A stretch of 62,661 bases of DNA, filler included, from Diploschistes diacapsis (taxonomy: Eukaryota), in NCBI GenBank assembly GCA_023645945.1. It is 17 parts of 17 records of this genome, joined end to end, with 100 filler letters (N's around TTAATTAATTAA, not from the genome) between each part and the next. Parts side by side here need not be neighbours in the genome. Positions count along the whole stretch, not along the records: positions 2,835 to 23,522 come from JALAIB010000333.1; 16 more parts are not named here. One strand, given 5' to 3'. Shown here in pieces: positions 1 through 62,661 of the stretch. The position numbers and the translations under genes were made by a program. Below the pieces are notes generated by a model, which saw only the letters and a list, made by a program, of their open reading frames with translations, did no database searches and had not been told where the DNA came from. The number at the start of each line of letters is the position of its first letter. Within the stretch, counting starts at the first letter, position 1.

Positions 1-319
1 ATTTAATAATAAAAATAAACGAATATAAATTGATCTCGAGTAATCGTTAAAGATATTTATAAAGATAAATATATCTTGATTTATAGGAACTATAACGCGT
101 TCTTATATAGCCAACTGCTCCTTAATGGAGTAGATTAATAGATAAATAGAACTATCGTTCTCCGTTTTACCTATAGAGGGTAAAATAGCTTCTAAGGCTT
201 TTTACTTATCACGTAATCAGTGTCACCATGATTGGACTATATACAAGGAGTGGCTGGGCTAGGCCCGATCAGCTGTGAAGTGCCAAGTGGACTACCACCT
301 AGTTACTTGGATTGTAACA
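1..319 (-). mobile_element. LTR retroelement end (LTR-like TGTTAC start plus adjacent sequence), RIP-degenerated; homologous to 26802-27135
   Basis: The reverse complement of 221-319 (TGTTACAATCCAAG...GGCACTTCACAGCTGATCGGGC...TATATAG) aligns by eye with 26802-26880. The reverse complement of 1-90 matches 27040-27130 (TATCTTTAACGATTACTCGAGATCAATTTATATTCG). Confidence 0.6.
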
Positions 320-1317
320 AAATACTATTTTTTTATAAATTAATTCTTACGGTTATTTTTCACGACCTTATCTTTTAATAACTATCCATCGGTTAAAAAA
401 AACTAAACGTATTATCAATCGAGATCGCGGAACCCTAAAAAAACAAAATAAAAATACTAAACCTAATATTTAACTATTAAACAATCCCGTAACTATCGCA
501 ATCCGTAAACGACGTCGCGAGCTCTCGTCGGATACCGATGTTATCCAAACAGCGCGTAACGTAAATCGTTAAACGATACGATACGTTCGAAAGAAAGCTT
601 TCGTATATAAGAAAAATGGTAAAACTTTTTACTATCCCGAAATTATATATAAAAATAACGAAAGATATCGGGATCAATTTATTAAAACTTTAAAAAATCG
701 AAAGATAACAAAACGATATAAAACTAAATTATCTAATAATTATTTCTTACGTTCATTTTTCACGGCTAATACACGAGATAGGAGATACAATAAAAGAACG
801 CATTTATCGACAACGTAAAAAATAAAAACAAAATTTTAAGATCAAGGTCACGTCAGAAACCTTAAACGAACAGATCATAAAAGACGATAGTTTAGAAAAG
901 TCCTTAAACTCGTTATCTACCTTGTTTTCCAGTAAAAAAAAGGCCGTGGATCATGAATCCCTTCAAAAACTGGCGATGAACGAGATGACGGATAGGATGC
1001 TTTGGCGCTTTATAGGAGAGGCGGGCATACAGCAGCTAGAAACAGCCCATAAAGAATAAAAAGCCTATAATACGACAGCTAAAGCTCAGAAAGAGATCGC
1101 GGACATAATCTAAAACGATTGTTATTATAAGAAAAATATCTTATAGGATCGTGATCCGGAGTATATTAATTTCTCACGTTTATTTTTCACGACGTATAAT
1201 TAATAATATATGTTTTTAGGCCGTTGCGTACCCATTTCGATTTTTCCGCTTATTAAACAAAAAACGATTAAACCATTTTTAAAAAAAAAGAACGTGGAAT
1301 TAACGCATACTTAATTG

Positions 1318-1417
1318 NNNNNNNNNNNNNNNNNNNNNNNNNNNNNNNNNNNNNNNNNNNNTTAATTAATTAANNNNNNNNNNNNNNNNNNNNNNNNNNN
1401 NNNNNNNNNNNNNNNNN
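1318..1417. other. Artificial contig-joining linker (N44-TTAATTAATTAA-N44); 16 copies starting at 1318, 2735, 23523, 24940, 26357, 27773, 29189, 30605, 32021, 33436, 34851, 36264, 37677, 58423, 59836, 61249
   Basis: The same 100-nt cassette, with stops in all six frames, separates unrelated sequences every time. Confidence 0.98.
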
Positions 1418-2834
1418 TAGATATCATTAGGATCGGGTGGGAGGTTTAGGGAACGGGGGGTTTTGAGGTTGCGCTTGCATAGACTACTGGCAGATTGTTG
1501 TTGACTGTATGTTTGTTCTGAGCGAGCGAGCGGGTCGGCTTTGGCTTTGGCTTGGGGCATATTATCAGTGCAGCGAATGTTCTTTTTGTTTTGAATAAGT
1601 AGTCTACAGAACCGTATCTCCTTTTGATGCACTTACCTAATGCCTTAACGTCGCTGAGTAAAAACCAAAACGAATTGCTCCGCCATCATTCGCCTAGTAG
1701 GTAACGGTAGTCTAGCTTGGAAGTGACCATCCACAAGGCTGAAGAACTTCTGGGCCACTCGCGCCACGCCCGATCGGGTATAGAGGAGATTGTAAATATA
1801 GCAAAGCTGAAAAGGAAACAACAAACGCCCCCAAATACTTCCCTTACAAGTCATGTTGTATAACGTCTTTCTGACTAGCGATAACAGAGGGGATGGAGCG
1901 AGGTGAGATGATGGCACGCCTGACATCGATTGTGCCTAAGAATTTATGGAGAGCTATAATGCTGGAAGCCTTCGGCGTAAACAGGACCAAAGGCCCAACT
2001 ACAGGTGTAGGTAAGTTGTTTGTGGAAGGGTCCAGGCTTATAGGCGTCCATGGGGCTTGCAGGGCTGGAAGATACTTTGTAAGGTGAAAGTTCGGTGCCC
2101 AGGTTCGACGGTGACAGGGCAGGTCTAAGCAGGCGCAGTAGTGTGCTTTGAGAAACGATGCTGTTATGTAGGTAGGTACTTGCCTTTCGGCTTGTGGATG
2201 GAGGTGTCCTTCAACAAGGTATGCACCGAGGAAGCACACATCCAGATTGAAGTTGCGTTACTCTGTTTGAAGAAGGGCTCATACACGGTCGCGGTACCTT
2301 TACTTGCTTCTTCAAAAGTGCAGAAAGTACGAGCAATATTTGCGTGCATACTTCTTGGTACCCGGACAATGAGTACTGTTACGATCTGACATGCAGCGCA
2401 GCGCACGTTTTCTTGTCTGGGCCTTGCTTAGTAGAGATCTAACCTGCAACACATGTACTTCTTGCGTTCTCCCTCCCTGCTTTCTTCCTTTCGATCCTGC
2501 CGCGACTCTGCTTCTGTGCTTGCGTTTCGCTTGTGTCGTTCAGTGGGTTTCTCTTTGGAGTGCTTCTACATATCGAATTGTCCTATGCTGGGTAACGATC
2601 TTCCCTTTTGGGCTTCCCCGTTTTCTTGCTCTTTTCCTTTTCTCTCCTCAATCCTTTTCACAACCCAAACGAGATGATCCTCGACTTTTCCCCTAACGAA
2701 GAAACCTCCCTCCCCTACCGCATCCCCCTCAACCNNNNNNNNNNNNNNNNNNNNNNNNNNNNNNNNNNNNNNNNNNNNTTAATTAATTAANNNNNNNNNN
2801 NNNNNNNNNNNNNNNNNNNNNNNNNNNNNNNNNN

Positions 2835-5800
2835 GATGTGGCGCGGCGTGAGTTCGCCTTCTTCTTCTTCTTCTTCTTCTTCTTCTTCTTCTTCTTCTTC
2901 TTCTTCTTCTTCTTCTTCTTCTTCTTCTTCTTCTTCTCCCTCTTCTTCTTCTTCTTCTTCTTCCTCCTCCTCTACCTCTTCGTCCTCGGGCGCGGGCGGA
3001 GGAAGAGGATAAAGCGCGGCGGATGCATGGATTTCGGTTGAAGAGGTGCGCGAGGTGTCGATGTCTCGGGGCCGGGGTTTGAGGGTTGTCGGTTTCTCTC
3101 TGTCGCTTGTAGCTTCGGAGTCCGTGAGGCCTTCACGGTGCTGAACGGCAACGGTATCGGCGTCTTCGCTCGCAGATGGATCATCTGCACCGTCCGACGA
3201 GGGAAGCCACCTTTCCGGGCTGATGCCGGGGATGGGCGGCGTCCGTGCTCCTGGGCCCGGAGCTGGCGTCGGGCGTAGTCTAGGCGAGCGGGGGGAACCA
3301 AAGGGATTGATCTTGGCGCGCACACTGATGGAGCGCCTTCGAGGCCCATCGACGCCAGACACAGTGACGGGAACGAAGCCGAGATCAGAAGCCTGCTGAC
3401 CGGATCTCCTCCGCCCCTGGTGGTACCGGACCGTATCCGAAACTCTACGCCGGCGCTTGAGCTCCGGCATCTGCTGCCGCATATACCTCTCCAGACTCTC
3501 GCAAAGTCGATCAAGAACCCACTCCGCCTCGCTTTGGTCGGCCATCATGGGACTATCCTCGCCGATCCAGTCCCAGTCTATAATTCCTTCGTCCGCCTCC
3601 TCCTCGTCGAGCATATGCGTGACGGAGCGCTTGTGGGTCCTGTTGAGTTTGGTGAATCGGATTAGACGCGTGAACTCTACCCACTCTTCGTAGGTATAGT
3701 GCCTGTAGTTGCCGTGCTTCAAGTCATTGGCAGTTGCGCGGATGGAGGCGGTTAATTTGTGCGCGAGATCGTGCTCGTCCAAGTGCTCCTCCGCCAATTC
3801 TCCGAGGGTCATACCCTGCCCCGGGGTTCCATTCCCTTCATCCTCTTCGTCCTCGGGGCCAACAGGGAAACCCTTTTCCAGCCTGCTCTTTTGCTTGCCC
3901 TGCTCAATCCAAGCTTCGAGCCAGCCGAAGACGCGGGGGTGTTTCCCGAAGACATGCCGAACGTACCCGCGCTTTGGCAGGACGGTAAGGTCGGCAAGGC
4001 TGAATGTACCTTGCTTATAGGCTGCGACGATGGTGTCGCCCATGGTGGAGATGAGGATGGTCATGGTGGGAATGGCGCAGAGAGACCAAACGATGAAGAA
4101 GGGCTTTCCGACGTTGGACCTGGGCGCGAGGTCGCCGTAGCCGACTGTGAGAAGGGAGACGTAGCAGAAGTAGAGAGACTGAAAGTAGGTATTGCCTTCG
4201 GCAAGCGAAAAGATCCAGGCACCGAGGCACCAGACGATGAGGACTATATGTTCGTCAGCATAGGCATGCATGTGTACGGGTACCGGATGACTCACAAGCT
4301 AGCAACGCCATGGAGAGACCAAGGTATTTCTTGAACTTCTTGTTGTTGTGTTGAATCTTTCTCATGGCGTTGAAACGGTCTCGCTCGTTGCGCAGCAGAT
4401 TGAGCTTGGTATTCTTGGATGTGACTTTACGTAACGTCCCCGTTCGTTGAATGCCTCGTGATACGGCGATATGATGAGCATGACGAACCGGGTAGGTTAC
4501 CCTGTCGGAGATGGACGAGGCCCATGACAAGGTACTTTTGGGCGATACAGGACTCTTGGCATACGCGGATCTGAAGCTCTTGGAGCTTTTCACGCTGCGA
4601 AGATCGGGAGTCTCGGGTGGCTCAAAGGCAATGGTTCGTTTCATCGGGTTGAAGGGTGCTGAGATCTCAGGCCGCACTCCAGATTTATTCTTCGTGTGGA
4701 ATGTTTCGAGTGCGTATCGCTCCTCCGCCCCCTGCGAGGGTGTGATAGTCTTTGAAATCGTCTTTAGTCGCCGGTTGTCTAGGTGCTTTCTCACAACCTT
4801 ATCGTGACCGAGCTGCTGGGCAAATTTGGCAATACTGCTGACCACTAGACCTAGAATGATGATGCCACCGACAGCATAGGGAAGGGTAAGACCTCGACCC
4901 ATGTCGTTGCTAGGGAAGAAATCTCCAAACCCGACGGTCAGTATGGTGACGTCCGAAAAGTACAGGGCTGGTGACTTATCAGGCCGAGCAGTTAGATGAA
5001 GAGGATTTTGTACGTACCGTCGGCATAACTCCAGTCGCAAAGATTGGAGAAGATGCCACCGCCTGCCGCAAGCCAGAAGAACAGTATCATCTGGAGGAAG
5101 CCGTAAGTAGAGTACCAAAGAGTCGTAAAGACTGTCTGTTACCGTCTGCAAAATCAGATTCCGCTGTTCATCATCTAACTCAAAGTGCTGGGGGTAGTGC
5201 CCCAAAACATATCCAAGCATATTTACCAGTAACATAAACGAACACAGAAGATACAGAACCGAGGCCATGACAGCATGCCAGTAACCTTGCGAGTAAAGCC
5301 CGTGTGTCGGATCCGGCGGCGCATAGAGGTGTATGCATATTGTAATGGCCATGAGAGTGCCGGACGCAATGAACCAGAGGACAATGGTCATAGGGAGGGC
5401 TACGATGTAACGGACGGCGCGAGTGAAGTTGAAGAGAAGGAAGAAATTGCCAAGGAAGCCGCAGGCAAGTGACAGGGCGTTGAGAGCGATGCACCATGAC
5501 GGATCCTGGTAGGGTACAGCATCCTCGGCCACACCTGGCGCAGCTTCGCTGTAATTCTCTCGCCAATACACGACGAGGGCGGCGATGGAGAGGACGTTGG
5601 CCATGGGGCCTAGAGTGGCGGCGAGAAGAGGGATAGCCGTGGAGGCGAACCACCAGTCCCTGGGTACATTCAGCATATGTCCTGGCCGCAAGCCTAGTAG
5701 GATATCAAGCCTCACTCAAACTCGTCATCCTCCGGCGGCCGTAAGCGGAATTTCCACCATTCCCGCGCTTGCGATACTGTCTTCTCCGAAGTGCCGTCCC

Positions 5801-6008
5801 CTCCAAGCCCGCCGCCGTTGCTGTCGTCATACTCCCCTTCCTCGTCTGCTACCGTTGACGCTCGGTTTAGCGGGTCGATCTCAAAGTCCTCCTTCTTCTC
5901 TTTGCCAATACCGCTGTCACTATTGAGCAGGGCATCTTGGAAGAGTGAGCCTCTGGCAGTGGTGGCGCTGTCTGGAATCTCGTTGTTGGACGACTCGGAG
6001 TCGGGCAT
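2835..6008 (-). CDS. TOK1: Outward-rectifier two-pore-domain potassium channel, TOK1-like; multi-exon, 3' end truncated at the contig end
   Basis: Two pore-loop signatures (TILTVGFGD and SLLTVGYGD), the N-terminal DWWFASTAIPLLAATLGPMANVLSIAALV motif and multiple TM helices. GT..AG introns join ORFs 5712-6107, 4255-5715 and 2787-4295. ATG at 6008 (MPDSESS). Confidence 0.92.
2858..2972 (-). repeat. (GAA)n trinucleotide microsatellite encoding poly-Glu in the K+ channel C-terminal tail
   Basis: More than 30 CTT units on the + strand, in frame as EEEE... in ORF 2787-4295. Confidence 0.95.
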
Positions 6009-7330
6009 GATAGGCTGCGCTGCAGATATTATTGTAGAAAATCTTTCATTGCGGAAGGGGTGAAAGGCAGCAGCATGGAGTATATCCCATCTAGAGATAC
6101 ACTTCAAGAACTACTTGGCGATTACGATAACGTTATGGGGAAAGCTACAGATTAATTTAGGGAGGGAATGGCTTGTATGGAGGATGGTGTGTGGGGAGGT
6201 TAAGATGCCAGTGGACGAGGCCGGGGATGCCAACCATCTAAGGCGCTGTGGAGATAACATCACCAACACCACTTGATCTTTGTTTGCCCAATAGTGGCTT
6301 TCTTAATTTATACTTTCTCCCTGCCAGCACCTCAATCCCAGATCAATATCTGTTGTACTCTTCCAAACTCGATAGAAAGCTCGGCCATACTAGTAGATCC
6401 CCCATAACGTGTTTCACCACGAAACGGATCACCCCACGAAGCGGAACACAATCCCTGCACCTTCGTAAAGTGTATTTCTTAAAGGCCGAAGAACGGGGTA
6501 GTGTGGTTGAGAACAGATTTAGCTTCGTGCAAATATGGAAGCGCTCGATCTAGCGCAATTATATTATAATATAGTGTTCCGCTTTGTGGTGTGTTCCGTT
6601 GTTGTGGTGAAACACGTTACGGCAACTGTTAGCAAAACTCTTTCTTCCTCCTCCTTCCCCTTCCCCTTCTCCATAAAACCTACAAGCTCGTCCAATAGAA
6701 TTGTTAGTAAGCAAGTGATAATAGTACCACCAACACCACTTTGCAAACCTCTTTTGGAGAGAAACGCTTTTACAAATACTATGTGTTAAATTAAAAAATA
6801 AAAAAAGAAGCAATAAACAACATAATGCCGCTTTTGTTTCCACATTAAAGCCGCTCCCATCCGTTGCGGTCACTTCGGTAAGGCCTGTCTACCCAGCCGC
6901 AAGCCGCAAAGTATCTACCATCTGTTTACAAAGAATGCTACAATATCGTATCAGTTAATAACAATTGCAGTTCAGTTAGCATGGGCCAATACCAAAGCCA
7001 GAGTAACAATTCGTTTCGAAAACGAGGACCGTAATTACATTAGACATTCAACGACCCAACTCGTAGCCTGCACTCTACAGAAAGTATCTACAAGGACAGC
7101 GCCTTACCAAAGCGCTCCGCCTAGGCTCCCGCTGTGCGCTCTGTCTAGCACCACAAGCTCTCCCTCCCCCGTGTCCCATGTGTGTGTCTCTCTAATCTCT
7201 ATCGTGATATGTGCACTGATGTCTAGTATTTCTTTTAAACCGGTGTCCTTGCGTAGCGTAGCGCAGAAACAACGACCTTGTTCTGCATTCGTGGGGGTGA
7301 TTATCCCTTTTGGGGGGGCATCGTGTCGTT

Positions 7331-10300
7331 TCAAGGCCGCTTCTTCGAACGGGCGTCGTCCACGACATCGCTCGTCCCCTCGAGCATCTGCTTGATCTTC
7401 GCCAGGCTGAGGCCGGCGCTGGAGAGCTGCACCACCACCAGCCAGACGCAGATCAAGTTTGCCAGGTGATGGAGCTGATAGGCGTAGGTGACGCCGTAGA
7501 GGGCTGCGTAGACCGCGAGGGTAAAGAATAGAATGTTGGTGATGTGTCGGAATCTGGGATGTTGTTAGCATGCCCAGCATGGATCGGCCTGGTTGAAGGC
7601 GTTCACATACTTTGACTGGACTCTCGGTATCATAGTCCCGCCCGTCAAAGATTCGACGAGCAGAACGAAGGGCATTATTGACAAAACATTATGATGCGAC
7701 GAAAACGGCGTAAGCCAGTGCACCGCCAGGTTATGGACCCAGACGACAAGCACGGGGATGTTGATGGGCAGAACCCAAAGCATTAGCACGAGAACTGAAT
7801 GTGTATAGTTGAAGAAGTTGCAGGTCGAAGTTGAGCGCTGCAGGATTGTTAGCACCGGAACAATAAGTAGCACCAGGCTGCACTGACCGCTTCCTGAGCC
7901 GCTCGCAACGCCCTGGCGTCGGTAATTAATTGTACAACGCAGGCAACTATGTACGCGAACTGATAAGGTATGGCCGTCGAAATCATGAAGAACAAAAGTA
8001 GGGTAATGACGAGGCGCCGTCGTGGTGAAGCACCAGAGAACGTGTAGCCCGCACCTCGTCTGTCCAGCCGTTAGCAAGCGGAAGATAACGGTGCGCAAGC
8101 TCCCACCTTTGGTACTTCCCTTGAAGCAACGACGGCGCAGACACTACAAGAGAGTAGAAAAGACTGAAGACTTGGACAATAGCGAGGGCAGCATAATTCA
8201 CTAATACGCAAGCACCTGCGCCCACCAGCCCAAATAGGGGTATCAAAAACCAAAAGAATGGATCCTGCGAACCAAGTAGTAAATCATTCTTGGTGTAGTC
8301 AACAGCTGACTCTGTCGCATTGCCCCCCCGCGGCAGGAATCCGTTGGAGGACGGCGTGGCCGAGCTGGCCAAAGAAATGGAGAAGACTGTCATCGCAAGG
8401 AGCAAGACGGGCAGCGAGGTACGTAGGCAGAGATCGAGGGATTCTGCAAAGGTGATGAATATTCCTACAAAAAGAGGTGAGCGAACTGGCAAACTGACAA
8501 CGGTCTGGGGGTTCTTCCTCACCAGTCTGGTCATGAATGACAAATTGCTTTCGAAGTACCAGAGCAATGACAACCAGTGGCACAGCTGGAAACACCGTTC
8601 TGTACCTCATCACAAGCTTTCCAAGGCTACCCAGAATATCGATGCGCATCGAAAGATGCATCGAGGTTCCGCAACTTGGGTCCGACCACATCTGCAGCGA
8701 AAGACCATCGTTACGTGACACACTTCTTAGAGGTGGCGGCATAAAGGGAGAGACACCGTGCAGGTTGATGTCTGCTTCTTTGATGTTGACGAAGTACTTT
8801 GACTCGTAAGGTTGCGAGATGTACTGTCGTGCAAAGGGAGCGAACAATGCGCCATCCGAGCATACTTGTACGCCAACACGTAATTTGTAGACGAGAAGAC
8901 TCGAGTGGACCGCCGGGATTTTGATGTCAGTCATCAGAGGCCTGTCGGCTGGGAGATTCAAATACAGGCCGGTGGTGAGAACTTGGATTAGACCGGCTTG
9001 GGTTTGGATTTGGGAGTGGCCGTTGTCACTAAACTCTGCAACAAGCCAACCGTCGACGGGGGCGGGGTTCTTGTCAACTACGGCGACAAACTGATACTCT
9101 GCAATATCATCCACGTCATATTGAAGGTACGAGAACGGCTGGGCGTCCTCGAAGGCGTAAGAAGATGAAGCGGTGGAAGCCGGCAGTTGGATGGTATCGG
9201 AATTGGCAGACTTGCAAGCCAACCTCGTCGAGCCAGAGCTCGATTCAGACAAATCCATGTCCATGGAGAAGAGTGACACCGACTGGCCCGAGTGGAGGGG
9301 GAAGACGCTACAGAAAAGCACGTCAAGACTGCTGTCGGCGCTGGGCGTATCCAGCGGCTGGTTACTTATGAATGTGAATTTTTTCTGTGGCGGAATATCC
9401 TGCGACTGTGGTACGGGCAGGAGGTATGTCCTGAGCTTGCCGAGCTGACCCAACCGATGGAGAACAAGCCTGTCGCCTGTCGCAAGAATGGTATTCGAAG
9501 TATCCTCCAGGGTCAGCAGCGTTGAAGGCTCCTTGCTCGGAAGCGTCTTCTCTGTAATGCTCTCCATGCCTGTCAGAAGCCATTTCTTGAAGTACCGCAT
9601 GCGCTCCGCTCTCGGCTTAGTTTGGCTAGATCTTCGAACATCCACGACATCGAAAAGTGCCCTCACGACCTTCTTGCGGAGCTGATCACACCAGAGGATA
9701 GAGAGATGGTCGGAGCCGGTCCATACGCCAGGAACTGTAGAAGTGAAGACGGTGAAGCCGTGAGTGTCCGGCACAAGAGAGGCTAGGCTGGCGTAATCCG
9801 ACGGCACGACGGTATCGAGTCCGCCTCCGGCGATCGAAACGAGCGTAACATGCCACAAAGGATTGTCGTTGGCCCATTTCTGCGAGTAAGCCTGGCGCCA
9901 ATAGCCATTAATCTTTTGATATGTGCTGATGATGTCCGCATCAAAAGACACAGGAGGTCGGGCATGGGGCGTTGATAATGTGACGATGGTGTTGACGGAG
10001 TTGGCTTGATAGTTGGACACGGTGAGCATAGTCCGAGCGACAATGCCTCCCATCGAATGGCCAACGATGACAACGGAGGTGGGATCCGGCAGACCCGGGT
10101 CCTTTCTTTGGCGCTGAGGATCATGGTAAAGCGAGAGTATGTAGGAGATGGCATCGTTCAGATATTCAGCCTGATCGAGCAGTGTCTGGCCGTGAAAAGC
10201 GGTAATGTCTTCGTTGAAATCGGCGGTGAAGAAGTCCAAATCCCTCACGCCGGACCTGATGGCCGTCTCATCGGTTTGTAGGTGCTCCGCAAAGTAGTGA

Positions 10301-10993
10301 GCCGCTTCCGCTGCAATGGCACGAACTTGTTTGTGACTGCCGGCGTTCCCGGTGATGAATAGCACAGGGACGCCACGGACCTGGGTCCGTTAGCCTTGAT
10401 ATGAGGAGCAGTTCAGCTGATACTACCGTCATGTCCTCATTGATTCCACCCTCGCGATAGAGATGCAGTGAGTACTTGCTCGCGAATCTCGTATGCTCCG
10501 TATCGAACCCGTCAAACTTCCCAAACACCGGCCTCATCAAACAGTTTTTGCAACCCTTTGGGTCCAGCTGTCGGGTGAAAAAGGAACTGACGATGGACAA
10601 GAGGAGGATTATCGATGTCGCGGTCGTCGTGAGGGTCAGCAGCGAACACTTCCACGGGCTCCGAAGCCTCGGACGACGCCATTCTGCAAAGTCCATGGCT
10701 TCCGCCCCGCTCTTTGCAGCGGAATCGCCCTGAACCGTTGTTGTACCCAGCTTTTTCTCTAAATCACTGCCATGAGCCCCACCACTCGATGCAGCCCATT
10801 GCAACGAATTCACCTGGTTCGGGGGCAGCGCTTTCTCGATCTTCCTTCTGTCGAGTGTATCCGAATCTCTGGATGTATCGAACTTGCCGGCTATGAAAGG
10901 ATCCTGCTCGCTATCTCGAGAATGAGGACCAGTCGCATGGGTGCGAGACTCTAGTTCGTCCTCGTCAGTCGAACCAGAGACCCTTCTTAGCAT
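7331..10993 (-). CDS. BST1: GPI inositol-deacylase (PGAP1/Bst1), multi-exon
   Basis: LFITGNAGSHKQVR and GHSMGG lipase motif, DFFTADFNED, N-terminal TM, C-terminal multi-TM region (NFFNYTHSVLVLMLWVLPINIPVLVVWVHNLAVHWLTPFSSHHN). Last exon reads ...RHITNILFFTLAVYAALYGV...SKKRP*, with the stop at 7331-7333. Confidence 0.95.
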
Positions 10994-11820
10994 TGAAGTT
11001 AGGGGGGTGATGCTGTCGACATGGGCTTGGCGGGAAAGAGCTGTAGGAAAGAGCTATGCGAAACGAGTGGACGTGCCAAGCAACGTTGCGAGAGAAGATA
11101 CAGAAAACAGAAAACAGAAAACGGAAAGGGTCAGTCAGACGCCCAGTTCGCACCCAGAGAGGGAAAGACAGAAAGCTTAGTTCAACGTTCAAGTTCAACG
11201 GGTGGCTGGCTGGCTGGCTGGCTGACGTGGTTGAAGAGTATGATAGTGGAGACAGACACGGAGGGTTTACCGAAGCAAAGGCAAAGGGGTGGGGGATTGG
11301 CGCGCTTCGGCTATAAGCAATAACGCCAGAGATAAGCGGGTTTTCCCCCTTTCCAGCCATTTAAGCTTTTGCCCGATACTTGCATATTATTGTTTGTTCA
11401 CGCGCCCCAAGGCCAAAAGCCGACTGCTTCGGTTCGCCCATCTCTACCCCTGGGACAGTGTACCTAGTTTACTCCGCACTCTGGAAAAGCCCCCAGCTTG
11501 TATTGAAGGACACGGATTAAGCTACGATACTTGCAAGGGTACTTCCAGGTTTATTAGAATTGCGAGATAACAATCAAACATCATTCGATTCACCGTAGCT
11601 TCACGTGGGTGGTCAATCTAGCCAAGCATTATAGGAGAATGAAGCGAGCCACATTTAGTCTCGAGATGGATGTAATCTAGACCTTAGGTGCGCATTTGCA
11701 GCCGTGACATGACGGACGACGTCAGCCAGCCGGCATTGCCACAGCATTTCTAAAGAGCACACCCAGTTGTAGTTTGTAGAGGAATTTATATATACATTGC
11801 TCTGTATCCGTCGTAGCTGC

Positions 11821-13021
11821 TTACCACTTGATGACTTTATTGGGAAAGAACTCGTCAATAAGTTCCAGATAGTACGGCTAGGAGTTCCGTCAGCGACAAG
11901 AGGCCAAGCTATGAGTAAATTCTACCTTGAGCTCTTCCACCGATGGTACCGCGTCGTCCTTCGAATAGAGGTCGTAGGGGTTGAACGCTTGCACTGCGGC
12001 CAGCATCTTCTTGTCCTTTTCGTTCATAAATTGGGTATATGCTCCTTCGCTGTGCCACGGGTAGAAGCTGTGGTATCTGATCATGGCTAGAGCCTCTTCT
12101 GGAAGCGTTGATTGTTCTTTGACAACACTGAGTGGAACTGATAAGCCATAATGCTCTTTAGCAGGATTAGGTCGTCGCGGTGACGCAGTGGTGGGATATC
12201 AAGAACGGACTTGAAGTAGTCACCGGCATAAAGATATGAAAAGGAGTGTACGGTAACATAAGGACCAAAAGGGAAGCGAAAGAGAAACAGCGGGCAAGGA
12301 GGGCAGCAAAGCGCAACAGAAGATCTTGTACACACTGATAAAGATACTCATCGTGTCCCCAGGATAGCATTACATTCTCCATGCCACAGCCGGGGGAGTA
12401 AATGCCATTGGGCGTGGCGTAGATGGGTTCGCAGGAGTCTGGATTGCCCTCGAACGTTTTGGGCAGGATGATCCCCTTATCAAAGCCGCATCCAACTGGA
12501 AATGTGTCTCCCACGACGGACCACTGCCCTGGAGCATCGAAGAAGAAGAGTAACTTCCCCAGATCATGGATAAGCCCGGTCAGCTGAAACCATCGAGGCT
12601 TGCCATCCCTTCTGATAGCCTCGGCAGACTGGAGCAGGTGCTCAATCTGGCTTAACGAGGTATCGGGATCAGACTCGTCGATGAGTGTGTTCAGCTTCTC
12701 CATTGCCTCCCAGACAGTCATCTCAGCCCTAGTCTTAGATTTGAAGTCGTTCCGTGCTTTCAGATTGTATGCAACTGTCTGCTTCTCATGTTGCTCTTTA
12801 TAGAAGGCCTTGACTCTATCCGTTGATTCCTTGTATTGCCTGAACTTGGTCTTGTCCTTGTCGACATCGAATTTCGACGCTTCATAGATACCTCTCTCGG
12901 CCTTGATCCGTGCCTTGAGCACATTCACTTCGTCGATGGCATCAGAGATCTCCTCCAACGCCAGTCCGCTTCGGTCAGGGTGTAGAGAGCGTGCTTCTTC
13001 AACTATGGGAGCTGGAGCCAT
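11821..13021 (-). CDS. MIOX: Myo-inositol oxygenase, 3 exons (introns 12128-12335 and ~11880-11926)
   Basis: Diiron motifs [61 protein letters not shown]. Ends [18 protein letters not shown]. Confidence 0.95.
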
Positions 13022-13947
13022 AGCAAACTTCCCCGCGCTTGAACACGGCAAAACAAAAGTTAGGCAAACTAAGAATGGCAGCGAGGCACGATTACATTAA
13101 ATCAATTCCAATTCGGTAAAGCCCGGATAGGCCCGGTTCAGGTGGGCCAGGGCTGCAGGACGACGTTAGTTTGAAAGCCATATTCAGTCTCAAATATCAA
13201 AACGAGATCTTCGCATTCTATTCTAGTGCGCGCTGTATGGCAATAACCTGGACGCCCCGAGGTATTTCTAAGGAACCAGATACCATTGCCATCAGTCCAG
13301 TCCAGGCTGCCATGTAGGGAAAGTCAAGTTTGCTGCCATTGAACCTATTTGATTACGCTCAAATGGCTAAGGGGCCTGCAGAGTCCTATTATGATCCAAA
13401 AATACTAACTTGTACGAGACTGGGCGGACTCATCTCATACAGCCTTTCTCGGCGTACAATTGTTAGCATGTCGCACCTGTTTTTCTGGGGGACTGCGGCA
13501 AAAATAGGAATTAGTCAGCTTAAAGTTGGACGATACCCACGTACTAGGTATCTACTCGGTAGAGGTTATGGAGCAAAACGGTGTTGGATACTGAGCCCAG
13601 CAGTCCAGCCATTTAATACCATTATATCTACTATTAAAGGTATTTTTGCAAGTTCGGCTTCCATCACTCACAACTAATCAGACCTCGGAATATTTCCAAT
13701 CCATGCTTTTGGTTGGCTCCAAGTGTTATGTATCATGGTGTTTATCCTGCTTTGGCGACTACTCTGCAAAATTTACCCAAAATAACAGCCTAGAAACCTC
13801 GCTCTATGAGGACGGTACAGCTAATCACCTTCGCTTGCTTCCGGTGTACTGAGATCTCTTGCAAACGTTCATCCAATCAGATGCCAATTCTCTCAGCCAA
13901 AGAAACTCCAAACGTGACAATGCGAAACAGTAGCGGCTGGCGGTACT

Positions 13948-14869
13948 TTAAGAGGACTTGCCATTGCGCTGGCTGTCTTGCTTTGCCATATATGGAGGTG
14001 GGATCCCAAAATAGTTTGAAGATCGTGCCCCGTACTTGCTTCCAAGGAACTTGTATTTGTCGTGGCCTGGAGCACCACAACCATGGAAGTTGTTGCTCTC
14101 CTCAGCGAACTCTGGATTCTCATATTCAAAAATGTTTCCCTTTCGGGTTTCCTTCAGCTCTTCAGAAGCTCGAGAAGACTCAACTTCACCAGTATCTACA
14201 CCTTTAGGCTCTTCCTGGCTACCTTCACTGGAAGTGTCATTGGCTCCGGTGCTTGCAGACGTTGAGCCTGGAGGGCCATTCGTCTTAACACGAGGCATCG
14301 GCACGGCCTTCGCTTTCCCTATCTCCTTACCTCCAATTGCATTCTTTTGGAGTTTTCGCACAGGCGGGACTTCGAACGTCTTATCAGCATCGCTTCAAGG
14401 AAGACCGGAGAGAAAGCCTACTTCGTTTCCGTACACAAAACCTTAAGAGCACGCTCTGCAGATCCGTTTGGACGGTGGCGATACTTAAAATCAGTGAATT
14501 CTTTTGTCTTTCGATCGTCGTCAAGATGCTTTCGAGTCGAACGTTCTCCGTGTCTTTGATCCAAATTTTAAGGAATCGTTTTGCGAGTATCCTACTCTGC
14601 TGCGCAAGAAGCTTATTCAAAACTGCCACTAAACTGCCCACAAAATCTGTGAGGCTATGTAGTTGGGATTGAATATTTGGCTTGTGGAGCGCAGGTATCT
14701 TTCGAATTTCTATAACAATGAAACGCAGTACTTCGACTTCTCGGAATTGAAGCCGAAGTTTCTCAGGCCTCGATTTGACCTTCTGATACACCTCAAAAGC
14801 GTACGCCAGACTACCGACAAGATAACTCGTCAGCTGAGCAACAGAAGCTATCGCTCCTATAGCGTCCAT
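13948..14869 (-). CDS. Gene A: SesA/HeLo-like N-terminal (cell-death effector-type) domain, low-complexity linker, C-terminal two-fold pseudo-repeat (candidate amyloid prion-forming domain); ~290 aa, 2 exons
   Basis: The N-terminus MDAIGAIASVAQLTSYLVGSLAYAFEVYQKVKSRPEKLRLQFREVEVL is typical of fungal STAND N-terminal helical domains. A ~52-55 nt intron (GTAGGC or GTACGG donor, GCTGAT branch, AAG acceptor, ~14370-14431) joins ORF 14384-15067 in frame to ORF 13948-14361. The C-terminus has repeats FEYENPEFAEESNNFHG and YKFLGSKYGARSSNYFG. Confidence 0.7.
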
Positions 14870-15961
14870 ATTGGTGTGCAGAAGTTGGGTCTCCGACTGC
14901 GACTTTCGTGATATGAGAGAGTAAAACTTACTTCGATCCCTAAAAAGGAAGCCATCAATGCGGGGGAGCTGACGCAGCCGAGAACTGCAGTGCAAGAGAA
15001 GCAGAGGTGGGGGGGAAGCCGCTGTCTTATAGCGCTTGGAGCAATCCATCCAATTAATGGCGAGCATGACAATTCAGGTGTGCAGAATAGGAGGTACGGA
15101 TGTGGCAAGCTAAAGAAGTAATGGGCACAAGGCTAGGCTTCAAGATTCATACTTCTTCACGACCTCCATAGCCTTGAGCCCAATGAGCTGAATAATGAAT
15201 AATGATCAATCAATGAGCCCGACTGGGTCTTCTCACGACGCTCAGGCTCTATTTAATGCTTCAGCCTTGCTGATGCTGTGGAGGCATGATTGGCTCAGCT
15301 AAGCTAAGCTGCATTGGGTAACTTCTCTGGATCTGATAGGGTTAAGAGGGTTCTAACTCGAGTTTAACATGAGGAAGTAATGGTATGATTAACTTGGGCT
15401 CAGCACAGTCTCTATCTCCTCAGTATCGCTACCCCTCTCATGTGATCCATCTTCACTCTCTATTTATACTCCGTTGATCTTTGTTCATACTTGGCCATAC
15501 TGGCGTGTTTGTCATGATTTAGTAAGGAGAAGATATTTGCATAAAAAACTAGCGCCCGATGCCTGTTCGCCCAAACCACATCGTGTGAACCCCCATTTCG
15601 GTGTTCAATATGAGCCATGACGAGCATTTTTGTTTGGTGTTGGGGTTTAGGAGGCAGTGCTAATGATGTCCTAGCCAGCAGAATATGGAACATGGGCCGG
15701 AACAGAGTTCCTCCATCGCGCACAATCAGCAGAACGGTTAATAGTAGATAGCTAGCTATTTCAGTATCCAACATATATAGCACAACCAAGATTGAAACAC
15801 TGCCCGATTTGTTGCTTGAGTTGGAATCAGATAAACTAATACCCATTCTATGGTAGATCCCAATACGAAACCAATGTACTCCATACAGAGGCGATAAGTA
15901 CACAATGCTCCATGTCAATGGCGGGGTCCCGATCTTAATCTCCCGTCCAGCTTGATCTATA

Positions 15962-16897
15962 TTAGCGGAACTGATTTTGGCCCTCCCCAAATCTTGTCTT
16001 CTGAAAACTCGCTATCCTTGCGCCCTTCTCACCGTTAAAGGTGTTGTCATAATGCTCAATGAAGGTTGTATCGTTAAACATAAAGGGGAAATCGGTGTTC
16101 ATCGATGCCTCTCGTCGTTCTTCCTCTTCTTGCCTTGTAGCGGCTAAGTTTTGTTCATGAGCCCCTATCTCTTCGATTCAGCAGGAAACCCATGGATCTA
16201 TGATTTGGGCTTAGTCCTTACCTCTGATCGACTCCATTACACCAAGAAGGTCGGATCTGTCTAAGACCCACACTGAGACGTGGAGATGTCTCACTTTGTG
16301 CAACGACGCCAAGATGAGGTGTGCAATGGTATCCCAAGTCGCTCGGAGAAGCCCAGGCATCTTGTTGCCCCTATCAATGCTACAAATTATCAAGCTAAAC
16401 AGTATCCGATAGGAGGAGTCCACGCCTGGAAAGCTAATCGACACTTTGTAAGAGGATAAGGATAAGGGTTATGCCCTGGCTTTGACCATGAAGAATTGGA
16501 TGTTGACTCGGAATGATTGCCTGAAGAATATTCCTGGATGATGTCCTTCTCTGGGACAATGCACCTTTATATCTCCAACGGCTTCTACGGGCGCACCACA
16601 TGGATGGATACCAGCCTTTCCACAGCGTTAACCACCATGCGCTTGCCAACTTCGAGAGCATTGCCGCTGCGGCAAGGCTGTCGAGCTGCTGCTGCTCTGT
16701 TAACCCAATTACGATGTGAAGTTGGAGCGAATAGGAAGCACAGAACATGGTAAGAACCTCGAGCACAGCCTCTGCATGATCGTCGAGCCAGTCACACGAG
16801 GGCTTAAACAGCATCGCGAAAGTCGGGCGAATTCCTTCACTTACAACAGCTACCGTCTTAATGCAAGAACATGCAGTGAGATTGGTTCAATTGCCAT
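15962..16897 (-). pseudogene. Gene B: frameshifted HeLo-like/SesA-type effector gene with a C-terminal two-fold pseudo-repeat related to gene A
   Basis: ATG at 16897 gives MAIEPIS, then after a frameshift TACSCIKTVAVVSEGIRPTF, resembling the MDPLSITAS...-type N-terminus. A second frame change or intron occurs near 16440. Intron GTAAGG...GCTGAAT...AG (~16165-16221) joins ESIRG in frame to AHEQNLAATRQEEEERREASMNTDFPFMFNDTTFIEHYDNTFNGEKGARIASFQKTRFGEGQNQFR*. Confidence 0.55.
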
Positions 16898-19800
16898 ATA
16901 GTTGTTGCTGCATCTTAAAAAGGGTGTAAGGGAGCCTTTCGCGACTGGAAGCTGATTATGGATATCATCTTGTGCAGAGCGACGCCCGACTGCGAGGCCA
17001 TTCTAGACTATGATACCCAGTAAACCAGGTGCAGCTCCAGGGAAGTAAAAACTAGATACTCTCATGCCACTGACAGCGGAAAGGAAGAACAAAATTTAGG
17101 AGGCCTCCCCGTCCGATCCCCGTTGGCTTCAAGTGAAGGGTCGAACCCCCACTACACCTCCACGGTTACTGCACTCGATGGTCCGCTAGCTAGCACCCGT
17201 AATTGATTCAGTAATGCTTCTCTTCGGTAGATCAGGTCGTGCTGTTCTATTTGCTTTTCCAACGTGTTTGGCTGTTGCTTCCTCCTACTTCCACAGGTCT
17301 TCTAGTGTGTGCCGTGAGATCCCAAGAATATATGAAAGTTGCGAATGCTGACTGGTTGTAGCGGCTCATCAAACCGTCGATGTCGGTGGTGGAGCCTAAA
17401 GAACTCTGAGAAAAATGAGCGACAAATATTGCTTCGGCGACTTCTCTCTCGATTACTACAAGATTGGGGCTTGGCTCTCCCTTCACCAATCTCCCTTCAC
17501 GAATCTTTGCTTGCGTGGCGTCCCTTGATTGCTTAGTCTCCAGCATGCATTCCAGACGAGGATCACCTGCTTTCAGCCTTGCATACCTATGCAGCACGGA
17601 TCACTTTCATATTTGCGCTTTTTGTGTCCTGAACCAGCTAGCAGAATCCTCGAAGACAGCATGTACTTGAAGGACCTTCGGAGATCGAATGATTGTTGAG
17701 TTCTATTCTCTGGCTCCTATCTAGCGTTGCTATGCATCAGAAGAAAAGTAGGATTCTGCGGGACATTACACAGCTTTTGGTACTTTTAAGGGGTTTTGGA
17801 AACAAACTGCTCTTTTCAATCGAAAAATCTCCCTCCTCTCCACGAAGCCTTCGTAGCAGGAATTAAGTGATTTCGGAGTTGTTTCATATCGGATAGAGCC
17901 AGGTTATCGTGAGTGCATGTTTTCTGTCGCGGTATGGAGGGATCATTAATATTAGCTACCCAGATATACCGTCCTTGATGTCCTAGGAATATAAGACGAC
18001 TTTTATCCCCATGACCCGAGAACACTTTACTGAGGGCCGCCACTTGCTTCTTCCAGGATAAACAGAGATCCCCAGGCCTCCAGTGCAAGATCCAATAAAC
18101 ATTTGAGAGAGGCCGACAGAGTTTTGCAGCCTATAAACCCGACCATAATAGGATTTCAGCGTCGAGGACTAATGAATAGTGCACAATGTATGTCCAGCGC
18201 AAAGCTGTACTTCAAGGACACTAAGAGATACGAGGCGGTTAACGTCTGCTCTGGCCTAAGCGCGCTTTAATGACAGAATCACCAGAATAACGTCCGCGCT
18301 TCCCTGGCGACCAATGCCTATCTTATTATCGCAGCCAGGCTTTAGGCTATGTGATTGAAGCCTTTGTCGATCCTAACAACAAAAGCCCCACGATAGCTCC
18401 AATCTATTGCCTGCATGGTGTGCTCGTGCTAGATGAAGAGGTCAGCGACTATGGATACAAAACGGGGCGTCTAGTTAAGATACTATGGCTGTGAGTGTTA
18501 GGTATGTTGCAGCGAGAAAGTAAGGAAAGCCACCTTGGATCCAATCCTTGAGCTGCTTGTCACTGATTTCATCTGGTGTAGTCTTAAAACACCTAGCACG
18601 CTTTACGGAGCCGCGCTAAGACAACCCCGGTAAACTTTGAAACCCTTCCACACTAGCTACGCCATGGAACATAACCACTACGAATGCTGAACAGTCCCAA
18701 GGCAAATGGAGCCACGATGTAGAGCTTTGATCTGCGTCGTTTGGAGCTAGTCTGTAATGCATACAACACTCTAGTTAACGAACCAAGAGGGCGAATTGAA
18801 CGTAACAGTTACATCGGACTACGCACGTTCTAATTCGAGGATATATGTTGGCCGGCTGGCCCGAGCAAGTCATAAAGAAAGACCGCCAGGCACATGGATT
18901 GCTTCGTGAATCTTGCTCCTTGAATACAAAGCGCAACCTCTGCGCCGAATAGCTTCACGAGCAAGTGCAATGGGCTTGAAGAAAGAGGTACCCCGTTGCC
19001 GATTCTTGATTGAAGCGGAACAGCGACCGTATAACCTGGTTACCCATTCCGTTGTTCTCTTTCGAGACGATCGCCCCAGATACCTCCAGCAACCGAGCTC
19101 GCGTGATACAGCATTTTTTAGTCTTGGACGTAATGCATGGCTTCGCTATACAAAACAACCCGGAACCAGCTTAGATCTACAGAGCGCTTTCGCTCAACGC
19201 CTGGTGGTCAACCAGCACCTATGAAACATGGTCAAGTTTTTCTCATGAACTGCTATCGGCGCCGCTGGCTCCTTGGCTACACCCACGCGGGATACCACTC
19301 CTCACAGAAGGAGCGGAATAACCATAACTCATGGTCGGATTTTTGGGCCCGTGTGTGTACGGGCAGTCCCAGCACGTCGTTGGGTTCGCTCTATTCTGTT
19401 ACAACTCTTCTGCATCCGTCTTAAACACGGATATAGCTAGGCCTTGAAGGTACAGACGTCCATATCACACTCTCGTCTATGCGGACAATCGATGCTTCGT
19501 TACTTCTTTAATCTTAGAGAAGCATGTTTATTTGCTTCATACAAGCGCAACAGCTGCTTTCTGCGGAATGCTAAACTATCACCAGACCAGGTAACATGTA
19601 GTTCCTGTTCGCTAGATAGTCAGAGTGATACAGATTCTATCTGGAACCGCAGAGCTCATGCCTAGAGGGAAGTTCTCCGGAGTGCAACTCTCCTCGGTCC
19701 CTTTGCCTTCAGCACCGACCTCAATCTTTAGCCGAGAGGACCCCTGACAAGGATGGTGCTAGCTAATACGGTGTGCCCGGACGCGTTCTGGCATAGTGTT

Positions 19801-19989
19801 TTGCAAGCAGCGTAAGGTGGGCCCTCAGCGGAAATTTCTTCGACCCTACCTCTGTCCCTAACGCTCATGCTCACTCCCTACGCCCTTACAAGCTGCTGGC
19901 TACAGTAGTACTTCTGCTATTCATCAAATCTCTCCGACCTCGCCGTCAGACACTAGCTGTCAGATACAGTCTTCGTAACCCACTCATCG

Positions 19990-21548
19990 ATGGCAATGTC
20001 TGCGTCTACGCCCCAGTTTTCCAGGGATAATCGCCAACAATTCCGTACTACCAATAAAGATGCAGAGAAGCGAGGTGCTTCGAAGATGTCGTTCAACGAT
20101 CCCGATTTGGCGTCCAGCAAAAACCATTTTGATGCACGCACCAGCCATAAACACATCACGAATAACTATCACAATACAGAGAATCATGGCCATAACAACA
20201 TCACGAACAACTATCACGCTGCACAGATTCATGTCCATAACAACTATCACGCTGCACAGATTCATGTCCATAACAACATCACGAATAACTATCACACTAC
20301 AGAGAAACCTTTCGATAATCCGAAATGGCACGTGAGAAGGTTCACTGTAAGTCGACCGTCAGATTTTACAGAGATATCGGAAGCGCTCATCTAGTCCGGC
20401 GTTAGGAGTAGCGAAATCGGCTTGCCCACGACTCTGTTATATACCCAATCGGGTCAAAGCGATTGGACGATAATTGGTCTTCGAACTTCACTCTACAGCC
20501 GGCCTGACCTCATCAGCACTGACATGGCCTGGGTTACCGTAACTTCTTCAAGATCCATACCCTTGAGTTTTGCCGGCACAGCCCGACTCCGGAAACACGA
20601 TGCAGCTTGCGCTGAGTGGCAATCCACATCAGCAGACGTCGGTAGCGATCGCATTGAAACATCGCCATTCAGCGGCGTACTGAACGGGGCAGGCTTTCGT
20701 TGAGCATGTACTTAGCGCCACTGTACTACTGCATAGATGCACATGGCCATACATAGCTAGCATACTAGTCACAACACAGTCGCTGCACTCGATATACTTT
20801 CACATTTTATGCTTCTGGCTATCAAGAACCTATCCAGGTGCCATCGTGATCTTCATACACTTGGAACTAGTATGAGATGCAATACTGCGAAGTGTCTTTC
20901 CCCGTAGTGGATCACCCAGCCAGCAACGCGGAGGCTCATCTGCCGTCGCAAGAATAAACTGTATCAATCGAAGAAGTGGACTCAAACACCTCCATAAGTA
21001 CAAGAGCAAGGCTCATGCTAAACCACCAGCCATCACTCTAACACCAAGACCGTATCCAGATATCGACCAAACGCCATCATCTACAAATATTGAAGTCATT
21101 AAGCGGCAGGTCCCGTCTGCGTTGACGCTATAAACAGGTACGTCTTGCATTCTCTACCAATACTTGGTATACCAGGGAACTTCCTGGCCTAGCGCTTCTT
21201 GATTTTTCCTTTACTAGCCATTCTCTGTCACCCATGGTCTCCTAACCATCGCAACTTTAGAACGCGGCATCAGATGGGTTCACCCAACACCAGATCAGCT
21301 TCGAGGGGATGGTCTATATTACAAGCTACTTATGTTCGTCTTCCGAGCAGCCAATGAGATCCAACAAGTCCTGGCCACAGAAACCGCTGCGTAAAACAAA
21401 CTACACACTGTCATACAGCCTTATGGAGGATGCGAGGAACATCCAACACTTCAGAAACTCAGTCCCCTATTTCTGCTCAGAATTTCCTCTTTCGGCTTCA
21501 AACATCCCATTGCAGCCGATGACTGGGCCGCTCATTGGCTTGGACTAG
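19990..21548 (+). CDS. Gene C: hypothetical multi-exon gene, possibly degenerate downstream, with an N-terminal amyloid-like motif and His/Asn-rich repeats
   Basis: ORF 19990-20394 has a GTAAGT donor at 20347 and CTCAT-CTAG acceptor at ~20394, continuing in frame into ORF 20422-20703. A further intron GTACGT...CTAAC...TTAG lies at ~21138-21259. The 3' boundary is uncertain and no P-loop was recognised. Confidence 0.4.
20152..20306 (+). repeat. Imperfect coding tandem repeat (30-39 nt units) encoding (N/H)ITNNYH / AAQIHVHNNYH
   Basis: ACATCACGAATAACTATCAC recurs at ~20152, ~20197 (variant) and ~20276. AACAACTATCACGCTGCACAGATTCATGTCCAT occurs twice. Confidence 0.9.
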
Positions 21549-22202
21549 AGGTCGGGCCACACGACTATTGACGCCTAGCCGGATGTGTAGTGTAACTCGG
21601 CGCTCCGCTAACCAGCTCCGGCGTCGTGAGTGCTTTGCCGGCTGATGAGAGTGGCTAGCGGTCATCATGCACGACATGTAAAGACGGTTTGCTTTTCAAA
21701 GCTTGTTCCAACTACTTGAAGGTAAGTACGCTTTTCGTTATTGGCTCTTGTCACTGCACAATCCATTTCCCCATTTTTGCTTTTTTCGCCTCGATCCGCC
21801 GTTTCCCTTTAAAGGCCTTGATCCGCCCGCGTCCTTCGGACCCCGTTGTTTCTTATTTCTTGACTCTCTACGGTCGTGTTCTTCCGATGCTGCGGTGTCC
21901 CCTGGCCATGGAGCAGTGGTGGGGCCAATTTTGACAGATGTCGCTAAAGGTCGCATTTTGATCCTCTCACTGTGGGGAAAAATCATGCGTGTGCCGTCTG
22001 GCCATATGAAGAGGACGGGCTCTCTCCGACAAGTCCAAGGTGTATAGACACATTCTTTCCTCCACCATCAGCCACAGTCCCCTGTTATATTACCGATTTC
22101 TGGCCCGAGCATATTTTGGACACAATTGAAGGCTTGGTAGAGCCAGCCACAGATCTACCTACAACTTCGTCCCCTTTCCCTGTTGTGTAGGGCTCCTACA
22201 GA

Positions 22203-23111
22203 ATGTCCTCCGATGGCGCTTCCACCACTGGCGATGATATCGCTGTCAAAGTCTCGACTTCCCAAACAGAAGAGGAGGAAGTATGTCCTTCCTCACTCGA
22301 CCTCAAACCTCATCCTTCGCTACACCCCTTCCCTCGACCTCTACTCACCATAAGTCTCCTACATTCAACTCCATTACCTTCGTTTCCCCTCTTCCTCCGC
22401 CCCAACGCCGCCCACACCCAAATCCTCCCTCTTCCTCCATCCCTACAGCGCCCACAACCTCTTTTCCCCCTCCTCCCTCTTGCTCGCACTAACTGGCTCC
22501 CACCCAGAGAAATATCGGCGTGGTAAAACAATACATGTCCCTCGCCTACTCTCCGCGCCTCAACAAGGGCCGCGACACCGTCCGCCACCTCTGCACGTCC
22601 CGACGCCAGCTTCACCGCGCCCACCACCTTCCCCGGCTGCTCGACACCGCTCGACTACGCCGACTCCCACGCGAAGGTCATGGCCTGCTTGTCGGACCTG
22701 CACATCGAGAGCTACGACGTGCTGTTTGCGAAGGGCGGGCACGTGCTGTTGAGGTACAGTGCGACGGGGAGCCACGCGGGGGAGCCGCACGACGGGATAC
22801 AGCCGAGCGGCAAGAGGGCGCACTGGACGGCGAGCGCGATCTTCGAGGTTCGGGACGGGAAGCTTGCTAGCTTTACGAAGGAGTGGGACAAGTGAGTTTT
22901 TCTTTTCCCCCCTCCTTGTCTTCTCTCTTTTTTTCCTCTTCCCTCGCCGAAATGGTTTTTTCTGGGATTCCCATGGTGAAAGGGGGCCCGAGAGAGAGAA
23001 CCACGCACGCGTTTCGCTTTGTTGGGGGATAACAGGCTAACGTTGTTGGTGCGCGCCAGACTGCACATGTGGAAGCAGCTGGGCTGGATGAAGGGGGACG
23101 AGTACGCATGA
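22203..23111 (+). pseudogene. SnoaL-like / NTF2-fold ester cyclase family gene, 3 exons, with one +1 frameshift at ~22598
   Basis: RNIGVVKQYMSLAYSPRLNKG...HLCT/PDASFTAPTTFP...DLHIESYDVLFAKGGHVLLRYSATGSHAGEPHDGIQPSGKRAHWTASAIFEVRDGKLASFTKEWDK/LHMWKQLGW. Introns have GTATGT and GTGAGT donors. Confidence 0.8.
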
Positions 23112-23622
23112 GGAGGTGGGGGGAGGACAAATAATGTGCATGATTACTTGCAGCAACTACTATACCATACTATAACTACGTTGAATCGATACACAAGCCT
23201 TCATCTGAAAGTAAACTACACAACGAATCCAGGTATCCAGCTCGAGAGGCAACTCGTGCTGCTTTCCGGGCTGCAATAAAACGTTGCTCCATCTTCGCCA
23301 ACCCCCTTGTCGGGAACAAGCTTGCGCTATGCCATACCCAAGGAGCAAGGGCCGCAAAAAAAGCTCCCCCCCCGTGGAGGCACCGACGCCCCGTTCTTGT
23401 AAAAAGCGCGCACACACGTCGGGGGGATTTTCTAGGACACACAATGGAGAAGAAGATCCCACGGCATCATCATGCGCCACGAGCGCTTTCCAAGGCGCTT
23501 GGTCGAAAACAGACCCTTCCTCNNNNNNNNNNNNNNNNNNNNNNNNNNNNNNNNNNNNNNNNNNNNTTAATTAATTAANNNNNNNNNNNNNNNNNNNNNN
23601 NNNNNNNNNNNNNNNNNNNNNN

Positions 23623-24148
23623 ATTTTAGATTTTTTAGCTATAGTGTCCGTGTCCGTGGATTCACGGAAGTACAGTGTCCGTATTAATATTAATGTTTTA
23701 AAATTTTTAATTATAATATCCGTATTCGTGTTTTTATTATAATATAATGTCCGTATTAATATCCGTGCCGAAAGAATTTTTATTACGGTATCCGTGCCCG
23801 TATATTTATCGAAATACTTTAAAATAATTTTTTAATATTAGTAATTTTAAAATTATTACGTTTATTTTTTACGCTTTTATTTTTTTAAAAATTTTTTACC
23901 GCGATATTTCGTTAGATTTATCGTAATATTTCGATAAATTTATTATAATATAATGTCCGTGTTAGTATCAAGGTTTTAAATTTTTTAATTATAGTATCCG
24001 TGTCCGTGCTTTTATTACAGTATAATATCCGTGTTAGTATTCGTGATTTAAAATTTTAATTATAGTGTCCGTGTCAGTGTTCGTGTTTTGAAAATCTTTG
24101 CTGTAGTGTCCGTGTTAGTGACCGTGGCACTAAACGGCTAGCCTAATT
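23623..24148. mobile_element. DNA transposon end (hAT-like or MITE) with an array of subterminal (A)GTGTCCGTG repeats; related segment at 30705-30818
   Basis: More than 10 degenerate GTGTCCGTG copies ending ...ACGGCTAGCCTA. 30705-30748 is the reverse complement of 23624-23666 and ends ...GACGGCCAGTTTA. The superfamily is inferred. Confidence 0.5.
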
Positions 24149-24429
24149 CAATTATTCGATGTCGCAGTGTTTTCGCCGTTAAAAAACGCGTTAACTTAAA
24201 AGACGGATTATACTATTCGATTAAATAAATTACGTATAATACGTTTGGAATAAATTAAATTATTTTTAATAATTCGGAATCGAGTTATTACGAATCGAGA
24301 CGCTTAAATAAATTTTATAACCGTGTTTAATAAACTCGTTTCGACGTATCGGATCTTATTATTTCTATCTTTTAATTTTTTATTAATCACGAACCGACAA
24401 AATTTACATTTATTTTTATTATATAATTC

Positions 24430-24816
24430 AGATCTTAAGTTTTTAAATCTTTTCGATTTAATTTACGTTAAATAACGTAATCGGTACCCGCGTTCGTAAC
24501 CGTAATAATTACCGGAAAACGTAATTTTAATAAACGATTAAGCGTAATAAATCAGGTACTAATCCGGGCTTATAACCTATTTAATAACGTAATAAATATA
24601 TTAAAATTTAAAGATCTTCTTTAGAAGGTTATTTTACTTTATAAACTTTTATTTTCGTAAGATACGCTAAATTTTATTACTTATACTATTCCTTAATCGG
24701 TCTAGTTAAAATTCCAGAAAGTTCAGCTGAACTGAACCTCGGAATTCAGCTGAACTGAACCTCCCTCTGGAACTCAGTCGAACTCCCAGCCATGCCTTCT
24801 GCCTGTCTGCTCAACA
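24430..24816 (-). mobile_element. LTR copy (family of 30837-31394) abutting a pogo fragment (24817-24939)
   Basis: Near-identical to ~31010-31394, including TTCAGCTGAACTGAACC x2 and the terminal CTGCTCAACA. Confidence 0.75.
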
Positions 24817-25543
24817 TTCTTTACGAAACGTTATAAACTTAATATACGTCGATTTAAACATACGGGTTATTTAATTCGAATAACGTCGAATCGGATTAAC
24901 TAATTCTAAAACGATTTATAACGTTTAATTATATTTTTCNNNNNNNNNNNNNNNNNNNNNNNNNNNNNNNNNNNNNNNNNNNNTTAATTAATTAANNNNN
25001 NNNNNNNNNNNNNNNNNNNNNNNNNNNNNNNNNNNNNNNTTATAAACCCGGGTTAATCTATTCGAACTATTTCGTTTTTAATTATTAAAAATAAATTTTC
25101 TCGATAATTAGAACGATTACGAACGCGGAATCGAATACATTAATCTTATTTAAAAAAAACCTAAATCGAAGAGATCCGAAAGCCCAGAATTTAAATTATA
25201 AAATCTTAAGATAAATTAATTCAAAAATAGAAGATATATTATTATAAAAGATCGCGGGACCTTATTACGCTAGTTAAGAATAAACTTAAACAAGAAGTAT
25301 TTAATTCCCGGATTCATCATTTGTTAGATTAACGAAAAACCTCCGACCTCCTTTCCTTTTTGGATAAAAATCGAAGTTTAATTAAATTTCTACGCTGAAT
25401 CCTCTCGATCACCTTGACAACCTTCGATATTGAGTAGAGACGTTATCTTCTTTATTAAATCTAGTCGAATCTTTTATCAACCCTCGAAACCTAGTAAAAT
25501 CGCTACCTTCGCTGTTGGACCCTTTTCGATCCTTTAATAATTA

Positions 25544-26220
25544 ACGTGTTTCACGGGGATTCCGGCCATCCCCAGATTCCGGCCACCTTAAATTACTATC
25601 GTTAACATTTTACGGTTTTTAGATATAATCTGTTTTTCGTAATTAGAATCTAATCGATCTAAATCGAATCTATTTTTTTCCTTTTCATCCTCCTCGATTT
25701 TAAAAACGCGACGACGTTTTTTACGCGTTATAAATCGTTTCGAAATTATTCGACTCGATATAATCCGAACTATTATTTTAAGAACTTCGTTTATACTAAA
25801 TATAAAACGACTTTTTAATTTAATTCGTTTATTTAATTTATATTTTTTATAATTATTAAAAACGTTTTTTATTTTCGGTTTTCTTTACGAAACGTTATAA
25901 GCTCAATATACGTCGATTTAAGCATACGGATTATTCAACTCGAATAACGTCGAATCGGGTTAATTAGTTTTAAAACGGCTCGTAACGTCTAATTAAATTC
26001 TTTATTAACCTTTCGTATTTCGGTAGTATTTAATAAAAAATTATATAAGAAAAATAAATTTAAATCGAATTGATTCGAGATTAAAAAAGGATTATAAAAT
26101 GGAAGTAAAGGGGTCCGATAGGTCGAATAAAGCTTATTAAACACGATTATAAAATTAATAAATTATAATTTAGTATTTATAAAATTTATCTAAACGTTTC
26201 GACTTATAATAACTCGATTT
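25544..26220 (-). mobile_element. Fot1/pogo (Tan1/Vader-like) DNA transposon 3' end, RIP-mutated, family A
   Basis: TA followed by ACGTGTTTCACGGGGATTCCGGCCATCCCCAGATTCCGGCCACC, a TIR with an internal direct repeat. The adjacent sequence is a degenerate transposase C-terminus. Copies at 29289-29740 and 37038-37676. Confidence 0.8.
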
Positions 26221-26801
26221 TTGTAACGCCCAAAGGTGCGCCCTGGGGTTCAGGTCCCCCTGCTGCCACAGCCACGCACCTACATATAGTGTAATAGGGA
26301 AACAGTGCTTCGGGGTTCCTGAAAGCATTGTGTTAGTCTTTTGGCTCAGTGGGATANNNNNNNNNNNNNNNNNNNNNNNNNNNNNNNNNNNNNNNNNNNN
26401 TTAATTAATTAANNNNNNNNNNNNNNNNNNNNNNNNNNNNNNNNNNNNNNNNNNNNTCAATAATTCTTCGAAATTAATCGTTATTTTTATTTTATTTACA
26501 AAATATTACTTTTCAATCAATTATCTATCATATATCAAAAGTGCGCATTGATTACGGCATCAGTTAATTTTTTTAAGCGAATTAAAAATAACGACTCAAA
26601 AAAGTGGACTTTTGAATCTTTAAAAATCTTCTTTAACCAACCAAATAATATTTTATTTAAAAGATCTTTTATGAGCGGTTTTATGCGTAGATTTCATTAA
26701 ATTATAAAAACAATATTTTCCACGTTATACAGTGGTTGTGTGGCCTTATTCTTCAAAATCCGAAAGATTTTAAATAATTTGGCCATACAACGGCTAGTTT
26801 T

Positions 26802-27135
26802 TGTTACGATCCAGGGTACTAGTTAGTCACCTGGCACGTCACAGCTAGTCGGGCACTTCCCAACCATTCCTTATATATAGCCAACCACGGACGCTAGGTC
26901 ACGTGATTGACAGATATCTAGTAGTAGACGTCTATCAGGGACAGATCTATCTGGATAGTTATTTGTTAGTAATAGTTCTGTCGCAGCAGCTCTATTGTCG
27001 GCAACCAGCTGTCGCCTTAAATTATATAGAAATATCATTATGGTTCCTTTAAATTAGGGCGTGTTTATTTTTATAGATATCTTTAACGATTACTCGAGAT
27101 CAATTTATATTCGTTATCTTTTATTAATAAATAAT
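26802..27135 (+). mobile_element. LTR retroelement end, second copy of the element at 1-319
   Basis: TGTTACGATCC start and by-eye similarity to the reverse complement of 1-319. Confidence 0.6.
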
Positions 27136-28722
27136 AGTCTTCTTAAAAATTAATATAGATTTATAACCGATTTATTTCTTTTTTTATTATATTTTTCTTT
27201 TAATAGAGACTAAATTTATTTTAATTAATATCTCGTATTTATATTATAAAAATAAAGATTATAACATTTAAATTGTAAGGCCAAGCAAGGAGCATGCCAA
27301 GAGTCGGACAAGCGGCACTCAGGGTCTTGGCTTGCGGGTACTTGAAGGAAGATTTTGCCCTTCTTACTCTCTTCTTTTCTTTAATAATTAATCCTAGCAT
27401 GAACCTACCCTACGTATAATTATCTTGCCACATTATCGTATTCTATTTCTTATAGTTTTAATCACTTTACCTTTCTTAAAGACGACGATCCTATAAAATA
27501 ACACGTTCTTCACAACGTATACGTAGAATAAACCCACGCAACTAAATTAAGATAGAAAAAGTGAAGGAAGAGAAAGAAGTAAACGATCTAAAATTATTTC
27601 ACTTAATGAAGAAGATTTAGATCATATCGAGCAATAAGAACGAGACTCGTAATTTAAAAACAAAACACTAGTAAACGAGTCGTTAAAATAAGAAAATAAT
27701 TTCGAATCTATATTAAGGAATATATTAAAAGCAATAAAAAACATACTATTAAAAATAAAATAAGATATAAAGNNNNNNNNNNNNNNNNNNNNNNNNNNNN
27801 NNNNNNNNNNNNNNNNTTAATTAATTAANNNNNNNNNNNNNNNNNNNNNNNNNNNNNNNNNNNNNNNNNNNNGGGTGGATGATGGAGGGGGTGGATGCGA
27901 GTCGGTTCACGAGAGTGGATTGATAGCTATTCAGGGTGGTTGGAGAGGCAAGGCGGAGACGTGAGATTGGAACACGTTGACGATGTGGAAGTGGCTGGAC
28001 TCTGTTTACTGTTTTGGGAGCTCGGGCCTTGGACTCGTGGTCGAGGTGGAGCGTTCGATCGCTGGATTTTGGACTCGTGGGTGACGGTCGCGCGCTTTGC
28101 TAACGGGGATTGTGCGTCGATGGGTGAACCTTGATACGACTTGCTGGGGAGATCCTTTGTACTTGCTGGAGATGTAGCTGGATGGAAGTTGGCAGGGAGT
28201 TTGTCGAATTGTATTCGTATTTGGAACATAGACATAGTGCACCATCCTCAAAAGAGTATCCTTCTCCAAGTGTTCAAGCCAAGGGGTTACGGTGAACATG
28301 GTTAGGAATGTTCTATTCACGAACGTTTCTGCCGCCTTGCTATTGTCTTACCGTCTCAAATAGGTACCGCTTCAACAATGCTTCGAAGCCACGCTGTGTA
28401 CTTGAAATTTCACCAGCCAAGCTTACAGAGACTGCAGCAGCTTCAATCTGTTTGTGCTTCACAATTTTCCTATTCCGCACGCATTTCCCCTCGGGCTCTC
28501 ACGCGCATTCCAATAAGGTCCCAGCTAGCATACTAAAGTTCTTATTCCCAGAGAGAGCTGTAAGCGGGCCACGCAATAGAAACCACTTGAGCAGGGCAAG
28601 CACACGCGAAGCAACTAGTTTTCGCACAAGCACCGCAGTTCCCCTGGGCTCGATATCTATACCCAAAGGCCAAACAAGATCCATGTATGCAAACCTCAAG
28701 TGATTTGTCCTTTAAAAGCTAT

Positions 28723-28767
28723 CATTCCCATTCCCATTCCCATTCCCATTCCCATTCCCATTCCCAT
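28723..28767. repeat. (CATTCC)n hexanucleotide microsatellite, ~7 units
   Basis: CATTCCCATTCCCATTCC... read directly. Confidence 0.9.
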
Positions 28768-29288
28768 TTTCACTTCCCTTCTCTCAGACCAACCATGCTT
28801 CTCCCTCAGCAGCACCGACCTCTCCCATCTCTCCATCTCTCCACCTCTCCACCTCGTATCTACACACTTACTCTTACGCAATCCTCCCCAAATCACACAA
28901 AGAACCCCTCTCTCTTCCCGGAGCCCAACCATATCGCAGACGAACCCTCCCTGCATCAACTCCCTCCCTTCCCTCTCCACCAATCCCCCCACCAAGAATC
29001 AATAGGGCTTCGTAACTTGCCGTGACGATGTTGTTCCAAGCAAAAAAAAACCGCCTCCCATCGCCTCCGCCAGAGCCGAAGTCAAAAGCCGGCCCCCGCC
29101 CCATCCGGGCCTCTCCTGGCCGGCCCGCGAAGTGGGGCAGCGGCGGGAGTTGTTCGCGGCCGTCGCGGTGCGGTTCTGGCTCTCGAGTNNNNNNNNNNNN
29201 NNNNNNNNNNNNNNNNNNNNNNNNNNNNNNNNTTAATTAATTAANNNNNNNNNNNNNNNNNNNNNNNNNNNNNNNNNNNNNNNNNNNN

Positions 29289-29740
29289 AATTAGACGTTG
29301 CGAGTCGTGTTAAAATTAATTAATTCGATTAGACGTTATTCGAGTCGAGTAACGTATATATTTGAATCGATTTATATTAAGTTTATAACGTTTCGTAAAG
29401 AAAACCGAGAACAAAAAACGTTTCTTAATAATCGTAAAAAACGTAAATTAAATAAACGAATCGAATTAAAAGGTCGTTTTATGTTTAATATAGACGAAGT
29501 TCTTAAAATAATAATTTAGGTTAAATCGAGTCGAATAGTTTCGAAACGACCTGTAACGCGTAAAAAACGTCGTCGCATTTTTGAAATCGAGAAGGATAAA
29601 AAAGAAGAAGATAGATTCGATTTAGATCGATTAGATTCTGATTGCGACGAATAGGTTGTATTTAAAAACCGTAGAATGTTGGCGGTAGTGATTTGAGGTG
29701 GCCGGATTCTGGGGGTGGCCGGACTCACCGTCAAACACGT
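29289..29740 (+). mobile_element. Fot1/pogo family A 3' end with TIR followed by TA
   Basis: RKENREQKTFLNNRKKRKLNKRIELKGRFMFNIDEVLKII is a RIPed transposase C-terminus. Ends GGTGGCCGGATTCTGGGGGTGGCCGGACTCACCGTCAAACACGT-TA. Confidence 0.8.
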
Positions 29741-30227
29741 TAGCTTTAAATTAGGTTTTAATTAATTATAGGAAAACCGAAGAACGTGGTCGACATATGA
29801 AGCTAAATATTGATTGTAATTTAGTTAAAGAGTGCCGAGAGGAATAAAATAATATATAGAACAGGTTCTAATTACTATATAATGGGAGAAAGGGGGAAGT
29901 TTCTTCGAATTCTGATTCAATATATGAACTAAGTATAAACAGATATTATCCGTTGAAATATAAGTTGTTTTAAGGATTGAACGACCAATCTCGTTGTTAT
30001 TAATTATTAATTTATAGTCAAATCATTGTATATATAAAAGATAGTATTTTAAATGCTATTAAGGGCAACGAGCCCTTTATAGATATTAGATGTATGGATG
30101 TTTAAAGGCATCGTGGCCCATTGCATTATAAGCGACAGCAGCGAGGGCTGGTATAAGCGAACCCCCTAGTAGCAATAGTAGTAGCAGTGGCAGTGGTAAC
30201 AACTAATAGCCATAGTAGCTACTACAG

Positions 30228-30604
30228 ATATACGCGATATAGTTAATTTAATACGCGTAGTTCGAAATATGCCGCCGGTCGGACCACGATGGACATAAAA
30301 TTTCGTACGAAAATAAAAAACGTTAAAAATGCGATTTTAACGTAAGATCGATTATTAGAAAATATTAATTAAAGATCTATAAGTTGTACGAAACTGGTTC
30401 GACCTCGTACGTAATATGATTATTAAAAATAATATTCTCGATTCGGATATTTATAATTTCGATAAAATCGGCTTTTTATAGGACTGTTAGGCCATATAAA
30501 GGTCGTAATTATTTTAAATCGTAAACATAAATTTCGTACGAAATAATTTAATAATCGAGAAGGGGTTTTAATTATCTAAATTATTTACGCGAACGGTTAT
30601 GCGT
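30228..30604 (+). mobile_element. pogo/Fot1 family B transposase fragment (DDE region), RIPed
   Basis: SDIYNFD(K)IGF is a degenerate DIYNFDETGF motif. Homologous to ~58984-59345. Confidence 0.7.
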
Positions 30605-30836
30605 NNNNNNNNNNNNNNNNNNNNNNNNNNNNNNNNNNNNNNNNNNNNTTAATTAATTAANNNNNNNNNNNNNNNNNNNNNNNNNNNNNNNNNNNNNNNN
30701 NNNNCCGTGAATCTACGGACACGGATACCGTAGTTAAAAAATTTAAAACACGGAAACTGATACTGTTAGTGTCCGTGTTATTGACACGGCCGTGTCAGTG
30801 TCAGTGACGGCCAGTTTAGTTCAGCTGAACTTCGAT

Positions 30837-31394
30837 TGTTGACGAGAGGAAGGAGGAGAGGTTTTTCTTTGGCCTATATAGATGAAGATCTGGATCTAAG
30901 TATTTCTTATTTAGGCCTATCCTTGACCAGCGTAATAAGGTCCCGCGATCTTTTATAATAATATACCTTCTATTTTTAAATCGGCCCATCTTAGGGTCTT
31001 ATGATTCTGATCCTAGGCTTTCGGATCTTTTCGATTTAACCTACGTTAGATAACGTAATCGATGCCCGCGCTCGTGTCCATATCAATCATCGGGAAACGT
31101 AGTTTCAATAAACGATTAAACGTAATAAAGTAGATGTAAAGCCGGGCTCATAACCTATTTAACAACGTAATGGATATATTGAAGTTTAGAAGTCTTATTT
31201 AGAAGATTATTTTACTTTATAGACTTTTATCCTCGTAAAATACGCTAAGCTTTATTACCTACACTATTCCTTAATCGGTCTAGTTGGAATTCCAGGAGGT
31301 TCAGCTGAACTGAACTTCGGAATTCAGCTGAACTGAACCTCCCTCTGGAACTCAGTCGAACTCCCAGCCGTGCCTTCTGCCTGTCTGCTCAACA
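30837..31394. mobile_element. Complete ~558-bp LTR (TGTTGA...TCAACA)
   Basis: Perfect inverted termini. Partial copies at 24430-24816 and, inverted, ~25110-25325. One end is shared with the copia LTRs at 34005-34225 and 61865-62085. No clean TSD. Confidence 0.75.
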
Positions 31395-32020
31395 AGAATA
31401 TTAGAAAATTATAATAAAAGCGTTTAGAACGAAGTTAAAATATTTAAACGTTTATTATCTATAAATAAACGGTTAGACAGAAAGAATAAATTAAAATCTC
31501 GAATAATATCTACGGTATTACGTTAATCAGAATATAAATAATTAAATTAAACTGTTATTACAGGCCGAATACTACCTTAACAAGAAATATAAAGAAATTA
31601 AAAAGATTTAAAATACATAATCATTTAATAACGAGACATTTAATAATATTAAGAGAATTAAGGTCTTAAGGAAGAATCCTTAACTGAAAAAAGGAGATAA
31701 GGTTTATTTATATATAGATAATTTTAGGACACGTAAACCCTTTAAAAAACTAAATTACGTCAAGGTCGGACCCTTTTTAATCGATAAACAACCCGTTATA
31801 CCGAACGAAATCAGACGAGTTAATTATCGACTCAAGTTACTTAAAAATATCAAAGTTTATCTAATATTTTATTCTAGATATCTCGAATTAGTACACTTAG
31901 ACACGCCGTTATAAAAAACCTTTTACTTCGAATCAGATAACGAGAACGAATACGAGGTCGAGATAGTGGTACAGTACAAAAACAATAAATACTTAATTAA
32001 ATAGAAAGGTTATTTAGAAT
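31395..32020 (+). mobile_element. Ty3/gypsy chromovirus integrase C-terminus (GPY/F plus chromodomain), RIPed; inverted copy at 32121-32405
   Basis: Degenerate LKKGDKVYL...RKP-KKL--VKVGPFLI...NYRLKL...EYEVEIVV...YLIK(W)KGY. Confidence 0.8.
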
Positions 32021-32409
32021 NNNNNNNNNNNNNNNNNNNNNNNNNNNNNNNNNNNNNNNNNNNNTTAATTAATTAANNNNNNNNNNNNNNNNNNNNNNNN
32101 NNNNNNNNNNNNNNNNNNNNTTTTAAGATTATCCGTATATAAGTAAACTTTATCTCCCTTTTTCAACTAAGGATTCTTTTTTAAGATTCTAAATCTCTTA
32201 ATATTATTTAATATTTTATCGTTAAGTAATTATATATTTTAAATCTTTTAATTTTTTTATATTTATTATTAAAGCAGTATTCGGCGTTTAATAATAGTTT
32301 AATTTAATTATTTATATTCTAATTAACGTAATATCGTAAATATTATTCGAATATTTAATTCATTCTTTTTATTTAATCGTCTGTTTATAGATAATAAACG
32401 TTCGAATAG

Positions 32410-33435
32410 ATACGTCTTATAGGAACATTCACGACATATCGAAACATATCCTACTGACGAAATACTTAACAAGCGCCCCCAGGGCAACAACAAAGAGATA
32501 GCAGCGATGCAACGAGAGGGAAGAAAGTCGCGTCGTGACGCGTCTCATCCCCAGCAGGACCGCGCAAGCGGGCCGGCAAGGAGCTCGAACGCAAAAAATA
32601 AATTAAAAAACATAATGCAAGCAATCGAGACATACGTAAAAATATAACAGAACGAAAGATTAATATAATTCTAAACTATAATAACGGAAACGATACGCGG
32701 GAACGGCGCCGACGCGCCGGAACCTAACCGCAAAAAAAACGCGTCGAAATTAAAAGAAAGACTGAACACGATTAAAAAAGATATAAAAACGATATAAAGA
32801 ATTATAGAAAAGCAAAAAAGCAACCGCAACAACACCGGGAACAAGAGCTGAGCTCAAAAGGCGAGTACTATCTCCGAAAGAAAAAACATGGTAATAAAGA
32901 TACCAAAAAGAACGACTAAAAAAGTCACAATTCGGCCAGAAGATAAGATACAGGCGAGAAAGCAACGAAATAGGCCCGAATTAATAACGGACGCGAAAAA
33001 GATCGGAATAAAGAATATTATTATAACCCGACGGTTTCCTAACGAAGACGTAAGATTTATAATAAATTAAGAAAGAATAAAAGACGAAATCAAAAAAATA
33101 AAAAAATAAACAACGATATTCGGACGAAAAGCGAAAATAATACGAAAAAAATTTATAATAATAACGTATAAGATACGGATAAGCTTTATAAATATTACGG
33201 AACAAGACGCGACGGCATACGTTATTAATAAAATAAACTCGAATTTAAGAAATATAATACGCCGAATAATATAAAAAAAACGAATTTTAATAAACGGAAA
33301 AAAAATTTATTTATTATTCGTCGCACTTGGAACGCCGGAAGCAATCAATAGGTTAATAACGGAAAGTTTTTTTTAAAATAATCAAATTTACGATTACGAG
33401 TTATTTTACGATTATTATAACTTTAAATATATAAT
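32410..33435 (+). mobile_element. Tad1-like LINE 5' region and gag-like ORF1 remnant
   Basis: A GC-richer leader is followed by a RIPed reading frame with KKVTIRPED...IITRRFPNEDVRFII, resembling the RLPSGDV motif of fungal LINE ORF1. Confidence 0.5.
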
Positions 33436-34004
33436 NNNNNNNNNNNNNNNNNNNNNNNNNNNNNNNNNNNNNNNNNNNNTTAATTAATTAANNNNNNNNN
33501 NNNNNNNNNNNNNNNNNNNNNNNNNNNNNNNNNNNATCACATCCCTATAAACATTATTAGAGGTTTAAAAAACCTTAAGGGTCGCCGGGGTTTTCTATTC
33601 CGGTAAATTGTATTCTATTAAAGATCGCGCCGGTAATTCAAGCGAGAGGCAAGATACGGGACATCAAGTCGTTAGAATGTCGCATCGATTTAAATAATTA
33701 TATATAATATAATATTATTAACAAGCGTTACGTTATCGAAATAAACTTAACCCCGTTTATAAACGTTAAATTACCGATTCTTAACTAAATCGATAATATA
33801 ACAAAAATATATTATTACGGGGAATATAAACTAAAAATTGATATAACTTATCTATACGGGGTCACTAAGATTATTAAAGGAATATTTTACGCTATAAATA
33901 AAGCAGAAAATCCGATAATCTTAAGCACATTAAGCCTCAAAACGGGGAAGCTGTTATTAAATTACGAAGAAATGGCTTAACGCTTTAAATTTGATCGAGG
34001 AAAA

Positions 34005-34850
34005 TTTTTGGGCAACGCATGTATTGAAGTCTAGATATCTAGAGGTCTTACTAGAAGGAATAATCTACATGCAAGCTCTTATATCAATAGGATCCACTAA
34101 GCCCTACAGACTTGCACTACTCCCGATTAAAATGAACAGCAACCCCAATAAGTTCAACTGAACTAAACCTGAACCTAAAGTTCAGCTGAACTTCCCAGCC
34201 ATGCATTCTATTTACCTGCTCAATACTCCCCCGCGGGCGGAATTATCGGCATGTTTACCTAGTTTAGCTGGATACCCTTTATATTCATCTAAATTCTTTA
34301 ACGAACATATCGTGCTTAACGTAATTTAATAATTTCGTTAATCCGTCGGCAACCATTTTATCTATAAATATATAAATAACATTAATACGGCCTCGTTTAA
34401 CTAAATCCCGTACATAATAGTAAACAATATCGATATATTTTAACCTATCGTTAATCCTCGCGTGCTTTATTAAATCCAAAAAACCAATATTATCTCCTAA
34501 TAATTTAATAATAAATAAAAATAATCCTATAAACTCTAAATATCTAATATCTTTTAAAAACTATACGTACCATACGGCCTACTTTACGGCATATAATAAT
34601 CCAATATATTCAGCTTTAGTTATCGAGATAGAAACTGAACTTTACTTTTTGCTTATTTATAATATTAGGTTACCATATAACTAAAAAATGTATCTATACG
34701 TAAACTTTCGGTCTACCTTATCTCCCTCGTAATTTATATCAGAATATCCTTGTAATTTTAAAAATTTAGATTCAGGTTTAGTTAAAAACTGAATCTTCGT
34801 ATCTTTAATCTTTCGAATATAACGAAATAATCCTTTAAATACATATAAAT
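34005..34850 (-). mobile_element. Ty1/copia 3' end: RT/RNase H remnant, polypurine tract and 221-bp 3' LTR (34005-34225)
   Basis: RLKYIDIVYYYVRDLV...KMVADGLTKLL matches the copia KHIDIRYHFVRE...ADGLTKPL motif. A GGGGGAG PPT directly precedes T(G/A)TTGA. Confidence 0.88.
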
Positions 34851-35387
34851 NNNNNNNNNNNNNNNNNNNNNNNNNNNNNNNNNNNNNNNNNNNNTTAATT
34901 AATTAANNNNNNNNNNNNNNNNNNNNNNNNNNNNNNNNNNNNNNNNNNNNATATCTTATAGATTCTACCCGGTTATCGCGTTATTAATATCAAAAATATT
35001 CTAAATAAAAAAAACGAAAAGATACGATTAAATTTTCCTTTACTTACCCTATAGAATAAAAAAATAAATTTAATAATTAAAATAAAATTTAATAATTTAT
35101 TAATAAATTATAAATAAAAAACGGCCGGATATAATATAAGAACTACGTTATTAATTTTTTTCATCTACTTTACTTATTAAAGCATTAACAGGATTTAATA
35201 TAACGCTTAAATAATCTAACAGCAACGAAAGACGCATTACAAATTATAATAACCAGAATTATAGGAATTAAGATAGATACGGGGATTATATACCTACATC
35301 AAGTTAAATAATAATAATTAATTAGTTTTTAATTATATCGTTAATTAATTAATAATACATGTATTACGTAATAAATTTGATTAACCT

Positions 35388-35539
35388 TACCGGTTTCGCC
35401 AGGTTTCGCCAGTTTCGCCGGTTTCGCCGGTTTTGCCACGTTTCGCCAAACCTTTTGGCGAAAGCTGACGAAACTGGCGAAACCCGCGAAACAGGCACTT
35501 TCGCCAGAAATTTTTTTTGCTTGAAAAATTTTTCGTGAT
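35388..35539. mobile_element. DNA transposon end with GGTTTCGCC(A) subterminal repeats and terminal TTTTCGTGATG; second copy at 58680-58860
   Basis: Tandem and inverted GTTTCGCC units. Both copies end AAAA(A/C)TTTTCGT(G/A)ATG. Confidence 0.55.
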
Positions 35540-37037
35540 GTAGCAGGAATAAATAGTATGTAAGTGCCAGCCCTATAGGGTTCGGGTCTTACCCGCCTAC
35601 ACAGCCACCCCCTAACATCCTTAGCACGGTTGGCATCTGTCATGTGACCCTGTCGTCATGTGACCCTGTCGTCACATGATCCCGGTGGCTCGGCAGGCGC
35701 CTGGGCTGATCTGTCTCATATAGATATATTTAATGAAACTTTTAAAGAAGTTATTGTATAGACGAGAAAAATACGTTTTAAAGGTTCTTTTTTAATAATT
35801 ATTTATAGTATTATCGCCTAATTACGGAATTATTGTCGACGTCATTAACACGTAAATCGATAATGTTTTATCCGTCAATATCGATTTCGATAGATGGTTT
35901 AATAGGCTCACCGACAAGCAAGATAAGCTAATAGAAAAAATTATAACATATTCTTTACGTTATGATAGATTATAGTATTCTAAGGATTCCCGTTTTTAAG
36001 AACGATCCGACGAAAGACGACGCCGCCATTCTAGCCTAATAAGAGGATGTCTATTTTATAAAAATAATGATTATCGCGTAATATAATACAAACTCGCTAA
36101 AGAGTTTAGATAAATAATTATTATAGCAAAAGATAAGAAGCGGGAGAAAAGAAAAGAATCCCGAAACATTCGCGATAAGAAGATTAAAAATAAGCGCGTC
36201 TATAATGCAGAAGGTTCAGACGATGAAAGTTTAAAACATTTAGAATTTAAACCAGAACCTAAANNNNNNNNNNNNNNNNNNNNNNNNNNNNNNNNNNNNN
36301 NNNNNNNTTAATTAATTAANNNNNNNNNNNNNNNNNNNNNNNNNNNNNNNNNNNNNNNNNNNNTTATATACGTAATCAGATTATTAATGACGTATATAAC
36401 GCTCGTTATTGACGTACTAGGTTTTAATATATTCGATTTAATAGATTTAGATTTAAATTTAGATTTAATTCTTTTTTTTGGAATTTTAACCCGTAAGAAC
36501 CTCTTTATTAACCGTCGGTTACCATTATTTGGCTCGAGTTAATCATATGGAATAGAAGTAGGAATCTTTAGGATACTATGATCCTCGGTAGGAATAGATA
36601 ATGAAAATTTAGTATGATTTAGCTGAACCTTTGCCTTTATCGTTGATACGTTTTTGGCGTACGTAATTGACCCGTCGTTAACGTGGGTAATTAATCCGTC
36701 GTTGACGTGGGTAATTGACCCGTCGTTGATATTTCTAATACTAAATATTAGATCGTTGATTGGACGTCCCGGTGGCTTTCGGATAGACATTACGTTGTCG
36801 TTTTTTTTATAGCTTTTAGGTAGTTTCAATTTTTAAAGAATAAACGTCTTATCTTTTTTAAACTTAACTGAATTGGTTTTAATAATCTTTTAAATATTAG
36901 GTATTTAGATCTTATATTGTTTGTCGGTGTTGGTGTATTCGATTATTATATTTAATCTTGCTTTATTTATTAATTTATTTTATCGTTTAAATAATAATTT
37001 AGGATTTACGTAGTTATAATATCTTGATTTTTAGATA

Positions 37038-37676
37038 ACGTGTTTCACGGGGATTCCGGCCATCCCCAGATTCCGGCCACCTCAAATCACTACCGCTAAC
37101 ATTCTACGGTTTTTAGATATAACCTGTTCGTCGCAATTAGAATCTAATCGATCTGAATCGGATCTATCTTCCTTTTTTTTTATTCTTTTCGATTTTAGAA
37201 ACGCGACGACGTTTTTTTACGCGTTATAGATCGTTTCGAAATTATCCGACTCGATTTAACCCGAATTATTATTTTAAGAACTTCGTCTGTACTAAACATA
37301 AAACGACCTTTTAATTCGATTCGTTTATCTGATTTACGTTTTTTACGATTATTAAGAAGCGTTTATTACTCTCGGTTTTCTTTACGAAGCGTTATAAGCT
37401 TAATATGCGTCGATTTAAGTATACGGGTTATTCGATTCGAATAACGTCGAATCGAGTTAATTAATTTTAGAACGGCTCGCAACGTTTAATTAAATTCTTT
37501 ATTAATCTTTCGCAGTTCGGTCGCATTTAATAAAGAATTATATAATAAAGATAACTCTAAATCGAATTAATTCGAGATTGAAAAAGAGTTGTAAAATAGA
37601 GGTAAAGGGGTCCGATAGGTCGAATAAAGCTTATTAAACATAATTATAAAATTAATAAATTATAATTAATATTTAT
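37038..37676 (-). mobile_element. Fot1/pogo family A 3' end (third copy)
   Basis: TA plus the same TIR as at 25544; colinear with 25544-26180. Confidence 0.8.
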
Positions 37677-37776
37677 NNNNNNNNNNNNNNNNNNNNNNNN
37701 NNNNNNNNNNNNNNNNNNNNTTAATTAATTAANNNNNNNNNNNNNNNNNNNNNNNNNNNNNNNNNNNNNNNNNNNN

Positions 37777-39213
37777 GAGGATGATGGTGTCTTGGGGGAG
37801 AATGGGGATTTGGGGTTGAGAGAGGGTGAAGCGGGTTAGGGGGAGGTGGAAGAGGAGTTTGCTGATGACGAGGAGAGATGTGACGGGAACCGAGATGAGG
37901 GAGAGAGAAGCGAGGGATGCTGTTTGGTGAGAGGAGGACAAGGAGGAAAGGCCTTGCGAGGTAATTCCTGGGAGATAGGCGAGGCGTAGGGAGGTGAGAG
38001 GACGGATGGAGAGGAGGGTCAAGTCGTTGAAGTCGTCGGTATCGAAGGAGGAGACGGAGAGGTGAGTCAGGGAGGGGAGGATCCGGAACATGGAGACGAA
38101 GACGCCGTGCTCGACAATGGCGCCAGGTTGGCCGTGCACCACAAGGGTTGTAAGAGATGGCCAAGAGGTGTGGTAGCCTAGGAATGTGGATGTTTGCTCA
38201 AGGTTCATGATCCCAGGCGGGAGTTGCCAGGTGGATCTATCCGATATCTCTTCATTTTCCCCAATAATCCAAATGTGCTCTTTTAGCTTCTTACGGGTTG
38301 ACAGAGCGTGATACAAGCGGGAAAAGTAGTGGTCATAGCTTGGATGGAACCCCGTTAGCTTCTCGAGATTTGGGCAGGTCATAATCACGGAAGCGACTAA
38401 ATCCATTATCTGCGCGGTAAGGGACCCGTTGGACAATGGATTGGAGACCCGAAGCTCCTGCACTGTCTCCCCTAGCGAACGGCGTCCTCGGAGCGTCCGA
38501 CGCAGGAGTTTCAATCGTACGCCAGAAGAGAGCTTGTATCTTTTTAATTGAGCAGGGGCATCTACGCCATCCAGGTGAATCTGCGTGTAAAGTTCCCTTT
38601 TTACTGCCCTATCCCAAGCTCGACACACCAGTGCCATACTAAAGGCATCCCGGTTGAAGCAGCTTGAGCAGCTCAACGAGTTTGGAGCCTCATGGATGGC
38701 ACGTAGTTGCTGGAGGATGCAGACCAGGACCTCTGCCGGAAGACTCTGCTGCTTAGAGAATGCCGGAGCAATAACTGAAGAGACACTTGACCTCCTAGGC
38801 CTCCTCAGCTCGAATCGACCCGATAGAGATGCTGGTTGCCAGGAAGGGCGACGGGATACCGGCGGTGAAGTTATGGCGGTCTCGGCGGACCTAGCCGATG
38901 AAATGGAAGTTCTGTAAGATCCATGGTCGGATAATGAGTTTGAGGTACCATCCAGATTGGGATAGGAATCGAGCGCGTTTATATTATGGACATTACGATC
39001 AATCTTGGAAGATGGGACTGAAAGACTAGAACCTGGCCGAACTCGAGGCCGAAGGATATCCTCGACAGTATTACGACTGAGACACTGTCAGCCTCGGACA
39101 AGAGCCTGATACGAGATGTCTCGAGAAAGCGCAGCTTAAACAGCAGCCACCACAACTTACTGATTAGGCAAAGTATGATTCGGCGGTAGAGAGAGTCGCC
39201 GGTTGGCATGCAT
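37777..39213 (-). CDS. F-box protein with LRR-like C-terminal region; 2 exons, 3' truncated at the contig end
   Basis: LPAEVLVCILQQL F-box start and LVCRAWDRAVKRELY, followed by LxxLxL repeats (LTHLSV, LTSLRL, LASLSL). Intron GTAAGT...GCTGAC...CTCAG (~39077-39160) gives the start MHANRRLSLPP at 39213. Confidence 0.8.
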
Positions 39214-40638
39214 TCTGCCGGCGCTCTGGACTGTAAATATATGACATTTAAGTCAGGAAGATAACCAAAGATGAAGAATTATTATTAGTATTATCGATTA
39301 AGAACAATACACGGACGACATAATGAAACTTCCCACACGAAAAGTAAGCCTGGACTGACACTGACAGCAAAGAAGCGAAACAAGACGGTATACCAGGTAC
39401 TGATAAGTTCTTCGTTCATCTGGATTGGAGTTGGGGGGTTACAGTAAAGGTAAGTTAGATTTGAATCCAAATGTGTCAATAACGGTTGCCAATGCTGCCG
39501 AGTTACTTCGTGTCACAGCCTGCTCGACATGATCGACAACAAGCTCTCTCACGCTCCAGATCTTCTTGGCTGGCAGAACCGGAGATGTATTGACATTTCA
39601 AGCCACACTGCGCCACCTACATGTAGCGAGCGCCACTAGGGCTCAGGTTCAACGTCAAGTTGATGCCATTAGATGAAGGATAGCAGACTTGTATGGTTGT
39701 GGCCTTTGCTTGTTGCTCAAAAAGCTTGCAGTACATCACTCATGCCTGGTTATTCTTTTCTATGAAGGTGGTGTTTTGCTCTTTCCAAGCATCCTATTCC
39801 ATCTCCAAGCGAAAGGCTATGTATGAGACATGACATATCAAACAACATGACAAGAATCGTTCCTGACATACATACTTCGTGTTCTTTCTCACGATGGGAA
39901 TATACCAGTCCCTCAGCGGCCAACCCAACGATGTCTGATCCATTTGATTTACAGTCTGCTAGATCCCCTTGTCACGAGAACAAAACCGTATAATAGGTCT
40001 GGAAGAGCTGCGTCTTTGGCAGCTCAACGTCAAGGTTCTCTACTGCTAGCAGGTACTCTCGATACACTGTTCCAATTTCTCAATCAGCTGGTAATTATCG
40101 TCTCGAGGGACTCTGGATATTACTATGGCCTTTATTGTTCTTCCTAACCCCTTAGTGATTCAGCTACCACGATTCAGCAATGACTCCCCACTTGATAACT
40201 TTGTGGAATGGTCTTAAAGCATTGTTTTTCGTTTTCATCCTGGTGTTCTCTTGACAGGCTTCGCTTCTGATCCTCCCTTGTCAATTATCACCACATCCAG
40301 CGGCAAAACATAGAGGCTCTACTACAAGCGAACGAATGATCAAAGAAATAAGAACATGGTTGACAAGAATGAACTTGCTTGGAATGTTGCCCTCCTAAAA
40401 AGGGAGCCCCTGAAACCGCAGTTATCAGGTTTGGGCGAGACTACATGTTAGTTATCCTCCAATGGGTCTCAGTCTCTGCTGATCGAATTCAGTCAGCTGT
40501 TCCCTTTCCTTCCCAGGGTCAGCGGCCCGAGTCAATCCTTATTGGCACCAGAAGATGAAACCCGCCCTGGCCTTAGGTAAGCTGTTGCGTTTACACACAA
40601 ATTAAAACAATCTAAATGAAATAGCCAACTGGCGCAGA

Positions 40639-40920
40639 ATGTCGTCTCTGGAACCACAAGCTGGAGGTGGTTCAGGAGCACCCGTAGCTGGTGTTGGAGA
40701 GACGGACACTGGGCCCGATGCAGTCGCAAGACAAGACCGGGCCAAGACTAAGGCGAAGGGGGCAAAGGACTGTCATGAGAAGACACTAGGCAGCCGGGAG
40801 GATCAGGAGGAGGACGCTCAGAAGACGGAAATCCAGGAAGTGGACGACCAGGGGGAGGAAGAAGAAGACACCGATTGGGAAAGCGATGGGGGGGTGGAGT
40901 TACCAAGCGGATCATACTGA
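40639..40920 (+). CDS. Possible terminal exon of a small acidic hypothetical protein
   Basis: 93-aa acidic ORF preceded by an intron-like GTAAGC...CTAAAT...TAG (40577-40625). No family recognised. Confidence 0.3.
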   Translation: MSSLEPQAGGGSGAPVAGVGETDTGPDAVARQDRAKTKAKGAKDCHEKTLGSREDQEEDAQKTEIQEVDDQGEEEEDTDWESDGGVELPSGSY

Positions 40921-41171
40921 TCCATAGCGAATGTCGTTTCTACATCCAATATAAGTGACCGTGGAGACCAACACTCTAAAGTGGGCACTGTATGTAAACT
41001 CCGGAAATTGACACAACTATACAGATCTGCATAACATTGTTCATAGCAAAGAGAAAAATGGTGCAAGCTCTAAACATTGTGGTTTGACCATTGCATTTGC
41101 CTTATCTCACATGATAGTAAAAAATCCTAGCTAGAGCCCAACCATGCGGTCAATCATTTGTAGGGGAATCA

Positions 41172-41782
41172 TCAGAACCCTACAGGACGTTAGCTTGAAC
41201 GTATCCAAGAAGCCAACGGTCATACTTAATGAGGTAAAGAACCATCTATTCCTACCGCTAGTATAGCGCTCTTCTAAAGTCTTCTTCACAGCCTTCTTTG
41301 CCTCCTCCCTTTGGGACGTCTCCTTGAATGTGTCATTCGACACCACCCCTTTCAGTCCCTCCAACTCTAAGTTGTAGCGAGTTGGCATGATATGGTTGTA
41401 GTTGACGACCTTGATGAACGGCTTAATTTTGCTGCATTTCGCTTGGCGGGTTTTTGACATTCGCCTCGTGATGGGCGTAGGATAGCGCTCGATTCCAGCA
41501 ACGAGGGCATGAGGGAACGGGTGCGACTTAGTGCCGGTGTCTTGTTGCTGGATAATAACGACCTAGATGGCGGTCGTTGTAAGCTCTTCTGTCACCTCCT
41601 TACACGAACAAATAAGGAACAAGCCTAAGGGTATACAGGAACATTGTCGAGCTTGCTGGTTCCATACCTTCTTTCCAGCGAACCGACCTCTTATGATGAT
41701 AGCGACTCTCCCCACTTTGAGGACTAGAATATACCTGATTAGCGATAGAAGATATATAGAGCCCGGCATACTTACACTTCAT
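41172..41782 (-). CDS. RPL27: 60S ribosomal protein L27 (eL27), 4 exons
   Basis: [49 protein letters not shown]...[19 protein letters not shown]...[10 protein letters not shown], with canonical introns. Confidence 0.97.
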
Positions 41783-42201
41783 GGTCAAAGGCTGCGCAGG
41801 TTAGTATCTGAAATGACGACGGTTTCTAGCTGTGAGTTGTCGTTGGAGATACCTACAATTTTCGGTGTGGGTTGCGGAGTTCCACGGTCTACATGATTGG
41901 CCGAAACTAGCGAGTACACGCTTACTACTCTAAGACTAGAGTGTTTACCTCCCGCTTTTCTTTCGGTTAGATCGTTCCCCGATTGTTTACTTTGATAGTG
42001 AACCTCACTGCATTAATTGTCCTTCTCATCTGAGAGTCTTCTTGCTCAAAAGCCCATGTTACGACATTACCTTGCTCTTCGCAAGTCATCCTAGATCTAG
42101 CGCCGCTCATGTCATCAATTTTGTGCCAAAGACGCGAGGTTTTTCCATAATCACCGCGAACATTCCGCTTCACATTCCAGAGACGGTGGAGAAGTGACGA
42201 G

Positions 42202-45200
42202 ATGTCTCAAGTAAGGGAAGGATCCCGTGACCGAGAAATGGTGCTACGGCATCAACACTCTTTCTCCGAATCAGTTTCAAGTCGAGCCTCGATTCCCATG
42301 TACGCACTCCTCTCAGTAAGGTTCGAAAGGTTTGTTCGATGAAACTGACATGGCCTTGGCGCAAACGTAGGTGGGACAGTTCCGATCCAGATCGCGCTCC
42401 GCCTCCGCTTCCACTCAACCCTGGGGTATCGAGTCCAGTCACCAAACCGAACACGTCGGCAACTGTAGCGGCAGCAGCTGAAGCCATTGCGTCTCGCATG
42501 CGCGAGAGTCAATATGTTACCAATCTCCCTCCCGAAAAGTCGCCCGAAAAGTCCTTGATGAAAGGTCAATATCATAAGCGAATGCAGTCTATCCAAGGTA
42601 ATAGCTCCGTGAGAGATCTAAGCAGCTACCTGGAGAATTCGCGATCCACCAATCGATCACCCGAGCGGTCACCGGAGCGAGCCCGTACGCCTCTAGACTT
42701 CGAGAATAAACTTGCAGAGAGAAGTCCGACAAGATCAGGGACGCCAACGCCTATGCCAAAGGATCCAAGCAAAGATGCGCCGACTCTGCGGCCTTCGTCT
42801 CGGCCACCTCTAAAGGCAATTCTTGGCGAGTCGTCGCCGCAGTCCGCCACAATGCGTGCCCTACAGGCAACCCCCACTGACGAACGGGACGCGCTGTTAC
42901 CAAACGCAGCCAACACCTCGAATTCTCTCATACGAACTCCGCCATCCTTCGATGCGATATCCTCTCAGATTCTCAGCCTGACGACCATTGCGACAAACCT
43001 ACAACGAGAGATGGCACAGCTCAGTCGCAGAAGTAAGGACAATGCGATGGATTTGAACAATCTAAAGGACGCCACCAATGCTCGCGACGAGGACATTCGC
43101 AAAAGCTTACGGGATCTGGTGGCCAATCTGAACACCAAATCTTCAGACAGCGAAGGCGAGCGAATGAAAGGCTTCCCATTCAATCGAAGTAGTGGCCCAT
43201 TCTACCTCGAAGACAAGGTAAACACCTCGCCCAACGTACCAAAGAGCATCTCGCTACCACGAATCCCAAGCCCTGCCAGCTTTTCTGCAAGCCTCGACCG
43301 GGAACTGATAGCCACAACCCCCAATCCTTATTCTGTCGATGGAGCGGCTGCAATAGCTTTGCTTGAAAAGATACTGCGCGAAATGGGGACCAAGGAAGGC
43401 CAGGAAAGGCTAGTGAATTCATTATCTGAGCTTGTTGAACGAACTCCAAGCACTGATTCGTCGCCAAACATCTCAAAGCAACTAGAAGACATTATGAAGT
43501 TGCTGAAAGAAAGCCCTGACAGCCGAGCATTGGTCCGGGCTGGACCTTCAAATGCAACCCTGCCAAAGGCTTCCCAGATGGAATACGATTATGCAACTCA
43601 TCCGGCGGTTGCCCTTGCGCGCGCCGGACGCAGCGTCTCTGGGACTGCAGCTGTGCCTCCTGGGGTTACGTTAAGCAGCAATACCCGAGCCATCGACGTT
43701 CTCAATGACGACGTGATGAAGTTGCTGAAGAGAATGAAGGATAGCATCACCGAAGGTGGCGGAATGAGTGCGGAGATAAAGGCTCTTGTTCGTGAATTGC
43801 GGGGCGAGGTCCTTGGTATGGGACGTGAAATTGGGCGAAAGCTCGAGCAAGCAGAATCGACGTCCAAGAACGATGCCAGACCGTATGCTCAAGGACCAGG
43901 ACGGGAAGAAGTCGCGCGCATTGTTGAAGAAGGGCTTGCTGAACTGAGAGAACACATGGACCATGTCATGCGAGAGCATCGTCGGCAGTCCTCATCCTCT
44001 ATAACTTCGCGCAATGCAGTTGATACACAAGAGGTATACGCTGTTGTCAAGAATGCTCTTGGCGAACTTCGGATCCCAGAGCCAAACCAAGGGCGGGGAA
44101 TCGAGCGAGAAGAGATCCTGGAGGCTGTGCGCGAGGCCTGGGAGACATATAAACCGGAGATAGAGCTGCAAAATTTTGGCCTTGAAAGGGACGAGATTCT
44201 CGAGTGTTTGAAAGAGGGTCTTCAAGACTATAAGTCTCAAGATGCCGTCCGCGAAATCCATGGAGCATCGTTTGAGGAGGTTCTCGATGCTGTGAAGATG
44301 GGTCTGCAAGACTTCAAACCACCAATGCCTGTCGAAACTGAAGCATCGATCACACGCGAGGAAATTATTGTGACGGTTCGTGAATGTCTAGAGTCATTCG
44401 AGTTTCCTACGAACAGTCTATCGAGAGAAAGGGAGCCAGAAATCACCCGCGAGGATGTATTTGAGGCGGTCAAGGAAGGCCTACTTACACATGCGCCTCT
44501 ATCCAAAGAACTGGGATTCAATCGCGAAGATCTCTTTGACGCTGTGAGAGCTGGTCTGGAAGTAGCTTCCACACCAATGAACGGCGTCGGCGAACAGGTG
44601 CTTGACAAAATGCAGGATCTTATTGAAGGTATGCGTGGAGAGTTCCAACAGTATTCAGCAGCAAATGGCAGAGACACGGAACAGGTACTGGATGCCATGA
44701 AGGACGGCCTGGAAGTCCTGCGTGCGAGTATTGAAACGTACGTAGACAGAGCCTCGGATGTCACTGGTAAGGATGAGATAGTCGAAACCGTCAAGGTTGG
44801 GCTAGAAAACTTGCGAATCGACCTGGAAGGCACAATCGCAAACTCGCGCGGCGATTCAGGCCCAACAAGCAGCGCGGAACTTCTAGATGTCATGGAGAAA
44901 GAATTTGAACATCTGCGAGTAACAATCTCTTCGTCCGTCACTCGTGGAGAAAGCTCAGTCGGTGGCCGAGAAGAGTTGCTCGACGCAATCAGAGAAGGAT
45001 TCGACGAGTTGAAGGACTCAAGCTCTCGCAGCCTCGTCGGTGGGACAATGACAGAAGACTCCGTCAAAGAAGAGTTGAGACACCTGCGTGAAACGCTCGC
45101 AACAACAATCATCAAAGGTGGGGACTCTATTGATAGGGAAGAAATCCTTGAGACAATCCGCGAGGGCATTGACCGAATGCAACTTGAAAAGCAAGCGAGT

Positions 45201-48200
45201 GGCAGAACAGAGAGTATCGTGTCCAACACGAGTGAGCTTCTGGATGCCTTCCATGAGGGCCTCGATGGCCTAAAGGCTGATGTTGAACGTGTCATCAACA
45301 AAGAAGGATTGGAAGGTATTAGGTCTGACATCGAACGAGTTCTAAGCGAAATAAACAAGCCTATCGATATGACTGTCAACTACGAGATTCTCGAAATGCT
45401 TAAAGACGGCCTTGCTAGTGTTCGAGCCGACATCGATCGTCTAGCCACGGAACAGACAGGACAGATGGTAAACATATCGTCTGAAGGGAGAGAAGTGGTC
45501 GTAGCGGACGAAAACCCACCTAAGGCTATATCACAACCAGATATTGAGAACCTTGAGGTTATGATCACCCAACTTAAGATCAAAGTCGAGGCACTTGACA
45601 ACCAGCCACCTGTTCAATCGGCGGTCCCCGAAGATGCAGCTTTGAAGGGTGACGTTGCCCGCTTGGAAGAGATGCTGAAAGAGCTTCAGACAACAATTAC
45701 TGTAGTAGCTAGTCGTGACAGAAGTGCCCCTGAGGATGCTGCGAAAAGGGAGGATGTGAACGCCATTGAAACCATTTTGATGAACACAAAGGCCAAGCTG
45801 GATGAAATGATCTTCCCGGACACAAAGATGATGGCTAGAGCAGAACAATTTGACTCACTGGAGGTAGGCCTGAAAGACGCAAAAGACAGTATTGACGACC
45901 TCAGACTGCGATATGAGGACACCGCAGCCACAAAGGAAGATATTGGACTTATCGAAGCGATTGTTAAAGAGCTACAGGCAGGCTTTGAGGATATCCGTGA
46001 GAAAGCGGGCGAAGACAGCATTAGACGACCAGATATCGAAGCCCTCGAAGCCCTTTGTGTCGACACGCAAACTCAAATGCGAGAGATTGTCCCTGAGGGT
46101 GAATCAGTAGCTTCAAAGGCTAATGTTCACGAGTTGCAGACGCTTGTAAAGGAGTTCCATGAAAGAACTGAAGCGTTCCAGGAGAAGGTAGCCATGGACG
46201 CAGACATGACCGCACAGGCCTTCGAAGCCCGTAAGATAGAGCACGGAGGCATTGCTGACAAGATTGAAGAAGTCAAAGGTTTCCTTGACGACGTTCGCGT
46301 TGAGCTGAAATCAAAGATTGAGGGAAGCGGTCAAGGGATAGAGGGCATTGCAATCACCTTGACTGCATTAGGTGAAGCACTTACAGCAGCCAGTTCAGCC
46401 GAAAATATCAAGGAGATGAAAGAGACCCTTGAAGGCCGATTGGATCAGCTACAGGAAAGCCATGAGAGCGCTAGGTCTGATCTAGAGGCGCACCGGGACA
46501 ACTTACTTGGGAAGCACGACGAGCACAAGTCCGCTATCGTTGACGAACTCAGAACAAAGATCGACGCTCGGTTTGATGAGATTATGACCAAATACGACGA
46601 TGCTCAACTCTCTTCGAACGCAAAAGCTGCCGCTCTAGATGAGAAGAGTAACGAGAGCAAAGAGGCCATTACGAGCACGAAGATGATAGCCGAAGATTTG
46701 AAGCTTCTTATTGATACCCTTGGTTTGACGGTCACGGAATCTTGCGGCAACATAAGTGAAGACAGCAAAACAGTGTTCAATAAGGTTGAAGATCTTGCCA
46801 GCAAGTTAGACAATGGATTTACGGCCCTGACCGCAGACGGCAAGGAGGATCACCAGCTTACCCGCACTGAGCTCTCTAAGACTGCAGTTCTCGTTGAGAG
46901 TCTTCAAGCAAACATTGCCGAGCATAATCCAAAGCTCTTAGCTGCCGTCAATGATGTCTTCAGCATCATAAGCAGGCACTTTGAGGATGCGCAGAAATCT
47001 ACGGAAGAGATCAAGACCAGTGTTAGAGAGATCCCAAACACCTTTCCGGCTCTCCCTGCTCCAGTGGCTTCTCCTACCGAGGAGAGGGTGCTTCAACTGC
47101 CTGAAAAATACGACGACTCGGAAGTGCATGACAAACTCGACAGGCTGTTTGAGCTTACGGCAGAAGCAGGAAAGACCGCTGTGGAATTTGACGTGCTCGA
47201 GCAGATCAAGAGCCAGGTCACAAAGACTGCTTTAGATCTGGAATCTTTTGTCAAGTCTCAGCTTGCTTTGACAGCCGATGCTCAAGAGTCTAGAGCACGT
47301 GAGGCAGAAGAGGCTGCTATTGCATTGGAAAAGCGTGTTGCTCAGAAAGAAGTCGTTGAAGGCGATGCTGTTCGGCTCCAGCACGAAAAGACAAAGTTGG
47401 AGACTTCCGTCTCTGACCTTGCAACGTCAGTAGAAAGCTTGAGACAAGAAGAAAAAGAGATGATGAGTCTCAAAGCCAAGCTGCAAGCGGAGCTCTCCAG
47501 CATCGAGACAGCACTTCGGATTCGTAGAGAAGAGATGCACATCATGGAGAGCCGAGCGGAACGCCTTGAGAAGAGGATCATCGAAGGCGTTATGGACCAT
47601 TCTCGTGCCTTGCTTCTGTCTAGCAAGCCTCAGACGAGTCTTAACGCGATGAATCTAAAAAGGGTAGCGAGCGCGGCATCCTCAAACTTGACGGCAGTGG
47701 CAGCGGATACCAAATCAACGAAATCGAAAACATTGTTGCCTACGAAGCCTGTCCCCTCGGCTGTTCCCAGCGCAGTCAGTAGCGCTGTTGGCAAAGCTCT
47801 GAAGAAGAGGCAGGCGCCTTCCGCCACGGGTAGTCCTTCATCAAACACCAGAACCAACCGCCGGATCCTCAGTCTCAGCACAATCAGTGGGAACAAAGCT
47901 GCTTCAAATCGATCCATGGGTCTAGCTGAGCCTTCGGCATTAGCCAAACACACCTTGACAAACAGTGCTGGCGGCCTCAAGCGTAGTCACAGCGCCAAGT
48001 CCAACTTTCCTAGCCGCAAGTCGAGCTGGAATGGTTCGAAGCAGATCGGACTCTACGGTGACAACCGTCCCGAGACAGACAAAGAGAACAGTGTTTTGGA
48101 AGAGGAAGAGGAAGAAGGGAGCGATGGTGGGACGGAGCGTAGGTCAAGCTTCACGGGAACATACGCCACTACAGATTTCGGCGCCGAGAGCTATGCCACG

Positions 48201-48539
48201 GAGAGCGCCACCGATAGCGCTGTTGATGATAGGAGAATGAGCTTCGCTGCCTCATCTACCGTGGGTACCCTCGGAACGGGTGAGCCTAGTGTTCTAGAAG
48301 ACGATGATGCTGGATCGAGGGTCGATGAGGGTCAGAGCGAGAGTGAGGGGCAAGAAAGTGATGGTCAAATGCAATTGTATACTGGCGATGCAGTTCACGA
48401 GAGAGACTTGGGGGACGGGACAAAGAACATGGTCCTCTATCCTTCGGATAGCGGCCTAGGAACAGAGCCTCCGACGGCGGCTTTGGATGGAGGCGGAGCG
48501 TATTTCAGGGCAGGAGGGGAAAGTGTCCATGCTGAGTGA
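42202..48539 (+). CDS. Large (~2090 aa) coiled-coil protein of filamentous ascomycetes; true start upstream of the called ORF
   Basis: 6.2-kb uninterrupted exon. Intron 42300-42370 (GTACGC...ACTGAC...TAG) gives MSQVREGS...SIPMWDSSDPDRAPPPLPLNP. Long heptad-rich regions and no P-loop seen. Confidence 0.85.
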
Positions 48540-48938
48540 AGACTAAGAGACACCGCTTTTAGTTTTCCAGCGATGGCGTTCAGTGATGATATTTTTGTGG
48601 TTTTTGCATCTTGGTTTGCAGCGTTTCCATCAGGTACTGGGAGACGCTTTGTAGGTAGCTGCACCACTGGACATGAGAAACAAGACATTGTTATATTTTT
48701 TGAACAAACTCGTGAATCTTGAGTTTTCGAGCTTACTGGATGTTTGTCAACACCATTCTAAGCAAATTTAATGAGCAAAGAGGGTCATCCTTAAGATGTG
48801 GACAATACGATAGACTATTATCAACTATGAGCCCGATTGCGAGATAGATATATAACCAAGCCTACCCGCAATCCGATGCCTTCTTTCAGTCCTCAAGTAA
48901 TACTCGTAATCTAGACCTTTTCTTGGAGCCCCCACCAC

Positions 48939-50230
48939 ATGGAACATATAACAAGAAGCGATATGTCAACTGCAGACAACTATCCATCATCTCCTTTTAG
49001 AAGCTGCAGGCCTATCGTGACCGTTTTTACTCCTAGGAGCATGACTGCCTCAGTCGAGAAGATTGAGACAGTGAGCTACGTCAACCACACAGACGAACCA
49101 GAGCGTCGCAAGATTTCTCCGAGGAGATACAGAAAGGCGATGCCGTTGACGAAAACATTACAGATCCAGTTAAGTGGCCATTATGGTATAAGTGGGTCGT
49201 TGTTGCGCTGGTAGCAGCAATGGACCTGCTCGAGAGTGCACAAGTAATTCTGTTTGCATTTGCTGTAACCGAACATGCCTTCATTCGGCTTCCTCCCTTA
49301 TCTGTCACACTATTTAGCTAAATGTATATAGCGCCTTCGCCATAACGACCATTATATCCGCCATGTCACAGGTTCTTCAGGAATTCCCATGTTGTAACGC
49401 TCTCCACTCAACACTCGCCGTATTGATATGAGAGCTTTGAGAAGGCCTTGGCCTATTTGTGATCGCCCCCCTCTCAGAGGTCTATGGGAGAGTGCCGGTG
49501 CACCATGTCGGAAATGTCCTGTTTTTTCTTTGCTTGGTAGCGCGGCCGTGAGCAGCAATATGTCTATGGTGATAGCTTTCGCTTTCTCACAACGACTTCC
49601 CTCGCTCTCACGCCGAGCATGATTGGGGGTGTGTTTGTCCAGGAAAGAAGAGGATCCGCCAGGGCGATAGCGCTGTGCTTCCCAATCATTGGCCCAGTAG
49701 AAGCGGCCATAGTCGGCAGCTACCTAGGGGTTAGAGTGAAGGATGGCGTGGACCATATGGTTCAATGCCATAGCTGCTGGTACTCTAATGTTTGTTTCTT
49801 TTTTTGCCATGCGCGAGACCTACAGACCTGCCATCTTACGGCGCCACTCCAAACACCACAGCAAGATCTTAGCAAGCATAGCTCATGGAGAGCAGGCTCC
49901 ACCACGGAATGATCGAATGCAATCCTTCTGCGACCGTTAAGAATCTTGCTCTTCTCGCCTATGGTATTCGTCGTTTCTTTCTATACGGCATTCTCCTACG
50001 GTGTTTCATATCTGATCTTAACGACGCTCACGGAAATCTTCCGAGGTTCCTATGGCTTTTCGCAAGGAGCGCGGGCCTTCTGTTTCTTGGGACAGGTTTG
50101 TTTTGCCTCAACCTCGACGTGCAATCCAAACGTAACTCACAATAGCTACCTTTCCTTGATTATTCTATCAGCTACTACTTGTAATGATGATTGTGTGGGA
50201 TTACTGTTACCTCTAACTGTCCAATAATAG
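48939..50230 (+). pseudogene. MFS drug:H+ antiporter (DHA1-type) pseudogene
   Basis: Fragments DPVKWPLWYKWVVV, PLSEVYGRVPVHHVGNVLF, MRETYRPAILRR and LFSPMVFVVSFYTAFSYGVSYLILTTL...YGFSQG lie in different frames with stops and frameshifts. The C-terminal half appears missing. Confidence 0.8.
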
Positions 50231-50779
50231 CGTGCTTCAGACCAAAGTATGCTTCCGGAGGTAAGTTGCATCAGATAAGATAAGATAAGATTCAACTCTA
50301 AACTAGAAAACTTGGCGATTCTTGGCACAGTGTCTTGGCTTACAATCAGTTCTCCAACCGACGACTCTCTTTCTCTTCTCTCCCATTACTCTCCACAATG
50401 TTTCCCAAAGCCTATTCAAACGAAAGCACTTTGGCCACAACATCCCTCACTAGGACAGTTCCAGACTTATGGAAGTATATGTCTCTCAAACTACACAATT
50501 CCCCTTGAAGTACATTGAGGTAGTCTGTCTGCTTGCATCTTCTTCTGGCTCTTAGAATGATTGAATGATTAAGCATAAGTTTCTTTTCGTTCTAGTAACT
50601 CTTTCAATTGATGATCAGATTGTACCTTTCGTGTGGAATCTCTCCAGAGATATGCTTTGTTTTCAGAAGTTAACAATTCACCAGTGGCCCTAGAGAGCTT
50701 ACAAATCTCACAAATGCAACACCGCCGGACTCCCGGGTTGAAGATGACAAGTATTTCCTGGCAAGGGGGTCTGTGGCCT

Positions 50780-52054
50780 CTAATCGCTCTTGCTCCGAAT
50801 GCTATGATCCGCCGATCTCCGGCAGACCTCTTTGCATCACATGATCCCTTCGCTCCTGCAAGGTCTTCCGGCGTAATTTGTCTCGTTGATTCCTTAGTCT
50901 TTGCCGTGTGGATCGTCGTTGGGATGCAAGCCGGTGTAGGATTTCGCGAATCGACGAGAATCTATCGTTGCGACCTGGGAATCTACAATGTTGAAGACAA
51001 TGCCTTGCTTACAGGAACCCCTATAGTGGGCTTTACATTGTTCGCCCTGATTCCCGCTGCCTCCTGCTTTGAACCTTTTGTTCGGAATGTCGGGCATCCC
51101 ATTGTCAAAACGTTGGGCTGCTACTTTCTTAACAGCCTACATTACTAGCGTTGTAGGAAGCACCTTCGGTGTACCATACGAGAAGCCTTCAAGACAACTT
51201 GCACGTCATCACAACTTCAATCTGAGTACGCGGCAAAGACTGGCGAAAATCCCTGGGATTCTGGGGCAGTTCGTACTTTGGGCTCTCATCACATAGGCAT
51301 ATTCTTGAATGGACTAGAAGCAGACTTGAATTCCCGACATGACGAATTCGTTCATGCGAGCAGCGAATTTGCACACCACGGTTTGATTGTCATATGGATC
51401 TTGCTCTGCATTTCTTAGTAAAAAAATATGGGGCTGTGGCTTTTCCTCTTGTTATCGGTTGGATGGTCTTCATCACCACGACTGCACCTGACTCAAATAG
51501 CTGCTGTAACCATTGCCGTTATTATCACGCTGCTTGTAAGCATTGCAATCACTCTTGGGGGGATTGCAGTGACAACACTAACGAGTTCAACCTTCAAATG
51601 GCTGGGAGACAAAATCTCCGGCTCAGATCATGCCAAGAATATTCCAGATTCTGACAATTCTGTCGTGGATCCTCCTCTGCCGACCGACAATGCGGTAGGC
51701 GATCCTTATCCGGCTATAGAGTTGCCTAATCTTAGTCGGCCAACTGCCGCACACATCCATGTGGCCAGGCATTTCGAAGATCGCTCCATGTCACCTCCGC
51801 TGCCTGAAGGGATAACCCTCTCTCGCCTTCGACGAGTACGATCAATCCACTTTCCACCGAGTCGGGCCGACCGATCGCAAACTGACCGACGCGCTTCCGC
51901 TGCCCTAGATACAGCTCTCGAGGAGGGGCGCCTCGGACTCCATGCCCCCCACGCTTCCACCTTGGCTACTCTGGACCCAGCTCGGAGTCGGCCGAACCAT
52001 CAGTCAGCTCGACGCTCACGTCGCCTCGCTGCTATGGCCCAGCGCCATTTTTGA
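50780..52054 (+). pseudogene. Degenerate or frameshifted membrane-protein gene of unknown family
   Basis: Hydrophobic TM-like segments are spread over three consecutive frames (ORFs 50633-51148, 51069-51296, 51428-52054) without clear introns between them. Confidence 0.4.
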
Positions 52055-52835
52055 AGGAGCGCCCCAAAATTCTTGGATCCAGTATTGCTACTGGCTTCAC
52101 TCTTACGAACCTCATCTATGCGATTTATACTACAGGCTTTTGTATAGTATCGAGGACACGCAAGGCTGCCTGGACGGAAGTCATTGGGTGAACTAGGTGG
52201 CCACGTACTGGGCATCTGAAAGACTTATAACCCGAGTCATGCGTATTCCAATTTTGATTCCAGACTCACCTCTTATTCGAGAGTGAGATATTCACCATAG
52301 TGATTGAACTGTACCTGGAGAGATGGAAATTAAAGTCTTTCTAACTTTTCCTGTACTCCTAAATATACCTGACATTCCTCTTTATTGCATAGTTTCGTGA
52401 AGTAGGCAGATATGCTGATGTTAACCAAAGTAAAGAGTACACTGCCAGGCGATACGAAGAATAATTTGCGCACCAGGCAACTTCTTTATACCTATACAAG
52501 AGCTTTAGGGACGCTTCAAATCAAGAACATAATAGGTCTTAGCTACTTGAAGCTCTCTCCAGAACTTTTAGAATCGTTTTATAATTGACTTGGAGCATCT
52601 CTCAACCTCTTGTGTAGGCCTACAAGTGGCGGTAAAAGGTTTCTGTCAAACACGCTTCCAAGTTGAAACTTTCAAGAGTGACGCTAGCTCTCAAAGAGGT
52701 TAGTTTTGCCTTTCCTAGGGCATGTGTTGAAGACCCGTGATGGTGACGCTCAAGTTTCCAATATCTGTCAGCCACTAACCATATCCAGCCGTGATAAGAA
52801 GTTGGTGGCTCCTGCCTGAAGTCTGGGCCGTCATC

Positions 52836-54439
52836 ATGAATCCTGCCATGGCAGCACAATACCGCCTGCAACAGCAGCAGCAAGTCGCGCAACAGCGAGC
52901 GCAGCACTCAACGCCAGGGCGTCGCGGAGTAGGCCCAATGGTACCAGGACCTCAAGGGCAAACTTACCCGACACAAAACGCAAGACAACAGCAAATTATG
53001 ACGCGAGAGGCAGAACTATCCGCTCGAGTGGAGACTCTGGCGAGAAATCGCGCAAGGAGGCCCACGGACCGCAACATGCCGGACGGCATTGAGGAACTGG
53101 TGGTCGGCAACGGAGTTCAAGAGTACAAGCGGTTACGCGAGGCAGAGAGGAAGATGGACGCGGTCATGATGAGGAAACGGCTGGAGCTTCAGGAGCAGAG
53201 GCAGAGGGCTGCACCGCGGACCAGGAAGATGAGGATCTGGATTTCGAATACCGCCGAAAACCAGCCGTGGCAGGGGAAAGAGTTGGACGAGAACGCGTTT
53301 GACTTTAGCTCGGGCTCAGAAGCGACCTATAAAGTGCAGATAGTTGGAAGGCTGCTTGACAACGAGGAGGCAGGGCATGATGTGGACGCGAACAAGGGGG
53401 CCAATGGCTCCAGCGATCGCATGGAAATAGAGCAGGATGGGGATACAGACGCGCCAAAGAAAGCCACAGGGCCATCTCTACCGAAGCAGCGGCTGTCACA
53501 TTTCTTCAAGTCAATTGCAATTGAACTCGATCGCGCCAAAGCTCTACAACAAGACGCATCAAACGTGATCGAATGGAAGAAACCGCCAGTACCGCCCAAC
53601 GTGCCAACTCCGCCTGCGAACGCCGACTTCGACAGCATCCAGTTTGAAAGGAAGAGCGATGAGAACATCAACTGTACCGTCAACCTATACCGTGACGAGC
53701 ACCCAGAACGCTTTGCCATGACCAAGGAGCTGTCGGAAGTCGTCGACGGAGAGGATACTACGAGAGAGCAGGTCATTAACGCGCTTTGGCTTTATATCAA
53801 GGCTCATGGCCTGCAGCGCGATGAAGAGAAGAGACTGGCACAGTGTGACGATAAACTCCGTGCAGTATGTTAAGCCTGTAGACTGTGTCTGCCAACACTA
53901 ATTGTCTGCTCTAGATTTTCAAGCACGATACGGTTTACTTTCCTCAGATGAACGAAGCCATCACCACTCACCTACTTCCTCTTCCACCTGTCAAACTCCC
54001 TTACACGATACGCGTCGATGCCGATTATCAAGCCAACCCTGCACCTACCGTCTACGATATCCTCGTCCCTGCAGAAGATTCTTTACAAGAGGAAATGCTT
54101 TCCATTGTCCAAAGGAATCCCGAGCACATGCAGACCCTCGGCGACATCAGCAGGCTCGACAACGAAATTGCTCTCATCGTGCAGAACCTCAACCACGCCA
54201 AGGCTCGCCATTCTTTCTTCACCAGCATGAGCAAGGACCCGGCCACGTTCGTCAAGCGCTGGGTCAGCAGCCAGAAGCGTGATATGGAGATCATCCTCGG
54301 GGATTCCAGGGTGGGGACCGGCAACGAATGGATGGGGGATGAGTTCCGAAGGGGCGGGAAGGACGGGGTTTGGGGCAGCGAGAATGTCAAGGAGTCGGTC
54401 AGTCTGCTGGTTTCCAAGCCGGGGACTTGGGGGAGGTAA
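52836..54439 (+). CDS. ssr3: SWI/SNF and RSC complex subunit Ssr3/Snf12/Rsc6 (BAF60, SWIB domain), 2 exons (intron 53866-53914)
   Basis: RRPTDRNMPDGIEELVVG, MRIWISNTAENQPWQ, FDSIQFERKSDENINCT, LWLYIKAHGLQRDEEKR..CDDKLR, FFTSMSKDPATFVKRWVSSQKRD. Confidence 0.93.
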
Positions 54440-55004
54440 GCTGTTGGACTTGACAATGTATTTTCCCTACTTCAGCGATGGAGTTGATAGGCTTGCTAAG
54501 AGGCACGGTTGGTAAATGCTCCTCGATTCACGGTGCTCCAACGAGCAGCTCGAGCGAGTAACAACCCGAGGGGAATTGCTGCGTAAAACTGCGTTGAAAT
54601 CCACAAGATGCGGATCCAAAAAGGGGTGAGCAGTACTATCTATGCAATGGGATATGCCCAAGTATCCTTTACGAGTAGATATATTTGTGCTCAGGGTAGT
54701 GTACAACTCCAAAGCCACAATAGAGGAAAGATGTTGCAATGATTGATATAAGCACTTGAGCGGAACAATGCAAAACTCCCAGTCCGAGGGGTCTAGGCAG
54801 CGACGTTGCACCACAACCCAAAACTCGGGCTCAGCCCTGCTGATGCCCGCCTGGTCAAAAGCCCTTCAAGTTAACAACAACCCTTCCTATCATTCCCTAT
54901 CATTCATTTCTTGACTTCTTTCGCCTTGATTTTTCCCCTTCTTTGTCACGAAGACTGATACTAACCACAGCTTCTTTGCCATCCTCGAGAAGGACGACAC
55001 CATT

Positions 55005-56210
55005 ATGTCGTCCCTAACTCACCATCTCGTCGCCCGCGGCGTGGACGAGTTCACCCAGCGTGTTCGCAACATCCAGAATGGTCCAGAAGTCATTACCATT
55101 ACACCTGCTGGCTATGCTCTCCTCGCCTTGACCACCCTCTTCTTTTTCCTCTGTTCTGCAGCTGTAAGTCGATTTCCGTCGCACCAGGGTTTGTTTGCTA
55201 ACGTGTCTCAGATTCGTTACACATATGGCGAAGTTGTTGCGGCACTCGCGATGATCGAGTCCCCCACATCGACCGCCATCATTCGAACACCCCCAGAAGA
55301 TGCGGACGATGTCAACGCTTCCTTGATCGCTGGCGACGAGAAGGGCCCGGCCAAGCACGAGCTTTTCGTCATCAAGTCAAAGCCCCTCACCTCCAAATTT
55401 CGAACCATCACCAAACACCTTACTCAGCGTGCGGGACGTCTTTCTCGCTTCCGAGGTCTCCCCATCTTCCTTGGATACAACGTTCTTTTCCATCTCTTGA
55501 GCTGGGTCTTGTTTAGCATCTTCCCTAGGAGCCTCCTCTTCCGCTCCTTCATCCACGTTCTCGTATCTGTCGGTCTTTGCCGCATTTCCCTCCTTTGGAA
55601 CCACGTCGTTATTTCCGAGCCAAGCAAGCAGTCCTGGTACAGTCGCATCGTTGGCCGTGACGTCGGCCGGCAAATCATCGTTCCAACCGCGCTGTTCGCC
55701 TTTTCCGAGCAAGCTGCCGTTCTCGTCCCTGCTACGATCTCCAAGTGCTTTCACCTCCGCGACATCTACCGCAATCCCAATTATGCTCTCGCCCAAATGA
55801 GCAACGCCCAGCAGTCCTGGACCCTCGTTAAGCTTGCCCTTGTCGGCATCTCGGGTTTCGTGTGCTTCGTCTTCGTTTTCCTCCCAACTGCCGTTGCGTT
55901 CACGCGCGTGCAAGCTTCGCTGCTCCCGCTTGAAGAAGAATCGATTGTTCCGTTCGACCGTACTTTCGGCGGCAGGGTCACACCAGCATTCGTTGGTGGA
56001 TCTGGCAGGTTGGCTATGAGCGAGGCATGGAAGTCCATGGATTGCAATGCCCGTGTACGTGTCTTCAAGGTGTACGCCAAGGTCGCTTTGATTCAGAGCG
56101 CTCTGGTCTTTTTGTACGCGATCGTTATCCTGATCGAGGCTCGGTTCGTTATTGGCGCGGAGAAGTTCGATAAAAAGGTTGTCGCTCTGGCACAGCCTAT
56201 TCAGAATTAG
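55005..56210 (+). CDS. Conserved fungal multi-pass membrane protein of unknown function; in-frame intron 55164-55211
   Basis: Motifs YTYGEVVAALAMIESP, RAGRLSRFRGL, WNHVVISEPS, TRVQASLLP.EEESIVPFDRTFGG; several TM helices. Confidence 0.85.
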   Translation: MSSLTHHLVARGVDEFTQRVRNIQNGPEVITITPAGYALLALTTLFFFLCSAAVSRFPSHQGLFANVSQIRYTYGEVVAALAMIESPTSTAIIRTPPEDADDVNASLIAGDEKGPAKHELFVIKSKPLTSKFRTITKHLTQRAGRLSRFRGLPIFLGYNVLFHLLSWVLFSIFPRSLLFRSFIHVLVSVGLCRISLLWNHVVISEPSKQSWYSRIVGRDVGRQIIVPTALFAFSEQAAVLVPATISKCFHLRDIYRNPNYALAQMSNAQQSWTLVKLALVGISGFVCFVFVFLPTAVAFTRVQASLLPLEEESIVPFDRTFGGRVTPAFVGGSGRLAMSEAWKSMDCNARVRVFKVYAKVALIQSALVFLYAIVILIEARFVIGAEKFDKKVVALAQPIQN

Positions 56211-56657
56211 ATTGCTTGGACTGATCGGGAGTAGCGAAGATCTCAATTGAACAAGTTTGGGTGCTCGATGTTGGCGATTAACTGTATTTCTTAGCAGCGA
56301 TTAGTCGGAACAGCTTCGGGAAGTAGATTACCACGAATGCATATTGGATTTGTTTCTGGTCTGGTGACCCAATTCAAGACGGCGTTATGCTGTTGTGATG
56401 GTTCAATGGAAACTCTTGCTACTCTCGAGGACGATGCGTACAGCTACAATAGGTTCTGCTTTGGGATCCTGTACTTTTGTCCCCAAAACCTCATGTAGAC
56501 AGGGCAACTTTATCATTTCACAACTTGTTCGCTTGCACTGAATTAACAATATTACGTTTCTTTTTAATACAGCAATAGCGTTATATCTACATACATCCCT
56601 TACTTTAGAGGGAAGGCTTCCGTAAGGATGAGAGCGCTTTATATTTGATTCAGTACT

Positions 56658-58422
56658 ATGTCAACACCTACTCTCGATCAGTTCCTATCAGAGATTGCAC
56701 AGATTCTACGGGCCAAGGATGGCTCCAAACTCCAAGACTTCTTGGCCATTGAACCGCCTCTACCTCCAATATACAAAACTCTCGCGGATGAGCTCCGACG
56801 AATATACCCACAAGACAAATCTAAATCCCTAGAAGAAAAGTGCGAGAGCTTTCTGCCTGCAGATGATGGCCCTCAAGGTGGCTCCTGGCCGGCATTCATC
56901 TCCTTTCTCGTCCAATACCTTTCTTTCCTCCGTGACCTCGACCCTTCGAACCTTGTCTCGACGCACGAGAAGCTCAAATCTCTATTTAGGTCCTTGCCTC
57001 CCCCTTCTTGCATTCTGTACCATCTACTAACAGTAACACCTAGCGCCTCCACCCTCGCCTTAAGCGATGCCTCCATGGGCGCCACCGTTCTCGCCACAAC
57101 AATCTCTTACTCTCGCCTCCTTGCCCGCCTCTCAATCCTCCTGGAAAAGCAGCCCAACCTCACCAACTCCCTCCGGCTCACCCTCTCATCGTCAGGCGAG
57201 CGCCTCACCCTCGCCGAATCCTCCGCCACCACTATCCGCGATGCCTTCAAACGGTGCCTCTCCGACCGCCCTTCCTCCCCATCCGACCCCCTCTCCGGCC
57301 GTCGCAGCGGCATCTACCACCTCGCCAACCTGGCCCTCAAACTCCTCTCCCACGCCAACAACCTCAAACTCTCCGAGCAGATCTTCCACGGCATCCAATC
57401 CTCCCCCCACCCACCCACACTGCGGTCCTATCCCGCAAGCCAGCGCGTAACCTACCTCTACCACCTCGGCCGCTACCTCTTCCTAACCTCGCACTTCCAC
57501 CTATCCACCCTCGCCCTCTCAAGCGCCTACGCGCAATGCCACGCCCATGCCCCCCAACAGCGGCGCAAAATAACAACCCACCTCCTCCTCGCGAACCTCT
57601 GCCTCGGCCGCTTCGCCACGCCCGCCCTCCTCTCCCGCTCAGAATGCGCGCCCCTCACCCCACACCTCCTCCCGCTCTACCACGCCCTTAAGCTCGGCGA
57701 CCTCGCGTCCCTCCGCACCACGCTCGCCCTCCCGCACCCGACCGCGCAGTCCCTTCTCCGTCTCCGCGCCCTCTTCCAGGTCCAGGATGCCTGCGACGAC
57801 ATCGCCTTCCGCTCCCTGGCCCGTCGCTGTTTCCTGTTAGCCGGCTTCCAGCCAGGGCCGGGCGCGAAGCAGGCACCGAACTTCAGCCTGCGCGATCTGG
57901 CGACCCTTGTGGCGCTGTGCGAGAGGCGGCAGAGGGAAGGCTTTGAGAAGATGGCCAGGGACGTGAGGGAGCGGTATCCCGCGCAGTTCCAAGACGAGGC
58001 GTGGGTCGAGCCGGATTTGCGCGACGAGGAGGATGAGGGACGTGGCGGCGAGACCGAGGCAGGGGAAGAGCCGGGAACACGGCCGGAAGCGGGTGGCGCG
58101 CTCCACCACCGGGCGCAGAACGCTCTTGGCCCCGGTCCGGCTATGGGCGATGGCGATGGTGACGACAAAGACGGGGACGGAGACAGAGATGAAGAGCCCT
58201 CCGACACCGACCCCCCCCACGGTTGCGACCGTGACCTGCCCCTCCGCGTCGAGTCGCGCCTCGCGTCGCTCATCCACCAGGGCTTCCTGCACGCCTACCT
58301 GTCGCGCAAGCACGGCAAGCTGGTGGTGCTGGGAGCCAAGGCCCGGCCCGCGGCCGAGGTGGGGTGGCCGGTGGTGGCGGAGGTGCTGAGGAGGGAGGCG
58401 GAGGCGGAGATGAGGGAGGAGG
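56658..58422 (+). CDS. PCI-domain protein, CSN12/Thp1/PCID2-like; intron 56990-57043, 3' truncated
   Basis: DGSKLQDFLAIEPPLPPIY, IRDAFKRCLSDR, GIYHLANLALKLL, YPASQRVTYLYHLGRYLF, ASLIHQGFLHAYLS. Confidence 0.85.
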
Positions 58423-58860
58423 NNNNNNNNNNNNNNNNNNNNNNNNNNNNNNNNNNNNNNNNNNNNTTAATTAATTAANNNNNNNNNNNNNNNNNNNNNN
58501 NNNNNNNNNNNNNNNNNNNNNNACTTTATATAATATAATAATAATAATTAATAATTACGTAATTACGTAATATTATGATTATATAATCATTAATTAATTA
58601 TTATTATTAATCTTATTAGTATTATATTATAATTATTAATCTTTTTGCTTACGTAATATATTAGTAAAAAAATGATTGGCCTCGCCATCTTCGCCGGTTT
58701 TCGCCGGTTTTGCCGGTTTCGCCGTGTTTCGCCAAACCTTTTAGCGAAAGTTGGCGAGTCGCTTAAACGCAATTATCTGTCTCCCACCTTGCAGGTTTCG
58801 CCAGTTTCGCCAACTTCGCGGATTTTCGCGGTGTTTCGCCGCCAAAAACTTTTCGTAATG

Positions 58861-59755
58861 ATAATCGTATTTTAAAACACGATATTATAGTTAATTTAAT
58901 AAATTTAAATTTATTAAAAGGGAAAACGATTCTTAAACGTATAATTAATTTAATCGAATATAATTTTCCGTCGCGATAAAACGATATACGCGATATAATT
59001 AATTTAATACGCGCAGTTCGAAACACGCCGTCAATCGAACCACGATAGATATAAAACTTCGTATAATAATAAAAAATACTTAAAATACGTTATTAAAAAA
59101 TATTAATTAAAGATTTACGAATCGTACGAAATTAATTCGATTTCGTACGTAACGTAATTAATAAATATAATATTCTTGATTCGGATATTTATAATTTCGA
59201 CGAAACCGGCTTTCTTATAGGAATATTAAGCTATATAAAGGTCGTAATTATTTTAAATCGCAAAAATAGATCTGGTACGAAGTAACTCGGTAATCGAAAA
59301 TAAATTTTTATTATTAAAACTATTTACGCGGACGATTATACGTTAAATAATAATTCTTAAAATCGAGATCAAGATATTTCGTACGACGAATAAAATATTT
59401 AATAAACGAAAAAAGATTAAAAAAACGCGCGTACGAATTAAAAAATCATTTAACGTATTAGAAGTAATCGTATTATAATTTTTAAAGATCGAAATTCGTA
59501 TAAAGCAAATTGATATATCTGAAAATAAAAGTCGTACGAAGGAGGTCTGATTGCGCGTACGACGTTATAATAAATATAATCAGTCCGGGTATAATACGCG
59601 AATTTACGAAATAAAATTTATAACTTTTAAAGAAAATATTGATAATTAATATAATAAATTATCGTAAGAATTAAGTACGTAAATATAATTGCAACTCGTA
59701 CGAATCGAGAAGGATGTCCGTTCGCTATGAGTGTCCGCTCGCTATGCATATACGT
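58861..59755 (+). mobile_element. Fot1/pogo family B, internally deleted, with 3' TIR
   Basis: DIYNFDETGFL at ~59185, a RIPed C-terminal CCHC knuckle RR(C)NK(C)NQSG(H)NTRI(C) at ~59560-59610, and TIR TGTCCGTTCGCTATGAGTGTCCGCTCGCTATGCATATACGT followed by TA. Confidence 0.8.
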
Positions 59756-60250
59756 TATGGAATTATATATATAATAAATTTCTTTTAACTTCATCTTCTT
59801 CATACGAAAAAAACTATTGATCCTAAACATTACGANNNNNNNNNNNNNNNNNNNNNNNNNNNNNNNNNNNNNNNNNNNNTTAATTAATTAANNNNNNNNN
59901 NNNNNNNNNNNNNNNNNNNNNNNNNNNNNNNNNNNCCCGTAATTAATAATACCCGGGAATAAATAATTAACGTTAATAAAAATTATAAACGAAAACGAAT
60001 TTTTAAAATAAAATAATATTAATCATTACGACAATTATACTTTTTTATAGAATCTAAAAGCGTATTTAATTAAAAACGACGTTGAAAGGGGTTTAAAGAA
60101 GTAAAAACATCTATTACGAAAGAATAACGGATATCCTTTTAAATAAATCAGAAAAAGAGATAAAAATCGAGGTAACAATTAACTAAAAAAAGAACATCGC
60201 GTTTATAAGAGACACAAGCATCTAGAAAGGGAGGTAATAAGACAGCCCAA

Positions 60251-60384
60251 CCCAGGGACCTGCCAAGCCACGGCAGGGTTAGTGCCCAGGGGCTTGCCAA
60301 GCCACGGCAGGGTCAATGCCCAGGTGCTTGCCAAGTTACGGCAGAGTTAATGCTCAGGTGCTTGCCAAGACACGGCAGGGTTAA
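60251..60384. repeat. Four tandem 34-bp repeats in a GC-rich LTR-like segment
   Basis: CCCAGGG(A/G)C(C/T)TGCCAAGCCACGGCAGGGT(T/C)A(G/A)TG x4, degenerating towards the right. Confidence 0.9.
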
Positions 60385-60599
60385 AAGGTAATTATATAGA
60401 TAGGTAATCCCCGAACCCCGGTAAATCTGGTACCTATACTATTTAACGGTGCCCTTCTTCCACTTAAATAGTTTTTTCTTCAGCTTTTCGAATCGAGACC
60501 TTTTACCTGCAGATGCCTAGCTACACCTAATCCTTCCGGATCAGGCCCAGCTCCCGGTAGAGTAGCATCCTTTCCTACGCTGGCGTTTTAAATACATTT

Positions 60600-61248
60600 T
60601 ATTCTTAAGCTGGACGTTAAAACCTTAATGTATTAATTAAATAGATCTAATATCGATCTATTAGGGGCCCTCGTTAGCAATTGCTTATATAGATTTAGTT
60701 TTTCGATTTCGAAGTACGATATGTCCCGAAAAGATATCATGTTGTAATAGATACGCTCTCCCGACGACCCGCTGCGAGTCAGATTCAATAGATAAAGAAG
60801 ATATAGACGACTTCGTGAAGCAATACTTCGGGATTCGTTATCGGATTTACGCCCAGAATCACGATCCGGACGGATCTGAGCTGGGGACCCTGGGGACCAA
60901 TGATCCTACTTCAGAAAGAATCCTGCCTATGATTTTAAATCCGGATTCCCGTTATACTAGTGAGTATCAAAAGATAGCCGAATACCTAACTTCATTATAG
61001 AAATCATTTGGGATATTAAGTGCGGAATTTAGGAATCTAAGACGCTAAATCATCCAGTATTTGATCTAGTATAAAGAACTTTTTAGACGCGGCCGCTACT
61101 TATAGACAGCACGAAAAATAATCGATAATCTCGATAAAAGGATATATATCCTAAAGGAAATGTATCTTTAGTTTAGCCATCGGAATTATAATATTATTTA
61201 AAAGATAATAATTTAGCGATACTAATAAAATAAAATATATATAGATGC
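60600..61248 (+). mobile_element. Ty3/gypsy pol remnant (RNase H to integrase linker), RIPed
   Basis: Degenerate ...FFDFEVR(H)VP..K..V(A)DTLSRRP, a Ty3 RNase H C-terminal motif. Confidence 0.65.
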
Positions 61249-61348
61249 NNNNNNNNNNNNNNNNNNNNNNNNNNNNNNNNNNNNNNNNNNNNTTAATTAA
61301 TTAANNNNNNNNNNNNNNNNNNNNNNNNNNNNNNNNNNNNNNNNNNNN

Positions 61349-61525
61349 AGACAGATATATCAAAATAATAAAATATATTGTTATAATTAAATCCTTAACG
61401 TCGACGGGTTGACGACGGTAGTCTTACGGGACGTAATTTTAAAATATAACGTTTTAAAAGATATTATATCCGATCGAAAATCAGTCTTAACGAATTAATA
61501 TTGATTTCAATTTTATCGTACCATA
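61349..61525 (+). mobile_element. Ty3/gypsy integrase core fragment, interrupted by an LTR-like segment starting TGTAAAGG at ~61527
   Basis: VLKDIISDRKSVLTN matches the GVPxxIISDRGSVFTS motif. Confidence 0.6.
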
Positions 61526-61864
61526 CTGTAAAGGTTAATACTACAGTGTGACAATAAGGCAGATAAGTGGCTATTCGGTGGCTAGATCTCTGCTAAACGA
61601 TAGATGTACTGATGAAATAATTTCTGAAAAACTATCTTTATTTGCGAAAACTCTGTTCTTATATAAGAACACGTTAGCGGGCCTTGGTATATGCTTGACA
61701 TACTTTTTGGTAGCTTTTATTGAATTCTACGTATTATAATTATTTTTTTTTCTTAAATTTTATTTTTAAAACGTTTAATTATCGTAACGTGCCTTTATCG
61801 TTAATTATACGATAATAGATCTTTAACGTGTCGTTAATTTTTTATATTTTAATAATATTAATTA

Positions 61865-62661
61865 TTTTTGGGCAACGCATGTATTGAAGTCTAGATATCT
61901 AGAGATCTAACTAGAAGGAATAGTCTACATGCAAACTCTTATACCAATAGGATCCATTAAGCCCTATAGACTTGCACTACTCCCGATTAGGATTAGCAGG
62001 AACTTTAGTAGGTTCAGCTGAACTGAACCTGAACCTGAGGTTTAGTTGAACTTCCTAGCCATGTATTTTGCCTGCCTGTTCAACACTCCCCCACGGGCGG
62101 AATTATCGGTATGTTCACCTGGTTTAGCTGGATGCCCTCTGTATTAGTCCAAATCCTTTAACGAACATGTCGTGTTTGGCGTAGTTTAGTGGTTTCGTTA
62201 ATCCGTCGGCAATTATCTTGTCTATAAATATATAAGTAACATTAATACGGCCTCGTTTAACTAGATCCCGTATATAATAATAAACAATATCGATATACTT
62301 TGACCTGTCGTTGATTCTCGCGTGCTTTATTAGATCTAAAAAACCTATATTGTCTCTTAATAATTTAATAATAAATAAAGATGGTCCTATAAACTCTAAA
62401 TATTTAATATCTTTTAAAAACTATACGTATTATACGGCCTATTTTACGGCATATAATAATCTAATATATTCAGCTTTAATTATCGAGATAAAAATTAAAC
62501 TTTATTTTTTACTTATTTATAATATTAAGTCATTATATAATTAAAAGATATATCTATACGTAAACTTTCGGTCTATTTTGTTTCCCTTATAATTTATATC
62601 AGAATATTTTCGTAATTTTAAAAGTTTAGGTTCAAATTCAGTCAAAAATTGAACTTTCGTA
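61865..62661 (-). mobile_element. Ty1/copia 3' end, second copy of 34005-34850 (LTR 61865-62085, PPT, RNase H)
   Basis: Colinear with 34005-34800, mostly transition differences; TGTTGA LTR start after the GGGGGAG PPT. Confidence 0.88.

Follow-up and report, generated by a model that had tools for sequence, protein, structure and literature searches.

Organization of the Locus

The window, meaning the whole 62.7-kb stretch of Diploschistes diacapsis DNA analyzed here, contains a gene of the HeLo/SesA superfamily (gene A) and two neighboring frames, B and C, which together form a candidate non-canonical module sharing a sequence motif (Table 1). C lies on the plus strand, divergently from A and B on the minus strand, as had been described. 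All six peptide strings named in the original prediction were found at their places and on their strands, and its domain assignment for A also held, whereas the SesA/HeLo-like domain that it placed in B and the sensor identity that it gave to C did not. An intron had further been expected ahead of each motif-bearing last exon of A and B, and in-phase putative introns can be read there from the sequence of both. The putative intron of A has another in-phase donor, GTGCTC, 18 nt upstream.

Table 1. Positions of genes, frames, putative introns, and motif copies in the window.
Feature	Position	Strand	Description
Gene A	14869-13948	minus	Real gene
A exon 1	14435..14869	minus	145 codons, ATG at 14869; SesA/HeLo-like four-helix-bundle domain
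A putative intron	14380..14434	minus	55 nt; GTACGG donor, CTGAT branch-like site, AAG acceptor, phase 0; read from sequence
A exon 2	13948..14379	minus	143 codons and stop; disordered Ser/Thr/Glu/Lys-rich tail with motif copies
A copy of 21-residue unit	14086..14148	minus	TRKGNIFEYENPEFAEESNNF; contains the first motif peptide of the original prediction; three-way gap-free match
A first motif peptide, as originally noted	14080-14130	minus	String present
A second, weaker copy	14005..14055	minus	YKFLGSKYGARSSNYFG; has basic residues opposite acidic ones in copy 1
B last exon	15962..16170	minus	Open frame 15965-16177, stop 15962-15964
B putative intron	16171..16221	minus	51 nt; GTAAGG donor, AAG acceptor; read from sequence
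B alternative putative intron	16221-16165	minus	57 nt; TAG acceptor at 16165; read from sequence
B copy of 21-residue unit	15968..16030	minus	EKGARIASFQKTRFGEGQNQF; ends one residue short of the stop
B second motif peptide, as originally noted	15965-16012	minus	String present
B first copy	16031..16084	minus	FMFNDTTFIEHYDNTFNG; one extra residue between aromatic positions; pattern fit only
C open frame	19990..20394	plus	134 codons and stop; motif copies near N-terminus, then His/Asn-rich tandem repeats
C in-frame tandem repeat	20116..20316	plus	Periods 33 and 45 nt; encodes HNN(IT)NNYH... repeats
C copy of 21-residue unit	20068..20130	plus	KRGASKMSFNDPDLASSKNHF; residues 27-47
C second motif peptide, as originally noted	20086-20133	plus	String present
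C first, weak copy	19996..20046	plus	MSASTPQFSRDNRQQFR; present, without statistical support of its own
C further turn-type element	20311..20328	plus	FDNPKW; same form as YENPEF in A

Gene A and Its Domain Family

A search with exon 1 of gene A returned 73 non-self relatives (74 proteins counting itself) at E ≤ 1e-3. Pfam SesA was matched by 10 of the 29 family members scanned and PigL_N, formerly named Helo_like_N, by 8 of 29; the Atlas neighbors of exon 1 were likewise PigL_N/SesA clusters, with a score of 0.97. The N-terminal domain of A is therefore SesA/HeLo-like by transitive homology through its family members, in agreement with what had been proposed. An AlphaFold2 model of exon 1 forms a predicted four-helix bundle (pLDDT 82.7), for which structural matches to MLKL (Z 10.5 and 10.2), Rx-CC (Z 10.1), and NRG1 CC-R (Z 9.8) were obtained, values that helical bundles reach without kinship. 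Foldseek gave no match to this model at E ≤ 0.001. One relative, P0049, is an NLR that carries the A-type domain at its N-terminus together with NACHT/NPHP3_N and ankyrin, and 7 of the 73 relatives possess twin HET-s-like repeats at the C-terminus, whose units end in Q-h-N-G-[ND]-h-G with a spacing of 28–32 residues. The motif pattern discussed below is absent from all 73 relatives, most of which look cut at the intron; a search for longer relatives of the domain found none, and exon 2, which bears the motif, matched only itself in the protein database. AlphaFold2 run on the single sequence of the exon 2 tail, a prediction of low power, showed no secondary structure. The codon scores were 0.121 for exon 1 and 0.122 for exon 2, the latter reached by 14 of 288 background frames. 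This evidence supports A as a putative effector-type gene of the HeLo/SesA superfamily with a motif-bearing tail.

Frames B and C

The domain that had been predicted at the start of B was sought by tblastn with the 74 family proteins, by the family profile, and by Pfam, and all three came back empty; the last exon of B gave no Pfam match of any kind. Either form of the putative intron links this exon in phase to an 85-codon frame (16214-16468) that is not protein-like (score 0.035), and coding scores for the frames upstream of B are near zero. The last exon itself has a codon score of 0.235, reached by 3 of 288 background frames. C scores 0.135 over its first 119 codons, and the self-similarity of its tandem repeat was reached by none of 1000 shuffles. 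Neither a Pfam match nor a usable Atlas match was obtained for C, and a search among longer proteins found no relatives of its first 60 residues. Although C had been read as an NLR sensor, it is a 134-residue His/Asn-rich frame without a NACHT, NB-ARC, or repeat domain. The frame stops at 20394, and its sole candidate continuation, 20395-20700, contains no P-loop and no Pfam match. NACHT, NB-ARC, WD, ANK, and TPR domains were found neither in 85 frames of 14860-22523 nor in 15 large frames of the 62.7-kb window. The canonical model, in which A and B are HeLo/SesA-like death effectors and C is an adjacent templating NLR sensor, agrees with the domain of A and with the motif positions, but it is contradicted in this window by the missing family domain of B and by the architecture of C, and we regard it as highly improbable. 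An NLR carrying the unit, if it exists, must be elsewhere in the genome.

When frames of at least 30 codons in 13300-23000 were ranked by total coding score, the top four were A exon 2, C, the last exon of B, and A exon 1, in this order. The amino-acid score was reached by 7 of 288 background frames for A exon 2, 0 of 288 for B, and 5 of 288 for C, and the synonymous-codon signal was at background for all frames, A exon 1 included. Within about 10 kb, no frames are more protein-like than those of A, B, and C, whose signal is one of amino-acid composition only.

A 21-Residue Unit Common to A, B, and C

The motif of about 17 residues reported earlier is indeed common to A, B, and C, but it is part of something longer, a single gap-free unit of 21 residues of aromatic, acidic, and Pro-containing composition, which A carries in its C-terminal region, B at its very C-terminal end, and C close to its N-terminus. 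The three-way match at w = 21 gave a sum-of-pairs score of 83 against a null of 44.2 ± 7.3, which none of 1000 composition-preserving shuffles reached, and the result was also 0 of 1000 at w = 21–25. Among 495 neighboring triples of 44 protein-like frames the unit ranked first, with the next at 61, and the w = 13 score was reached by none of 401 substitutions with chunks of real proteins (0/67, 0/153, and 0/181). The copies share 26–28 of 63 nucleotides, with identity at 9–13 of 21 for each of codon positions 1 and 2 and a chance level of 3–6 of 21 for position 3; no DNA-level repeat linking A, B, and C was found. An unrestricted six-frame search at w = 21 gave 36 triples of at least 83 (18 in the reversed control), and 121–285 triples were as strong as A/B/C at w = 13. 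The matches listed (8 of the 36 triples) consist of dispersed repeats at the DNA level or of low-complexity stretches rich in Pro/Ser/Thr/Arg, and the A/B/C match is of neither kind. The unit is beyond chance among protein-like frames and is not exceptional in the unrestricted search. The pattern as first written has 3 matches in the six frames of the window, all at A/B/C, and a looser one, written post hoc, has 6, of which 5 are at A/B/C.

BLASTP aligned B with C at E = 0.040 over exactly the unit (15968-16030 of B), A with C at E = 0.068 on another stretch, and A with B at E = 2.0. These weak pairwise values, the many equally strong unrestricted triples, the lack of relatives and Pfam matches for B and C, the near-zero frames upstream of B, and a coding signal of composition alone would fit a reading that keeps A as the single genuine gene, takes B and C for open frames arisen by chance, and sees in the motif a coincidence chosen by eye. 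We consider this rather improbable, given the shuffles at w = 21–25, the clear outlier position of the unit among protein-like triples, the concentration of identity at codon positions 1–2, and the DNA-repeat or low-complexity nature of the unrestricted triples listed; moreover, C and B rank second and third in the region for protein-like character, a ranking that does not depend on the motif.

The further copy that had been assigned to each frame did not prove significant. The similarity between the two copies in A was reached by 286–418 of 1000 and 175 of 500 shuffles, and the gap-free three-way tests did not bring out the first copy in B (FMFNDTTFIEHYDNTFNG). In A, the three basic residues in copy 2 stand opposite acidic ones in copy 1, a correspondence noticed after inspection (hypergeometric p ~0.015).

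Proposed Role of the Unit

Carriage of the motif by the effector C-terminus and the partner N-terminus is a feature of amyloid signaling in the available text of PMC5485727 and PMC4518210, and the placement of the unit in A, B, and C agrees with this logic. The arrangement is non-canonical, with no NLR in cis, a small His/Asn-rich C, and a B without a recognizable effector domain. A homotypic interaction element acting by amyloid-like templating is the most likely reading of the unit by analogy with the het-S/nwd2, ses, and HELLP/SBP/PNT1 clusters, one that we favor tentatively; amyloid signaling by the module is likewise plausible, if unproven. The four-helix bundle of HET-S, HELLP, and MLKL serves membrane targeting and the execution of cell death. 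That of A may, from its family, be a domain of this kind; a motif-bearing partner would take up a β-arch fold and convert the disordered tail of A by amyloid-like templating, and this conversion would free the helical domain. The interpretation as an amyloid-signaling cluster is retained for the effector-type gene A with its motif tail and for the sharing among three frames, and not upheld for the domain of B, C as an NLR, and the statistically weak second copies.

The unit may instead be truly common to the three yet non-amyloid, being either a short linear motif of disordered regions that a common folded partner reads, or what is left of an ancient duplication at the locus among small disordered proteins that evolve fast. 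YENPEF in A and FDNPKW in C are two of the four six-frame matches to [FY].NP.[FYW] in the window, where shuffles give 1.3 ± 1.0 per window for this pattern, picked after inspection of the sequence. The [FY]-x-N-P-x-[FW] turn presumably resembles sorting or adaptor signals of the NPxY/NPF type. A second three-way match in the charged stretch adjoining the unit (score 53, reached by 2–5 of 1000 shuffles) suggests a longer homologous segment, and the tail of A is predicted structureless in the low-power single-sequence model. No NLR is nearby, and the acidic, Pro-containing composition departs from the motifs described in the accessible portions of PMC9815663 and PMC4518210. This alternative, though a serious one, is unlikely on balance; end-specific placement and the C-terminal twin repeats of the family count against it as predictions of amyloid signaling. 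We know of no linear-motif or sorting role among HeLo/SesA-type proteins.

Comparison with Known Systems

The motif had been thought to lie outside HRAM, sigma, PP, and PUASM, and it fits no testable known fungal family as far as these are given in the available text of PMC9815663, PMC4518210, and PMC5485727. Motifs described there (PMC9815663, PMC4518210) are rich in Gly/Asn/Gln/Val/Ile, unlike the present unit. Pfam HET-s_218-289 has no match in A/B/C, and with a profile of the twin repeats of the A family, A, B, and C were not above chance.

The model of A exon 1 is predicted to resemble the N-terminal bundle of MLKL (4btf; Z 10.5, rmsd 2.3 over 99 residues) and the plant CC-NLR domains (4m70, Z 10.1; 7l7v, Z 9.8), whereas neither a kinase nor an NB domain is present in A. 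PUASM, too, comes from co-occurrence in neighboring genes and is a recent addition to the fungal motif families; PMC9815663 gives it as FxGxGxQxxGxGxF and links it to PNP_UDP effectors and NACHT NLRs, a pattern and a domain absent here. The sesA/sesB/het-eN sigma cluster of Nectria haematococca and the HELLP/SBP/PNT1 PP cluster, as excerpted from PMC5485727, also comprise three genes and one short motif, which a SesA- or HeLo-like protein has in common with another protein and with a third gene transcribed close by, as here. Their third gene is an NLR and their second a lipase, in contrast to the His/Asn-rich C and to B with no recognized domain; sigma spans ~40 residues and PP is a GxQxG centered on Q, neither of which occurs in A/B/C.

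HET-S/NWD2, with HRAM, of Podospora anserina and other Pezizomycotina (available text of PMC4518210 and PMC5485727) differs in having an NLR partner, which the window lacks. In the HRAM pattern given there, positions 8 and 16 are hydrophobic; the unit does not retain them and is instead aromatic and acidic with Pro, and the loop between HRAM copies measures 6–18 residues against ~4 in A. The same text describes a HeLo-related helical domain, a flexible linker, and near-C-terminal repeats as in A, a unit of the same 21-residue length, and one more copy close to the N-terminus of what a neighboring gene encodes, here C. The charge reversals between the aligned A copies recall the inter-repeat salt bridges of HET-s, and it is HET-s-like twin repeats that relatives of A bear.

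A 21-Residue Unit Shared by Three Neighboring Frames

The original prediction described a repeated motif of ~17 residues in three neighboring genes, namely A (a minus-strand HeLo/SesA-like gene), B (a minus-strand last exon) and C (a plus-strand frame), and all six peptide strings that it quoted were found on the strands it had assigned to them. When pairs and triples were scored without gaps by BLOSUM62 against shuffles, the three-way match extended gap-free to 21–23 residues. The three-way score at a width of 21 was 83, compared with 44.2 ± 7.3 for the shuffles, and was reached in 0/1000; at a width of 13 it was 70 against 45.5 ± 6.0, reached in 0/500 shuffles and, in another run, in 3–4/1000. 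Exchange of one of A, B and C for chunks of real proteins of the window gave this width-13 score in 0/67, 0/153 and 0/181 cases. The unit lies in the putative effector's C-terminal region and in the N-terminal region of a neighbor, which is the placement that had been proposed. The pairwise scores are weak by themselves: 131–204 of 1000 shuffles reached the gap-free A–B score and 439–697 the B–C score, and BLASTP gave E = 2.0 for A–B, 0.040 for B–C and 0.068 for A–C. The coordinates of these features are collected in the table.

Table. Position, extent and codon score of gene A, the B and C frames, and the shared units.
Feature	Position	Strand	Extent	Codon score per codon	Remarks
Gene A, exon 1	ATG at 14869	minus	145 codons to candidate donor	0.121	read from sequence
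Gene A, candidate intron	donor at 14434, end 14380	minus	55 nt		GTACGG donor, CTGAT branch-like site, AAG acceptor; read from sequence
Gene A, exon 2	14379-13948	minus	143 codons	0.122 (whole), 0.103 (last 63 codons)	in phase with exon 1; read from sequence
A unit	14086-14148	minus	exon 2 residues 78-98 of 143		TRKGNIFEYENPEFAEESNNF
B, last exon	15962-16170	minus		0.235	
B, alternative candidate		minus	46 codons		frame from internal ATG
B unit	15968-16030	minus	residues 50-70 of 71		EKGARIASFQKTRFGEGQNQF
C	start 19990, stop 20394	plus	134 codons	0.135	
C unit	20068-20130	plus	residues 27-47 of 134		KRGASKMSFNDPDLASSKNHF

Two look-elsewhere controls were applied to neighboring triples. The unrestricted control, covering 358 six-frame frames of at least 60 codons, contained 285 triples scoring as high at a width of 13, and 121 after a low-complexity filter, whose pair threshold the A/B/C triple itself fails because B–C scores 15. 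At a width of 21, 36 triples were as strong, against 18 in a reversed control, and the best eight of these 36 come from dispersed DNA repeats within the AT-rich blocks or from low-complexity sequence rich in Pro/Ser/Thr/Arg. The restricted control comprised 44 protein-like frames in 495 neighboring triples, of which 5 reached 70 at a width of 13; at a width of 21, A/B/C stood alone on top with 83, the next best scoring 61 and the mean being 31.8 ± 11.4. A coincidental match, for which the weak pairwise scores and the unrestricted control speak and against which the three-way shuffles and the restricted width-21 control speak, is unlikely in our judgment. The DNA segments coding for the three units are identical at 26–28 of 63 nucleotides, with the matches falling on codon positions 1 and 2 (9–13/21 each) and position 3 at chance level (3–6/21). 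No DNA-level repeat joining the three segments was found, and the nucleotide pattern fits old, protein-level conservation.

The repetition of the motif fared less well: one 21-residue unit per frame stands, whereas the second, weaker copy in each of A, B and C fits the originally proposed pattern only and did not emerge statistically. The score between copies 1 and 2 of A was reached by 286–418 of 1000 shuffles. A self-repeat test, of only moderate power, detected the true twin repeats of 4/7 relatives of gene A at ≤1/500. Two features were seen after looking. In A, each of the three basic residues of copy 2 stands opposite an acidic residue of copy 1, and the pattern [FY]-x-N-P-x-[FYW] has 4 six-frame occurrences in the window (1.3 per window in shuffles), of which one is in A (YENPEF) and one in C (FDNPKW, 20311-20328). 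The observation behind the original prediction is real and, for one 21-residue unit, better supported than had been recognized, and its interpretation overall is partly supported.

The N-Terminal Domain of Gene A

Exon 1 of gene A matched no Pfam family directly (0 at E ≤ 0.1 and 0 at E ≤ 1), and its assignment to a SesA/HeLo-like domain was approached through its relatives. When 1.84 billion representatives were searched in full with HMMER, 74 proteins passed a cut-off of E ≤ 1e-3, including the unspliced frame of the window itself (P0001), so that 73 are non-self. The nearest relatives (P0002-P0008) are 36–47% identical and 152–290 residues long; judging by the protein ends alone, we read the ...SK ends of two of them as probable read-through into a GTAAGT intron. 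A Pfam scan of 29 aligned members, 23–44% identical to A, matched SesA in 10/29 (best E 1.7e-6), PigL_N (formerly Helo_like_N) in 8/29, and MLKL_N in 2/29. The Atlas language-model neighbors of gene A were PigL_N/SesA clusters (score 0.97), the nearest of which come from Ascomycota. One relative of 1036 aa (P0049) carries the A-like domain at 6-142, followed by NPHP3_N/NACHT at 204-387 and then by ankyrin repeats; P0049 is therefore an NLR, in which the A-type domain occurs as the N-terminal effector domain. The same search also gave P0046 (1233 aa), an nSTAND1/AAA_16 protein that matches A residues 74-136 only, in 8 stretches; a coiled coil or repeats, more probably than kinship, account for this match. 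No relative was obtained when the exon 1 domain was searched among longer proteins, or when metagenome contigs were scanned with P0002 and P0007 singly.

AlphaFold2 with the family alignment modeled exon 1 as a four-helix bundle (pLDDT 82.7). The structure search with this model gave MLKL at Z 10.5 (rmsd 2.3 over 99 residues), the Rx coiled-coil at Z 10.1 and the NRG1 CC-R at Z 9.8; unrelated bundles scored about as high, and the model therefore agrees with an MLKL-like fold and is not diagnostic of it. Foldseek against PDB at E ≤ 0.001 gave no match, and a PDB sequence profile search no relevant one. The SesA and PigL_N matches of the relatives identify the N-domain of A, by transitive homology, as a member of the SesA/HeLo-like superfamily, and this part of the original prediction holds.

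C-Terminal Tails of Gene A and Its Relatives

Seven of the 73 relatives (P0020, P0027, P0038, P0040, P0043, P0060 and P0072) carry twin C-terminal units of ~21 residues that end in Q-h-N-G-[ND]-h-G, the copies being 28–32 residues apart. They look HET-s-related from their sequence pattern; Pfam gave no match at E ≤ 0.001 on these seven proteins. A profile built from the 14 units recovered 7/7 source proteins at E 5e-10 to 8e-18. Against the frames of the window the same profile stayed at chance level, giving 0.8 bits for the A tail and E = 5.9 among 1165 frames for the B exon, with C not above chance. Since seven relatives carry twin repeats and their profile does not score the tail of A above chance, the family uses C-terminal twin repeats and the tail of A is of another sequence type. 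The originally proposed motif pattern was present in 0/73 relatives, most of which look truncated at the intron (~150–160 aa). Exon 2 of gene A, searched among proteins of near length, matched itself only, and AlphaFold2 of exon 2 as a single sequence, an input of low information, gave no secondary structure and pLDDT 58.

Coding Character of B and C

A codon log-odds score was trained on 5860 codons from the clear genes of the window. The background of 288 stop-free frames averaged −0.050 ± 0.116 with a 95th percentile of 0.121, and 70-codon chunks of real genes 0.203 ± 0.113. The amino-acid scores of A exon 2, B and C were reached by 7/288, 0/288 and 5/288 background frames, respectively. 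The coding signal of the frames is wholly one of amino-acid composition, as synonymous usage rose above background in no frame, the bona fide exon 1 of A included. Among frames of at least 30 codons in 13300-23000, the four highest total coding scores are those of A exon 2, C, the B last exon and A exon 1.

Frames upstream of the B last exon have codon scores of ~0. A candidate intron with a GTAAGG donor (51 or 57 nt) joins this exon in phase to an 85-codon frame at 16214-16468. In-phase candidates for the proposed intron just before the motif-bearing exon are available in both A and B; the upstream frame so joined to B is not protein-like. B had also been said to start with a SesA/HeLo-like domain. 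No such domain was detected by tblastn with 74 family proteins in the B region, by Pfam in 85 frames, or by the family profile, which found A at E 4e-55 and its next best match (E 0.074) elsewhere, leaving B unmatched.

C contains an in-frame tandem repeat or minisatellite at 20116-20316 (+) with periods of 33 and 45 nt and His/Asn-rich units (HNNITNNYH, AAQIHVHNNYH). No stop codon interrupts this repeat in the three plus-strand frames or in one of the minus-strand frames, and the NNYH with which its units end is similar to NNFH in the A unit (BLASTP E 0.068). A search with residues 1-60 of C among longer proteins yielded two candidates, neither of which reached E ≤ 10, and an Atlas search for C gave no usable match. 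A continuation of C through a GTAAGT intron at 20348 into 20395-20700 was considered and rejected; that frame has no P-loop or Pfam match and scores only 0.05.

Receptor Search and Genomic Surroundings

C had been proposed, by analogy with known clusters, as the adjacent sensor of the effectors A and B. It has only the 134 codons listed in the table. NACHT, NB-ARC, WD40, ankyrin and TPR domains were found in none of the 85 frames of 14860-22523, where two sub-threshold chance matches alone appeared. The 15 large frames of the window likewise lack NLR domains, and PNP_UDP was absent from both sets of frames. The canonical model of two effectors with an NLR sensor, which has the placement of the unit in its favor and the missing domains of B and C against it, is scarcely credible, and the locus cannot be filed as a canonical NLR–effector pair. 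An NLR with the unit, should there be one, would have to be unlinked to this locus.

The locus lies in a gene-poor stretch extending from an inositol oxygenase gene (12170-13096, minus) to frames that start near 22.2 kb. Within it, 15100-19950 and 20400-22100 make up ~6.5 kb in which frames of at least 45 codons have no Pfam match; GC is ordinary (0.47–0.49), and such emptiness is unusual when set against the remainder of the window. No N runs occur within 13900-22000. The window as a whole contains 1408 N bases in short runs, e.g., near 2790-2835, 23530-23575, 37724-37777 and 58430-58475, which interrupt some frames. It is fungal, its large frames encoding a two-pore K+ channel, PGAP1, myo-inositol oxygenase, an F-box protein, ribosomal L27e and a SWIB protein. 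A single, very large open frame of 2102 codons occupies 42231-48536 (+) and has only a sub-threshold UBA_2 match in Pfam. Gene-bearing stretches have a GC of ~0.5, and AT-rich blocks of 0.28–0.35 lie at ~1–2 kb, 24–38 kb and 58–62 kb (1-2000, 24000-38000 and 58000-62661). The AT-rich parts contain dispersed repeat copies, e.g., 25591-25884, 29295-29516 and 32326-32544, and the blocks look like RIP-degraded transposon remains.

Comparison with Known Amyloid-Signaling Motifs

PMC12261475 describes five fungal amyloid-signaling motif families: HRAM, sigma, PP and two PUASM. PMC4518210 presents HRAM as 21-residue repeats in pairs, in which position 19 is G, positions 5, 8, 10, 16 and 18 are hydrophobic and the loop has 6–18 residues; the usually adjacent NLR has a single copy at its N-terminus. 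With G set at 19, we read the hydrophobic residue as retained by both A copies at positions 5 and 10 and by copy 2 alone at 18, with P/S at position 8 and N at position 16; only ~4 residues separate the A copies, compared with the HRAM loop of 6–18. PMC5485727 gives PP as a pseudo-palindrome centered on Q (GxQxG) and sigma as a motif of ~40 residues, and PMC9815663 gives PUASM as FxGxGxQxxGxGxF on PNP_UDP proteins. Neither the PP/RHIM signature GxQxG nor the PUASM pattern is present in A exon 2, the B last exon or C. The motif-bearing pieces had no match to Pfam HET-s_218-289, nor to NACHT_sigma or Ses_B at E ≤ 1. In the searched supplements of PMC9815663, none of six 5-residue fragments taken from the motif copies occurred. 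The unit would therefore seem a stranger to HRAM, sigma, PP/RHIM and PUASM, as had been supposed, and judged by published patterns and Pfam, it apparently cannot be filed in any described family.

We tentatively favor, at somewhat less than an even chance, a motif-mediated, amyloid-like link of A with its small neighbors in a non-canonical arrangement that would have no NLR. That the shared element is real and non-amyloid is somewhat unlikely; the acidic, Pro-containing composition, which differs from the described motifs, and the lack of a nearby NLR speak for it, and the end-specific placement of the unit and the C-terminal twin repeats of the family speak for the amyloid-like link. A bolder form of that link is a new amyloid-signaling motif family with an aromatic/Asn unit of 21 residues, [KR]-G-x-h-x-S-[FY]-x-[ND]-[PT]-x-[FL]-[AG]-x3-N-x-F. 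This unit would connect two small proteins, consisting of little more than the motif, with a HeLo/SesA-like executioner, and the locus would lack an NLR in cis; this we regard as unlikely. In that case an unlinked receptor, or a small protein with a templating or regulatory role, would act as the trigger instead of an adjacent NLR. If true, a motif of different chemistry shared with small non-NLR neighbors would mean that switches of this kind can be sought in a wider sequence space, and would prompt one to ask if HeLo-like executioners are controllable without a cis-encoded receptor. The finding supplies three concrete short peptides for fibril and cross-seeding assays; should the motif be inert, the locus would amount to no more than an orphan gene of the HeLo-like kind, ordinary in itself, with few genes around it.

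To our knowledge, all five described motif families are defined by co-occurrence with an NLR, and every described system has an adjacent one. The unit differs from them in that it has the residue pattern of none and that the receptor is absent from the window. It resembles them in length, in its placement at protein ends and in clustering, and the locus has at least the layout of the three-gene ses and HELLP/SBP/PNT1 clusters.

Follow-up and report, generated by a model that had tools for sequence, protein, structure and literature searches.

The window analysed here, a stretch of 62,661 nucleotides from Diploschistes diacapsis, encodes on its minus strand a gene of two exons with a 52-nt intron and a product of 289 aa, referred to below as gene A. 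Exon 1 (14422..14869) starts with an ATG at 14869 and encodes aa 1-149 together with the first base of codon 150, the intron (14370..14421) reads GTAGGC...GCTGATAAGACGTTCGAAG, and exon 2 (13948..14369) supplies aa 150-289 and ends in a stop codon at 13950..13948. Within the range scanned, 14421..14370 was the sole donor and acceptor pair whose joined translation equals KAI4151979.1 (P0004), which is annotated as hypothetical in a MAG of Diploschistes diacapsis. An earlier note on this DNA had placed the intron at about 14370-14431; its acceptor was correct and its donor was 10 nt off, as the actual intron reproduces the NCBI protein exactly. The fear voiced in the same note that automated annotation could miss the gene proved unfounded, KAI4151979.1 being already the whole two-exon model. 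Gene A is divided only by prokaryote-style ORF calls (P0001 and P0005), where P0001 is exon 2 in ORF form within the protein collection. Two overlapping plus-strand ORFs (13806..14207 and 14036..14446) were rejected as genes because they gave no Pfam match (13794-14204 was scanned) and the homologues favour the minus frame.

The protein can tentatively be divided into three parts, for which we would put the chance at a little under even: a helical HeLo-like/SesA (MLKL-type) domain of ~150 aa, a disordered linker of ~80 aa and a two-repeat module of ~42 aa. The N-terminal half is a putative HeLo-like/SesA-type effector domain, which it resembles by language-model features only. In the ESM Atlas it scored 0.96 (200/256 features shared) to Ascomycota clusters carrying PF17111 or PF17107, a score that is uncalibrated for parts of proteins and serves only as a lead. 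Twenty of the 30 hits were placed in the PF17111 family set and others carried PF17107; in a cluster scored at 0.96, PF17111 was present in 28% of the members. AlphaFold2, which was run without an alignment, predicted helices at residues 3-32, 44-56, 67-89, 93-107 and 113-147 of this half at a pLDDT of only 42, and the models, at pLDDT 41.5 over the whole protein and 42.6 over its N-terminal half, are too poor for use. The top 19-residue hydropathy window of the gene A protein covers residues 3-21, within the first predicted helix, which is hydrophobic. The domain profile HMMs for HeLo, HeLo-like and SesA do not recognise this half: PF14479, PF17111 and PF17107 were all absent from P0004 at E up to 10, and Pfam returned no match for exon 1 at E up to 1 or for P0004 at E up to 10. 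A word-indexed search of longer proteins gave no relative of exon 1 among 591 candidates, and full-length P0004 searched against proteins of 158-506 aa matched the window's own ORF alone. Foldseek with the model of the N-terminal half (pLDDT 42.6) gave 0 matches in the PDB at E<=0.001, and PDB sequence searches with both halves returned no HET-s or HeLo match, the best values (E 0.26 and E 1.7) belonging to unrelated proteins.

The linker (14131..14367; aa 151-229) is polar and charged, devoid of aromatics and weakly conserved, with a composition over aa 151-226 of 0.32 charged residues, 0.45 G+S+N+P+T and 0.00 aromatics, and it is predicted as coil in the AF2 model. It is followed by an acidic unit R1 (14080..14130; aa 230-246), the inter-repeat loop CGAPGHDK (14056..14079; aa 247-254), a basic unit R2 (14005..14055; aa 255-271) and a Pro-rich C-terminal tail with one Tyr (13951..14004; aa 272-289). 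On the minus strand R1 (14130..14080) and R2 (14055..14005), separated by the 8-aa loop, read exactly as the earlier note had claimed, and the pairs it had listed between them were all recovered: E/K at 2, E/K at 7, E/R at 11, S/S at 12, N/N at 14, G/G at 17 and aromatic pairs at 1, 3, 8 and 15. In the window protein taken alone, the R1/R2 repeat is no better than chance. Its BLOSUM62 score is 25, with 3/17 identities. Out of 2000 shuffles, 603 and 588 attained this value when the exon-2 protein was shuffled, and 66 and 65 when only its last 65 residues were. The repeat and the charge pattern may be a product of chance in a fast-evolving disordered tail, without any specific role; the 588/2000 shuffles agree with this explanation, as do the small size of the family (3 sequences) and the charge complementarity over variable positions (P=0.118, described below).

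By sequence comparison, the repeat is convincing only once homologues are included. An exhaustive phmmer search of 1.84 billion representatives retrieved only two, P0002 and P0003 (E 4e-7 and 3e-5), and both retain the two units in the same register and the Pro-Gly loop, at an overall identity of 32-38%. The repeat pair of P0003 scores 41, which was reached by 1/2000 whole-protein and 0/2000 tail shuffles; for P0002 the corresponding counts were 202/2000 and 15/2000. Of 21 columns that are invariant across the three proteins, 14 lie within the repeat block, which occupies 42 of 137 positions, and the remaining 7 are spread over the 95 positions outside it (Fisher P=2e-4). The retention of both units at such identity, the enrichment of invariant columns and the significance of the P0003 repeat all speak against chance, an explanation that is already disfavoured and that we consider highly improbable. 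The summed in-register score was 91 vs -22 to -80 at shifts of 1-6 residues, a comparison that is partly circular because the shared pattern had served to choose the units. At the level of the family, the aligned sequences read as two alignable, in-register imperfect repeats.

The units share the pattern [FYW]-x-[FY]-x4-hydrophobic-[AG]-x2-S-x-N-x-[YFH]-G, where Ser, Asn and Gly are invariant in 6/6 units. Some residues are specific to the order of the repeats: in 3/3 proteins R1 has Ala at position 9 and Glu at position 10, where R2 has Gly and Ala, respectively. The loop had been described as flexible, a description that does not hold, as it is 7-8 aa long in 3/3 proteins with Pro, Gly and Lys invariant in each, and it is not a free loop. 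The motif is known so far from the Diploschistes MAG protein and two homologue fragments, and a profile of the three tails searched against proteins of 59-251 aa recovered nothing beyond those three. The ESM Atlas gave no usable match for the tail. Pfam returned nothing relevant for both halves and the homologues (P0004, P0002 and P0003 at E up to 10), and PF11558 (HET-s_218-289), PF17046 and Ses_B had no match in the same three proteins at that threshold.

The charge complementarity between the units had been called exact. The three opposite pairs exist in the window protein; the threefold set is specific to it, and complementarity at positions 2 and 11 is not conserved in 3/3 proteins. When the R2 charges were permuted over positions, the pairs of the window protein gave P=0.0145 over all 17 positions and 0.118 over the 9 variable positions, those of P0002 gave 0.043 and 0.165, and those of P0003 gave 0.70 and 0.64, respectively. 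Unit position 7 is opposite in 3/3 proteins (E/K, E/K and K/E), with polarity reversed in P0003, and complementarity is found in 2/3 proteins at position 11 and in 1/3 at position 2. For comparison with HET-s-related amyloid motifs (HRAMs), unit position i was mapped to HRAM position i+2, a mapping that is the analyst's choice. In this frame the opposite pairs are located at 4, 9 and 13 in the window protein, at 9, 13 and 20 in P0002 and at 9 in P0003, which also has one like-charge K/K pair at position 6. Covariation of R1 and R2 among the homologues is visible as one polarity swap at position 7, and it rests on that single swap because only three sequences exist.

The composition of aa 227-289 (G+S+N+P+T 0.41, aromatic 0.16, aliphatic only 0.06) would be consistent with a low-complexity aromatic, Gly/Ser/Asn-rich tail that self-associates reversibly, as a labile cross-beta assembly or condensate, with the units as its stickiest segments. 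The S-x-N-x-[YF]-G segments presumably resemble aromatic and Gly/Ser/Asn kinked segments, and this was counted in favour of the same explanation. The position-specific conservation, the loop fixed at 7-8 aa in 3/3 proteins and the order-specific residues point instead to a defined structure; besides, the region is short and shows no repetition past the two units. We regard a tail of this kind as improbable.

We also looked at the surroundings of gene A for a receptor. No NLR-type domain (NACHT, NB-ARC, WD40, TPR or ANK) was found among 19 of the 31 listed ORFs of at least 150 aa, the longest at every locus included, or among 69 of the 158 ORFs of at least 90 aa in the window, and a third copy of the motif was absent from the six frames of the 62 kb. 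An adjacent NLR accompanies only 98/155 published HRAM proteins, and a case with effector and NLR 95 kb apart has been described. The lack of an NLR and of a third copy nearby would suit a non-amyloid role for the conserved tandem motif. The units and the Pro-Gly turn might fold into a small beta-meander or a pair of hairpins within one monomer, or the units might be two short linear motifs of a disordered tail that bind a partner or regulate the protein's own N-terminal domain; the acidic character of R1 and the basic character of R2 would in that case be used for pairing within the molecule or for recognising a partner. The turn, 7-8 aa long, is tight and keeps P, G and K invariant where HRAM loops vary, which fits this possibility too, as do the missing Pfam or PDB link to amyloid motifs and an N-terminal domain whose family is not established by sequence. 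Set against it are the architecture and the motif grammar, which fit the effector side of fungal amyloid signalling: an in-register repeat, an invariant Gly, Ser and Asn columns, alternating aromatics and order-specific units. Matches to known folded domains or to families of linear motifs were likewise absent. On balance, a tandem motif of the non-amyloid kind seems rather unlikely, though it retains a real share of our belief.

The explanation that we favour, at a probability that falls slightly short of one half, is that gene A, from a lichen-forming ascomycete, encodes a HeLo-like effector whose tail is a divergent and compact amyloid signalling motif of the HET-s type. The HET-s-like logic proposed in the earlier note is partly supported, by the predicted helical N-terminal part, the disordered linker and the conserved C-terminal repeats, and is weakened by the lack of a Pfam match, the lack of an NLR and several HRAM features that the units do not possess. 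In the resting state the tail would be unfolded. On templating, R1 and R2 would each form one rung of a cross-beta solenoid, stacked in parallel and in register with a period of 25 residues, where the aromatics would form the core together with Ser and Asn ladders, the rungs would be closed on the invariant Gly arch and the opposite charges would face outward. As template, the most likely candidate would be a single N-terminal copy of the motif carried by an NLR whose gene lies elsewhere in the genome, or else a copy of the protein that has already converted. As in HET-S, HELLF and HELLP, the folding tail may free the N-terminal helix of the effector domain, resulting in membrane attack and regulated cell death.

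A bolder claim, which we consider unlikely, is that the module represents a family of fungal amyloid signalling motifs that has not been described before. Its members would form a compact two-coil solenoid with a 25-residue period and a tight Pro-Gly connector, in which a core of stacked aromatics with Ser/Asn ladders would replace the aliphatic core of HET-s. Since no NLR lies in the neighbourhood, such a motif would be uncoupled from a neighbouring receptor and might therefore work on its own as the prion switch that controls a HeLo-like killer domain, or it might answer a distant receptor. If the tail forms a templatable two-rung amyloid, a lichen-forming fungus would join those that use the HET-s/HRAM principle of signalling, and the beta-solenoid switch would tolerate both an aromatic/Ser/Asn core and a nearly loop-less connection between rungs. 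This would have a bearing on how the specificity of amyloids and the barriers to cross-seeding are determined by sequence, and would provide a short motif for locating the cognate receptor where effector and NLR genes are non-adjacent. If the tail is not amyloid, the product of gene A would be an ordinary hypothetical protein in which a tandem motif is conserved.

Sigma (Ses_B), PP (RHIM-like) and PUASM, known fungal amyloid signalling motifs associated with NLRs and described in PMC9815663, resemble the module of gene A in being short C-terminal effector motifs with an abundance of G, N, S and aromatics and with NLR N-termini as templates. They usually occur in single copy, whereas the motif of gene A is double. 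The same paper gives FxGxGxQxxGxGxF as the PUASM signature and G-hydrophobic-Q-hydrophobic-G as that of PP. Membership of gene A in PP, PUASM or sigma was rejected because these signatures are absent; the repeat block is without any Gln, none occurring in the units or the loop, and there is no Ses_B match in Pfam. In the Agaricomycete meta-family of NLR N-terminal motifs (NLR05/08/22/29/44), regarded in PMC9815663 as an HRAM-like variety, some motifs end N-N-H-Y-G or N-N-V-Y-G, like the N-x-[YF]-G of gene A. This meta-family differs in being on the receptor side, basidiomycete and single-copy, and the remaining motif is unlike that of gene A; the exact 5-residue unit ends of the gene A family had 0 occurrences in 11 supplementary files of PMC9815663.

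HRAMs provide the closest comparison. In the HRAM frame, Gly occupies the beta-arch at position 19 (unit position 17) in 6/6 units, and hydrophobic residues are present at position 5 in 6/6, at position 10 in 6/6 and at position 18 in 5/6. The hydrophobic set 5, 8, 10, 16 and 18 is incomplete, position 8 being hydrophobic in 2/6 units and mostly polar, and position 16 hydrophobic in 0/6; here the units have an invariant Asn, whereas HRAMs are hydrophobic or, in HRAM5, have Gln. The polar N/Q/H of HRAM positions 3 and 20 was absent from the units, position 3 being aromatic (F/Y/W) in 6/6 and position 20 C, I, K, E, G or R, and the R/K preference at position 15 was seen in only 2/6. The units also lack the G-[DN] pair past the arch. 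The connector of the gene A family measures 7-8 aa in the 17-residue frame and 3-4 aa in the 21-residue HRAM frame. PMC4518210 reports a variable loop of 6-18 aa in 154/155 proteins and a 2-aa connector in one, the loop between repeats being Gly-rich and poorly conserved. A period of 24-25 residues with a conserved Pro-Gly turn stands against 21-residue units with a variable loop. Gene A further differs in having no adjacent NLR and no PF11558 match, and only 38/155 published HRAM proteins match PF11558 according to the same paper. In bioRxiv 10.1101/2020.07.06.188508 the beta-solenoid fold is stated to be retained where identity to HET-s is 17% or as low as 5%.

The motif of gene A is outside every described HRAM subgroup. 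The suggestion of the earlier note that an aromatic core marks a distinct variant is correct as to the aromatic pairs, which are real; the core is less distinctive than supposed, since some published HRAM rows have F/Y at position 5 and a Y18-G19 pair, with Y before the arch Gly, as well as a 'PGH/PGS' opening of r2, and HRAM5 reads 'QxFG'. One published NLR r0 ends S-T-N-H-Y-G, close to the end of P0003 R2. The proteins of the HRAM set are below 310 aa with motifs in the last ~80 residues, as given in PMC4518210, and gene A, of 289 aa with units in the last 60, agrees with them, as does its predicted architecture, that of a small protein in which an N-terminal helical domain is followed by an unstructured linker; double HRAMs are typically found on HeLo and HeLo-like proteins according to PMC9815663. 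Beyond r2, PMC4518210 describes a short segment with aromatics and Gly in HRAM proteins, to which the single Tyr of the gene A tail may correspond. The likeness extends to two pseudo-repeats that would stack in register in the proposed model, an invariant Gly closing each unit and units that can be distinguished by their order in the repeat, and it may extend to charge complementarity between repeats on non-core positions.

At the Gene A locus, an ATG at position 14869 of the minus strand starts an open frame that extends to 14384, and a second minus-strand frame occupies 14361..13948. By an exact look-up of this second ORF (P0001, the ORF form of exon 2), its 90% cluster was found to include a 289-aa NCBI protein, KAI4151979.1, titled 'MAG: hypothetical protein LQ340_003165 [Diploschistes diacapsis]' and originating from a lichen-forming ascomycete. 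Scanning of donor and acceptor positions established the gene model, as a single splice yields KAI4151979.1 exactly, with exon 1 at 14869..14422, a 52-nt intron (GTAGGC...AAG) at 14421..14370 and exon 2 at 14369..13948, all on the minus strand. Since this splice reproduces the protein, the acceptor of the intron placed at about 14370-14431 by the earlier note was right, while its donor was 10 nt off. The concern that automated annotation could miss the gene did not hold, as NCBI already has a one-unit model and the split occurs only in prokaryote-style ORF calls.

Two 17-aa units lie near the C-terminus, R1 (aa 230-246; 14130..14080, minus strand) and R2 (aa 255-271; 14055..14005, minus strand), and the units, the 8-aa loop CGAPGHDK and all the residue pairs previously named in them were each confirmed in the translated protein. 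Judged by itself, this pair is weak, with a BLOSUM62 score of 25 and 3/17 identities, a score matched by 603/2000 and 588/2000 shuffles of the exon-2 protein and by 66/2000 and 65/2000 shuffles of the last 65 residues. The three opposite-charge pairs gave P=0.0145 when R2 charges were permuted over all 17 positions and P=0.118 when permutation was limited to the 9 variable positions.

When 1.84 billion representatives were searched exhaustively by phmmer with the exon-2 protein as query, three proteins came up at E<=0.001. Besides the query these were P0002 (143 aa, E 4e-7) and P0003 (108 aa, E 3e-5), both ORF fragments without annotation that are equivalent to exon 2; a profile built from all three found no relatives beyond them. 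In P0002 and P0003 alike, the two units are retained without a register shift around a 7-aa loop in which Pro-Gly and Lys are invariant. The units of P0003 share 8/17 residues and score 41, reached in 1/2000 whole-protein and 0/2000 tail shuffles, and the score of the P0002 pair was reached in 202/2000 and 15/2000, respectively. Of the alignment's 21 invariant columns, 14 lie within the 42-residue repeat block (Fisher P=2e-4), and every one of the six units has the Ser, the Asn and the terminal Gly. Residues that follow repeat order were also retained in 3/3 proteins: at unit position 9 R1 has Ala where R2 has Gly, at position 10 R1 has Glu where R2 has Ala, and R1 is preceded by Ile or Val, R2 by Lys. 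Because the homologues keep the units, together with the P0003 shuffles, the invariant columns and these order-specific residues, the two-unit repeat, as read from the alignment, is real and under constraint. Chance is a very improbable explanation. R1 of P0003 scores 42 and 47 against the R2 units of P0001 and P0002, and 32 and 40 against their R1 units; the marked acidity of R1 in the window and P0002 therefore looks derived, the two units probably having once been more alike.

The 'exact' three-fold charge complementarity claimed for the repeats belongs to the copy in the window; across the family one pair is consistently complementary. Position 7 (E/K in the window, E/K in P0002, K/E in P0003) is complementary in 3/3 with polarity swapped once, position 11 (E/R, D/R, L/G) in 2/3 and position 2 (E/K, E/S, S/R) in 1/3, and position 4 of P0003 carries a like-charge K/K pair.

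The protein has a three-part layout of N-terminal half, linker and repeat tail. For the N-terminal half, Pfam gave zero matches, phmmer no relatives and a PDB sequence search no match. AlphaFold2 without an alignment placed helices across residues 3-147 and coil in the remainder at a pLDDT of only about 42, and a fold search from this model was uninformative; the top hydropathy window of the protein covers residues 3-21. The sole positive pointer to its identity, which we treat as a lead, came from the ESM Atlas, where residues 1-155 scored 0.96 (200/256 shared features) to Ascomycota clusters carrying PF17111 (HeLo-like, 'PigL_N') on 16-28% of members; other matched clusters carry PF17107 (SesA). 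The linker (aa 151-226) is polar, charged and poorly conserved, with 0 aromatic residues. We consider low-complexity reversible assembly of the tail improbable.

The identified neighbours of Gene A are a myo-inositol oxygenase, a GPI inositol-deacylase and a two-pore potassium channel. The oxygenase gene (11893-13096, minus), the nearest downstream, matched Pfam MIOX on two frames (E 4e-81 and 7e-29) and is therefore interrupted by an intron. The two-pore-type K+ channel (2787-5715, minus, two Ion_trans_2 matches), the deacylase PGAP1 (7565-10389, minus, three frames), a SnoaL-like ORF (22527-22892, plus), a weak F-box-like match (37729-39087, minus), ribosomal protein L27e (41134-41562, minus) and a SWIB-domain protein (52779-53873, plus) are ordinary housekeeping. 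Directly upstream, open frames of 183 aa (15463-16011, minus) and 150 aa (16437-16886, minus), both without Pfam match, are putative exons and not NLR-like. NACHT, NB-ARC, WD40, TPR and ankyrin domains were absent from 19 scanned of the 31 ORFs of at least 150 aa and from 69 scanned of the 158 ORFs of at least 90 aa, and across all frames of the 62 kb the motif had no third copy. Besides, a 2102-aa uninterrupted frame at 42231-48539 (plus) encodes a very large uncharacterised protein with 0 Pfam families above threshold and only a sub-threshold UBA_2 match (E 3.9e-4, 20.8 bits, cut-off 23). The window is fungal, with GC-normal gene blocks interleaved with AT-rich blocks of RIP-like dinucleotide indices. 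The AT-rich blocks (1-2000, 23801-28000, 29501-37600 and 58501-62661; GC 0.28-0.35) have TpA/ApT of 1.08-1.09 and (CpA+TpG)/(ApC+GpT) of 0.59-0.79, against 0.70-0.82 and 1.09-1.25 in gene-bearing blocks, a pattern resembling that of RIP-mutated repeat relics.

HRAM (the HET-s-related motif), sigma, PP and PUASM are listed as the fungal NLR-associated amyloid signalling motifs (PMC9815663; PMC12261475). PMC4518210 defines HRAM as a pair of 21-residue pseudo-repeats within the C-terminal 80 residues of HeLo, HeLo-like or SesA proteins of <310 aa. Position 19 is always Gly, positions 5, 8, 10, 16 and 18 are hydrophobic, position 3 is N, Q or H, and R/K is preferred at position 15. Outward positions show charge complementarity, and the loop is variable (6-18 aa in 154/155 proteins); 98/155 adjoin an NLR bearing a single r0 copy, the receptor-side motif, and only 38/155 match Pfam PF11558. 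With the last Gly of the unit set as position 19 (our mapping), the six units of the Gene A family agree at 19, 5 and 10 (6/6 each) and at 18 (5/6), and depart at 8 (2/6), 15 (2/6), 16 (0/6, Asn invariant instead) and 3 (0/6, aromatic instead), with a connector of 3-4 residues. As several defining positions fail, membership of any described HRAM subgroup was rejected. The main rival is that the conserved tandem motif, with its tight turn, acts by folding or binding and forms no amyloid; we find this rather unlikely yet likelier than chance or low-complexity assembly. The solenoid fold is reported to be kept at 17%, even 5% identity (bioRxiv 10.1101/2020.07.06.188508), so the missed positions are compatible with it.

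The aromatic core had been proposed as a distinct variant, but aromatic residues already occur in published HRAMs and the difference is one of degree, not a new principle. In rows of the supplementary table of PMC4518210, some HRAM proteins have F/Y at position 5, Y18-G19 and a 9-aa loop that leads into 'PGH' or 'PGS', while some NLR r0 motifs end in S-T-N-H-Y-G; these Lentithecium, Polyplosphaeria, Trypethelium and Glonium gene models resemble the unit ends of the Gene A family, and in the HRAM5 hallmark 'QxFG' this core position is likewise taken by Phe (bioRxiv 10.1101/2020.07.06.188508). In supplementary file 8 of PMC9815663, amyloid-like motifs at Moniliophthora NLR N-termini end in N-N-H-Y-G or N-N-V-Y-G, so an N-x-Y-G ending is recurrent among otherwise different fungal amyloid-like motifs.

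Tentatively, and at a little under even chances, the likeliest reading of Gene A is a HeLo-like-type effector whose tail would be a compact, divergent two-rung amyloid switch of the HET-s type, templated by a receptor encoded elsewhere, and might lead to cell death; effectors and NLRs that are not adjacent are suspected to exist, and a pair separated by 95 kb is described (PMC9815663). The tail may work in an HRAM-like manner only by analogy, and the three sequences offer a reasonable lead for a variant of a known amyloid-switch type.
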